DNA of 64,000 nt from NCBI RefSeq assembly GCF_963506605.1, contig NC_083277.1:51956001-52020000 (forward strand), read 5' to 3'. How positions within the stretch are numbered: position 1 is the first letter of the stretch; the number at the start of each line of letters is the position of its first letter. Under the pieces are notes generated by a model. That model saw nothing but the letters and a program-made list of their open reading frames with translations. It did no database searches and had not been told where the DNA came from. This stretch comes from Zootoca vivipara. Lineage: Eukaryota. This document shows positions 1 to 64,000 of the stretch, piece by piece. Position numbers and translations under genes: made by a program.

Positions 1-624
1 ATACTTGAATCAGAATATTGTTGCATCTAATAAAGCAGAGGTGAGTCTATGAACAAGTAGCAAGCCTAATGATTATTTCCCTACTAGCCATCTCCATATA
101 TTGCCTGTTTGAGCATTCTGTAGTGATGTACTACTATATTTGGTCGGATAGAGTAAAAGAGAACCCAATAAACATTTAGATTGTGCTAACTTACATAGTT
201 CAAAGCCCAGTAATCTTTGGAAGCTGGGCCCAATTTACATATTGTGACTGTCCCAAAGAGGACATGTAAAATAGTTGCACATGAAGGTTGGTATCAAATG
301 GTAGGCAGTTTGCATAAATTTGCATAACTTGCCACCAGTAACAGCCAGCATGGTGAGACAGAGCTGCTCTCCCAACACCAGCATCTCTGCAGTTTGCCTG
401 GAAGGCACTGGGATAGTAGTGAGGCTGGTGCTGTACAAATGCAGCAGCAGAGCCAATCCTGCACTCCCAGCAGCACATTGGTGCAGCCCCAACCTCACTC
501 CCACCCCACCTTCCCTTCCCAGTGCTGTCTAGATTGGCATAATCTCTTCATGCCTTTTAAGACCAACTGAATTTTTGCAAGTAACGATTGGATTCCTGAT
601 ACTGTCTTCTCCTTATATGCTCAG

Positions 625-730
625 TTCTGGAGCCTGGGCTTGCTTCGATGAGTTCAACCGCATTGACATTGAAGTGTTGTCTGTAGTTGCCCAGCAAATC
701 ACAACAATTCAGAAAGCTCAACAGCAGAGG
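625..730 (+). CDS. DNAH1: DNAH1 exon (window exon 1), AAA1 Walker B
   Basis: cag|..[35 protein letters not shown]|gtaagt. Confidence 0.93.
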
Positions 731-3700
731 GTAAGTTAAGACAGTGAAGAGTGAAGGAATTTGGCTTCCCGAACCACCCTTTTATTTCTCCAGTAGGTAC
801 TAGGACATCACCAAGTGGGATATCATTATGCTTCACTTCCTTGAAAATGTCACCACTCCTAAAGGCTTCTGTTGTTGCCCCTCTAAAGTGACACTTCATT
901 TTTTCTGCCCTTGCTTGAAGCAGACCAAGCTGGTGCTCTTCTGACCTTTAATTGTTTGTTTGTGCATATAATTTGGTTGCTTTCCCCTTGTATATATGAT
1001 TCTTGGTTGTCTCCTGAAGTTTTTCTCCCCAGTGGGCTGTTTTTTTTTGTTTTGTGGAGGTTTGAGTGATTTCTGAGATGCTATTTAAAGCTTGTTGTTT
1101 TTCCTGCCTACGTATTGGCAGATTTAGGGGGTTCTCCTCCTTTATATTGGCAGTTCCATAATCATTTAATAGAATGCATATTTTAAATGTCAGATGATTT
1201 TACTTTTATTACTTTTTTGACAGGTAGTCCTTTGGAGACCTTTTTTAATATGAATATATTTCTAATAGAATATTGAACTGGAAAATTCTGCTTCCCTAAT
1301 TAAGAGAAAAGGAAGCTTTCAAGGCTCCTATTAGTCCCTTCTGCCACTTAACCGGCAGTTTAGTGTAGGAGTTTTGGGCGCTGCACAGGTTTTCATAGCA
1401 TGGCAAAACCCTGCTACTGCGCAGAGGTTTGAATAGTTTTCGCCTAGCTGAAGAAACTTCTTTTCAAAGTTAATTGGCTGGTTTCAATACATTCAGAAGG
1501 GTCGTTACTTGCATTCTCTGGTGCTTGTTATGTAAGCTGTTCTTTTCAGATTGTGGGCTACAGAGTAGGTATCTTTGTGCTGGTGTTCTAGTTCTGCTTC
1601 AAGTATGTTGGTACAAAAACATTATCCAGCATTTGTTTTATTTGCTGTTTAAGTAGAAATTTGTTGTATAAGTAGATGAACATATGACAAGCCTCAAGAC
1701 AAAGGTAGAGACTCTCCAGCATGGAATCCACTGGTGGATTCTATTTCTTTTATTTATTCATGAAATTTATAGTCAGAGAGGCATGGCTAACTGGTTACAA
1801 AGACTCAAAGGCAGAAAAAAAGTCATTACTCCTAAAGGCTTTTGTGCCGCCCCTCCCCTGGAGTGATAGTTTGCCCTTCCAGCCAGAACATATACTGTAT
1901 ATTCCTGAGTATAAGACTACTTCTTAACCCCAAAAATCTTCTCAAAATTAGGGGGTCGCCTTATACGCCGGGTCCCCCGTGAACCGAGCTGCCCGCTCGC
2001 CTAACTATATTTAAAATAGAAAATTGGGGAGTCGTCTTATATGCCCAGTCGCCTTGTACGCCGGAATATACTAACAGATATCCTAGAAAGAAACTAATGG
2101 CATGACAGACTCCAGACACCAGGAGTAGCCATCCATAATATAAGAAATGTAAACAATCCCAGTGAAGGGCCTTGGTGATGTCCTAGTGCCTCCTTAGAAA
2201 CACCTTTCACGTCAATACCATAGGCACCAGGACACCAGCAAACGACATGCTCCAATGTTACCCCTACTAATCCTAGGATGGGAGCTGGCAAATTAATGAT
2301 GAGGAATTAATTTCTGGAGGATATGCCTTCCAAATGCATCCTCCAAGGAAGCATGCAAGTCCATCATATAACTCTCTGTGAAAGAATTTGGAGTAGCCCA
2401 AGTTGCCACCTGACACACCTCTAGAAGAGATGCAGTGGATGCAAATGCAGCCAAAGCCACTGCAGGGTAGAATGAGCAACCATGCCTTAGGATGGACCAA
2501 GTTCAGGGAAGTGCAAATCTAAGGGAGGGATGTCATTGTGTGTCCAACTGAATCCTAAACAAATCTGGTCCTGGCTGCAAACTGATGAGTGGGTAGTGTG
2601 CATCTTTGGACCAGCCCAGTGAGGACATTTGACTGGATTTGTAAGGTTAGATTTATCTGTTTTGACAAAAAAAAAGGATTTTGTTCCATCTGGAATTGAG
2701 GATATTTGCTTACCAGCAAGTCATTCACTATGATGATGTTTTACTGGGTCTAGGTGGATCGCTTCATATTTGAAGGAGCTGAAATTGCACTGGTTCCATC
2801 TTGTGCGGTCTTCATCACAATGAACCCTGGCTATGCCGGACGCACTGAACTACCGGATAACTTAAAGGTAACTAAAGACTGCTGGACTTTGCTACACTCA
2901 GTTCATATATGAACAACTGTCTCTTACTTAACTGTAATGCTATGACATCTACGTTTTGACTATCTCAGGATGCAGTTCTAAGGTTGGGAAGGGGCAGGAA
3001 CAAAAGGCAGTTCAATGACCACATCAAAGGCCTGCTGGGCTCATCCTTTATTTGTAGACATAAATGGGATGGGAGTATCCCAACCTCTAGAATGTATTGC
3101 TTTGAAGGGAGAAAATCTCTTCCAATTTCAAAGCATAGGTAAATTTGGTGAAATTTCCACTCCCACAAAGTTAGGAAAATCACTTAAATTCACGTTGGCA
3201 AGGGAGACTGTTTTTGAATGCTACTAAGTCTGATTATGCAATAAGATGTTATATTATCCCCCAAATAGTTGGAAATGCCTCCTCAGAAATCTCAAACATT
3301 AAAAAAAGATTTTAGCTGCAACTGGCAAATTTCATAGATTCTATCTTCTGTGTGCAATTAGAAAGGGTTGCTGCCACTTGGGTTGATAACCTCTTTTGTG
3401 CGGATTGCTTTTAATTTGCTTACCATCCATAAGCACAGATTGCTAAGAGTAAATATATGTGGAGCCTTCCCTCTTCATGGTGACTTTGTGCTTTCCAGGC
3501 TCTTTTTCGTCCTGTGGCTATGATGGTTCCAGATTACTCTATGATTGCTGAGATTTCTCTGTATTCATTTGGCTTCAATGAAGCCAAAGTTCTGGCAAAG
3601 AAGATCACTACCACCTTTAAATTGTCTTCTGAACAACTCAGTTCCCAGGTCAGTATTTTTGAGCCATCCAGCCTTCCTAATGTAGGAGGAATCTTTAGAG

Positions 3701-6700
3701 TGCCATTAGAGTACATCCTGTAGCTTGGAATTGTTGCTGATTCTGATATCTTGTACTTGGAGCACCATATTCTCTTCTCACTTTCATTGCTATCTCAGTG
3801 GCTGTCCTTTATCCGTTTTGGTCCTCCTTAGCTCAAGTTTTTGTGCAATCATATCAATGTTATCACTCATGCCCTGGTTTCATTTTCAGTTGTTACCAAG
3901 GAATTGCTTTATGAGGACAGAAGAAACTAAAAAGGATTGCTGCAGTATCTAATACCCTTCTTCATAACAGTACTCTCTGCCTCTCTATTCTTTGTCTTTT
4001 ACCTTTGTTCAGAATGAAAGTATGGCCTAGCTATGTAAAGATTCTCCCTCTTTTTCTTTTCTTAGGAAAGAGGCTGGGCTGCAAGTAGAGAAGGAGATTG
4101 GCAGATTGTTCCCTTTTCTTGTCTAACTGATTAGATGCTTGCCATTCCATTTCAGTTCCTATTTCCACTATTGTCATTTCCCATATCTCTGCTGCAGGAT
4201 CACTATGACTTTGGAATGAGAGCTGTGAAGACAGTCATTTCAGCTGCTGGCAATCTCAAAAGAGAAAATCCAACAATGGACGAGGCAAGTTCAAGTAGTC
4301 CCACTTTAAATGGCTCCATATGCAGTGTTGCATGAGGATGACTAGAATAGTTAAGAGCCACTTTTCTGGTTATGTTCTGGATATGTGTTGCTCGTCTGGT
4401 GGGGCAGAGTGTTGGGAATAACTTTCCAGCAGGGGCATAGACCCTCTAGTCCAAAACATATGGAGAGCATCATGTTGGTGAAGGCTGTGCTAAGACTAAC
4501 TTTGTTTAAAATTTTGTTCTGCTCTGTCTATACATAATCTACAAAGATTTGTACATTAAAATTCAACAACAATTCCATTTAGGGCTGGATCTTGTAACTT
4601 TTATTTCGATTATTTTGATTTCTTCAGTAAAAAATTAAGAATCTTGAAAGAAGGTGCAAAGATTAGTAGCTCTGTAGAATAATCAAGATTTCATAGTGTG
4701 GCAATTAAAGGCTGGGCATGGAAATCCAAGAAAATAGGAAGAACTTTTACTAATATACATTTCTTGCTTGCAGGAACTGATTTGCCTAAGGGCCATCAAG
4801 GATGTCAATGTTCCTAAATTCCTGCAGGATGACCTGAAGCTTTTCAATGGTATAATTTCTGATCTGTTTCCTAAGATCAAAGAGGAACCTATTGATTATG
4901 GCATCCTGGAGGAAGCAATTCACAGATACTGTCTTAAAGACAACTTAAAAGATGTTGATGGTAAGTGAAAAAGTAACACATTGCTCTGTGGAGTTTTCTA
5001 AAAACTATATATTAGTCTCTAGTGAACTTTGGAAACTTGGCACCACAGCAGTGGATTACCGTATAATTTGTTGTTCAGCAATTGCAGCTCATGGATCATT
5101 GTGTGAGGGTGGGTTTTTAAGTGCCTGGATGGAACCTATCTGGGAATCCCATGTTCTTCACCTCATGTTATGTGGAAGAAAGGCAGAATACAATGCCATA
5201 ATTAAATAATAGAGCAATGCTTTACTTGTCTGTTCAGAATTAAGTCTCATTGGGTTCAGTGGAGCTTACTCCAAAGTAAGTGAATATAGGATTGCAGCCT
5301 CAATAAATAAATCTGTCTTTCCATCTGTGGGCATTCCTTTTTAACCTCTGCTCTGATTTTGTTCTCAGAGCATCAAAAATGGAAATTAAGTAGATCAGGC
5401 CCAGAAATTCTTAAAGCAAAATATTCACAGCAGTGAGGAAAATGTCATTTGTTTATTTTTAAAGCATCTGTATACCACTTAACATTTTAAATTCTTGCCA
5501 GGAAAAGTATAAACCCCAAATCTATGCTCATTTTGTTCCCCTGATTACATTTGTTACCTAGATTTTTTTGGTGTGATTTTTTTCCCTGTTTCCTAACACT
5601 CTGGCAGAATACTGTGCAATCTAAGTAGGACCGTAAACTTGGAACTTTATGTCATTTACCTGAAGCGTATATTTAATATTTATTATTATTTTTCATTCTG
5701 CTACATGCTTTAACGTAAAATAGCTCCTGGAGCAAAGAATATTTAAAATAACAATAAAAAATGATCAAAGCTTTAGAACATTAAAATTAGATAAAATAAT
5801 AATTCCACTGATAAAAACCAAGCTCAGTCTAAAATACCAGGCAAATAAAATGGTTTTTCACCTGATGCCAAGAAAAGAGAGAATTGCAAAGTTGGTGTGC
5901 TGTAAGTGAAAATGTGCTTTTATTTACATGTACAGTGGTACCTCGGGTTAAGAACTTAAATCGTTCTGGAGGTCCGTTCTTAACCTGAAACTGTTCTTAA
6001 CCTGAGGTACCACTTTAGCTAATGGGGCCTCCTGCTGTCGCCGCTGTGCAATTTCTGTTCTCATCCTGAAGGAAAGTACTTAACCAGAGGTACTATTTCT
6101 GGGTTAGCAGAGTCTGTAACCTGAAGCATCTGTAACCTGAGGTACCACTGTATACTATATCACTCTCTGGATTCTACAATGTGCAATAGCTATGAAAGGA
6201 TTGAGTAAGTAATAGTAGCATTGTAGGCTGTGGTGACTTCTTTCTCAAGATGGCTAAGGAACAAACTGGTGTGTGCCTTCAGTGGTGCTTTGGGAGCTTA
6301 TAGCATCCACACAGTTTTGTATCCATAGACCTGCAGGCCTGTGAAAGCAACTGTGAGGCATTCCCATTCTGAATCTTTTTCTTCCAGGATTTGTGATGAA
6401 GTGCATCCAGCTATATGAAACTACTGTGGTACGTCATGGTCTCATGCTGGTGGGACCGACAGGCTCAGGAAAAACTAAGGTAAGAACTGCCGGAGGTGCC
6501 TGGTGTTGCTGTCAACAGATGAAAAGGAAATAATGCTAAGGTGGTTTGTCCAGCACTTACAGCATTTCCAGCCTTTGTGCTTGGCTTTAATGTGTTTTGA
6601 GATATTGTTCTGAGACAGAAAAATCCCTTCTTGCAAAGTACAGTAGCAGCCTGCATAGAAGAGCTTTGAAATAAGAACACTAGGATTAAAACTGATATAC

Positions 6701-9700
6701 TGATCTTATGTGTACTGTGGAAGAGCCTCATTAAGGAAAGTATGGCTGACTTTGAGCCTGTACAGCTTTGCTGGGATTTCTGGAGTGCGATGTTTGCCGA
6801 TATTACATCAACTTTCCAAAAGAATGAAGGCCATCCCCTCCTCTGTTTTTGTGATCAGTGCTTGTCTTTTATAATCCTCTTTTCTTAATCATGTCAAACC
6901 CTTGGACAAAGTCCTTTATTACTACTTTGCATTCTTCATTTTTGTAGATTCATGGTGAGTCTGAATTGTCTTTCTTTTCACCCTTCAAATAGATGCCATG
7001 ATGTTTTATTCCCTTGCACTCTTTCTGTCTTCAGTGTTACAAAGTTTTGGCAGCTGCAATGACATCTTTGAAAGGTCGGCCTTCAGTCAGTGGTGGAAAC
7101 TATGAAGCCGTCAATTATTTTATATTGAATCCCAAATCTATTACAATGGGCCAGCTGTATGGAGAGTTTGACTTGTTGACTCATGAATGGTAAAAGATAA
7201 ACACTGTCCTTATCTGTTCTAGATGGCTTCTGGTCTGCTCGTGTCCCTTTTCTAGGAATTATAAGCTCTGTATAAACTGAAATTTAAGGAAACTCCTCTT
7301 TTGTTAGGCATAACTTTAGCTAATGCCCATATGTTTTGATTGTACTTTTCTATGGCCTAAGAAAATCCATAACACTAAATGGATAACTGGTTGGCTCATG
7401 CACTTTCTTTTGAGTTGGGTTGGGTTTTTGCTGATGAGCCTGTGTAAGTAACATGAAAGAGATATTCAAGGCGTTAAAAGCTAATGAGAACTGGACACTA
7501 AACATGCACCTGCACCTGCAAATGTATCCTCTCATTCATTAATCAATGGAGTTGTCATTTTTATTCTGATGGCCTCCACACAAGGAAGGCAGAAGCATTT
7601 AAGGAGATTTTTCTTCCCTTCCCTTAAATTCGGCAATCTCACCACACTCCGGGTATAAAAGGTTTACAGGTGAACTGATGGAGACCGGTTCTGTGGATCA
7701 CTACAATCGCAGATCCATCTTCAGGAGTAAAGTAATAGAGATGGCCATAAAACCACAGCCCATGGAAAAACTCCACTATAATACATTTTTCCTGTTTGCT
7801 GTGTCAAGTACATACATCTATACTGTATGTGTGTATGCCAAGTAAATGTTTTGTGGGCTTTGGCTGAAGTGCATATTTATGCAACCTGTTTCCATAGCAT
7901 ATAATGGTTAAGTGTGGTGCCTTATTTGCAATACTGTTTTTGCCCAGTGTTCTTTCCAGCTGGGCCTCTGAGGGTTTTCTTTTCTTTTGATCTTGTAAAA
8001 AGATGACCATGCATATACTAAGTGTATGGATAAACAAAAATGAGCAATAATTATAGGAGTTTTACACTGATAACAACAATTCATTGATAGAGCTAAAATG
8101 TTTGACTGCATCCAGAGATAAAACACTTGGGCTACATCCAGAAGCAATTGATGCCTTTGCATTTCTGGCAATGAATAATTACATGCATTGACACTTCATT
8201 TTCTCTGATCAAAATAATCAAATGGGATTTTTTTTGGGTTTTTTTAAGGCAGATTCTGCTTTATGATCTTCAAAAGAGCAGAATCTGCCTGCATACCTAT
8301 TTAGGGCAAAATAGAGGACATGATGTGGAGAGAGACGTTTGGGTTCACAAATGTGATGCTGTCATAAATTATACTGGGCATTGCTAAATGGAAGTGTGCA
8401 ACTATTTGGTTGACTCCTGATCTCCTTCCTACCTCACAGGACAGATGGGATTCTTCCTGCTCTTATCCGAGTGGGAGCCATAGCTACTGATCTTAACAAG
8501 AAATGGTACATGTTTGATGGTCCAGTTGATGCAGTTTGGATTGAAAATATGAACACTGTGCTGGATGATAACAAGAAGTTGTGTCTTAGCTCTGGTGAAA
8601 TCATTAAGCTAACAGAGGTATCTTTCTCTTTCCTTCTTTTTGTTTCCTGGTATCCACACACATACACAGAGTCATTTCTAAATGTATAGTCTGCTTTTCT
8701 CTGAGAAAGAGGGAATATTTGGTTGAAATGTAGCCATTTGATTTTAGCATGCCCAAATTACTGTACTTAAGAACACAATTCTAGTATTTATGCTGGATGC
8801 TGCTGACCAGCACTGTGATTTCACTAATACATAATCCCAGTCAATGAGGGATTAGAGTTTTAGGATTCCCTCCACACTACGTACCTTTTGTGAAAAGCTG
8901 TGGGGAACAGTTTTGCTCCTTTCCTCTCATTTCCAGGCAATGACGATGATGTTTGAAGTGCAAGATTTAGCTGTTGCTTCCCCTGCCACTGTTTCCCGAT
9001 GTGGCATGGTATACCTGGAACCCAGCATTTTGGGATTACAGCCCTTCACTGAGTGCTGGCTGAAGAGAATCCCAGACATTATGAAGCCATTCGCTAGAGC
9101 CCTTGACTCGCTTTTCAGCAGATTCCTAGAGGTGAACCACTACAATATTCCTATATTTTGATTCAGTGTAAAATCTGTAAATCAGCCTAGCCTTTAGCCA
9201 AAAAGAGGATATGAACCTATCAAGTTTGCCTTTGTTAGTTTTGGGGCAGCTGGTGTATGCAGTTTATTAGATGACAGGAACTTCACCTGTGCGGTACATG
9301 AGCTATAATCTTCCAAAATGCCAATTTATTGTTATTTGGCTTGCAGTGGGAAAGTTCTCTGTGATTTGAGCCCTGTCTCTTTTGCTTCCAAGTTTAGCAA
9401 CCGGATTGCTTTTAAGATTTTACAGTTGTGTATTCATGATAATGATTTGGTTTTTTTTAATGGCATTTGTGGCTCTTGCTTTCATTACTTTGTGAAGCTC
9501 ATTTTCATGTCTCCTGGTCACTTTTTTTCTCCATACAGTATTAACAATCACAGGTTAAGACTAATAACAGGGGAGAGGTCAATGTCATGTGAAGATCTTC
9601 CTAGTCTTCGCCGAATGGCCAAACTAAATTTAGTCACTGGCGCTTTTTCTTCCTATATGGTGTTGTCTCAGAAGTACATATAGTTTTGAATCCCTTGCCA

Positions 9701-12700
9701 TATCAAGTGTTTGCTTGCAGAATGGGAGAAATTCAGTGTAGAACTAAGTGGGGCATATGCGTTCATGGAAAAATGTCCACTTGTGCAAAAAGACTTTCAG
9801 CACTGTCTTCACGTAAACCTGTGTGGGTTTTCTCCCAACCCTCCAGTGCAGGGGACATGCTGGGGGAGGAGAGTCACATTGTGCGAATGGACCTCATTCT
9901 GTGCACACAACTTCACTCACTTTTAATGATTGGTTTTTCTGTGTTTTTATTGGTTCTAGTTTTTATTTGTAAGCCGCCTTGAGTCCCATCAGAGTAAAAA
10001 AGGCAGGAAAAGCATAATTATATAACAACAACAACATTTAACTCTTGATCTTCCGAACCCTTTCAGGACTCTATTAGATTTGTCCGAAGTTCAGTGAAGG
10101 AAATAATTACCTCTACAGATGCTAACCTGACGATGAGTCTTCTCAAGTTGTTGGACTGTTTCTTTCAACCCTTCATTCCCGTTGAGGTAGGGCTGGTGTA
10201 GCTGTTGATGTTCAGGGTCCTACCAGGCTAAAGTAGAATGGACAACTGGGTCCAATTGAACAGATGGACTCGGAAATAAGTTCTACATTTATTGATAACA
10301 AACAGAGGAATTAGCAGACAGAAATGTACTTAAGCTTTGATATTGTTTACTGTGTTATCATTTGTGAATATCTCTTTGATAGGGTCTGATAAGTAAAACC
10401 TAGATGCTAAACCACTTTGGGGTTAATGCTGTGACAGTTGCAATGAATTTGTTCATCAGGGACTTCATGAACCAACTGGGTTGCAATAGATTTCTTTGTC
10501 CATAGAGACTGGAGCTACTTTCAGAAAAGGCATCCAAAATACATGTAGGGAATTTAGACAGATTTTGCAGATAATCTAAGGTTTTACTTTGTCACTAATT
10601 AACTTGTTCTGCTTCGTTTGTACTGCTAATTGAATCTTCAGGGAATGAAAAGAATCCCTGCAGAGAAAACAGCCCGTATTGGTGAACTGATTGAATCTTG
10701 GTTCATATTTGCTTTGCTCTGGAGTGTGGGTGCGACTGGGGATGCCCAAAGCCGTGTGGCCTTCAGTGTTTGGTTAAGGAACAAGATGGCAGATGAGAAG
10801 GCAAGTTGATGGAAATGGCATCTGTTCCTAAAAGCAGCTATAGGGCTCCTGTATTTCCAGAATTTTTGTGAGTTCCTTGTTTCTGCTGTCTCACAGATTA
10901 ACACTGCCTGCCTTGCTTCTGAATCATTATTTTGGCAGATACAGGAAAATATAGCAACTTTAACTAAATAAACTGGACGGAATCACTCTGAAGTTGTTTC
11001 CACACACTACATTCTTTATATTAGTCTCTTCTGAAGTAAAGCTAGCTGTGATGTTCACTGCCTGTTTCCTTCCCACAGATTGAATTACTGTTCCCAGAAA
11101 AAGGTTTGGTCTATGACTATAAACTGAACGATGCTGGAATTAGCAGCATTGAGGAAGAAGAAGATGAAGAGTTTGTTAACATGGTAAATAAATTCTCATC
11201 AGGGGATTCAGATATTCCACCCCTTGGAAACATACTGGAGGGGCCGCATGAGCTAACCTTTGACCTAGTCGGCATCCCCCACTTGTATGAGGGAGCTTTA
11301 TCTGTTACATCAGTGCATGCATAAATGTACACAGTAGCCAAATGTAGAGATGTTGGAGGGTTGTGGCCACCAAGGATATTGGCAGGACCAGGACTAACCT
11401 TCTTGGGCCTGCAGCCCTCTTCACTCTATAGAATCATAGAACTGTGGAGTTGGAAGGGATCACAAGGGTCATCTAGTCCACCCCCTGCAATGCAGGAATA
11501 TTTTGCCCCAACATGGGGCTCAAACCCACAGCCCTAAGATCTCATGCTCTAAGGACAGCGCTAATACTATTTTTCTTCCCCACCCCCTTTTTTCTTTTGC
11601 AGGAGGCAAATGAGAGAGGGCATTCTGACTGTTTGTGGGGAGGATTGGCAAAATGATTTAGATAATTTAGAGGGGGATAAGGGCTTAAGGGTAACAGTAG
11701 CTTCCCCTACTCTTTTTCTTGTCCCCTCCCCAACCCCCACTAAATGCATCTCGTCACAACACTAGCATCATTTCTATTTTTTAATTTTTATTAATTATTT
11801 TATAACCATATAAACACAGCATACACATCAAGCATAGTGACATTATTAAATTTTGATATTCAGTTTTGTTTTAATAATTGACTTCACCGTACAAAATGAT
11901 CTTAATTTTAATGCAAGAATAGAATAAATATAGTACAATCTTGCATATTTTGTATTGTAACAGCAGTGAAACAGTCTTAAATAATTCTGAGCATCATTTT
12001 TAAAGTAAAGAGAAAAGTCCTTGCCACCAGAGTAAGCACCTTTAAGCAACTCCTACCCCTCAGCATTGAAATCCCCGCCTGCCTCCATTCCTTAAGTCTA
12101 ACTTTCTTTTGCATTTAGGAAAATGGTGGTTGGGGGAGAGGATAATCCCAGATGTAGTTTCAATGAGACTTTGTCATGATTAAGATTGGACTGGTAAAGG
12201 GAAGTAGACTTACTGGAATCTCTGGAACATCACTGTAAATTTTCCCAAGATTCTACTGCTGAGGTTCTTTGCAAACTTAATTCTGTATTCAATTTCTGTA
12301 TTGGCCCGGATGTATTTAAGAAACTAATTAAGGATGTTTTAAGCCTCTGTCTGTCCTTCCCATCAAATGTACCTGTGTCTCTTAGGTGTGCTGGGAGAAC
12401 TGGATGGATTTCTCTTCATCATTTACCATGGTGCCTGATACCAGCTTCTGTGACATTATTGTTCCCACGATGAACACTGTCCAGATGGCTTTTCTGCTGG
12501 AGCTCTTGCTCACAAACCACAAACCAGTAAGTTTCCTGAATTTCAAGTGGAGTTAAGTTAGTATTGTAGAAAGGCAAATATTCTGTTGCTCAGTCAAGCC
12601 AGCATTAGTGCCCTGTTTCTCCTAAAATAAAACATACCCATAAAATAAGCCATAGCAGGATTTCTAAGCATTTGCGCAATATAAGCCATACCCCGAAAAT

Positions 12701-15700
12701 AAGACATAGTGATAGGCGCAGTTCTGGAGGGCCCCAAGGAATAGGGGCGTAATAAAAAATAAGACATCCCCTGAAAATAAGCCAGTGTGGGGTTTTTTTT
12801 AAAGGAAAAATAAATATAAGACGGTGTCTTATTTTCGGAGAAACATGGTACTTTGCTCAAAATGTACCCCCAAATGGCTACTCAGTTGACTTTATTTGCT
12901 TCCGCTTCTGCATTCATTCATTCATTAGTTTGATCTACTACAGAAGAGGTTCTCAAATGCCATTCAGCTTTATTCAGGCAGTCTCATGCAAAGATTGTGG
13001 AAGAAAATATCTGTACATAGCCCTGTACTTGATTATTAGTTTTTCTGACTAAGGCTGGATTATTAAACAGCCAACACGGTCCTGGTCTACGGCCTCTGTA
13101 CTTCATTATATGCCTTTGGTATAATCTACTTAATGTTTATGCAGACCTCTAGACAGCTTAGCCTAGGGTCCATAGTTTCCACAAAGTGCTGTTTTTTACA
13201 ATGATTACTGTGCAGGAGAATGTTATTAAAATATGAGTTAGTATATTTGATTTTGTTCTCCTTCGATTTGCGGAACAAAAAAAGGCTGTTAAGTCATTCA
13301 GTGAAACCCCTAGCAATTTTTGAGAACTGTTCTACTGCAGCAATAAACAAAGGAATCTCAAAGACACAGTTTGAAAAGCCCTATACAGTTACAATGGACA
13401 CTACTAATTGGCAAATGAGTCTGTGAAGGTGTGATTACAGTCTGCACACATCCCCCAATAGTGACAGTTTTTCTCTCTTCCAATTTGTAGGTTCTTTGTA
13501 TTGGACCCACAGGAACTGGAAAGACCCTCACAATAGCAGATGAGCTTCTGAAGAACCTGCCACTAGAATTTATCAGCCATTTTCTTATGTTCTCTGCTCG
13601 AACCTCAGCCAACCAAACTCAAGATCTCATTGACAGCAAACTGGATAAAAGGCAAATTTCTTCGTTGCAATATTTCTGCTGCTGACATCCCACTTTGTTC
13701 ATATTTATTTTATTTGCTTTTTTAGCATTTATTAGCAATCCTTTCCAAATTTGCTAAAGAAATTTAAGCACAAAAATGTAAATGATTTAAAATCAAAGTA
13801 TAGCTATTTCCCCATCCTGGGAGTGATAGCAGAAACGTCTGGCTGATCAACACTCCCATAGAGTTAGTTCAGTGGGCAAACAGGAATTGGATATACGCTG
13901 ATTGAATGCTCTGGCCCTGGGGATTCCTACTTATTTCTGAGTCACTGGATATTTTGATAATAGTAAACAATCACATACCCTGAATGGAAAACACTGGGTC
14001 GTTCATTGAGTCGCCCCTTGAACTTGGAGGTTTTATTCATATCTATTCAGATTTGCAGCCATACTGTGTTTTACTTATGTTATTCAACATTGATTATCTA
14101 GTGACCTTTAGCAGAAAGTTCATAAGAGCACAAGATGAGAAGCCTCACTGGCTCAGAGCAAAGGCCAACCTAGTCCATCTTCTTCTTCTTAAGGTAGTCA
14201 GCCATATGCCTATGGGAAGCCTTCAAGCAGGAGCTGGGTGCAACAGCACTCTCCAAACTTGTGGCTCCTACAAACTGGCATTCAGATGCACATTGCTTCT
14301 CATAGTGGAGGTAGTATTCATGGAAATAATTCATAGAATTGTAGAGTTGGAAGGGACCCCATGGATCATCTATGCAGGAATATGCAGCTGTCCAAAACAA
14401 GGATTGAACCTGTGGCCTTGGTGTTGTCAGCACCATGCTCTAACCAACTGAGCCATAGTGGGGAGGTATGTTTATACATGGTATACATACAGCAACACTC
14501 TTGTGTTTCTTTTTGCTACAATTGCTGTTATTGCTGCTGTTACAATGTCTTGCCCACCCTTCACCATAAGGTTCCTGGGCAGGTTACAGTAATTAAAAAA
14601 TGCAATATTAACAACAGTTTAAAACAAATTACAGTTCTAGGAATAGGGTGAATCCTAAAAATATATATTGCAAGCATCAATAGTGTAGGTGCCAGGAGGG
14701 AATTAGGGCTGCCATAAACAATGCCCCCTTTCCTGGGCTCCAGCCCCACAAACATCTGAGGGTGCTTGAACTACCAAGAGTTCCCTGTTTGCTGATCTTG
14801 GTATGCAAGAGTCAAGATCAGCACTGAGGAGCATATTCTACACTTGAGAGGTTAATTATTTTCCTTAGATTATACATGGATTCACCAACCAATCGACAGG
14901 CTCATCATGTTAAATGTATAGTCTCTTCAGCAGCCTTTTTTTCCAAATTGTACCTTGACTGCAGTATTTTCATCATGTGTTCCACTCTGTGATGTAGTTT
15001 TTATTCTTGTCTGGTTCTGTATAGGCGCAAGGGAGTTTTTGGCCCTCCACTTGGCAGATACTTCATATTTTTCATTGATGACCTGAACATGCCCGCACTA
15101 GAGACCTATGGTGCCCAGCCACCTATTGAGCTTCTTCGGCAATGGATGGATCATAATGGCTGGTACGATAGGAAACAAATTGGTATGACATACTTTCTTT
15201 ACTTAATTTACCTAATTATTCTATAGAAAAATACTTTCTGTTCCAGGCCAGCCAGGCTAGTTCTAAAGTAACCTTCCTCTGGTGTACATACAGCTTCCCC
15301 CCCCCCACTGGAGTCTTGGCATTCATATATTCTCTCATTTTTCTGCGGAATGTTTTGTCAGGTACCTTTAAGAAATTGGTAGATATTAACTTTGTTGGTG
15401 CCATGGGACCTCCGGGTGGAGGAAGAAATGCAATCAGCCCACGCCTCACCCGCCATTTCAACTATCTATCTTTCACTGAGCTGGAGGATAGCAGCAAGAA
15501 GAAAATCTTTTCCACCATTCTAGACAGTTGGATGGGTGAGTTATGAGAATACATTTCCCCCTTTTTTACATAGCTCTCATATGCCATGTGACTGAGAAAT
15601 GTTTGATAGTGGAATGTGACACCACTTTTCTTTCTTGGTTATTTTAGCTGGACGTCTAGGAGAAGTATGTTACAGAGAGCCAGTTCGTAAGTAACCTGAG

Positions 15701-18700
15701 CACAAGTTAATGGATTGTCTATGTAAGGCTTGAGGAAATAAGTCATTTGTTTGATGGTGATGATAGACGATTTTGGACCAAAAGCATCAGGAAAGTGGTT
15801 TTTGCTTCAGCAGATGGATGCCCATCTCTTCAAACACAATAACATGAATAAACTTAAGTATGCCAATTTTTGGCTTACCCAAGGGAGCTCCATACTTTAT
15901 GCTGCAGGAAGCATGTGACTTGTGGACAACACCCATGTGTTTGTGCTACAGCCTGCCAATTGATTATACATGCATGTATCTCACAAGATAGTTCCCTGGC
16001 AGCCACATTATGGAGAAAATGAAAATTTTGGGTTGTCTCCACATTACCTCAAAGTAAGATAGTAATAGAAACAGACCCTTCTGTATTTTTTCTAATCTGG
16101 TTTAAACAATTCTCGCTCAGCAGGTGCCAGTTTCTCTAGTTGGAAAACTTGAGTTTTTGATATGGGGATAATGTATGCAGAATTCTTAACAGCGCAAGAA
16201 CAAATCTGGGGTTAAGCTGAATTTTAATCTTGACAAGATCGAAGTCCTGTGGGTTGGTGGTTCCCAGGTTCAGGAATTGGATAGTATGCTTGTCCTGTGT
16301 GGGGTCCCATTCCTCACAAAGGAGCAGGTGTGTAGTCTGCTGGTACTCCGGGAAACGTCTCAGTCACTGGAAGCCTGGGTGGCTGCAGTGCCTTTTACCA
16401 GGTCTGTCTCGTATTCAAACTGCAACTGCAACCATTTCAAGAACAAACCTCATGTTTAGTGAGGAAAGAACTTGACCATGAGTTCCAGTTCAGATGGCAC
16501 ACTAAGCCGAACATTTGCTTCACTCAGCACAGCATGGAAGCAAAAAAGGGCTGAGGAGGAGAAAAGTGGCTACGAGCTGGTTTCTGGGGGCCTGCCAGAG
16601 TTTGGCTTACGATGTTGCATGGACCATGTTATACAAGCCGTTGTTAGAATTCTGTTTATCTCTGCTTAAGTTATTAGCTGCATTTTAATTGTACTATGAT
16701 TTAATTTTGGTATGCTACCTTGAGACTGATGTGGGAGGCAGTATAAAAAGTCTTAATTAATAAGTTGTGTGGTTGTACTACAACTGCACATTGGGCAGTA
16801 ATATAGATTATGAGGATGGGGAATAGCTTCTGTGAGATAAAGTCATTGGTAAATCTATTTTAGCTACGGTGATCTCACTATGTCTCAAGCTAGCCTGCCC
16901 TATTTCTATGTGACCACTCATGGTTCTCCCTTTCCTGAAAAGCCCCCGCTGCAATGCTGACCATCTTTTGGGTTTTTTAGCTGGATGCCCACAGGTGCAG
17001 GACTTAAGCGAACCCCTTGTTGATGCAACTATACGAGTGTATTCCACTATCACATCCCAACTGTTGCCTACTCCAGCAAAATCTCACTATACGTTTAATC
17101 TGAGGGATCTCTCCAAGGTTTTCCAGGGCATGCTCATGGCAGAACCTGCCAAAATTATGGTAAGTGCTCCCTTCACAATATCTGCTCTGTGACAGGAATT
17201 TTAGTTGCTGGAAATTGCATAATTGAATAGTTATCCCTTTGTTGTGTGCATTGCATACCACTGCACTAAGTGCAAGCAATAATGCACAATCTAGGCCTGA
17301 TTGTGGGGATCTGGGTCAAAATATTGGGGTTGCTTTTTTCCTCTCTTGTTGGCAGCAGCAAGTGTATCACACCTCTTTCATTCACTCATAGTCCTCCTAC
17401 CTCAGGAGAACTTCATTCTGCAGTATCCATGGTAGAGCTTTACTACAAACCCAGTACAATCGAGCTTGGGTGTCCACGAGTCCCTCATATATCTAGTGAT
17501 AAAATCTGAGTGCATGGATTTATCCGCAGAACTCCACCTCTCAATTTCCTCAAGTTTTAGCCAGCCATTCTTACAGTGCAATCCTAAGTGGGTTGTGGGT
17601 GGAGATGTGTGGCAGACTTTCTTTTTCTTTCCTTGAGTGGATCTTTATTTTTTAAAAAACAAACAAACAAACCCACTCCTTGATTCCAGTGGAAGGAGAA
17701 TTAGTTATACCAGGTCTAGACTGGCATGGGAGAGGGACCCAATTCTGGGGCCTCTCTGAAGAACAGAGGGGGTTATGATCTAGCAGATCCAAGGCCACCT
17801 CTTCTGTGCACCAGAACTCTTCATTTCAAAGCCCAACACTGACTAATTGTAGCAGAAACTCTACCAGCAGCAGAGCTAAACCCACAGAGCTTTTTGGAGA
17901 CTTATCCTGTGCTAGCAAAACTTGTCTGTGTTATGGGGAGATACCCATTATCCTCTAAACCCCTCCAATCAGCAGATCTGAGGCTTAGATTTGCTCTGGT
18001 AGTTTAGAAACATTTTCTTATAAATCTGGTTGGGAAAGGGTTGTTTTTCACACCGTAGGGTCAGTGTCTTAGGGGGAAGAATCACTGTGGAACAAGAAAT
18101 AACATTCTTTGGGCTTGTGTAAGTAATAACGAAAGGTTGTTTAAGGTTGTCACTGGAATTGTTTGCCAGGATAAAGCGGACCTGCTGAGGCTGTGGTATC
18201 ATGAGAGTTGTCGTGTGTTTCGTGACCGTCTGGTTAATGAGGAGGACCGAACTTGGTTTGATGACTTGATGAAGAGCGTGATGTCTGAATGGGATACCAC
18301 CTTTGAGGAAGTTGTTCCTTATGAGCCCCTTCTCTATGGGGATTTCATGTACCCAGGTTCTGATGTGAAGCTTTATGAATTAATTGCTGAGAGAGAGAAG
18401 GTAGGATTCATAAGATGCGTCTCCATTTTTGTACTTCTTCCAAATTACTTTCCTTTGTGCACAACATATAATATGGGTGCAGTTAATAAAAGTATTGGGT
18501 GTCCATAGTTGAGTTTCTAGAATATACTTGATGCCTATACTAGAAGTGATTATGATTTTCAGAGGAAAGAAACAACAACAAGGTTGTACAAGGATAGACT
18601 GAGCACTAGAAGCATGCTGAGAATGATAGATGAACATGGATGGAAGAGGATAGAACAGACCTAGATAATGCTGTTTCCTCTGAATGCCCCCTGTGTTCAG

Positions 18701-21700
18701 GCAAGTAATAAAGAACAGTTGGGAATCTGCTATGCAGATGACTTTAGCACAGTGCTTGGGCTTGGAGAATGCAATAAACTAGGACGAAGAACAAGTTTAA
18801 TGTTCATAGTACTGCAGTGGATGCCATTAAAAACCTGTACAGGTGACCTTTGCAAGTAATTATCCTTCCTGCAGAACTCCCAACTGGAAGGATATTGTGC
18901 ATACTGAGAAAATGTTAATTAAGCAAAGGGAAAAAATATAATGATTTTAATAAGGAGCAGTGTACTTTGCATTCACTGCCATGTAGTCAAGGATAATAAT
19001 AACAGTATGTCTTCTTTCATGATCACTAAGTGAATTATAGATAATTAATTCAGCCTCTTAGGTAGGCAGTTGTTCATCACACCCATTGGCCAGATAGATA
19101 AAATGTGGGTAAGGGATTAGATAACAATGTCCATGCTATGACACAATAGCTAAACTCAGATTGAAACTCTGAAATCCATACAAGTGTGTTGCTCTAATCC
19201 TATTGAACTTGGCTATGTTTACAGTGCGGGACACGGGTGGCACTGTGGCTTAAACCACAGAGCCTAGGGCTTGCTGATCAGAAGGTTGGCAGTTCGAATC
19301 CCTGTGACGGGGTGAGCTCCCGTTGCTCATTCCCAGCTCCTGCCAACCTAGCAGATCAAAAGCACGTCAATGTGCAAGTAGATAAATAGGTACCGCTACA
19401 GCGGGAAGGTAAACGGCGTTTCCGTGTGCTGCTGTAGTTTGCCAGAAGCCGGCTTTGTCATGCTGGCCACATGACCTGGAAGCTGTACGCCGGTTCCCTC
19501 GGTCAATAATGTTAGATGAGCGCTGCAACCCCAGAGTCAGTCACGACTGGACCTAATGGTCAGGGGTCCCATTACCTTTATGTTTACAGTGAACATTATT
19601 TAAATGGTTAAGTTTATCTGTGAAAGATTTTGGTTGGGGAATTAAGGAAAGGCTGCTTGCTCCTCTTTTTGATGGGTGTACATCCTACCTAGATCATATA
19701 TTTTCATTTTCACTAAGTAGCCTTTCTAAGACTGGGTATTTTTTTCACCACTGTCTTCCCTTATTGACAGGATCTGATGGGCATAGAGGTGAATGGCCCA
19801 TTGATTGCCTCCTCAGAGAGGCATGCTTAGTTATTGCTTCTATTCTTCTTCCTCTCTTTTTGGCTATAGCTTATGCACGTGATTGAGGAGTACATGGAGG
19901 AATACAATCAGATCAATACTACCAAGATGAAGCTAGTTCTTTTCATGGACGCTATGCAACACATTTGCCGAATCACCCGTATTCTGCGCCAGGCACTGGG
20001 CAATGCTCTTCTCTTGGGTGTTGGTGGCAGTGGAAGGCAATCTCTTACCAAATTAGCATCCCACATGTAAGATATGAATGCATATCACAGGTTTCTGAGC
20101 CAGTGGATAGTGACAGAATGATCAGAAAAGCAGTGAGCTTTAGTTTGGGGTTTTTTTTGGATTCATGTTCATTTCTACTTCTGAGTTCAATTTGCTCACA
20201 TCATATGAAGAAAGCTTGACACTGTTCATATCATGTTCCAGCTGTGCAGAAAGTGACCATAGTGAAGAAACTGGGATTTTCCTTGCCTTCCCACTCAATG
20301 TACGTGAATGCCTCCAGGTCCACCTCACATCCACTTTATAACATTGGAATATGGTCTTCGGGCCTATGCACATAGAGCCTAATGGGCACAGGCCTAATCT
20401 GTAACCATTGCCTCTCAGAATGGGAAGGGAATTGCTCAGATTCTGCCAATATGTATTAGACTTCCACATAGGCCCAATATTCTTATTCTTACTCGACAAC
20501 AAGTGATCACCAAAGAAGAAGAATAGTATTATTATTATTATTATTATTATTATTTAGTAAAAGTTATACCCTGCTTTTCACATCTGGGTCTCAGCTTACA
20601 AAAATTAAAATATAAATGCTTAGAGAGGTTTTGGTATGCCCCTCACTAATTACCTTCTCCAGCAACATGAGAAAAAGCTGTTATGTTCTACCCGAATGGT
20701 AGGAATGGTTTCACTGGTTGAAGGTCATCAGCCTTGCCCTAGTTTCTCAGCTGCTTTTGTTAAGTAGTTTTTTCTAGTTCTGTTGTAAAAATTGTTAGAT
20801 TCTTAGTCTCTTAGGGTCACTGTCATTGTTGTTTTAATTTATTAGTTGCCCTGCACCCTAAAGTTCCAAGGTAGGTTACAACAATTGTTAGAGAAGTAGA
20901 TGTTTGTTTTCTCTCTTTGTGTTTTTGTGTCTTGTTCAACTGACCTGTTAGAGTATGCCAAGGATGCAAACTGGATTCTGCAAGCTGCCTATTTCCCTCA
21001 AGTTCTTTTTCCTGCCTTTGACCACAAGGTGGCCCCGTAACTCTCACAGATTACCTTCTGCCAGTGATACACTCAGTTAGCAACCAACAATTCTTTCTGT
21101 GTCTTTCTCCCTTGTACTGTATACATATTAGCATATTGTAGCCCATGCCCTGATTATAATCATTTCCTTTTTAGAGCTGATTATGAATGTTTTCAGATAG
21201 AACTTTCCAAGAACTATGGGATATCTGACTGGAGGGAAGACCTCAAAAAGATCATGCTGAAGGCTGGTCTGCAAAACTTATCCATTACCTTTCTGTTTAC
21301 AGATACGCAGGTAATTGATGCTGTTAGGAATGAAATTTCTTCTTGCGCTGGATAGCTAAACCTTTAAATGAATGTTGCTCAGATTTGTACCAATTTTGTC
21401 ACTCACATCTCTTGTTTTATTTTCCCAACTAGTCTTAGCTTAGCAAGTTTTCTTGAAAAACTGAACTTCTATGTTTTGAGAAAAACTGTGCTGTTCCTGA
21501 TACCTGAATGACATTTCTCTTGGTGGTACTAAGAACTCTTAACTGTTAAGGAGTTAGATTATTAAACATGTTGGCCAAATTTTACACACATGGGTGCCAA
21601 GAGGTAAGAATCACAAATATAAATTACATTGATATTTGAGTACCCTGAAAACCAAAAATTGCATGGTGCCTCTGCGTACATCTGTGGCTTATCCAGATGA

Positions 21701-24700
21701 TCTGTGGTTAGATATGTTGCAGTGCAACCCTGAGGAATAGTCCCATTTACGCAACTTGTTGAAGGACAACAACCATACTTCTAGGTAGTTGTGTACTCCA
21801 GTCAACTATATCATACTGGCTCTCTGATGATGATAATAATACTACGATAATAATAATAAATAATAATAGCAGGTGGCTTACACTATGGTGTGGCACTGCA
21901 CATAAGGGAAGGAATATCAGTGTCATGATGCACTGGGTCATGCACTCAGCATCTGAAACATTGAAAACATTGCTAATAATGAGCAAAATAACACATTAGA
22001 ATGTGTAGAATAGCATAAGTATTGGGAGGAGGAAATGGAGAAGATTCTCATTACAAGCAATATCTAATAGGTGTCAGTGCCTTCTAGTAGCAATAAGTGT
22101 ACAATTGGAGGGGAATTTGCATTTTCACAGGTACAAAATACAACCCAACTAGTATTGGAGAGATGTAATGTCTCTAAAACAGATGTTTAGGGTTGATGGA
22201 TGGTAAGTGGATTGCAAGTAATAGATAGGAAGTGCATATTTATTGTCTTAAGAATGAAATGCCTAGAAAAGTGATCAGAGTCTAGGATTGGATCCAAAAG
22301 ATGGGACTCAAATGTTAGTCGAATTTCTGAATTACTACTTCACATTAACAAAGTAGGGGTTTCGCACTATTCTCTCTCTGATGCAGATTTCATCCTATCA
22401 GTTAGGCTGTTTTTCATTATTTGCACAACCAGTGTTCTCACTGTGACTTACATTTCAGAGATTTTCAATACGAAAATCTAAGTCACGAAGATGAGATCTT
22501 TAGTGGGTAAATAGACGAGATTAAAATGAAAGGACATTATTGTTGATAGAACCCTTTTAATTTTTTTCCTTTAGATTAAAAGTGAGTCCTTTCTTGAGGA
22601 TATCAACAACCTGCTGAATTCAGGAGATATACCTAACCTGTATGCCCTGGATGAACAGGACCAGATTATGACCACTATGAAACCATTAGTGCAGGACCAG
22701 GGGCTTCAACCTACCAAGGCCAACCTGATGGCTGCGTACACAGGGAGAGTACGCAGCAATATCCACACAGTCCTATGCATGAGGTATGAGCTAGCCTAGT
22801 CCATTGGGCTAAATGGTGAAGGGGGTCTCTCCAAGCTCCCAAGAGCTTTCCTTACTATCAGTGGTGATCCATGCTACAGGGGGCTGGAATATAGCAGGAA
22901 TGGGGAGCCTGTGATCCGAGAGAGAGAGAGAGAGAGAGATTACTCCTATTTGATGTGATTTTTCAATTATATTTAGGATAATAGTCTTATAGCTATGCTA
23001 TAAATCTTCAAAATAAATATCACTGCATTGAACTCTGTATCTGTAGGAGCCATGAAGTTGTGTAGCCCATAGTTTTTAGATGGATCAAAGTGTTCACTTA
23101 CAAAGTGTAGCGCCTATTCCTTCAGGAATAATGGCACATACCATAGTAGCAGCCTTTAGTTCCAATACATATGTAGAAGAGATCTGTAGGGCACCTAATT
23201 TGAATGTCAACATTTGGGATGATTGCCTTGTGGAAACCTTAATGAATATAAAGGCTTTGCTGGTGAGGTGGGAATTCTCCATCCCCAGTGGTTTAGTGTA
23301 ATATATTAGTATAAATTTTAATTGTGGTCTTCTGAATGTGCCTAGCATGGCCTTTGCTGTTAAAAGAATCCCCTGCAGTGCATCCAAACAGGAGATATTT
23401 GACTTAGTTGAAGTCTATTCTAATAAGGTTTTTCTCATTCTTTACTGCTTCCACATTCTGCAGTCCTATTGGAGAGGTATTCCGAGCACGGCTCAGACAG
23501 TTCCCATCTCTGGTGAACTGCTGTACCATTGACTGGTTTAATGAGTGGCCTGCAGAAGCCCTGCAGTCTGTTGCTGCTTCATTTTTCAATGAGATCCCAG
23601 ATGCTGATGCCACCCCTGAAATTATACAGGGAATGGTAAGTGACCTCTCTTAAATATGCTCACGACCTCAGATTTTACATATGTGCAAGGAGAAACATGA
23701 AAAAGAGAGCAATTATCTAATAATTGAATGTTTCGTTATTAGAATTCATATTGTATGAGTCACTGCTAGTGTTTGGAATAGTTGTCACTTCTCCAATTGG
23801 TCCCTGTGTTTCAAGGAAATACTCATTTCATAAATGTTTGCATTACATATTTTAACTTCTGTGCATCTTGCATGTAGCACATTTCATAGTCATTCTCTGC
23901 CTTCTTTCTGTTGAGAAACCTCTTCCAATGTCTGTTTCCTCCCCCTTATAGATTGAGATGTGTGTAGAAATCCACCAGAGCGTAGCACTTAAGTGCAAGG
24001 TGTATCTGGCAGAATTGGCAAGGCATAATTATGTCACTCCCAAAAGCTACCTGGAGCTGCTTGGCATCTTCACCACCTTGATAGGTACAAAAAAACAGGA
24101 GCTCAAAGTTGCCAAAACCAGGATGAAGAGTGGATTGGACAAGGTGGGTTGCTTGAGTCTTGGGGTTCTATCACATATGTTGAAGACTGCACTTAGAGCA
24201 ATGGACCGATTTCTCCTTTCCAGCAAAACACATCATAAAAGGTTCTGTCACAGTGGCCGGAGTGGACTACTTCAGAGTAACGACGCTACGCAGCTCTGCA
24301 TTTTATTCTTTTATTGGTGCTGCGTATTTACAGTGCTCAAGTCATTGCTATTTACACGGAGCGATGTTGTCAGTCGGTTTCAGAACCTCCTAATGGCTTT
24401 TGGCGCGTCTTTCTCCAACACAAAAGCTTTGGCAGACCCATCCTCTTGCCCCTCCTCTTCCTGCGTAATTCTGGAGTTGGGGGGATGGGTCTTCCCCCCT
24501 TACTTGCCCCTTCCTGTCCCACCTGGGACCCTGGCTCCTCTACCTTGCCTGAGCCTCGGACACGACTTCCTGCTTCCCCACTGGAATCGGAACTCTCCCT
24601 GCTTTCCCCTTTGCTCGGGGACGGGCTTGAACTCAGGAGGGGAGGGACTTCGCGATATCCCCTGTCCCTCACATCCACCCCCCTCCCAAGCTCTCCTTCA

Positions 24701-27700
24701 CCCCTCCCCAGGCCCCCCCCATGTGTCGGTGACGACTGGAAGCCTAAAAACTCGGTGCTCTCCGAGCCCGTTGGTGTGAACACCTCCCCCCAGTCCTGCG
24801 AGCCCCCCCCTTCCGCCTGGGAGGACGGGAATCCCAAAAAGTCCGTGGCGTCAGAGCTGGTGGGGGTAAAAATGTTTTGCCAATCTGCTCCTTCCTCTGA
24901 CTGGGTGGATCTTGGCGACACCCATACCTCATCCTCTGGTTCCTCAAACTCCGCTTCCCAGCGCCATGGTGAGCTGTTCTCCCGTGCCTCCTCCTCCTCC
25001 CCCTCCCTTTCCATGTGCCAGGGCTTGGGTCTGTGGGGAAAGAGGGCGTGAAATTCTTCCACCAAGAATTCCTCCTGTATCTGAGTGGCGGGAACCCATT
25101 CATTCTGGGACGGTGGAGCATCCTCCCATGCCATGAGGTACTCCAGGCCCCCCACCCCCCACCTTGAATCCAGGATGGCCGTGGCCTCATTGAGTTGCTC
25201 CCTGCTTTCCCTCTCCCCCCCTCCCTCGGGGGTTTGTTCGCTGTCTCTGAGCCTGCTGCTTTCCCTGTACGGCGACAGCAGCGATCTATGAAACACTGGA
25301 TGCACCCTCATGTCCTCTGGCAGTGCCAGCCTGTATGCCACCGGGTTGACCTGTTGCGTGACCGTGAAGGGGCCCAGCCATTTGGGTGCCAGCTTTTTGC
25401 ACCTCCCTCTGGTGGGAAGGCCCTCCGAGGACAACCACACCTTGTCCCCCACCCTGATGACCTCCCCTTGTCGCCTGTGGCGATCTGCCCCCTTTTTGTA
25501 CGCTTCCTTGGCCCTCTCCAAGTGTTCTCTGAGCTGCTGGTGCACCGTCTCCAGTTCCTCTGCCCAATCCTCAGCCTGTGGGCCCTCCTCCTCCTCCTCC
25601 CTCTCCCTCTCTGGGAAAGATCTGAGGTCGCGCCCGTAATTGGCCTTAAAGGGCGACACCCCTGTGGAGACGTGCACTGCATTGTTGTAGGCAAATTCTG
25701 CTAGTGGCAAGCGATCCACCCAGTCCGTTTGCCGCTGGCTGACGTAGCATCTCAGGTACTGCTGCAGAATGGCGTTGACCCTCTCCGCTTGTCCGTTGGT
25801 CTGCGGGTGTCTAGCCGTCGACAAGCTGACCTCCACCTGCAGGAGGTTCATGAGCCGCCGCCAGAACCTGGAAACAAATTGGCGGCCACGATCCGAAATA
25901 ACCCTTAAAGGTAATCCATGCAGTCTGAAAATGTGATCAACAAACAGTTTGGCTGTCTCTTCTGCCGAGACTGCCCTGGCACACGGTATAAAGTGACACA
26001 TTTTGGACATGAGGTCCACCACCACCAACACTGCAGTCTTACCCCTGGACGAAGGCAGATCTGTGATGAAGTCCATGGACACCACTTCCCACGGCCTGTG
26101 TGGTGTGGCTAAGGGCTCCAGCAACCCTGGTGGCGCTGCTCTGACCACCTTCGCCCGCTGGCAGGTGGTACAGCCCCTTACATAGTCTCGAACATCTTCC
26201 CTCACCCCTGGCCACCAGAAGTGTCTCATGACTAGGTGAGTGGTCTTGTCCCTTCCAAAATGCCCCGCTGTAGGGTTGTCGTGCATCTGCTTGAGGACCG
26301 TACGTCGAAGCTGGGTGGTGGGTAGGTACAGCGCACCCTTGTAGAAAAGCAGCCCTCTGCGTTCTGCAAAGTCTTTTGCCTGCTCCCTCCCCCCTCTCAG
26401 TTCTCTGAAGATGCGGTTGGCAAATTCATCCGCTGCCGTCAGTGCTGTGAGTTCTGCCTCGCTCACCACTGCTGCTCCGCAGGACCATGCCGACGGGGGG
26501 AAAATGTGCCTTGGGGCTGGTGGCGCCTCCTCCTCCATGTACTCTGGCTTGCGGGAGAGGGCATCCGCCCTGACATTCTGCTCTCCTGGGATGTAGTGTA
26601 TGGAGAAGTTGAAGTTCGAGAAGAACTCCGCCCACCGTATCTGCCGCTGGTTGAGCACCCTGGCAGTTCTCCAGAACTCCAGGTTCTTGTGGTCTGTGCA
26701 CACCTGGATGGGGTGCTTGGCGCCCACCAGGAAGTGTCTCCAGTGCTGGAACGCCGCGTGGATCGCAAGAAGTTCCCGATCAAAAACTGTGTAGTTTCGC
26801 TCGGGCTGGGTCAACTTCCTGGAGAAGAAGGCACAGGGTCTCCACTCTCTGTTGGCGTCCAGTTGCAACAAAATGGCGCCCACAGCCTTATCAGAAGCAT
26901 CTGTTTCAATGCGTAGGGGCGCGTCCTGAACCACGTGGAACAGGTTCTGGTCTGAGGCGAACACCCTCTTGAGGCTTTAGAACGCTGCTTGCGCCTCTGG
27001 TGTCCACCTGAACTTCTGCTTGCCTCTCAGGCAGTCAGTGATGGGAGCCGTAACTCGAGAGAAGTTCTTGATGAACTTCCTGTAGAAGTTGGCAAAGCCT
27101 AGTAGGCGTTGGGCATCTTTGCGCGTCCTGGGGCTGTGCCAGTCCAGGATGGTCTGCACCTTGTCCTTGTCCATTGCCAGCCCCTTGTCTGACAGCTTGT
27201 AGCCCAGGAAGTCCACCTCCTTGGTGTGAAACTTGCACTTCTCCAGCTTCACATACAGGTGGTTCTCCTTCAGGCGCTGTAACACCTCCCTGACGTCCTT
27301 CACGTGCTGCACTGGGTCGTTGGAGTAAATAAGGATGTCATCCAGAAAGACCAAGCATTTCCTGAAGAGTAGGGACCCCAGGACGTGGTGCATGAAGGCC
27401 TGGAAGCATGCTGAGCCCCCTTGCAACCCGAAGGGCATCACCAGATATTCAAAAGAGCCCAGAGGCGTGAACATCGTGGTTTTCCACTCATCGCCTTCCC
27501 GGATCCTGATCAAGTTGTACGCCCCCCTCAGGTCTAGCTTGGTGAAAATCTTGCCTCTGCGTGCCGCTGTCAGGAGATCATCCACTCTGGGCATGGGGAA
27601 AGCCACTGGCTCTGTCACCGAATTCAGCCGTCTAAAATCCACCACAAGACGGCGCTGTTGCGTGTCTTTCTTGTCCACCCAGAAGACCGGGCTGCCCCCT

Positions 27701-30700
27701 GCTGCCTTGCTTTCTCTGATGAACCCCCGCTTGAGGTTCTTGTCGATAAAAGCGCGCAGATCCTCCAGTTCCTGGTCTGACATGGCGTACAGCTTGGCTG
27801 GGGGTATAGTTGCCCCAGGCACCAGGTTGATCTGGCAGTCAAAAGGCCTGTGTGGGGGCAGGTGGTCGGACTCCGCTTCACTGAAGACCTCCTGCAGGTC
27901 CCAGTATGGTTTGGGTATCGCCTCACCCCCTTTGACGTGCATGGTGGCCACCGTGGCTATCGGAGGCCCCTCCCCTGGTTGGTGCTGCATGCAATGTTCC
28001 AGGCAAAAGTCCGATCCAAAAGTGATGCATCTCTGATGCCAACTTATGGAGGGGTCGTGGCGCGCCAGCCAGCTCATGCCCAAAACGATTGGGGGGTCTG
28101 AGATGGTGGTGACGTTGAATGCCAGTGTCTCTGAGTGCCTTCCAACCGTCATTCTCATGGGGGGGGTTTGATGAGTGATGGCCCCTCCCAGCAGCTCTCT
28201 GCCGTCAATGGTTGCCACGTGCAGAGGAAAATCCAGCTGCAGAAGCTGGATCTGGTGCTCTTCTGCAAAGTTTCTCGAGAAGAAGTTGGCTGAGGCACCA
28301 CTGTCAATTAGGGCGAGGACCGTCAATGGATAGCCATTTGGGAGCGTGAGCGTCACTTCTAGAACCACTCCTGCTCTGGGAGGGGTGGGCTGGCTCTGCT
28401 CCTCTCTGTGCGGGTGGGTGGGCTGGGGCTGTTGTCTGCTGACTGTGCCTGGCTGCCGCCCCTTGTCTCCTGCAGCCAGGCTTTCCCGTTTCCCTGCTGT
28501 GGTGCTGCGTCAGTGGGGGAGGGCACAACCGTTCCCGCCTTTCCTTGCCACTCCCTGCGATGTGGGCAGTCTCTGACGAGATGCTGGGGGGAGTTGCAGA
28601 GAAAGCAATTCCCACCCCTTCCCTCCTTGCGTCTTGGCGCCGCTGGGGTTTGAAAAGCCCGCGCGCGCGCGCTATCAATCTGCATGGGTTCCTGGTCCTG
28701 ACTGGCCCCAGGCGTGGCTTGAAAGGGTTGTTGAGGGAGTGGCTTCTCCTGCGACCGTGGGAACCAAGCCCGCTTTGCGCGCGTTGCTTGCTTGTCGCTC
28801 CATCTGGATTCCTGCCTCACCCCCACCGCCAGAGCCGCTTTGCTCAGTTGATCCATATTACTGGGCTTTGGACCTCTCGAGAGCTCATCCTTCACCTCCT
28901 CATGCAACCCCAAGTAAAACGCCGCTTGCATTGGGGCAGACTCCAGATCCCACCCCAATCTGTGCACCAGCATGGTGAATTTCGCCCAATACGCGCGAAC
29001 TGTCATATTTCCTTGGCGTAAATTATGAAGTTCCTCCTTAGTCTGGTCCATATGACTATCGGACGAATACATCGTTTTCAAACCTTCTAGAAATAGTTTG
29101 ACATTCTTCATGCAAGGATTCCTTGTTGCAATTAACGGTCTTAGCCACTCCCTGGCCGCCCCTGTAAGGTGCTCCACAATAAACGCTACTCTGTGCTCAT
29201 CATCAGGGAACTCATCGTGGTGCAGCTCAAGAGCATACACAATCTCAGTCTCAAAGCCCTGAAACTCCTTCGGGTCTCCATTGAACTTGCTTACTAGGGT
29301 CCCGGCTCTCCTTCCTGGCAGCACTTGGACTTGGGGTGCCCCTCCCGCCTTGTTTTTCTCTGCATCCAGCTTGTTTTGGAGGTCTACCGCCACCGCCCTT
29401 AAATGCTGCTCTTTTTCCTGGAGCTCTCTCACCTGTTCCGCAAGTTGTAGCCGGTCGTCCTGGACCTTCTTAGTCTCCTCTTTAGCTGCCTTCAATTCTC
29501 CCTGCGCCTGCAGCGACAGCTGTTGCAGTTCTAGCTGGGCTTGCTCAGCGATCTGCCGCCACTTCTCCGCCTCTGACACGCTCATCCCGGCAACTCCAAA
29601 GTAGCCCAAAAATGATTAGGAGGTTGCTGTCACAGTGGCCGGAGTGGACTACTTCAGAGTAACGACGCTACGCAGCTCTGCATTTTATTCTTTTATTGGT
29701 GCTGCGTATTTACAGTGCTCAAGTCATTGCTATTTACACGGAGCGATGTTGTCAGTCGGTTTCAGAACCTCCTAATGGCTTTTGGCGCGTCTTTCTCCAA
29801 CACAAAAGCTTTGGCAGACCCATCCTCTTGCCCCTCCTCTTCCTGCGTAATTCTGGAGTTGGGGGGATGGGTCTTCCCCCCTTACTTGCCCCTTCCTGTC
29901 CCACCTGGGACCCTGGCTCCTCTACCTTGCCTGAGCCTCGGACACGACTTCCTGCTTCCCCACTGGAATCGGAACTCTCCCTGCTTTCCCCTTTGCTCGG
30001 GGACGGGCTTGAACTCAGGAGGGGAGGGACTTCGCGATATCCCCTGTCCCTCACAGGTTCCCTCCACCACCACACACTAATAAGTTTGGGCCTGATGTAT
30101 AGTGTGTCACTGTGCTAGGTAAAGGTAAAGGGACCCCTGACTATTAGGTCCAGTCGTGACCGACTCTGGGGTTGCGCGCTCAACTCACATTATTGGCCGA
30201 GGGAGCCGGCGTACAGCTTCCAGGTCATGTGGCTAGCATGACAAAGCCGCTTCTGGCGAACCAGAGCAGCACACGGAAACACCGTTTACCTTCCCGCTGT
30301 AGCGGTCCCTATTTATCTACTTGCACTTTGACGTGCTTTCGAACTGCTAGGTTGGCAGAATCGAACTGCTAGCTTGAACTGTGCTGATTACTTGCAAAAG
30401 CATTGTCATTGCTTGTGAAAGTCAATATTTGGAAGCCTACTGTAGAGAAACTATCAATATTAGGTAAAAAGTGGTCAGGGATAATGGGAGTTGGAGTTCT
30501 GTAACATCTGGAGGGCCACAGGCTCCCCATCTCTGAGATGCATAGTATTCAAGTCTTGATGGTAATCTACCAAATAGCTGTTCAAACTGTCGAAGTTACT
30601 CATTTGTGCTAAGAAGACAGTGATATATACATGCCAAGGTTCCAGCTTTTATGTACAGGGCAATAATATCCAAAGTGGTTAGTTTAAGATAAGTCATTTA

Positions 30701-33700
30701 GTGGACATTCCTTTCAAACCTGTTGGTCCATACGGGTTTGGAATTCCAGCAGAAACATGTTGATTGGCTGAAGGGAATATTACCCCAGGCTCAGGACTGT
30801 CGGGAGTTCAGTCTTCAGTAGGTTCAGTGAGGGAATTCAGAAGGAAGCCTAGAGACAGAACCCGAAGCTGGCAGCTGCTGAAGAGTGAGAGGTCAACATG
30901 GAAGGCTCTAGATGCTCGACAGAGAGGGAGCCTGTATGACTATAACTGGAATAACAGCATGCATCACATTAAACACTACCAAAATAAGACTAAAGAATTA
31001 TTTAACACGTAAAAAAATTAAATCTGAAAAACATCCAGAATAGAATCCAGCAGAATAAAATATCTGAAAAACACTCGGAATAAGATTCTGCATGCAGCCT
31101 TCGTATTTTCAGATAGCAATCAGATCAATTAGCATGCATCTTCCAAAATGCCTACAGACAGATACATTTTTCTTGCTGACTGAAAACTGATTTGCCTAAT
31201 TATATTTATTTATTTAAGGTAAATGCTATGTCACTGGTGTTAATTACCTCGAATCATTATACACCCAAATATCATTAGTGAAAGTCAATGTGTCTGTATT
31301 GGGGTGTGAGCAAAGACTTGCCTTACCCAAACTGGTGCCCTCTAGAAATTGCTGAACCCTCAACTCCCATCAGCTTCTGCCAGCATGGCCAATGGTCAGG
31401 GATGCTGAGAGTTGAAGGGCACCAACTTGGGAAGGCTGGCATAGACTCCTTTTCTTCACTGTGTAAATGTGTAAGGCTATAAAAGAGAGAGAGAAGGAAT
31501 GAAGATAAAGCCACATATACTGTATTGTTCTCTTTTCCTTTACTGAGTGCAGTTCACCCTGGTCTTATGTGAAACTGAGACTTTTAGTAGCACGTTATAC
31601 TTTATATTTAAAAACAAAACAAAACCCACAACCTGAAACAAGCTTTGGGCATATAGTGCTACTCTTAGGGAAATGCTGCCAGTTTTCATGCAGAAAAGTG
31701 GCAGCATAACAACAAAGAAAAAGCAATGGTAAAATAATGTTTTAAAACATGGCTGGGCCAAGTAAAAGTTAAGCTGTTTTAATACCATTGATTTTGGTGG
31801 GGGAATTGAGCACCTGCGTAGAACTCTGACACTGAATTAACTGTGCCTTGGACTGGATTGTGCTCTAGAATTTGATTAATAGAAGAGACTTTCCGGTGGA
31901 GCCCAGAATAAACAACAGGTTCTCTTTTCAAGCAGCTTGAAGCTACTTCTGAGGTTTTCCCTTTACTATCTGTACTGTTTTCAGCGTTGTAGCAACAGAT
32001 TATTTTCCTCTTCTCTAGACACGTTCAATATGAGAATGACTTTCCCTTCTATTTCTAGCTTTTGCGAACTGCAGAAGATGTAGCAAAAATGCAGGAAGAG
32101 CTAGAATTAGCACGCCCCCTGCTGGCTGAGGCTGCCCAAGACACGCTGGTAACCATGGAACAGATACAGGTACGCAGCAGGCCTTCAGACACTGTTGCAA
32201 AAGAGGCTGATGGTGCCCTGATAAAACAAGAAGGAGAAAAGAACCTGGACTTTGCCTTGTTAGCTTTAAGTTGGAGAAAGGGATGCCCATGTTGCATCTC
32301 TGCCTTGTTTTCACACTATACGTCCCACAGTTAAAATAATGGGGCAACACATTTGCCACAAGGACAGAAAACTTTTGTTGTTCTTTACTGCAAAAGGGGG
32401 TGCCATTTGGGTTTGTACTTTTGGCTCCAAAACCTGGCTTTTATACTAAACTCCAAATATTTAACCTTGCTATGTGAGGTGTGATGCTTATTTCAGACAA
32501 TCATGTTCATAAGAAGGACAGTCTCTTTATCTTTAGCCATGCATGCATAATAAAGAACTTGCAGCTACCATATACTACTTCCCAAGTGAGACAGGTAACC
32601 AAACACTGCAGGCTATCATTCTGTATCAGCAGTGTTCCTGTTCAGAGTTCTGGTCAGCTGTATCTGCTCCTAGCTCTTTTGAGAAAAGCATGTCCCTTGG
32701 GTGGTGGTGGTTGTTGTTGAATATTTTTCATGCTTTGGCAAACAATGACCTCATTAACACATCATGGTAAACCATAATTAATAGTTTACCGTGACTACAC
32801 TAATCCTGCTTGCTTTTTTCCAAGTGAGCAGGAAGAAAACAAACAAACCCCTGACTTAAAGTTTCATCTGAATTAGTGCTCATGGCTTGCTTCACTCCAA
32901 ACAAACATTAATCTGGTGTCCAAGTTTTTCTTTGGCTTAATGTGGGCTTGTGGCTTTTTTTTCGGGGCTGGGCTGGGGAGTGAAACAAGCCACAATCCTG
33001 TATTCAGATGTAATCCTAAAACAACTGTTGTGGTTTGTCGTCGTCCCCCCATGTGCTAGTGAGAGCCATGTGTTTAGGATTAGCCGTTAACTATGATTTA
33101 CCATGGCAGGCAGACTGGGCCTCTCACTGATACAGAAAAGGTGCTTCTAGCCCGTCCTGAAAGCATTTGTGATTCCAGATACCTTTGTGCTGCTGCAGGT
33201 AGACACGGCTGTAGCAGAAGAAACACGGAATGCTGTGCAGGCAGAGGAAATGAAAGCCAAAGTCAAAGCTCAGACCGCTCAGGCTATTGCTGATGACGCA
33301 CAGAAGGACCTGGCAGAAGCCCTGCCTGCCCTGGATGCTGCCCTTGCCAGCTTGAGGAACCTCAATAAAAATGATGTTACAGAGGTAAAAGCTATTCTTT
33401 CTCAACTCTGTTAGCAATACTTTCAACAAGAATGCTAGTCATACCAGTCTGTGCTTTACCATGGATACATGTTCAATAGTGACACCCCCTAAACACCCCA
33501 CCCATTCTGATTTTCAAACTTTTTTTCTTGTAAGTGAGTTGTAGCAGTTTATTCCTTTTGATAGCTGTCCCTGAAGAGGAATAATCTAATTCTTTTCAGC
33601 CAAAGGTATGTCATGCCCTTGGCCCAACCCTTTGGGTGCTGCACACTGGCAGAGGGGTCATATGCAGTGTGCACGCTCTCTCACCCACATCCCGGCCATC

Positions 33701-36700
33701 ACATACACAGACATGCAGATGCATGTACACAGATCAAACATTGCCCCTCACTCATCAAATGATAAATCTGATGAGGGACGGGGAGCAGTCTGCACTTGCT
33801 GGAGAGGCTGAAATGATGGGTAGCAGCATCCCTCTACTACGTTAACTCTTTGGACTCGAATGGTTTTATGGTAATGTTAGCATCTAGCTTCATTTCACTA
33901 GATGAGATGAGTAAGGGAAGTAAAAGCATAAATCACATCACGCAGCACAATCCTGTTCATGTCATTTCAGAAGTTAGTCCTATTGAATTCAATGGCCAAC
34001 TCCCTTTGAATAGATTATTGAGCCACTACAAAGCTTCCTAGCTGGAAAAAACATTGATAGCTGCTGAATACAGGCAGAAAATTAGTGCTACAGATCCTTG
34101 TCTCATTTTCTGTTCACTGACATTTGAAGATACATGCTGGGTTACTAGTATTATCTGGCACTTCCAGAAAATTTAGAGGGGCTATTGTCAGTTATGTTCC
34201 CCCTGTTCAAGAGTTGGGTTTATTTAGCCAGCTGTCAATTTGACTGATGTTGTGCCTAGAGATGATCTTAAGAGTTGAGTCATATGGAGATTTTTTAATG
34301 CTCTAGATGTGTACTTTTGCTATGCATGTGAAGACTTATTGTTAGTTGGTGTCCATCCCAACAAGTAGCTCATCTGTATTGTCAGGTGCCAGCAGCAGGT
34401 CACCAAAGCCTTGGATAGGTGTATTCAGATATGTGCAATATCTTGTAGTATGTCTTAATTGCATAGTGGAAAATGCAGTTATATTGAGCTACTGACTGGT
34501 GTATGAAAAGAGAGCCCCTCCATAACCTTACTTCAGAATTCTGGGGGAAAACATATTTTAACTTATGATAAAATGTGTGGATCCTGTTGGCAATGAAATT
34601 ATCTAAAAATAGGCTCCTATAATAAGTTATTATGACCAGTTTCCACCAGGATTCTGCAATGCCTGTCACCATATCCTATTTGAAAGGTAAAGGGAGATTG
34701 TGTTTCAATAATTATATTGCAACATTAGCATGTTTCTAGGCTAGTTGGCCCTTTAACAAATACAGTAGTTAAAATTAAAGTGAACATTACTTTTATTAGC
34801 ATATTTCAGTGAGTTGTTTTCAATATAAAACAAGCAATATACCTGAAACTGTTACACACTATATTTTCAGCCATGGAACTTCTTGTATTACCACAATTTA
34901 AGACGGCAAAAAATGGACCCTGACCATTAAACAATACCTTCTTGATTGTGCAACCAGGTTCTTCTTTCATCACAGTTTTTTTGAATAACATCAGTAATTG
35001 AGATAGAAAAATAGGTAGACAATAAATATGCAGGCAAGCAGAAAAGGGCATCGCCCCATCTTAGAAGTATGCACTGTAGCTTTTAGTTTTAACCAACATC
35101 TCAGGCCGCCCATCCATCACTACTTCCAACATTTTACTCAGACTCTGAAGTGAAAAAAACAGACTGTAGTTTAAGAGCCTTTTTTACCAAGTCATTGTAG
35201 GGAAGAATCAGGTATATGGATCAGGTCCAAATCAGTCTATTTTACAAAGAGAACATAGCAATGTAAGCTTTCATGAACAGGATTCTCCCTAAGGAGACTT
35301 TCCATTCAGTCTAGATGAAGATAAGATGTGACTACCTTCAAGCAAGCTGGAGGACTATTTTCTGCTGAACTACTCTCATGTGATTATACCAACACCTAAG
35401 AAAATGCCAGGGTCTGTTTCTCAGCTTCTTGCACCAGCTCCTTCAGCTGTTCTGGGTTAGTGAAGAAATGCATGTAGAGGCTGCGCTCAGTTTGCTGAAA
35501 GTGGCTCTGCAAGGATTTTTGCTTGGCCTTCACCTCACTCAAGGTGTCCATTAGCATTTGGTAGAGTTTGGCTTGTGTGGTGCAAAGCTGCTCCAGAGGT
35601 TCTTCTAGTCCCTTTAGAAAATAGGTGTCAAAACAAATAGGGGTTCAGAAGCAGCAGCACATATTTCTCCAATTTTCCATCATTTAGAAGTTTCACAGGG
35701 AGGGAAGTTTGCTACTTAAGGAGGACCAGGAGTCCCAAGAGTACAACACTTAATGGTGTAGCAAAAGCAAAGATCATTGTGTGCCATTAATTTGGTCTAT
35801 TCTTGTGATTATTAATAGATAATGCAGTATAGCAAGAAAAGGAAAATTCACACACATGATGGGCTACAGCTTTTGCTTACCTGAGCATGAAGCATTAGCT
35901 GGTTGCAGTCCCCATACATCAAACAGTGAAGTACCTCATTGTCAGACTCCAGTTTAGGAAGCTGGGAGTGTGGTGTGGCCAGCTGCACTTTGAGCATCCT
36001 GAGCTCCTGGCATAACCGGGAGCCCCAGCCTGCCAAGGCCCCATAGGCATGGAAGAGTTGCTTATCTTGACTGTGCCTGTTTAGCATCTCCCACAGCCTA
36101 AGGAGGAAAGGAATACATAAGACGCATCCATTAGAAGCTTTGGGAAATTGCATCCATGACAGTTCTTGGCCTTGTGACAGCGAGAAAAGAGAGAGATCCA
36201 TATACTTTGAAAGTGGCTGCGCTATAGATGACTAGAGTGACTATAGGACTGTGCTGGGTTTCTTGTAGATCTGCTGCTGCGAGAGAATTTTGAGTATTTG
36301 AAAGATTCAACCCGAGTCAGACTTGATGGTTGTTTAGCTGAATTAACAATTAGGAGTTTATATGTCGATTCATCTCAAAGTGATTTAAATCTACTGCATA
36401 AATGACTATGGCTCTTTACCAACACCCATTCTAGTGGGCTGCATAAAAGAAATGGGCGAGAAGGTCCTAACATATTTTATCTTCAATAGGTTATGCTTCA
36501 TTTTAGTCACATACCAGCTTATTTTTCTTTTCTAATGAGCCCCATTAGAAGTATTCCACCCTAAGGAAGTATTTCCTTGTTCCTAACACTTGCAGCCATT
36601 TGATACCTTTCCCCTGCCATAGCTCATCTGATCTTTACCGTAACATGGTGAGATCACTGGGGTCTATCAGAGTACGCGGGCATTGCTTAACAGAGAACCT

Positions 36701-39700
36701 TGAATCCTCAAAGCAGGCTTGCCATTCCTGTAATTTAGCATGTGATTCATTCGAGGTAGCCACCATCCCCTCCAGCTGGGTCTTCATCTGTTGCAGATTC
36801 TTCTGCTCATGCATCAGCAAGAGCCACAGCAGCTCCAAATGGCTCCAGTGGACCATCATTTGGCCAGCAGCTTGTTCTTGCATTGATAAAATATGACCAA
36901 GTCTCCTGGCTTCCAAAGCGAGTTCCCCACATACTACAGGCAAGCGAAGGAGGTGGGCACTGGTCTGGAGCAAAGGGACAAGCTTTTTGGTTTTTGCCTG
37001 TCTAACCTCCCTTTGGAGGATGTACAACTGCTCCTGGAAAGTGGCTCTACGAAGATACAGTTCTCCTTTCTCTTCCTTCACCTGTAGAAGAGAAGGACAT
37101 TAAATTCCACATCCCCCTGCAGTTCTGGAAGGCCTCTATGAACTTTGCAAGTAAAACCACCAGTTTTGTTGGCAAGTATTCTCCTATCCCATGGGACTCT
37201 TTAAAATACTATTGGGAATGACATCATAGTATTTAAACCCATATATCTTGTTAAAAGTAACTCACAAAACTGAGAATAAAGCAGAACACAATACAAATAG
37301 CTTAGGACTAGATTGGTCCAGAGGACCTGTTAAGTTCTGATTTTCTAAGCCTAGATATCCAGTGATTATATAAGCTTTCTTTATGAAGCTTAGCAATCAA
37401 GAGTCCATAAAGTGGGAGGTAAAAATTTACTCAAAACATGGGGCAGCAGCATTCTTTTTGTCCGTGTTTGCAGCATAATTAATACATTATATACAGCTTA
37501 TATACAAATAAGATGTCACTTAAATATGAACATTGCAAGGGGATTTTTGCTGTCACCCCAATCTATTAGTTTTTGACTTCATGGTTGGGAACTAGGGTTG
37601 CCAGACTCAATAGAGGATGGGACTTCTGTGCCTTTAATTGCCCTGCTCTCTTTTGAGTCTGGAAACCTTAAAGAGAAACCAGCAGACCCTTTGTTTAATT
37701 TCCAAGCAAAGGGTCTGCTGGTTTCTCTTTAAGGTTTCCAGACTCAAAAGAGAGCAGGGCAATTAAAGGCACAGAAGTCCTGTCCTCTATTGAGTCTGGC
37801 AACCCTATTGGGAAGATGTTGGATATACATTCCAGACTTTAAGTGAAAAACTGCATGTTGCTTTTACTTTTCTCTCCTGCCCTGCCCCACTTTCTAATGT
37901 TTCTCTTATTTTCATTCACCCCCAGCAAGGGATTCCTTTGTTGCTCTAGAGAAACTGCTTTCACCACCACCACCACCACCAGTCATTCATTTCCTCCTCT
38001 CCAGAAGCATGTCACTTATCCCAAACCTGCCAGTTTCAGCCTTCATGAATGCCCTCTACATCCACAAAATTTTAATGTACAGGGGTTGGCTCCTGATGGA
38101 GGGATACAGTCAGAGGTGGACAAAATCAGACACCAGCTCTGATGAATGCAGAGCCAAGCAGGGGCTTGTGTGACAAAGAGAGTACTTGTTGCTGAGCTTT
38201 ATAGCATTCACTACAGGTGAAAAAAAGATGTCAGTCTAGTGGTTCAAACCCATTCACCAAGTGCAACAGATGAATTAGTCTCACTCTTTTATTATTTGTA
38301 TATCTCAACACATTTCTGTCTTGCAGAGACTTTTGTATTACAAGTGCTTACTGTCATTTACTAAACCTTGTTTATTTAAGCCAGGCAGCTAGTGACCTAC
38401 CTTGTTCTCCTTAGCAGCCTTGAGGGCCTTCCCTGCCCATTTCAAGGTAGATGAAATTCCTTTAATGTTTGCAGAGGTCACGAGTGCCTTTTCCTGACTG
38501 CACATGTAAGCCAATGCCATGCGCTCCAGTTCTTCCTGATAGCTGCTCAGGTTGTCATCTTTGGGATGCTCCATTTCATCAGCTTCTCCCCGCAGCTTCA
38601 ACCCTCCTTGACAACCATCCTGAACGGTTCTGAAGTTCTCACTTTCCATTCGGTCTGTTTCTTGTGGCAGAGCTTTACAAGTAAACTCTGGCTCGTTCTT
38701 ATTGGCCAGCTGCCCCTTGGAGAGAACTTGGCTTTTCAGTGTGCCATATGTCATTATGTGACCTTCAGAATCATTATTGCAGATTGTACTCTTACTATCT
38801 AGCAGCACTTTCTGAGCTTGCCGTTCCATAGACCCTGTATTCAGTTTTTCCCAAGAGTCTCCCTGCCCCCTTTTCACCAGAACTGTTTGATCAGCTTCCA
38901 CATCGCTGACAACATCTGGCAAGACCTTTGGTGAGAATCCCAATAAAGCCTTTGTGACTTTTTCTTCCAATTCGAGGCAATGTTCCAGGTCCGCTGCTGC
39001 CATTGAGGCTTCCTGCCGCTTGCTTGCCGGCTTCCTGTGCCACTGCATCAGCTCCTTCACTTTCTTACAGGCTTGGCTGAGAGCATCATTGCTCTGAAAG
39101 TTCTCTGGCTCTAGCCGCAGGTGTGCCTTCTTCAGCTCCCGGCTTGCTTTCTCTTTCTTCTCAGCTGAATGACAGAGCTCCCGCTTCAAGCTGGCTAGAT
39201 AAATTTGGAGCTTGGTGCGCTGCTTTACCCGACAGGCGCATTGGCTCTTCAGGGTCTGCACCTCTTGTTCAAGTGTCTCGAGAGGCAGGGTGTCATTCTC
39301 CTGTATAGCACACCTGAGCTGAGAGGCTTGGCGGCAGGTCTTTAACACCTGTTCCAGTGCTTCACCTTCCAGAACAGGCTTCCCAGAAATGACCAGTTTC
39401 TCATAGGCCTCCAGTTCTGTAGAACTGGATACATTCTCCTCCCCCACTATGTTGCAGAAAGACTCGAGAAACTGTTCTGTCTCAGGACAATCAAAGAGCC
39501 AGTCAAAGTCTTTCTCCTGAAGACCATCTGCCTTCGGATAAACAAATTTCAGGGTCTCCACAAACTCACTTCCTCTGTTAACTGTATCCAGGAGGAAAGC
39601 TCTGGAGCGTCTACGTGAGAGCATGTTCTGGTTCTTCTAACCCTGGAGGGAGCAGATGCAACTTGCTTATTAAAATGCAGGGAGGTCTCCCTTGTGCCCA

Positions 39701-41244
39701 CCTATGCTATAATTGCACAAGCAAGACCTTTAATAGAGGTGTGCACCAACCATAAGATTTTGACTTGTATCTTCAGCTTTGGGAAGCAGTCCAGTCTTTT
39801 TTTGGAGTCACTCCATCTTTCCAGCTTGACTCATTTTGTGGGGGGATCAAATTCATTCTACTAATAACAAAGCTCTGCTTTTCCTACCGGTACATTCAGT
39901 AATGGAAAATCTAAACATGGCTACAATTTTTTCTCCTTTCACAGAATTTGATGAAATTTGCAGATATAGGAGCCCTACTAGGGTTGATTAAGTCTGCCAA
40001 ATTGTATGCAGATCCATTGGGGGGGGTTATACAAAGAGCATATTACCCAGCAAAGAACCCAGGCAAGTAGACAGTCTTCTCCTCCCAACTCAGAGAGGGA
40101 TAGTTGGGGATACAGAATATTCCCCCTGGGAAAGAATGCAGCACTCATTTTGAAAAGCAGCGTGGGGGGCACTCAGTTCTACAGAGGAACTTGGGACTTT
40201 AGAGAGTCTCCAGTCAGTCTGATTCACTCATGTGAAAGCCTTACCCAAATCACCCCTATTTGCTTCATTAATCTGGGAAGTACACAGAGCTGATGCACAC
40301 CCCTAGTATTGGTTATCTGAATTCCACACCTTGAGAATTTTAGTGTTAACTTTCTTCATGCATTTGGGTGTTAAAATAGCTTTTATCTTGGAAGCATGCA
40401 GATAATAATTGGTTAAATCTTATAAAGGAGGATCAAGCAGGATTGCTCATGGTCAGGGAAAAGTTTCAGGGCCCTACATAAATACTTGTTCTGCCCTTTG
40501 GATACTATTCCCCAGCTTCTTCACACAGAGACCATGACCACCCTGGAGCAATCCTGTGAGCCAAATGATTCACTTTGCATTTTTATTTGCAACACCATCA
40601 TTGCAGGATGTTGGACCAGATGACCCTCGGGGTCCTTTCCAACTCAGCAATTCTGTGAGCAAACCCCACTGGTGCAGTAGCAAAACAACAATGCATGTAG
40701 TCTTTTTTTAGCCACTCTTTGTAACTTACCTCTGTAACCCTGGGAGCAAACTGTAGCCTGGAGTTCTCTTATACCTATTTCTGCAGAAACCAGTAGGGGA
40801 AACTTTTCACAGCACAAAGATCAAGTATTAGCGCCTGCTAATTGTCCTGGTTGCAAACTGCTGTGTTAAAGCTATATCGGAAGCCAATTGACAAATTGGT
40901 AAGATTAGTTTCTATCCAGTAACTGTACTCCTATATCCAACATCTGCCTTTTGTATTGATCATCACTGCCGTCCTGTCTGTACAATTTCTGCTCATGAGT
41001 GGCAGTGCAATGAAAGCCAATCAGTTCTAGTATGCTCAGTATTTTCCCAGTGCTACATAATAGGGGAGCTCATCCCATTGCATTCCAAAAAGACATTCTT
41101 GAGATTCTTCTCCTTGCATGCATACCTACCTAGCCATCTGATGGCAAACATTGGGACACTTCAGCCATTATTTGCATCAGGTGGTTTTATCCATAATTGA
41201 ATGTGCACTTACCTGAAAGTAAATTTAGTGGAGCTTCCAAGTGT

Positions 41245-41286
<42 letters not shown>

Positions 41287-44200
41287 ACACAGAGGTAGGA
41301 TGACAATAATCTAAACCGGGGAAAGCACAAATGTTCTTTTCTCACTCAGTGTGGTTCTGACATTGAATGACAACTTGCAAACATGAAACCATCTTCAAAG
41401 ATCCGACAACAGGGACAGTTTTCATATAATGCCAAGCACAGTATTGTTCACTCATAAAGCTTTGAGTGACTAAGGCTCACTGTCCTAACCTCGATTACCT
41501 GGGAGTAAGCCGCATGGAATTCAACAGGGTTTACTTTTGAGTAGACATGGTTAAGATTGTGCCATAAATTAGGCAACACTAAGTAATCTAGACCAGATGT
41601 GAGAAACCATTGGCCATGCTTGCTGGGGTTGATGGGAGCTTTAGTTCAGCAGCATCTGAACAGCCAAAGGTTCCTCATACTTGAGCTGAACAAAGAAGGT
41701 CAGGGCCCTGCATCCTTAATGGATATGCAGAAGAGAGAATTTGAAAGGGTGGCCTGCTGAAAAAGAAGACTGAGCCCCTTTAATAGTTATGTAGAAGGAG
41801 GACTTTCAGCTGGTGTTGCTTATATTATGTGCTGCAGCTGCTAACATCCCTCTTCTACATAGCTATTAAAGGTTTGGGAGCTTTGTCTTTTTCAACTGGC
41901 CACCCTAGGATTTGAACATTTACTGCAGTTCATGTCCTGAAATTCTCTTTTCTACATGATGAAAGGTTTATGAACCCAGTCTTCCTTTTGCCTCATGCCA
42001 CTAGGCACGTGTAAATCAAACATAGCTGCCAAGTTTTCCCTTTTCTCGCGAGGAAGCCTATTCAGCATAATGGAATATCCCTTTAAAAAAGGGATAACTT
42101 GGCAGCTATGAAATCAAACCTAAGGAGGTGGTGTTTCAAAACCTGAAGAAGCAGCCATTTTCAGGGCAGCTATCATCTCTCCTCCCAAGAAATAAGAACC
42201 ACACCTTCAAAACTACTGCATTTAAACATGCCACTGGGTAGTATTCAGCAAGCCCATCCTGTGCTTGTGCGGTGGAACTTGTCCCCTTCTTCCCCCTCCC
42301 CCTTGCACACACTCCATGCCCCTTCCAATTCTGCTTCATGGGGTTGGGAAACCCCTAGAATAGATTTAAGGGGTGCATGGCAAGGAGGAGGAAAAATTCC
42401 ATTCCACAAGCAAAAATCCTTAAGCTGACAGAATGTTCAGTCAGTGGTACTTTGGATTCTATCCTTTCCACTAGTCTCAAAAAAATAAAATCTCTTGTCC
42501 AATTTTTCATCTACCTGCAATTTGCAGACTACTGGGGTATGCTGTGTACTCTTGGTATCTCAGTTTTCTCTCCTGCAAATCTTCTCACCTCTTCAACTGT
42601 ACCTGCCAAAATCACTGACCACCTCCTCCCTACCAAATTCAAAGGTCTCTAGTCCTCACTCCCCTTGACCTCTATTCTCCCTTTCAAATTGATCACTCTC
42701 TCTTGCTTGGCTCCCCTTTTGCCCTAAGTTTCCATGATTCTGCCCTCAATGAGTTCTTTTCCTACATGCCTAATTGCTCTTTCAGCATTTTCATACAAGA
42801 AAGCTATTCTCCTACTTTCCTTCCTGTGTTGTGGTTCCTATTCTTGCCTTTCTGCTGTTCTTCCCCTACACACATTGTAGAGTGGCTTTAAGTACCACCT
42901 AGGTATATGATGCTAATGCCCAGTTCTGCCTCGCTATCCTAAAATTTCCCCCTTTCATCTGATGTCATATGTACAAGTACTTCACTGGTTATTTCTTTTT
43001 GGTAGTTCCGCTGTTGTCTCAAACTCATTACATCCAAGACCAAACTTCTCATTGTTTGTTCCAACCCCTTCACACTATCAGTATTCATTGATAACACCAC
43101 CATCTACCCTGTTGAAAAGGTACACTGTCCTCTCCCTCTTTCCTTTGGCCCTTTTTTTTCTGACATCTTGGCAAAGGTGATTCAGTCCCTGGTCATCTTG
43201 CATCTTAATCACTGCAATCTTCTCTCAGCATCGTTGCCTCATTTTTGTTCCCCTGACCTCAGTCCAGCACTTGGTTGTCAAAAAACATTCAACTCTCTTA
43301 TAATGCTGGCCATATGATACACTTTCTTAAGTTCCTAGACTGCCTGACTGTTCCCAGATCTAGCACAGACTTCTTACCTGTTCAGTTATCCGCATGGTCC
43401 CTTGTTGTTGTTTAGTCGTTTAGTCGTATCCGACTCTTCATGACCCCATGGACCATAGCACGCCAGGCACTCCTGTCTTCTTCTGCCTCCCGCAGTTTGG
43501 TCAAACTCATGTTGGTAGCTTTGAGAACACTGTCCAACCATCTTGTCCTCTGTTGTCCCCTTCTCCTTGTGCCCTCAATCTTTCCCAGCATCAGGGTATT
43601 TTCCTGGGAGTCTTCTCTTCTCTTCTCATGAGGTGGTCAAAGTCTTGGAGCCTCAGCTTCAGGATCTGTCCTTCCAGGGAGCACTCAGGGCTGATTTTCT
43701 TAAGAATGGATAGGTTTGATCTTCTTGCAGTCCATGGGGCTCTCAAGAGTCTCCTCCAGCACCATAATTCAAAAGCATCAATTCTTCGGCGATCAGCCTT
43801 CTTTATGGTCCAGCTCTCACTTCCATACATCACTACTGGGAAAACCATAGCTTTAACTATACGGACCTTTGTAGGCAAGGTGATGTCTCTGCTTTTTAAG
43901 ATGTCTAGGTTTGTCATTGCTTTTCTCCCAAGAAGCAGGCGCCTTTTAATTTCGTGACTGCATGGTCCCTTACCCCTCTTCATTCTTATAGCCTGATGCA
44001 TTCCTGCCTGTGATCTTCACTTGTCCCTCTCTGCCACCCTCTGCTGCCCAAAGGTCTTTTGCTCTTTGCAGCCTCCCAGAATGTCCCCATGATGCCATCC
44101 TATCTTCAAACCCCTCCTACTTTTCCACGAAGCCTTTAGCAGAACCCCGCTAGTCCTCATGCCATTGTAACTAAGCTTAAATACATGTCACTGAAGTAAT

Positions 44201-47200
44201 ATTGTATTCTTGCCCGTTTTACCCCTTCCTTTGTTGTCTTCCTTGAGTCAGTTTGTAGACAGTAAGCCCCTTGCGGGGAGGGACCTATCCTTTCTTTGTT
44301 TGTAAAGTGCTGTGTACATGGATGGCGTTATATCAACAATGGCAATGATCAGAGGAAGGGCACTCTGCTTTATGAATGGTGGTGCTCTTTTAAAGACCCT
44401 ATTCTAATTTTGATTTATTTCATGCCTCAGGACTGAAGTCCAGGATAGTTAGGAATGCCCTTCAGCAGGTGTGACATTATACTGAATGACTGATCCACTT
44501 CTTTCCCCCTGTTTCCAACTAGGTGCGAGCGATGCAGCGTCCTCCACTTGGGGTAAAGATGGTGATTGAAGCTGTCTGCATTATGAAGGGTATCAAGCCC
44601 AAGAAAGTGGCAGGAGAGAAACTAGGTTCCAAGGTAGATGACTATTGGGAACCTGGCAAAGTCCTCCTTCAGGACCCAGGGAAATTCCTTGAAGGCTTGT
44701 TTAAATATGATAAGGTAAGTACCATAGTAGTTAGTCAGGCAGGCAGGCAGTCATCCTCTCTCTTCCATGCTCCTCCCATCCAACTGACCAGAATAAAACG
44801 TCCTTGGCTTCTCCTGTGCTTTTAGTAACAGCTTGATCTAGAAGCAACAGCAGGTGAAGCGCTTCCTGGCATGGGAATAAACTTTTCGTCTGCTAAAGTC
44901 TACAGAGGGAGTTGTTATTAAAAGCTCAGAAGCAAGGGCTAGTAAAAAAAAGAAAAAGGGCAAGCCTAAGTACCGTACTAGTGTAGTTGGCATAATTGTG
45001 GGACTTAAGCTTGCCATCTAGTCAATCAAATGCTTTTCTCTCATAGCTTTTTTGGTTCGTGCTAGTAAAGCTCAATTTATTTAGTTAATGGGCATATATT
45101 TCAGAGAAATACTACATCCAATATGCTACATCTCTGGGTAGGGATTTCTAAGATGCCCCTTTTTCCTCCCCTCACAACCTCCCCATATCTGATGTATTTG
45201 GCAGGGAGGGAGGGAGGGAGGAGGCACCTACCATTTCCCCCTTAATTTTCTTTTGGCTCAAGCCTGGATATGAGCTTCAAGGTCTCACCATGTGCGTTTC
45301 AGAGAAGCAGCCATCCTTGCAAATCCTTAGATTCTTCTTTGGAGTAGATTAAAATCCAAGGGAGACAAGAACTCCTGGTTTAATATCCTCCCGCCCATGC
45401 CACAAATCCCAAAAACACAGCCAGGAGAAATTCGACAAGGGCCTTTCCTGGCAAGGAAGCATTTGGTGACAGTGAAATCTTTCAAAGCAGTTGTCTCCAT
45501 TGACGCCCATCAGGGCTGCTTTGAAAAAATGCACCTGAAAAATGATTTTGTGTAAGGGCAAGATGGAAATGCCACTACTCACAGGGGATCCTGCTGCTCC
45601 AATAGTCTCCTGCCCCTAAGATTAATTTTCACAGGTATAGCTCCTGTTGGAGACCAACCACCCCACATTTCTTAGGAGGTGCATCCCCTTTATAGTACCT
45701 TATTCCATTAAATGTTGTAATTAAACTACAATTCAGTTAAACAGAGGGGTTGAAAGAAGCCCCACACAGTGAAACTGCTGATGGGAATAAACACATTATA
45801 TCTGCAGAGAATCCTTCAGGCTAAAGGGTCTTACAATCTGGGTGGCTTCCAACAAAATATTAAAATACAATAGTCTGTTAAACATTAAAAGCTTCCCTAA
45901 ACAGGGCTGCCCTTAGGCAGGGGAGAGTTCTCTTAGCCATACAAAGCTGTCATTTGACAGCCAAGGATCTGGGAGGTGTGCAAGCAATGCCTGGCTGTCA
46001 AATGGGGAAAGAGGGTCAAGTTCATTCCACATCCCAATTTTGGGAGGAAATGGCTCGATTTATTCCCAAGTTAAGGTTGTGTAAAACATGGATCATGCAT
46101 CTATCTGTAGTCACAGGCTGGCTATGAAGCAAATGTCAGTGATGATGTTCCCCATTAAGGGATGTGATGAGAGGAATACTTGGCTGTCCTTTTGACCGTG
46201 ATTAGTCACTGGACACTCCTTGGCCTACTCACCTTTTGATTCTTGGCCTGAACCAGCAGATGAAAATAAATGGTTTCCTTTCCCTCCACTTTTTGGGGAG
46301 GTAATGATAGCCTGTACTGCCCACATTGCCTTGCAGTAATAAAAGCCATCTTGAAAGAATGAACAAGCAATGCCCTAAGCTTGGCTTGAAGCTCAAAACA
46401 GAGAAGGGAGTGCACAATTGGGAGTTTATGCTTTTCCTGCCGCACTGATGAATTTTTGCCATGGGATTTGGTTCTGCCGCACAGCTGACTCCCCTGATGT
46501 CTCAGACCTTGATGCTCCCAGCACTCATAATCTCTTCTTTAACCCTTTCAGGACAACATTGCAGATTCAGTAATTAAGTTAATCCAGCCATATATCGACA
46601 GTGAAGAATTTCAGCCAGCAGCCATAGCCAAAGTGTCCAAAGCCTGCACATCTATCTGCCAGTGGGTCAGGGCCATGCATAAGTATCACTTCGTGGCAAA
46701 AGCTGTGGAGCCAAAACGAGTAAGAACTACAGCAGTGCTTCTTCAAAGTTATTGCATGTACACCTAAAACTCAATGGAGCCTCTTCCCGCCCCCATTGCT
46801 GCTAACCACAGTTATTTTCCTTGGAATTATGGCAGAACTTGAGATCCACAAATATTTCTCTCTCTCCACAGCAAGCCTTGAGGGAGGCTGAAGAAGATCT
46901 CCAGGCCACACAGAAGATTCTGGATGAGGCCAAGGAGCGTCTTCGAGAAGTGGAAGATGGCATTGCCAACCTGCAGGCCAAATACCAAGGTACTCTGGCC
47001 ACAAAAGAGGAACTCGAGATGAAGTGTGATCAGTGTGAGCAGAGACTGGGTCGGGCTGACAAGGTAAGGGCCACGGGCACAACTGTGGATTCTCCTCCCC
47101 CATTCCTTTCACCAGGCCTCACCTACCACTTGTTGGGGCAAGATAGAAGACAGGGAGCAGAGGCTGAAGGAAATAACTGGGGGCGAAGAAACAGCTTTCT

Positions 47201-50200
47201 TTTGTTTCACATCAGCAGAGCTGTTAAAAAGACAGACACATTCTCCAGAAACTCTGGGAGGAAATACTAGTAAAACCACCAATTTCTTCTGAAAATTAAT
47301 TCTGCCCAAGTAAGTTAGCCAAATCCTCATAGATAGTAATTTTGTGGCCTGAATTACAGCAGGGAGTCAAACCTGCCTTTTCATTTCCTATAAATCAGTT
47401 GGGCTTAGGTGGGCAGTCCCAGTCACTGTTTTCCTGTGGCATTTTCTGCTGGGGTTTGGTGGAGCTTCTTTGAGGAAGAAACTAATGTCAATCTTTCTTT
47501 TCTCCAGTTGATTAATGGCCTGGCTGATGAAAGGATACGCTGGCAGGAAACAGTCCAGAACCTGGATTATATGATTAACAACATTGCAGGGGATGTGTTG
47601 GCTTCAGCTGGCTTTATAGCATACATGGGCCCTTTTACAGTGAGTAGGAAAAATATTTTATTTTCCGGAATACCTGAGCAGTGTCTTGATTTAGTTCTGG
47701 TTCAGAATAAGTTCCCCAAGAGAAAAATCTGTTTCTGGGTCAAATTCCTGCTGCATCCCACATTATAGCTAAACATTATAGCTTGGCCTATCACTCAACA
47801 TCCAAAAAACCAAAGTGCTGCACCAACAAGTACAAAATAACCCCTCTGCAGCGCCACAAATCCAACTCAATGGTGTAACGTTGGAAAATGTCAATCACTT
47901 CTCCTACCTACGTAGGCAGTTATCTTTCCACAAGGGCCAACACTGATGCCGAAATCCAGCATCGCCTGAGCTCTGCGAGTGTGGCTTCCTCCCGATTGAA
48001 GTGCAGAGTGTTTGAGGACCAGGACATTCCCAGAGAAACCAAAATGCTTGTTTACAAAGCTATTGTACTACCAACCTTACTGTATGCTTGTGAAACATGG
48101 ACCACTTATGAATGCCATCTCCAACTCCTCGAAAGATTCCATCAACGGTGTCTCTGAAAAATTCTACACATCACTTGGGAAGACATGCAAACTAATATCA
48201 GTGTACTGGAAGAAGCAAAGATCACCAGTGTTGAAACAATGATTCTTCAACATCAACTTGGTTGGACTGGTCATGTTGTGCGGATGCCTGATGATCGTCT
48301 TCCAAAGCAACTACTCTATTCTGAACTTAAAAATGGAAAGCGTAATGCTGGTGGTCAACAAAAGAGGTTTAAAGACTGCCTCAAGGCAAATCTTAAAAAA
48401 TGATGTTGTTGTTTAGTCGTTTAGTCGTGTCCGACTTTTCGTGACCCCATGGACCATAGCACGCCAGGCACTCCTGTCTTCCACTGCCTCCCGCAGTTTG
48501 GTCAAACTCATGTTCGTAGCTTCGAGAACACTGTCCAACCATCTCATCCTCTGTCGTCCCCTTCTCCTAGTGCCCTCAATCTTTCCCAACATCAGGGTCT
48601 TTTCCAGGGAGGCTTCTCTTCTCATGAGGTGGCCAAAGTATTGGAGAGAAAAAAATCCCCTTCATGGATCAATGCCTTGTTGTGGTGAAGGGGCTTGAAT
48701 AACTCAGAGAAGCTATGAGCTATGCCATGCAGGGCCACCCAAGATGGACAGGTCATAGTGGACAGTTTTGACTAAACGTGATCCATCTGGAGAAGGAACT
48801 GGCAAGCCACTCCAGTATCCCTGCCAAGAAAACTCCATGGACAAAGACAAAAAATAAATAAATGTAGTACTGTATACTGGCAAGTTTGGCCTTGGAGTTC
48901 AAAATGAAGCAGGGCAAAGGCTAATAGAGTTCTGTCAAGAGAACAAGCTGGTCATCACAAACACTCTATTCCAACAACACAAGAGACGACTCTACACATG
49001 GATATCACCAAATGGACAGCATCGAAATCAGATTGATTATATTCTCTGCAGCCAAAGATGGAGAAGCTCTATACAGTCAGCAAAAACAAGACCTGGAGCT
49101 GACTGTAACTCAGATCATCAGCTTCTTATAGCAAAATTCCAGCTTAAACTGAAGAAAGTAGGAAAAACCACTGGGCCAGTAAGATACAATCTGAATCAAA
49201 TCCCTTATGAATACACAGTGGAAGTGAGGAACAGGTTTAAGGATTTAGATTTGGTGGACAGAGTGCCTGAAGAACTATGGATGGAGGCTCGTAACATTAT
49301 ACAGGAGGCAGCAATGAAAACCATCCCAAGGAAAAGGAAATGCAAGAAAGCAAAATGGCTGTCCAACGAGGCCTTACAAACAGCGGAGGAGAGGAGGCAA
49401 GCAAAATGCAAGGGAGATAGGGAAAGATACAGGAAACTGAATGCAGATTTCAAAAAAACAGCAAGGAGAGACAAGAGGGTCTTCTTAAATGAGCAATGCA
49501 AAGAAATAGAGGAAAACAATAGAATGGGGAAAACCAGAGATCTGTTCAAGAAAATTGGAAATATGAAAGGAACATTTCGTACAAAGATTACCATAATCAA
49601 GGACAAAAGTGGTAAGGACCTAACAGAAGCAGAAGACATCAAGAAGAGGTGGCAAGAATACACAGAGGAATTATACCAGAAAGATATGGAGGTCTCGTAC
49701 ACCTCAGGTAGTGTGGTTGCTGGCCTTGAGCCAGACATCTTGGAGAGTGAAGTCAAATGGGCCTTAGAAAGCATTGCTAATAACAAGGCCAGTGGAAGTG
49801 ATGATATTCCAGCTGAACTGTTTAAAATTTTAAAAGATGATGCTGTTAAGGTGCTACACCCAATATGCCAGCAAGTTTGGAAAACTCAGCAATGGCCAGA
49901 GGATTGGAGAAGATCAGTCTACATCCCGATTCCAAAGAAGGGCAGTGCCAAAGAATGCTCCAACTACCGCACAATTGCGCTCATTTCACACGCTAGCAAG
50001 GTTATGCTTAAAATTCTACAAGGCAGGCTTAGGCAGTATGTGGACCGAGAACTCCCAGAAGTGCAAGCTGGATTTCGAAGGGGCAGAGGAACCAGAGACC
50101 AAATAGCAAACATGCGCTGGATTATGGAGAAAGCTAGAGAGTTCCAGAAAAACGTCTACTTCTGCTTCATTGACTATGCAAAAGCCTTTGACTGTGTCGA

Positions 50201-53200
50201 CCACAGCAAACTATGGCAAGTTCTTAAAGAAATGGGAGTGCCTGATCACCTCATCTGTCTCCTGAGAAATCTCTATGTGGGACAAGAAGCTACAGTTAGA
50301 ACTGGATATGGAACAACTGATTGGTTCAAAATTGGGAAAGGAGTACGACAAGGTTGTATATTGTCTCCCTGCTTATTTAACTTATATGCAGAATTCATCA
50401 TGCGAAAGGCTGGACTAGATGAATCCCAAGCCGGAATTAAGATTGCTGGAAGAAATATCAACAACCTCAGATATGCAGATGACACAACCTTGATGGCAGA
50501 AAGCGAGGAGGAATTAAAGAACCTTTTAATGAGGGTGAAAAAGGAGAGCGCAAAATATGGTCTGAAGCTCAACATCAAAAAAACCAAGATCATGGCCACT
50601 GGTCCCATCACCTCCTGGCAAATAGAAGGGGAAGAAATGGAGGCAGTGAGAGATTTTACTTTCTTGGGCTCCTTGATCACTGCAGATGGTGACAGCAGTC
50701 ACGAAATTAAAAGACGCCTGCTTCTTGGGAGAAAAGCAATGACAAACCTAGACAGCATCTTAAAAAGCAGAGACATCACCTTGCCGACAAAGGTCCGTAT
50801 AGTTAAAGCTATGGTTTTCCCAGTAGTGATGTATGGAAGTGAGAGTTGGACCATAAAGAAGGCTGATCGCCGAAGAATTGATGCTTTTGAATTATGGTGC
50901 TGGAGGAGACTCTTGAGAGTCCCATGGACTGCAAGAAGATCAAACCTATCCATTCTTAAGGAAATCAGCCCTGAGTGCTCCCTGGAAGGACAGATCGTGA
51001 AGCTGAGGCTCCAATACTTTGGCCACCTCATGAGAAGAGAAGAATCCTTGGAAAAGACCCTGATGTTGGGAAAGATTGAGGGCACTAGGAGAAGGGGACG
51101 ACAGAGGACAAGATGGTTGGACAGTGTTCTCGAAGCTACGAACATGAGTTTGACCAAACTGCGGGAGGCAGTGGGAGACAGGAGTGCCTGGCGTGCTATG
51201 GTCCATGGGGTCACGAAGAGTCGGACACGACTAAACGACTAAACAACAAGTACTGTATAAACACTGACAACTGGGAAACACTGGCCTGCGAGCGCTCCAG
51301 TTGGAGAACAGCCTTTACCAAAGGTGTCATGGGCTTTGAAGACACTCGAACTCAGGACGCAAGGGAGAAACATGCTAAGAGGAAGGCATGCTTGGCAAAT
51401 CCACACCGTGATCAACTCCCGCCCGGAAACCTATGTCCCCACTGTGGAAGGACGTGTGGATCCAGAATTGGCCTCCACAGTCACTTATGGACTCATTGTT
51501 AAAACCGTTTTTATGGAAGACAATCTTACTTGGCCACAAGTGATCGCCAAAGAAGAAGAAGTATAGCTAAACAACAGTGGCATAGTGCTGAATTGTCAAA
51601 CATCCAAGCGTTGAAACTGGGATAGTTACAGTTAAAATCTAACAATGCATATTCTTGTTAATTAGTAAGTCTGGAGGCCAATGGCCACAGAGCTATTAAT
51701 TACTAAATGGGCAGCCTTAGACCATAGGAATGTAACTGGTGGGGAGAGAGCTCTGTGTGATGTCATTTCCCCTGTTTCCAGTGGCAGGAAGAAATGAGAC
51801 ATATGTTGTGCTCTCTCTCTCTCTTTGTCCCTTTGTACCATGCTTTTGATGGAGATAGTTGTCTGTCTGTGTTCTCCCCATGTGCAGACATAGTTGAATC
51901 TTATAATTTAACTATGAATTTTGTAACCTAGAAGTATTTTTACCTGCATTGTTTTTGCTGGTGCTTGTTGAAAATGAGTGCAAGACTTTAAATAAGCATT
52001 ATTTTTAACTTACTTTACAGTTTTTGTTTTGATTATTTTTCCAAGTATGGTAACTATAAAGGGGGAAGCCAGCTTGCTTCAAAACTGGATTTAAATAGTT
52101 TTTGCAGCCTTTGCTTAGCTTCTATTTTTTCTGCCAAGGGATAGTAATCTGAAACTCTGACCAGCTAACTTTCTAAGTGCAAATGCTAAGCTGATTATTT
52201 TAAACGTTTAAATCCCAAACACATGGGGAGACTGGAAGGATAATTGTAATTAATATATCCTCTCCTACCTACTAAATCTGTCCCACAAGAGAAACAGCCA
52301 GTGCAATTGATAGTTGACAAGTATAAAGTGATGCATATTGGGTTTTTAAAACCTATGTGCTAGTGGGGCTTGAATTGGTGGTCATTGTCCAGGAAATAAT
52401 TCTTTGTCAAGGTAGATAGATTAACAAAAATGCCAACCCCAGTGTGCAGTAGCTATATAAAAAGAGGAATTCCATATTCGGGCTCATTTAGGGAAGGGAG
52501 TGAATATAAAATTTCCAATATCATAATGCCCTTATAAAAATTGATGTGCAGCCACACATCAACTATTATGTACAATTCTCATTCCTTCATCTCAAGAAGG
52601 CTATTGTAGACCTGGAAAAGGTGCAGAAAAGGGAAACCAAAATTAGCAAGGGGCTGGAACAGTTTAGTTTAGAAAAAAACATACAAGAAAGGAGTAGGAC
52701 ATGATAGAAGTATAGAAAATTATCCAGGGTGTAGATGAAAGTGGATAGAGAGAATTCTTTCTCCTTCTCTCTTACTACTTGAACCCAGAGTCATCCAATG
52801 AAGCTGTATGTTGAAAGATTTAGGAAAGACCAAAAGAAGTCCTCTTTCACCACCATGTGATGCAGTAAAGGCCACCAACCTGGGCAATTTTGAAGGAGAT
52901 GTTGATAAATCCATGAAGGAGAAAGCAGTCAGTGGCTACTAGTCACGATGGTTGTGTACAGAAGTGGTTTGCACAGTGGGCTGCACTGCGGAACCGCCCT
53001 CCTGACACCAGCATTGCTGCCCCTTAACAGGACAGTGCAGGGGCAGGATAGCAGCAGGCTTGGGGCTTCACAGGCTCCCCAGCAGGAGCACCAGAGTAGC
53101 CCCAACCTCACTATTGCCTTGTCCTGTCACCACACTGTAAACAGCAGCAACACCAGCGTTGGGAGGGTGGCTCTTCAGCATCACCCCACTGCGCCAACCA

Positions 53201-56200
53201 GTGATGAACTGCTGAATACCAGTTGCTTGGGAGCACAAGTGGGGAGAGTGGTGTTGCGCTCATGTCCCGTGAGCTTCCCATAGGTATGTTGTTGGCTGCT
53301 GTGTGAACAGGATGCTAGATAATCCATTGGAACAGCTAAGCATGTGGGCCTCAATGCTCTTATTCAGCATGTTGGCCTAATTTAGCTAACTGTAATACTG
53401 ATGTAATATCAGTGATGCATAGTTTTCCTTTGCAGGGCCAATACCGCAATTCACTTTACGACGAATGGATAAGTAAGCTTGAAACGTATAATGTTCCACA
53501 CACGAAAGAACCAAACCTGATAGCCACACTTGGAGACCCAGTGAAAATCCGATCATGGCAGGTAATGTTAACAGTGTACACTGACTGAATTGTTTTGAAA
53601 TGTGTTCCCGTGCTTTGAATACCTTTAACATGTGGGGCTGAATCCTAGCGATGTGGACATGGCTTTGGTTTCCCGGGCCCTAATTCAATTGTAGACAAAA
53701 CTCCAGAAGTGAATCAAATAATAACTATACAATAGACTGCACTGCACACCTCACCTTGTCCTCTCCTCCACTAGCAGAAGTTTAAATTATGGAAAATTTG
53801 CTTGATTGACATATTTTGCACAGGTTACATCAATTCATTTTCCTTGCTGCAGAACATACGTTATTGCCAGTGCAGTTTTGTTTAGGGGCAGAGTATGCAG
53901 AATTTGTGTTTACTGTTAAAATGATGTGTTATTATTCAGATTGCAGGTCTACCCAATGATACTTTGTCTGTGGAGAATGGAATGATAACCCAGTTCTCTC
54001 AGCGCTGGACTCTCTTTATAGACCCCCAGGGACAAGCCAACAAATGGATAAAAAACTTGGTAAGGGCTTCTGCTTCTCCAAAGTCATTAATCCAGTTCAG
54101 TGGTACCAGGGGATTTGGTACCCCATCCTATCTCTTGAGATTGAAGTTCTGTTCCTATAAAGGCATGTTGTTTACATCTCACTGTTAAAATTCCCAGTTT
54201 GCAAACTATAAATGCAAATGTAAAAAGATACACACCCTTGTTATCTGAATCTTCTAATTATCTTATTATTACTATTTTTTAAAAAAAATCTGCTCTTTCC
54301 TTCATGAAATGATGGAAATATGGTTTAAGAATGTTAAAGCAGAAAACCAAACTTCATGGGTTTGAAGATTCAGCTTCCAATTCCGAGTATTGATTTTGCA
54401 ATGTGAAAAGCTGTGATCAAAAAGCAAAAGCAGAACGGGGCATTGAACTGTTATCATGAAGAAATATGAGCAGTGAAAGGTGTTATCACACAAGTGTTCC
54501 TTTTGATTGCTTTCACACATTGGAGAGTTGAGTCGCAGGTCTGGGTGTTTGCTGTGTTCAATTTATTAACAAAGTGGATGCTTATACTCAGATTTCTCCA
54601 CCCCCACCCCATGTCTCTTTTAATCAATTTTCCATTTGTTGTTCCACATTCACACAAGCAGGCCCCCACTTATCACCTGTACTGAGTTTCTCTGCACCAC
54701 CTCTGTTTTTCAGGAGAGAGATAGTGGGTTAGATACATCTAAGCTCAGTGATCGGGACTTCCTGCGCAGCTTGGAGAATGCCATTCGTTTTGGAAAGCCG
54801 TTCCTACTGGAGAATGTTGGCGAAGAACTGGATCCGGCCCTTGAACCTGTCCTGCTAAAACAGGTGCCTCTGATTTGTCTGTGCCTGTCTGATAAAATAT
54901 TAGCAGGCATTGGCAACTTTTCTGCTGTCAGCACTGAGTGAAGGGGCTACCCTAATGTTGGAGTGCCTTTCATCTTTAAGAACTGGCATCTTCTGTGTGA
55001 ATAGGGGTTACAAAGGTGAAAATTTGTAGTTGAGAAGCTTTGGGAGGTAGGAGAAGGCTTACTTCTTCCCCTGACAGCTGGTTTTGCCTCTACAGTGGTA
55101 CCTCGGGCTAAGAACTTAATTCATTCTGGAGGTCCATTCTTAATCTAAAACTGTTCTTAACCTGAGGTACCACTTTAGCTAATGGGGCCTCCTGCTGCCG
55201 CCGTCGCGCGATTTCTGTTCTCATCCTGAAGCAAAGTTCTTAAGCCGAGGTACTATTTCTGGGTTAGCGGAGTCTGTAACCTGAAGCGTCTGTAACCCGA
55301 GGTACCACTGTATTGGCTGCTGCTCCCGTTATCATCCATAAAATGAAGAGAAATGCTTGTTAATATGCTGGACCAACTGGGACTAGGAAGCAGCTTTGAT
55401 GCTGAGACATGCAAATCTGTCTTCTGGTTGTGGATTGATACTAGCCCAGAAATCCTGCAAAAATCCATTCTGGCCTCATCATTGCCATCTACTTTTGCCC
55501 ACCCCAAGCCACACTATCCGTACACTCTCAACAACATGAATTTGTTGGACAGAGTTGGCTATGAAAGTTGTGGTACTATCTGTTACAGAATTGTGTCTCT
55601 TTTGTTTGCATAGATGTTTGTTGCTTCTTCTTTTTACTTGTTTCCCTGATACACAGACCTATAAGCAGCAAGGTAGCACAGTGTTGAAGCTTGGAGACAC
55701 AATCATTCCATACCATGAGGACTTCCAGATGTACATCACCACCAACCTACCTAATCCCCACTACACACCAGAGCTATCCACCAAACTTACGCTGATTAAC
55801 TTCACCCTATCCCCCAGGTAACACCAGCTCTACTTTTCATTGCTGATCCCAGCAAGTGTTCTGATACTCTCCTTGGGCTTAAAAGTCCTCCACTTTAATC
55901 ACGTCAGTTGCTTTTCCCCACCTGTAGGTCTGAGTGAGAGGTTGCATCCCATCAATCTTGATAGATGGAACTGTGAATTTGAGCCCTGCTGGGCATGCAG
56001 TTTGCAGCTGGGGAAAGTCTGAAACCAAGCTCAAATAGAACATGAAGGTTCCATATGACCCTTTGTTGTTCAAATTGTAATATGTGTGGTTACTTTTTCT
56101 TTTTACAGTGGCTTAGAGGATCAGCTGCTAGGCCAAGTGGTAGCTGAAGAGCGGCCTGACTTGGAAGAGGCCAAGAACCAGTTGATCGTCAGTAATGCCA

Positions 56201-59200
56201 AGATGCGACAGGAGCTGAAGGAGATAGAAGATCAGATCCTGTACCGCTTGAGCTCTTCTGAGGGGAACCCTGTTGATGATCTGGAGCTTATCAAAGTGTT
56301 GGAGGCATCCAAGCTAAAAGCAGGGGAGATTCAGGTTGGTGACTGATCTGCACTTCCACTGCAGCCTGTCAGCTGTTTGCTTTGACTTAATATGGAATGG
56401 TGCATTTTGTCTCAGTCTTGAATCTCCTGCAGGCCAAAGTGAAGATAGCTGAACAAACAGAGAAGGATATTGACATCACCCGGCTGGAGTATGTGCCTGT
56501 GGCTGTCCGCACCCAGATCCTCTTCTTCTGTGTCTCAGACTTGTCCAATGTCGATCCAATGTACCAGTATTCATTGGAATGGTTCCTCAACATATTTCTG
56601 ACGGGAATTGCAAACGCTGAGAGAGCAGGTACCTCTGATAATGTGCTGTGTGTGAAGAGAATCCCATCCCAAACCCCTCAGTCTCACTTAGAACTATAGA
56701 ACTGTAGTTCGCATGTTCAGAGTTTCTAAAGTATTATGTTAGCATAGTAAAGTTGTTAGCCATAGGATAGTAACCTCAGCAAAGTAAAAATGTAATATAT
56801 TGGTATCCCAAATGCTATACTGTGTATCCTGTTATGTTAGTTACAAGCCATCTCAAAATGAATAGGTGGTCTTGCAGTTCTTCTGGAAGATGTTCAGGCT
56901 TTCGAAGGATTGGAGATTTGTTCATCCTTGCATTTCAATATCCAGTAGAGCTCAGCATAGCTGCCAAGTTATCCCTTTTTTTAAGGGATTTTCCCTTATG
57001 CTGAATAGGCTTCCTCGCGAGAAAAGGGAAAACTTGGCAGCTATGGAGCTCAGTGCTGGAATAAAATTAGCACACAAACCTTTCAGGTGAAACTCTGAAA
57101 ATTAGAATATCGTCAAAAAGTGCATTTATTTCAGTAATGCAACTCATTATTTTTTTATTTTCTTTTAATTTTTACAAATGCTTTCTTTTGGAAATTCCTC
57201 AGTAATAAAACAAATAGTTACAGTAATACAAAAATAAACATTGCCATTACATTTCATTAATTACATTCCATTTATAATTGACCCACCTAACGTCAAATAA
57301 TTACAATTACAACAAATAAAGGCTTGACATATCTTGCTTTGCATATCATGCATCTATCTCATATATTGGTTTCGCCTTTTAAGTTGCATTACTGAAATAA
57401 ATGCACTTTTCTACAATATTCTAATATTCCAAGTTTCACCTGTACTCATTATGGATCATAATCAGCCCCGACTAGCTTATTGCCAGAGTTGCAGAATCTC
57501 AATGAACTTCAGCTTGATCCCAAATTATTTCTGTACGGGGTTCAGAGAAAAAAATCCACTTTACTGAATCTGTAAAGAGGGTCATCATTTCAGGTGGTGG
57601 TGGCAACATTCAGCCATTTATGCTGTAGAACTAGTATGTAATCCAGAGATGCAGGTGTTCCTGATGCCATCTGCCTTCCCTCACCATATCTAAATTGTTC
57701 TACTGTCAAGCTCTGTATGAGAGAATTCTTTTAAATCACTAGCTTTTAACTTGGTATCCTTATCAGTGCAAAGCACTTGGCTTTTAAATGGCCTTCAGCC
57801 ATCCTAGCAGTTTTTATTTCTTCAGGCAGTGTTCAGTATGCCAGCACCAGGCAGGAAGCAGGAGAAGTTTTTTCTGGCTCACTAGCATGGGCCTAAGCCC
57901 TCTTGAATAATGAACACAGTGCTAAAGCGTATGGCAGTATTGTGGGTCATTTCCTCCTACTTGCTGTCTGCATTGTTATTTTGTGATTGCTTATTTTCAG
58001 ACACCCTAAAGAAGCGAATAGCAAATATCAATAAGTACCTCACCTTCAGCCTCTACAGCAATGTGTGTCGGAGCCTCTTTGAGAAGCACAAGCTCATGTT
58101 TGCGTTTCTGGTCTGCATTCGGATCATGATGAATGAAGGCAAAATAGACATGGTCAGTGAAACTGCGTCCTCGGACCCTTTTAAGCAAGTATCTGTACGA
58201 TCGTGAACTGCTGTGAGACTGCTTTTCGAAGCATGTCACTATGCACTGTACAACAAACATGTCTTAAAGCATAGCCCATTGATATAATGCAGCATCACCT
58301 ACTAAAATTGGTTGAAGGCACCACCCTGTGTTTCATTGGTGGCACAGAATGTGCAGATGTCAGAATATAGGCATCTGGGAAACCTGATTATGCCAGGTGT
58401 GTGTGTGTGTGTGAAAGATGCGTGTATGACAACCACCTACTAACTTGATTCTAACTCTCTTTCTGTGAATGGAACATAATTCATGGAATGAGGCATTCCA
58501 CCTTCCCTTTCCCTCTGCAGCTCAATGAACTCCCTGTTATGAGGGTGAGGTGGCTGGGTCACCCTTGGGATGGGATATGGGGGGCTGTTTCAGATGGAAG
58601 GGGGAAATGACAAGCACCCACTTCCCTTTACCTGAGCAGAGGAGCATCTGTTTGCTGCAGAAAACATCCATGTAATGTTTGTGTTCCCCATAGCAGTTGC
58701 AACTTGTAGAGCTACTGCTACGGTGTGTTTCCAGACATATATTCCTGGGGCAAATCCATAAAGGTAAAGGGGCCCCTGACCATCAGGTCCAGTTGTGTCC
58801 GACTCTGGGGTTGCGGCGTTCATCTCGCTCTATAGGCCGAGGGAGCTGGCGTTTGTCCGCAGACAGCTTCTGGGTCATGTGGCCAGCATGACAAAGCTGC
58901 TTCTGGCGAACCAGAGCAGCGCACGGAAACACCGTTTACCTTCCCGCCGGAGCGGTTCCTATTTATCTACTTGCACTTTGATGTGCTTTCGAACTGCTAG
59001 GTGGGCAGGAGCTGGGACCGAGCAACGGGAGCTCACCCCATTGCAGGGATTCGAACCGCCGACCTTCTGATCAGCAAGCCCTAGACTCTGTGGTTTAACC
59101 CACAGCACACTAAAGCACATCCAACACACATTTAAAGCACATGACCTCCCCCCCCCCCAAAAAAAGAATCCTGGGAACTGTAAAACTACAAATCCCAGCA

Positions 59201-60871
59201 TCCTTAACAAACTAGTGTCACTGAATGTTACGTTTCTGGGAAGGGGGAGCAGTATTACATACCTTTGTTCTTAAACCTTCTGTGACCGGTGCAGAAATGT
59301 CCTCACAAACATACCTTATGGAAGTGATGGTTGCCCCAACAATTTATCACGCTGACTGGTCCCTCGTCAAGAGTCTGTAAACATTTTGACAAGCCTGCCA
59401 TCTGTGGGCCAGAGAGGTGGACACCTCCATACATTGGCACTTCTGGCCATGGTTCATGGAAGGAAAATTCACAAGCAGAAAGTCTAATTCTTTCTATCTA
59501 TTATTTGTGATTTTTTTTTTTTTTTACATTCAGGATGAATGGCGATACCTAATTTCAGGTGGTGCAGTTAAGACCATGCGAGATAATCCAGCTCCTGCAT
59601 GGTTATACGAAAGAGCATGGAATGATATCTTGGCCTTGACCAACCTACACAATTTTTCCAGCTTTGCAGATGATTTTGTGGCAAATCTGAATGGTTTCCG
59701 AGCAATTTTTGATAGTGCAGAACCTCACAGGTGACGTTTCCCCTTCAGTTCCCAGTAGGGTTGTAGGTACTGTACTGTACTGGTTTTTGTTTGGCTCTGC
59801 CTTCCCTTCCCCATCCCTCACCCCCGTTCCTTGCCAATGGTAATTCTGCCAGAAGATGGCTAGAGATGTGTTACTGACCTTGCCAGCTCCTTAAAAACAT
59901 CAGAAGAACCCTGCTGGCTCAGGCCAAAGGCCCAGCCAGTCCAGCATCCTGAAAGTGGCCAACCAGATGCTATGGAAACTCCTGAGCAGGACCTGAGAGT
60001 AGCAGCATTCTGCTCACCTATGATTCCTAGAATCTGGTGTATGGAGCCATATTGCCTCCAGCAGTGGAGGTGGAGCACAGCCATCAAGTGATCTGTCACA
60101 AAGATTGATCCCATTATAGCTGCCACACGAAAGCCACTCTGAGAAGCCTGTCGTCTTGCCCTACACCGGTCACATTTTCAATGTGAAATGTGAAAACCTG
60201 ACACAGCCCTTTCCTCTCTTGCAGGGAGCAACTGCCTGGCAAGTGGGATGCCACATTAGATGCCTTCCAGAAGTTGCTGGTCCTCCGTTGCCTGCGAGGG
60301 GACAAAGTCACCAATGCAATGCAGGACTTTGTGGCTGCCAACTTGGGGCAAACCTTCATTGAGCCTCAGGTAGCTACCAGCAGTTGAGCGTGGGTGGTAG
60401 GAGGGGTGAGCAGATAGATGTTTGGCAAAACCATCACCTCATAGTGTCTCATCCTGCCGCCTTCTTTCTCTGCCAAGCTCAAGTCTAGCCATGGCCTTAT
60501 TCCTAACACTAGATAGCAAAGCATAAGACGGGGAAACGCTGTGCACTGACTCTGAGCAAATATCTTCTCCATTGTCCACTACCAGTTCTTAATAGAAAAA
60601 TTCTGCCTTTATTCCCATTTCAGACTGCAAACCTCTCTCTGGTGTTTAAGGAATCTGCCGCTTCTACCCCTCTTATCTTCGTCCTCTCTCCTGGCACAGA
60701 CCCAGCTGCTGATCTCTATAAATTTGCTGAAGAAATGAAGTTTTCTAAGAAACTATCTGCAATCTCTCTTGGACAGGGACAAGTAAGTGCCCAGTGCTAT
60801 AGTGCTGTACACCCCTTAAAACATGGCTGATCCTCATTAATTGCTCTGTAGCTCTTTTCCGAAGAACTTCG

Positions 60872-60909
<38 letters not shown>

Positions 60910-62992
60910 ATTTATTCCCCGCCCATCTGGCTGGGTTTCCCCCGCCACTCTGGGTGGCTTCCAACAAATACCAAAATACATTAAAATATCACAGATTAAA
61001 AATTTCCCTAAACAAAAAAGCTTCCCTAAACTTCCCTACTTTGTGAAGTAGATTCCTGCCATTACTATCTTTGAGTGGATAACTAAGTATAAGAGCAGTG
61101 GATGTGTTCAAGTCCACCACTGAGTTTTCATGTCTGAGTGCAAGGTTTCACCCTGAATTCAGCTCTTCCAACACCCACTACAAAATACTGCAAACCTGTT
61201 TCACACACTTTCCTGCTTTCAGGAATTCTGGGTAACGGCACTTGTGGACTCTGTTCCACAAAAGCTGGTGACATAATACATTTGTTGTTGTTGTTTAGTC
61301 GTTTAGTCGTGTCCGACTCTTTGTGACCCCAGGGACCAGAGCACACCAGGCACTCCTGTCTTCCACTGCCTCCCGCAGTTTGGTCAGACTCATGTTAGTG
61401 TCATGAAAATCTTAATCATGTTTGCTGTCCTGCAGTATTCCTTCTTACATCTTGTATGGGTGTCTCCTGCAGGCAGACATGGACTTTGAGAGCCTACAAC
61501 GCTCTAAGTGACCTTCACACCCTTAAGTCAGGGGTAGGGAGCTGGATCTAACTGGCAGCCCAAATCCTTATATCCCCCACCTCACCTGTCAATCACCTCG
61601 TGTCACATTGTCAGGTGACCTTTTTTGTAGCACTGCTCACAAAAGGCCCAATGGGCATCAGGTTTTCAGTGCGCAGTGTTATAGAAGCCCTGGCAATCAG
61701 CTGGTTGGTGGTACCTACCAACTCCCTTTTGGTCCATCCACATCATTACCTGCCCCCTACCTGAAATCATATATGACCTCAGGTGTGGGGCAGGTGGGTG
61801 TGGCTAGGCCAAATGGGGAAGGCTGGGTCCACCGGATAGAGGTTCCCCACTGCTACCCTGTGTTACTGGCTAACAACTGATGCTCATTTTCTGTACTAGA
61901 TACAAGATCCAGATTATGCAAGAGTCCTTATTTGTGGCAAAATGTACATTTTTCTCTAGACCCCTTCCCCCAATGCTTGTTGTTGGCCCAACCCAGCCAG
62001 TAACCAGAAATTCTGGGGGTGCAGTGGGAGGTTATGTACTTTATAATGGTGGGGGCGGTAGGGGTTCATCCTGGGTCTTCTGTGTATACAGTGAAACCTC
62101 TGTTGTGGAACGCTTCGGAAGCCGAATAATTTGGAACCCAAACGCCAACAACCCGGAAGTGAATGCTTCCGAACGGCTTCCAAGGCACGTTTCTCCACTT
62201 TTTCGATGGATTTTGCCAACCGGCAATTGCGCCTCGGTTGTTGAATGTTTCGGAAGTCAAACGGTCTTCTGGAACGGATTACGTTCGACAACTGAGGTTC
62301 TACTGTACTTGTATTAGATTAGTATCTAGCAGGGAAACATGAAGGTTTTGTTGGGATTGTTATTCAGCAGAAACGCATGAAGATCTCAGAGGAGTTTTGT
62401 AATAGCAGATATTAACAGGAAATGATGTACAGGGTTGCTTAGATTATAAGTTGGCTAGAAGGTGCTTATGATAGTAGGCAAGCCCAGGTATTTTGAAGCA
62501 CCTAAATTATGCCACCCCTGTGAATGGAAACCATGGTCTCTGCTATGAGTCAGTCCAAAATCTGAGCTACAAAGAAAAAAATTATGTGCCAAGACAACTG
62601 AAATTCCCAAGAGAATCATATTTTGCCTTGAAGCTCTCCAGTCTGATTGAAGTGGGGCTCAGCGCCACCATTCTGCTTCCTTAGATTTCATCAAACACTG
62701 CCCATGCCTTTTCTGACCTGCCTTTGCTACTATACAATTTTGGGCATATTTCAAAAATAATAATAATGAAGAAAATGAAGAATCTCTTCTTTCTTAGTTG
62801 CATAGTGCAGCCACCCTGACTGACCTGTGGCTAACTGTGTCATTCTGTGTTTCTTCTTAGGGTCCCCGCGCAGAAGCCATGATGCGCAGTGCTATGGAGC
62901 GTGGGAAGTGGGTCTTCTTCCAGAATTGCCACCTGGCTCCAAGCTGGATGCCTTCTTTGGAACGACTCATTGAAAGCATCAACCCCGACAAG
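625..62992 (+). CDS. DNAH1: Dynein axonemal heavy chain 1, partial (41 internal coding exons, AAA1 to AAA6 including stalk/MTBD); 5' and 3' ends outside the window
   Basis: Exons splice in frame at AG/GT (or GC) sites into one continuous dynein motor: [31 protein letters not shown], stalk coiled coil, [19 protein letters not shown]. Colinear with human DNAH1 as recalled (e.g. [53 protein letters not shown]). Confidence 0.93.
1895..2071. mobile_element. Tc1/mariner (Tc2-like) MITE
   Basis: Imperfect TIRs CTGTATATTCC..TATAAGAC / ..TACGCCGGAATATAC, flanked by TA. Confidence 0.65.
2754..2867 (+). CDS. DNAH1: DNAH1 exon 2
   Basis: tag|[27 protein letters not shown]|gtaact. Confidence 0.93.
3499..3648 (+). 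CDS. DNAH1: DNAH1 exon 3
   Basis: cag|[20 protein letters not shown]|gtcagt. Confidence 0.93.
4198..4284 (+). CDS. DNAH1: DNAH1 exon 4 (GC donor)
   Basis: cag|[19 protein letters not shown]|gcaagt. Confidence 0.9.
4774..4960 (+). CDS. DNAH1: DNAH1 exon 5
   Basis: cag|[22 protein letters not shown]|gtaagt. Confidence 0.93.
5933..6150. mobile_element. Tigger-like MITE, copy 1
   Basis: TA|CAGTGGTACCTC..GAGGTACCACTG|TA; near-identical copy at 55093-55310. Confidence 0.85.
6388..6479 (+). CDS. DNAH1: DNAH1 exon 6, AAA2 P-loop
   Basis: cag|..[27 protein letters not shown]|gtaaga. Confidence 0.93.
7035..7189 (+). CDS. DNAH1: DNAH1 exon 7
   Basis: cag|[30 protein letters not shown]|gtaaaa. Confidence 0.93.
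8440..8617 (+). CDS. DNAH1: DNAH1 exon 8
   Basis: cag|[41 protein letters not shown]|gtatct. Confidence 0.93.
8937..9131 (+). CDS. DNAH1: DNAH1 exon 9
   Basis: cag|[29 protein letters not shown]|gtgaac. Confidence 0.92.
10067..10186 (+). CDS. DNAH1: DNAH1 exon 10
   Basis: cag|[21 protein letters not shown]|gtaggg. Confidence 0.92.
10642..10800 (+). CDS. DNAH1: DNAH1 exon 11 (GC donor)
   Basis: cag|[29 protein letters not shown]|gcaagt. Confidence 0.9.
11079..11183 (+). CDS. DNAH1: DNAH1 exon 12
   Basis: cag|[20 protein letters not shown]|gtaaat. Confidence 0.9.
11428..11551 (-). mobile_element. SINE with tRNA-Lys-derived head and CR1-type 3' tail
   Basis: Minus strand reads TAGAGCATGAG..GGGCTGTGGGTTTGAGCCCCATGTTGGG (tRNA-Lys-like), then CCCTTCCAACT..TTCTATGATTCTAT (CR1 end). 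Confidence 0.7.
12386..12526 (+). CDS. DNAH1: DNAH1 exon 13
   Basis: tag|[21 protein letters not shown]|gtaagt. Confidence 0.92.
12612..12848. mobile_element. Tc1/mariner (Tc2-like) MITE
   Basis: TIRs CCTGTTTCTCCTAAAATAA / TTATTTTCGGAGAAACATGG; internal AAAATAAGAC/GCC repeats. Confidence 0.7.
13491..13651 (+). CDS. DNAH1: DNAH1 exon 14, AAA3 P-loop (GC donor)
   Basis: tag|[34 protein letters not shown]|gcaaat. Confidence 0.88.
14332..14455 (-). mobile_element. SINE with tRNA-Ile-derived head and CR1-type 3' tail
   Basis: Minus strand reads TGGCTCAGTTGGTTAGAGCATGGTGCTGA..AGGTTCAATCC (A/B boxes), then CCCTTCCAACTCTACAATTCTATG. Confidence 0.7.
15025..15182 (+). CDS. DNAH1: DNAH1 exon 15
   Basis: tag|[35 protein letters not shown]|gtatga. 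Confidence 0.93.
15362..15535 (+). CDS. DNAH1: DNAH1 exon 16
   Basis: cag|[23 protein letters not shown]|gtgagt. Confidence 0.93.
15648..15686 (+). CDS. DNAH1: DNAH1 exon 17 (39-nt mini-exon)
   Basis: tttag|[13 protein letters not shown]|gtaagt; corresponds to recalled human GLLGEKSYRERVP. Confidence 0.85.
16210..16765 (+). mobile_element. Degraded L2/CR1-group LINE 3' remnant
   Basis: Decayed KLN-DK-EVLWVG-like RT segment and an AT-rich 3' end; boundaries approximate. Confidence 0.45.
16981..17159 (+). CDS. DNAH1: DNAH1 exon 18
   Basis: tag|[34 protein letters not shown]|gtaagt. Confidence 0.93.
18170..18400 (+). CDS. DNAH1: DNAH1 exon 19
   Basis: cag|[27 protein letters not shown]|gtagga. 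Confidence 0.93.
19227..19578 (+). mobile_element. Sauria SINE, full length
   Basis: GGGACACGGGTGGCACTGTGG..GTTCGAATCC head, ACCTTT tail, 13-bp TSD TATGTTTACAGTG (19214-19226, 19579-19591). Confidence 0.9.
19870..20066 (+). CDS. DNAH1: DNAH1 exon 20, AAA4 P-loop
   Basis: tag|[30 protein letters not shown]|gtaaga. Confidence 0.93.
20528..20554. repeat. (TAT)n microsatellite
   Basis: Seen directly. Confidence 0.85.
21175..21310 (+). CDS. DNAH1: DNAH1 exon 21
   Basis: tag|[22 protein letters not shown]|gtaatt. Confidence 0.93.
22575..22783 (+). CDS. DNAH1: DNAH1 exon 22
   Basis: tag|[27 protein letters not shown]|gtatga. Confidence 0.93.
22918..22939. repeat. (GA)n microsatellite
   Basis: Seen directly. 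Confidence 0.85.
23464..23635 (+). CDS. DNAH1: DNAH1 exon 23
   Basis: cag|[30 protein letters not shown]|gtaagt. Confidence 0.93.
23952..24143 (+). CDS. DNAH1: DNAH1 exon 24
   Basis: tag|[24 protein letters not shown]|gtgggt. Confidence 0.92.
24246..24673 (-). repeat. 3' LTR (428 bp)
   Basis: Preceded by the PPT; two AATAAA on - strand (24302-24307, 24310-24315). Confidence 0.96.
24370..28494 (-). CDS. pol: Pol (protease, RT, RNase H, integrase, chromodomain) in the -1 frame; interrupted by one in-frame TAA at 26977-26979
   Basis: LIDSGA protease; LDLRGAY/MPFGL/FLDD RT; TDAS..ELLAI..TDHKNL RNase H; H..H..CTTC and D-D-E (SMDF, ISDRG, QAER) integrase; GPF motif; EYLMAWE..NEW chromodomain. 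ORFs 26977-28368 and 24370-26964 share one frame. Confidence 0.93.
24674..24687 (-). promoter_or_regulatory. Polypurine tract
   Basis: GGGAGGGGGGTGGA immediately 5' of the 3' LTR. Confidence 0.85.
28359..29585 (-). CDS. gag: Gag (PEG10/sushi-like): N-terminal coiled coil, capsid, CCHC zinc knuckle
   Basis: First ATG at 29585 (MSVSEAEK); [25 protein letters not shown] capsid segment; [14 protein letters not shown] = CX2CX4HX4C. Confidence 0.92.
   Translation of the reverse strand: MSVSEAEKWRQIAEQAQLELQQLSLQAQGELKAAKEETKKVQDDRLQLAEQVRELQEKEQHLRAVAVDLQNKLDAEKNKAGGAPQVQVLPGRRAGTLVSKFNGDPKEFQGFETEIVYALELHHDEFPDDEHRVAFIVEHLTGAAREWLRPLIATRNPCMKNVKLFLEGLKTMYSSDSHMDQTKEELHNLRQGNMTVRAYWAKFTMLVHRLGWDLESAPMQAAFYLGLHEEVKDELSRGPKPSNMDQLSKAALAVGVRQESRWSDKQATRAKRAWFPRSQEKPLPQQPFQATPGASQDQEPMQIDSARARAFQTPAAPRRKEGRGGNCFLCNSPQHLVRDCPHRREWQGKAGTVVPSPTDAAPQQGNGKAWLQETRGGSQAQSADNSPSPPTRTERSRASPPLPEQEWF
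28425..28494 (-). promoter_or_regulatory. -1 ribosomal frameshift signal: G_GGA_AAC plus stem-loop/pseudoknot
   Basis: Heptamer 28494-28488 in the gag frame, 6-nt spacer, perfect 10-bp stem (28481-28472 with 28456-28447); loop GGGGC can pair with GCCCC at 28429-28425. Confidence 0.85.
29615..29625 (-). promoter_or_regulatory. Self-priming primer-binding site
   Basis: AACCTCCTAAT 2 nt after the 5' LTR, no TGG; exact complement ATTAGGAGGTT inside the LTR at 29776-29766. Confidence 0.8.
29628..30055 (-). repeat. 5' LTR (428 bp)
   Basis: Identical by eye to 24246-24673; lies upstream of gag. Confidence 0.96.
30117..30358 (-). mobile_element. Sauria SINE, 5'-truncated
   Basis: (AAAGGT)n tail on + strand; body matches 19227-19578 in reverse. 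Confidence 0.85.
32059..32169 (+). CDS. DNAH1: DNAH1 exon 25 (stalk CC1)
   Basis: tag|[20 protein letters not shown]|gtacgc. Confidence 0.92.
33199..33384 (+). CDS. DNAH1: DNAH1 exon 26 (stalk CC1/MTBD start)
   Basis: cag|[27 protein letters not shown]|gtaaaa. Confidence 0.92.
35396..35611 (-). CDS. HAUS3-like coding exon 4 (stop)
   Basis: ctaaag|[33 protein letters not shown]; candidate AATAAA on - strand at 34792-34797. Confidence 0.85.
   Translation of the reverse strand, partial: GLEEPLEQLCTTQAKLYQMLMDTLSEVKAKQKSLQSHFQQTERSLYMHFFTNPEQLKELVQEAEKQTLAFS
35396..39624 (-). CDS. Nested antisense HAUS augmin-like complex subunit 3-like gene; 4 coding exons (39624-38401, 37081-36639, 36097-35881, 35611-35396), 699 aa
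   Basis: Exons splice in frame (phases 0,2,0; GT-AG) into 2100 nt ending in TAG with no internal stop. N-terminus [31 protein letters not shown] and C-terminus ERSLYMHFF match recalled HAUS3 (GNEFVETLK..YPKAD..DFDWLF..SGKPILEGAAL; EREFYVYF). Orthology versus paralogy not settled. Confidence 0.88.
35881..36097 (-). CDS. HAUS3-like coding exon 3
   Basis: ccttag|[24 protein letters not shown]|gtaagc. Confidence 0.86.
36639..37081 (-). CDS. HAUS3-like coding exon 2
   Basis: ctacag|[33 protein letters not shown]|gtaaag. Confidence 0.86.
37593..37807. mobile_element. Fold-back hAT MITE (215 bp)
   Basis: TAGGGTTGCCAG..CTGGCAACCCTA, near-perfect arms of about 100 bp; 8-bp TSD TTGGGAAC/TTGGGAAG. 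Confidence 0.88.
38401..39624 (-). CDS. HAUS3-like coding exon 1
   Basis: ATG at 39624, acceptor ctccag just upstream (exon starts 39642); ends AAKENK|gtaggt. Confidence 0.88.
40600..40658 (+). mobile_element. CR1-type 3' end fragment
   Basis: GTTGGACCAGATGACCCTC..TTCCAACTC..ATTCTGTGA. Confidence 0.6.
41248..41285. repeat. (CA)n microsatellite
   Basis: Seen directly. Confidence 0.9.
42021..42110. mobile_element. 90-bp hAT MITE, copy 1
   Basis: TIR CATAGCTGCCAAGTT; perfect 8-bp TSD AAATCAAA. Confidence 0.88.
42540..44340 (+). mobile_element. Ancient L2 LINE remnant, interrupted by Bov-B
   Basis: CT-rich decayed RT region and an L2-like 3' end (GTAAGCCCCTTG..GGGACC..TGTAAAGTGCT); boundaries approximate. 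Confidence 0.55.
43404..43959 (-). mobile_element. Bov-B (RTE) LINE 3' fragment
   Basis: [24 protein letters not shown]; (CAA)n tail; 12-bp TSD GCATGGTCCCTT. Confidence 0.92.
44523..44714 (+). CDS. DNAH1: DNAH1 exon 27 (MTBD)
   Basis: tag|[31 protein letters not shown]|gtaagt. Confidence 0.93.
46552..46719 (+). CDS. DNAH1: DNAH1 exon 28
   Basis: cag|[28 protein letters not shown]|gtaaga. Confidence 0.93.
46872..47063 (+). CDS. DNAH1: DNAH1 exon 29 (stalk CC2)
   Basis: cag|[17 protein letters not shown]|gtaagg. Confidence 0.93.
47508..47639 (+). CDS. DNAH1: DNAH1 exon 30
   Basis: cag|[19 protein letters not shown]|gtgagt. Confidence 0.93.
48404..48858 (-). mobile_element. Bov-B 3' end (minus, 48404-48643) joined to a Bov-B 5'-UTR-like segment in opposite orientation (about 48650-48845)
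   Basis: [24 protein letters not shown] on - strand; + segment ..GGGCCACCCAAGATGGAC..GGAGAAGGAACTGGCAAGCCACTCCAGTATC resembles recalled Bov-B 5' region. Confidence 0.7.
48877..51248 (+). mobile_element. Young 5'-truncated Bov-B LINE with open frame 48879-51242 (end of endonuclease plus RT)
   Basis: [23 protein letters not shown]; FIDYAKAFD; [10 protein letters not shown]; RYADD; (CAA) tail; 11-bp TSD AGTACTGTATA. Confidence 0.95.
52300..52945 (+). mobile_element. Degraded CR1 LINE 3' remnant
   Basis: Decayed KVMHIG..LEKVQKR-TK..GLE motifs; boundaries approximate. Confidence 0.6.
53436..53561 (+). CDS. DNAH1: DNAH1 exon 31
   Basis: cag|[22 protein letters not shown]|gtaatg. Confidence 0.92.
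53940..54059 (+). CDS. DNAH1: DNAH1 exon 32
   Basis: cag|[28 protein letters not shown]|gtaagg. Confidence 0.93.
54714..54863 (+). CDS. DNAH1: DNAH1 exon 33 (AAA5)
   Basis: cag|[26 protein letters not shown]|gtgcct. Confidence 0.93.
55093..55310. mobile_element. Tigger-like MITE, copy 2
   Basis: Same TIRs, TA TSD and 218-bp length as 5933-6150. Confidence 0.85.
55657..55817 (+). CDS. DNAH1: DNAH1 exon 34
   Basis: cag|[23 protein letters not shown]|gtaaca. Confidence 0.93.
56109..56334 (+). CDS. DNAH1: DNAH1 exon 35
   Basis: cag|[24 protein letters not shown]|gttggt. Confidence 0.93.
56433..56628 (+). CDS. DNAH1: DNAH1 exon 36
   Basis: cag|[25 protein letters not shown]|gtacct. Confidence 0.93.
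56956..57045. mobile_element. 90-bp hAT MITE, copy 2 (opposite orientation)
   Basis: TIR CATAGCTGCCAAGTT; perfect 8-bp TSD GAGCTCAG. Confidence 0.88.
58001..58152 (+). CDS. DNAH1: DNAH1 exon 37
   Basis: cag|[23 protein letters not shown]|gtcagt. Confidence 0.93.
58759..59108 (-). mobile_element. Sauria SINE
   Basis: Reverse-complement match to 19227-19578 including the B box. Confidence 0.88.
59534..59730 (+). CDS. DNAH1: DNAH1 exon 38
   Basis: cag|[21 protein letters not shown]|gtgacg. Confidence 0.92.
60225..60369 (+). CDS. DNAH1: DNAH1 exon 39
   Basis: cag|[27 protein letters not shown]|gtagct. Confidence 0.93.
60624..60782 (+). CDS. DNAH1: DNAH1 exon 40 (AAA6)
   Basis: cag|[30 protein letters not shown]|gtaagt. 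Confidence 0.93.
60871..60909. repeat. (GTT)13 microsatellite, probably the tail of a minus-strand LINE end extending to about 61030
   Basis: Seen directly; the following sequence is partly repeated at about 45835-45910. Confidence 0.8.
61283..61396 (-). mobile_element. Short Bov-B 3' end
   Basis: GTTGTTTAGTCGTTTAGTCGTGTCCGACTC, same as the other Bov-B tails in the window. Confidence 0.85.
62089..62305. mobile_element. Tigger-like MITE (second family)
   Basis: TA|CAGTGAAACCTC..GAGGTTCTACTG|TA. Confidence 0.75.
62861..62992 (+). CDS. DNAH1: DNAH1 exon 41
   Basis: tag|[27 protein letters not shown]|gtgaca. Confidence 0.93.
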
Positions 62993-63246
62993 GTGACACA
63001 CAGAGGGACTTCAGCTTTTGCTTCCCTCACCGATTGCCAAAATAGTTTGCTGTGCATTTTCAGCAGATTCCACAAAGTTTCTCCCCTGATCCTTATGTAA
63101 ATGTTTATAGGTATCTGTAGAAAAATTGTTAAAGTGATGGGACAGCAATAGTTAGGCACAATCTTTCTAGAGAGCATGCTTATGCTGCCAACAAGCAGCT
63201 GGGCAAAAAAGGTGGGGGAGGGAGGGATTAGTTGCAGAATCTAGAG

Positions 63247-63666
63247 CAGGGGTCCCCAGACTTACCGGAGTTTGGGCCGGTTCCCACCGCGCCGATCGCG
63301 CGGCGGGCCGGAGGGCGGGGGAGCTCGTGCCTGTGCGGGCCGGCGGGCGGGGGAGTGCGCACATGCGCACGGGCGCATACTGGCGCGGCGGCGCGCTTCC
63401 AGGGTGGGGAAAGCGCCGAAAATCCGTTGTGCGCATGCGCGTGGGCCTCCCCCGACCCGGAAGTGCATCAGAAATGACTTCTTCCGGGTCGGGAGAGGCC
63501 CATACGCATGCGCACAAAGGATTTTCGGCGCTTTTTTCCCAACCCGGAAGAGCGCTGCCGCGCTGCGCGCCGGCGGCGGGCGGCGGGCGGCGGGGGTGGT
63601 CGCGGCCCGGATTGGCAGGCTAATTGGGCCGCATCCGGCCCCCGGGCCGTAGTCTGGGGACCCCTG
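63247..63666. mobile_element. CpG-rich hAT (Charlie-like) non-autonomous element
   Basis: TIR CAGGGGTCCCCAGACT / AGTCTGGGGACCCCTG; perfect 8-bp TSD ATCTAGAG. Confidence 0.9.
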
Positions 63667-64000
63667 ATCTAGAGGCTCCATATGGGAGCAAGATAATAAG
63701 ATGAAATAGAATCTCCAGCGAGCATTTTTTTTGCTTCTATAAAGGAACTTGCAGCAAGTGTCACTTTCTCTCGATGTTCTCCTTACACATTCTTATTGCA
63801 GGATGTCTTTGAAATCTCACGAAAGTAAGCAGGATATCTTAGGAGAAACGTTGACTGTTCCCTCCTATGAGAAATATATTTGCTGGTCCCTTTGTGATGG
63901 AGGAACACCTCTCTAATGGGAGTGAAAAAAGACTCTTCTGTAGAAAAGTTGTTTCTAAAAAGTAGAACGAAACTCTTTCTCTCTGATTATACATGGCTCA

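What the first reader, a model, noticed from the sequence alone, without database searches (positions are those of the whole stretch)
35396..39642. Intact divergent HAUS3 (augmin) homologue nested antisense inside a dynein gene
Seen: four exons splice into an uninterrupted 699-aa ORF within the 11.1-kb intron (33385-44522) at the stalk/MTBD boundary; it has introns, so it is not a retrocopy. Known: HAUS3 is a core augmin subunit for branching microtubule nucleation, normally single copy, and in human lies at the POLN locus rather than in DNAH1. Its divergence from recalled HAUS3 looks too great for an orthologue. Inference: a little-studied second HAUS3 that could build a variant, possibly germline or ciliated-cell, augmin complex, embedded in another microtubule gene.
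Basis: partly seen in the sequence, partly recalled or inferred. Interest (0 to 1): 0.8.

Follow-up and report, generated by a model that had tools for sequence, protein, structure and literature searches.

The report
Ancient second HAUS3 gene inside DNAH1
A lizard dynein gene carries, inside one intron and on the opposite strand, an intact and spliced copy of the augmin subunit HAUS3; it belongs to an old second HAUS3 lineage that lungfish, amphibians, reptiles, birds and echidna keep beside the ordinary one, and that was not found in placental or marsupial mammals.

Summary
On the minus strand, four GT-AG coding exons (39624-38401, 37081-36639, 36097-35881, 35611-35396) give 2100 nt, or 699 codons. 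They lie inside the 11,137-nt DNAH1 intron 33386-44522. A transcriptome contig from a close relative carries exactly these splices, plus an upstream non-coding exon ending at 40730.

The protein is clearly HAUS3 family (Pfam PF14932 E 8e-35; human HAUS3 7sqk_C E 2e-34). It is not the orthologue of human HAUS3. A rooted tree splits vertebrate HAUS3 into two clades:
- Clade A holds human, the Xenopus protein used for cryo-EM, fishes and shark.
- Clade B holds this gene, all ~700-aa sauropsid "HAUS3", echidna, amphibians and lungfish.

Seven species carry both, including the lacertid Podarcis muralis.

Clade B evolves about twice as fast as A. It keeps conserved N- and C-terminal parts and has a disordered ~120-aa sauropsid insert.

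Its function is inferred, not shown: an alternative HAUS3 subunit, possibly germline. Chicken "HAUS3L" falls with oocyte genes in one follicle study. The gene is annotated in databases, but I found no paper on the paralogy.

The parts
40730..40794 (-). Upstream non-coding exon of the HAUS3-B transcript. The 3' end is exact; the 5' end is a minimum, because the true start was not seen.
   Evidence: A 93-nt contig of X1 joins 63 nt of other sequence to 39644/39642. Its first 30 nt match 40732-40761 exactly. The donor AG|GTAAGT lies at 40730|40729.
38401..39642 (-). First coding exon: acceptor at 39643/39642, ATG at 39624, 408 codons. It holds the HAUS-augmin3 N-terminal domain.
   Evidence: PF14932 E 8.1e-35. 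Human HAUS3 7sqk_C E 2.1e-34. 94% identical to P0001 residues 1-408. Splice shown in the X1 contig.
38557..38916 (-). Sauropsid-specific insert, residues ~237-356, predicted disordered and poorly conserved.
   Evidence: pLDDT is under 50 across 237-356. These columns are gaps in clade A and in non-sauropsid clade B. Squamate conservation is 0.52-0.59 here against 0.82-0.89 at the ends.
36639..37081 (-). Second coding exon (443 nt), central coiled coil.
   Evidence: 91% identical to P0001 residues 409-555. Joints 37079/38399 and 36096/36638 in the X1 contig.
35881..36097 (-). Third coding exon (217 nt).
   Evidence: 99% identical to P0001 residues 557-628. Joints in the X1 contig.
34777..35611 (-). 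Last exon: 71 codons, stop TAG at 35398-35396, about 620 nt of 3' UTR, AATAAA at 34797-34792. The 3' end is approximate.
   Evidence: 96% identical to P0001 residues 629-699. The X1 contig runs about 23 nt past 34800. The AATAAA signal is seen.
33199..33385 (+). DNAH1 exon before the host intron (stalk coiled coil 1).
   Evidence: Human DNAH1 8j07_g6 residues 2872-2941, E 1.7e-26. The next best chain is DNAH6 at E 9e-14. PF12777 hit. Splice sites read.
33386..44522 (+). Host intron of DNAH1 (11,137 nt). It holds the whole HAUS3-B transcription unit on the opposite strand.
   Evidence: Donor GT at 33386. Acceptor AG at 44521-44522.
44523..44714 (+). DNAH1 exon after the host intron (microtubule-binding domain).
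   Evidence: Human DNAH1 residues 2938-3003, E 3.6e-30. Donor at 44715.

Best explanation
This is the lizard copy of an ancient second HAUS3 gene, called clade B here; chicken annotation uses the symbol HAUS3L. It is a complete transcription unit of at least five exons. It lies antisense inside the DNAH1 intron that separates the stalk from the microtubule-binding domain, and it overlaps no DNAH1 exon.

Origin. It arose by a DNA-level duplication of HAUS3, no later than the lungfish-tetrapod ancestor. It has since been kept beside the ordinary, POLN-linked HAUS3 (clade A) in lungfish, amphibians, reptiles and birds. Echidna has it too. No therian copy was found.

Function (inferred). The protein keeps the full HAUS3 layout: a small N-terminal helical bundle, long coiled coils that fold back on themselves, and a C-terminal helical part. 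The most likely role is therefore to take the HAUS3 position in the augmin TIII tetramer, paired with HAUS5, in a restricted set of cells. Germline or oocyte is the best guess. The ~120-residue disordered sauropsid insert would sit near the hairpin tip of the HAUS3/HAUS5 arm.

Confidence is split. Gene identity, intactness, paralogy and nesting are shown; I put that part at about 0.95. Complex membership, the cell type and the role of the insert are inferred; I put that part at about 0.5.
For: Gene model and splicing. Family: PF14932 at 121 bits; human and Xenopus HAUS3 chains are the only strong PDB matches. A model of the 94%-identical P0001 aligns over its full length to 8at3_B (E 5.6e-17) and 7sqk_C (E 1.5e-14).

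Paralogy. The every-protein search gave 108 hits, and named members showed two copies each in Protopterus and Rhinatrema. Bird clade A proteins come from the same species as bird clade B proteins. Podarcis muralis and Carettochelys clade A proteins were found. In the careful tree rooted on invertebrates, the B split has support 100/99, A plus shark plus ray-finned fishes has 97/81, and both clades broadly follow the species tree. The window's exon 1 is only 34% identical to the P. muralis A-type.

Mode of duplication. The intron after the first coding exon sits at the same alignment column and phase in A and B.

Constraint. Full-length proteins of ~683-712 aa are listed for about 25 squamates. 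The termini are conserved and the insert is variable. Coding divergence from the relative is 2.3-3.1%, against about 5% in the 3' UTR.

Biology. Augmin architecture and HAUS3-HAUS5 pairing: PMC9512787. The solved Xenopus HAUS3 is clade A. Chicken HAUS3L is among the ten most down-regulated genes in F6 versus small yellow follicles, beside EIF4E1B and SPIRE1L (PMC7367319).
Against: - No exon reads in three RNA runs of the same species. Only about 6% of each run was read and the tissues are unknown.
- The monomer model is poor (pLDDT 62.8, pTM 0.23), so no interface could be judged.
- Clade B evolves about twice as fast as A (branch lengths). That fits relaxed or changed function as well as specialisation.
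- Of 9 listed coding differences from the relative, 5 change the residue. That gives a rough dN/dS near 0.4, but the sample is too small to exclude 1.
- That chicken HAUS3L equals clade B is by elimination, not checked by sequence.
- Nesting in DNAH1 outside this window rests on indirect hints only: Rhineura's copy is filed under BAP1, and bird copies sit on 20-26 Mb chromosomes.
Confidence: 0.6

Rival explanations
1. It is an old HAUS3 paralogue, as above, but it has left augmin. It would be a fast-evolving coiled-coil protein with a new partner or role, for example at centrosomes or cilia, and it would not replace HAUS3-A in the complex.
For: Clade B branches are about twice as long as A. 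Identity to A is only 24-40% per exon. A 120-residue insert sits in the arm that contacts the other half of augmin. Echidna, amphibian and lungfish B proteins are very divergent from each other.
Against: The whole HAUS3 layout is kept end to end. The parts most conserved between A and B are the N-terminal bundle and the C-terminal end, which contact other HAUS subunits in the solved complexes. No other family matches the protein.
Confidence: 0.27
2. It is a slowly decaying, functionless duplicate that merely happens to be still open in this lizard.
For: No exon reads in three RNA runs of the same species. The rough nonsynonymous share is 5 of 9. Evolution is fast.
Against: Full-length proteins are listed for about 25 squamates plus turtles, crocodilians, birds, echidna, amphibians and lungfish. 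That means retention for over 400 million years. Conservation is uneven, with constrained termini and a free insert. A correctly spliced, polyadenylation-signal-bearing mRNA exists in a relative.
Confidence: 0.05
3. It is the only HAUS3 of this genome: the orthologue of human HAUS3, moved from the POLN locus into DNAH1.
For: NCBI names most sauropsid copies simply 'HAUS augmin-like complex subunit 3'.
Against: Podarcis muralis has a clade A HAUS3 (P0371) as well as a clade B one (P0003). An earlier scan note reports a second intact HAUS3 elsewhere in this genome (not verified by me). Birds and a turtle have both. The tree separates the clades at 100/99.
Confidence: 0.03
4. It is a recent squamate- or sauropsid-specific duplicate, or a retrocopy.
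For: The ~120-aa insert is sauropsid-specific.
Against: There are four introns, one of them at the same column and phase as in clade A. Clade B includes lungfish, caecilian, salamanders, frogs and echidna. Holding all sarcopterygian A and B together as one clade is disfavoured (AU p 0.015).
Confidence: 0.02

Closest known systems
HAUS3 of human and Xenopus (augmin subunit 3; PDB 7sqk_C, 8at2_C/8at3_B), here called clade A
   Same: It has the same Pfam N-terminal domain. It has the same order of helices over the full length (Foldseek E 1e-14 to 6e-17). It has a large first coding exon ending at the same column and phase. A non-coding first exon lies upstream, as in clade A.
   Different: It belongs to a separate clade (100/99), with 24-40% identity per exon. 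It is about 100 residues longer because of a disordered insert. It evolves about twice as fast. It sits in a DNAH1 intron rather than sharing a first exon with POLN (PMC4591814, abstract). All biochemistry and all solved structures are of clade A.
Chicken HAUS3L (NCBI Gene 101751348) and the ~700-aa sauropsid proteins annotated 'HAUS augmin-like complex subunit 3' or 'uncharacterized LOC'
   Same: The sauropsid proteins fall in clade B with this gene. The P. raffonei protein P0001 is 91-99% identical exon by exon and has the same 699-aa length.
   Different: Nothing of substance: this is the same gene in another lacertid. That HAUS3L is the clade B gene is inferred by elimination (birds show only two clades). 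I did not check it by sequence.
POLN-HAUS3 overlapping gene pair
   Same: In both cases a HAUS3 gene is physically entangled with a larger gene, and the entanglement appears conserved. A HAUS3 gene with a non-coding first exon is embedded in or overlaps a large neighbour. Rhineura's copy is filed as a BAP1 isoform, which hints at exon sharing with a neighbour there too.
   Different: Here the copy is antisense and wholly inside one intron of the host. I saw no shared exon in this window.

Membership tests
HAUS3 / augmin subunit 3 family | N-terminal HAUS-augmin3 domain (PF14932) above Pfam's gathering score | tested here: met
   121 bits against a cut-off of 29.4, E 8.1e-35, profile positions 1-259 of 260.
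HAUS3 / augmin subunit 3 family | Central coiled-coil (PF27044) and C-terminal (PF27045) HAUS3 domains | tested here: inconclusive
   The local Pfam copy gave no hit for exons 2-4 scanned alone. Precomputed Pfam lists both domains for P0001, and the window's exons 2-4 are 91-99% identical and colinear with P0001.
HAUS3 / augmin subunit 3 family | Full-length colinearity with solved HAUS3 chains | tested here: met
   The model of P0001 aligns over 692-697 columns to 8at3_B (E 5.6e-17) and 7sqk_C (E 1.5e-14), and the next hit is at E 0.3. TM-scores are low, as expected for long flexible helices and a pTM 0.23 model.
HAUS3 / augmin subunit 3 family | Assembles with HAUS5, HAUS1 and HAUS4 into the TIII tetramer of augmin | not testable with these tools
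   No multimer prediction or interaction data were available. The architecture is taken from PMC9512787.
Orthologue of human HAUS3 (clade A) | Groups with human and Xenopus HAUS3 in a rooted tree | tested here: not met
   The careful tree rooted on invertebrates places the window's exon 1 in clade B. The B split has support 100/99.
Orthologue of human HAUS3 (clade A) | Is the lineage's only HAUS3 | tested here: not met
   Podarcis muralis has P0371 (A) and P0003 (B). The same holds for Carettochelys, Cariama, Opisthocomus, Spheniscus humboldti, Rhinatrema and Protopterus.
Orthologue of human HAUS3 (clade A) | Shares its first exon with POLN | tested here: not met
   The gene and its upstream exon lie inside a DNAH1 intron. 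The POLN arrangement is described in PMC4591814.
Processed retrocopy | Intronless copy of the mRNA | tested here: not met
   There are four GT-AG introns, all removed in the relative's transcripts. The first coding intron is at the same position as in clade A.
HAUS3 clade B (HAUS3L-type) | Falls in clade B and carries the sauropsid insert between the two arms of the central coiled coil | tested here: met
   Tree. Insert columns are present in sauropsid B and are gaps in A and in non-sauropsid B.

The most novel reading that the evidence does not exclude
Non-therian sarcopterygians run two kinds of augmin. A housekeeping complex carries HAUS3-A. A germline or oocyte complex carries the fast-evolving HAUS3-B, whose insert retunes how the two halves of augmin or the gamma-tubulin ring complex are engaged. 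Therian mammals lost the second kind. The nesting in DNAH1, or transcript sharing with the neighbouring BAP1, would be an old conserved arrangement that couples its expression to that locus.
Probability: 0.25. Interest if true: 0.75.

Novelty: new variant of a known kind. Interest (0 to 1): 0.6.

Why it matters
Augmin is treated as an eight-subunit complex with one gene per subunit in animals. All structures and biochemistry use clade A HAUS3.

A second HAUS3 kept for over 400 million years in lungfish, amphibians, reptiles, birds and a monotreme, but not found in therians, would have three consequences:
- Work on chicken, and possibly on some amphibians, may involve two HAUS3 proteins.
- It offers a natural experiment on which HAUS3 surfaces must stay fixed.
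- It opens a testable question about specialised spindle or oocyte microtubule nucleation.

Annotation also needs fixing. Both genes usually carry the same name, and some clade B copies are filed as 'uncharacterized' or under BAP1.

Tried and rejected
I therefore could not read the gene neighbourhood of any relative, and synteny of clade B in other species and of clade A in lizards remains untested.
- A word search with a bird clade A protein returned only birds in its 120 rows. A reptile-like exon-1 fragment (P0157) was needed as query to reach the lacertid and turtle clade A proteins.
- The protein-atlas search gave only phylum-level taxa and did not help.
- The search of earlier findings by sequence was blank.
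- The same-species RNA runs X9-X11 laid reads only on a palindromic repeat, not on exons.
- A shorebird paper that mentions both HAUS3 and DNAH1 only lists them in a GO table. The POLN paper does not discuss HAUS3 paralogues.
- A proper dN/dS was not possible, because no relative's CDS was available. Only 9 coding differences from the reads table could be classed.
- A duplication confined to the sarcopterygian stem was tested and is disfavoured (AU p 0.015). Long-branch pull on clade B makes the date uncertain.
- The joined four-exon protein was never assembled or searched. Exons were handled separately by reference, and the 94%-identical P0001 served as the full-length proxy.
Full report
**What is in the sequence.** The minus strand between 39.6 and 35.4 kb holds four open pieces.
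- All boundaries are consensus splice sites: 39624-38401, 37081-36639, 36097-35881 and 35611-35396.
- The pieces sum to 2100 nt, or 699 codons plus a TAG stop.
I never joined them and never searched a joined model. The codon split across the second and third coding exons was simply left out.
- Each piece aligns end to end with a 699-aa protein of Podarcis raffonei (P0001): residues 1-408, 409-555, 557-628 and 629-699, at 94, 91, 99 and 96% identity.
- The window is therefore from a lacertid lizard. In the tree it sits just outside P. raffonei plus P. muralis.

**Transcript evidence.** I laid four runs on 34800-40600, which is 5801 letters and within the operators' limit.
- Run X1 is a small assembly from a close relative, about 97% identical. 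Its 2740-nt contig at depth 11.5 skips exactly the three predicted introns (1319, 541 and 269 nt, GT..AG on the minus strand). It continues through about 620 nt of 3' UTR.
- An AATAAA lies at 34797-34792, about 15-20 nt before the contig's end.
- A second 93-nt X1 contig joins the first coding exon at 39642 to 63 nt of other sequence. Its first 30 nt match 40732-40761 exactly.
- The genome there reads AG|GTAAGT at 40730|40729, and at 39643/39642 it reads a pyrimidine tract followed by AG.
- Three RNA runs of the same species showed no reads on exons. Only about 6% of each was read and the tissues are unknown. They showed reads only on a palindromic repeat in the first coding intron. This is a weak negative.

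**Host gene.**
- The + strand exon 33199-33385 matches human DNAH1 residues 2872-2941. Exon 44523-44714 matches residues 2938-3003.
- E-values are 1e-26 to 1e-31, against 1e-13 or worse for DNAH6, DNAH2, DNAH3, DNAH7 and DNAH12. Splice sites were read.
- The intron between them, 33386-44522, is 11,137 nt. It contains the whole HAUS3-like transcription unit on the opposite strand, and no exons overlap.

**Family.** Exon 1 alone scores 121 bits on Pfam PF14932 (cut-off 29.4). Its only strong PDB matches are HAUS3 of human (7sqk_C, E 2e-34) and Xenopus (8at2_C, E 8e-27).
- An AlphaFold model of P0001, built with a 44-sequence alignment, is poor globally (pLDDT 62.8, pTM 0.23). That is expected for an obligate coiled-coil subunit.
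- Its helices follow the HAUS3 order: a small N-terminal bundle at 17-98, long helices at 115-248 and 347-533, and a C-terminal helical part at 552-698.
- Foldseek finds only the two augmin HAUS3 chains with significance, over the full length (E 5.6e-17 and 1.5e-14; the next hit is at E 0.3).

**Not the orthologue of human HAUS3.**
- The first word search found ~683-712-aa relatives in about 25 squamates, and ~685-720-aa ones in turtles, crocodilians and birds. Mammalian HAUS3 came in only at 35-41% identity.
- Shorter ~605-aa bird entries proved to be the same gene with the insert left out of the prediction.
- The every-protein search with P0001 gave 108 hits. Naming the representatives showed two different HAUS3 proteins each in Protopterus annectens and Rhinatrema bivittatum, and a 614-aa kakapo HAUS3 only 32% identical to the query.
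- Searching with that kakapo protein gave a second HAUS3 in the same bird species that have the ~700-aa form: Cariama, Opisthocomus, Spheniscus humboldti and Ardeotis.
- A 306-aa unnamed fragment (P0157) placed among amniote clade A sequences. Used as query, it led to a clade A HAUS3 of Podarcis muralis (P0371, UniProt A0A670IHE4) and of the turtle Carettochelys (P0428). Both species also have clade B proteins (P0003, P0043).

**The tree.** I built a careful IQ-TREE tree of 44 rows, rooted on amphioxus, abalone and other invertebrates.
- Clade A holds elephant shark, sturgeon, teleosts, lungfish, caecilian, frogs, mammals, turtle, lizard and birds (support 97/81).
- Clade B holds lungfish, caecilian, salamanders, frogs, echidna, turtles, alligator, birds and squamates including the window. 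The branch separating it has support 100/99.
- Each clade broadly repeats the species tree.
- The Xenopus protein used for cryo-EM is clade A: 776 bits to a clade A frog protein, against 148 bits for a clade B frog protein.

**Age and mode of the duplication.**
- Holding all sarcopterygian A and B together, which would mean a duplication in the lobe-fin stem, costs 18 log-likelihood units (AU p 0.015). Taken at face value, the duplication is older than bony vertebrates and B was lost in sharks and ray-finned fishes.
- Clade B's long branches make this unsafe. I claim only 'no later than the lungfish-tetrapod ancestor'.
- No therian clade B protein appeared among the 108 hits, only echidna. This depends on what has been annotated.
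- The intron after the first coding exon lies at the same alignment column and phase in A and B. Genomic exon pieces of both clades end with a V read from the GT donor at that column. So the duplication was at the DNA level, not by retroposition.

**Location of the two genes.**
- Clade A shares its first exon with POLN in vertebrates (PMC4591814, abstract).
- Bird clade A proteins sit on chromosomes of mostly about 85-97 Mb (range 48-169 Mb among chromosome-scale records). Bird clade B proteins sit on chromosomes of about 20-26 Mb (contig lengths). From memory, that fits chicken chromosomes 4 and 12, the latter carrying DNAH1 and BAP1.
- Rhineura's clade B protein is filed as 'BAP1 isoform X3'. 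From memory, BAP1 is DNAH1's neighbour in human.
- These are hints, not tests.
That would be the clade A gene. I confirmed that a lacertid has a clade A gene, but not where it lies.

**Constraint.**
- Among 18 squamates, residues 1-100 and 526-699 are 0.82-0.89 conserved per column. Residues about 235-350 are 0.52-0.59.
- That stretch is an insert. It is absent from clade A and from non-sauropsid clade B, and it is predicted disordered (pLDDT under 50 across 237-356).
- Against the relative, coding exons differ by 2.3-3.1% and the 3' UTR by about 5% plus indels.
- Of the 9 coding differences listed, 5 change the residue, all conservatively. That gives a rough dN/dS near 0.4, far too few to be firm.
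- Path lengths between the same species pairs are about twice as long in B as in A. For example, Podarcis to Carettochelys is 0.93 against 0.46, and Cariama to Spheniscus is 0.175 against 0.093.
- Retention of full-length proteins across all these lineages is the strongest sign of selection.

**How it most likely works (inference).**
- In augmin, HAUS3 pairs along its length with HAUS5. The two fold back to form the H3/H5 arm, their N-termini form a small bundle, and their C-terminal parts join HAUS1 and HAUS4. The TIII tetramer binds the gamma-tubulin ring complex through NEDD1, and the arm contacts the TII half (PMC9512787).
- HAUS3-B keeps all these elements. It is most like clade A in the N-terminal bundle (about 34% over residues 18-233) and the last exon (about 41%), and least like it in the middle (24-30%).
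- I therefore expect it to occupy the HAUS3 position.
- The sauropsid insert falls between the parts of the protein that align to human residues ~221 and ~256. That is near the turn of the arm, where it could alter contact with TII. This is a guess.
- For the cell type, the only data are from chicken. HAUS3L (Gene 101751348) is among the ten most down-regulated genes in F6 versus small yellow follicles (log2 fold change -6.1), beside EIF4E1B and SPIRE1L (PMC7367319). From memory, I take those two for oocyte genes. This fits an oocyte transcript diluted as follicles grow.
- That HAUS3L is clade B follows by elimination only.

**Novelty.**
- The gene is predicted in many genomes, so the sequence itself is not new.
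- Full-text searches for HAUS3 with 'paralog', for HAUS3L, HAUS3-like and HAUS3B, and for augmin with gene duplication found no paper that describes two vertebrate HAUS3 lineages.
- I rate it a new variant of a known kind: real, old and neglected, with untested function.

**Limits.**
- There is no synteny outside this window, no codon-model test and no multimer model.
- There is no positive expression in this species itself.

Noticed in passing
window 24370-29609 (-): A Ty3/gypsy-type retroelement with long open gag, protease-RT and RNaseH-integrase-chromodomain frames. It lies in a GC-rich (56%) block inside an upstream DNAH1 intron. Other first-stage notes already cover it.
   Followed up: partly
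window 49218-51242 (+): A 674-aa open frame with a reverse-transcriptase domain (RVT_1, E 8e-41). It is probably a LINE, downstream of the host intron.
   Followed up: no
window 37593-37807: A near-perfect palindrome with 104-nt arms, 97% complementary, and a 7-nt loop, in the first coding intron of HAUS3-B. It is the only place where the same-species RNA runs laid reads, almost all with loose ends. This points to a dispersed, transcribed MITE-like repeat family.
   Followed up: partly
window about 43400-43960 (-): A stretch that, from memory, reads like the 3' part of a BovB/RTE-type LINE, inside the host intron upstream of the HAUS3-B non-coding exon. I did not test it. The opposite-strand ORF gave no Pfam hit.
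   Followed up: no
P0002 (Rhineura floridana): A pure clade B HAUS3 protein (705 aa, 72% identical over all of exon 1) is named 'ubiquitin carboxyl-terminal hydrolase BAP1 isoform X3'. This suggests a transcript model that shares exons with the neighbouring BAP1 gene, or a mis-merge.
   Followed up: no
P0117 and P0111 (Crotalus adamanteus): There are two HAUS3-B-like entries on contigs of different length. P0111 is 95-99% identical to C. tigris. P0117 is only 78% identical, and in the first, quick tree it sits on a long branch. It may be an extra snake copy, a pseudogene or a poor prediction.
   Followed up: partly
Crocodilian and Hemicordylus clade B proteins (P0032, P0036, P0037, P0006): These are annotated 'uncharacterized protein LOC...', while other species' clade B proteins are called HAUS3. 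Naming of the two paralogues is inconsistent across databases.
   Followed up: no
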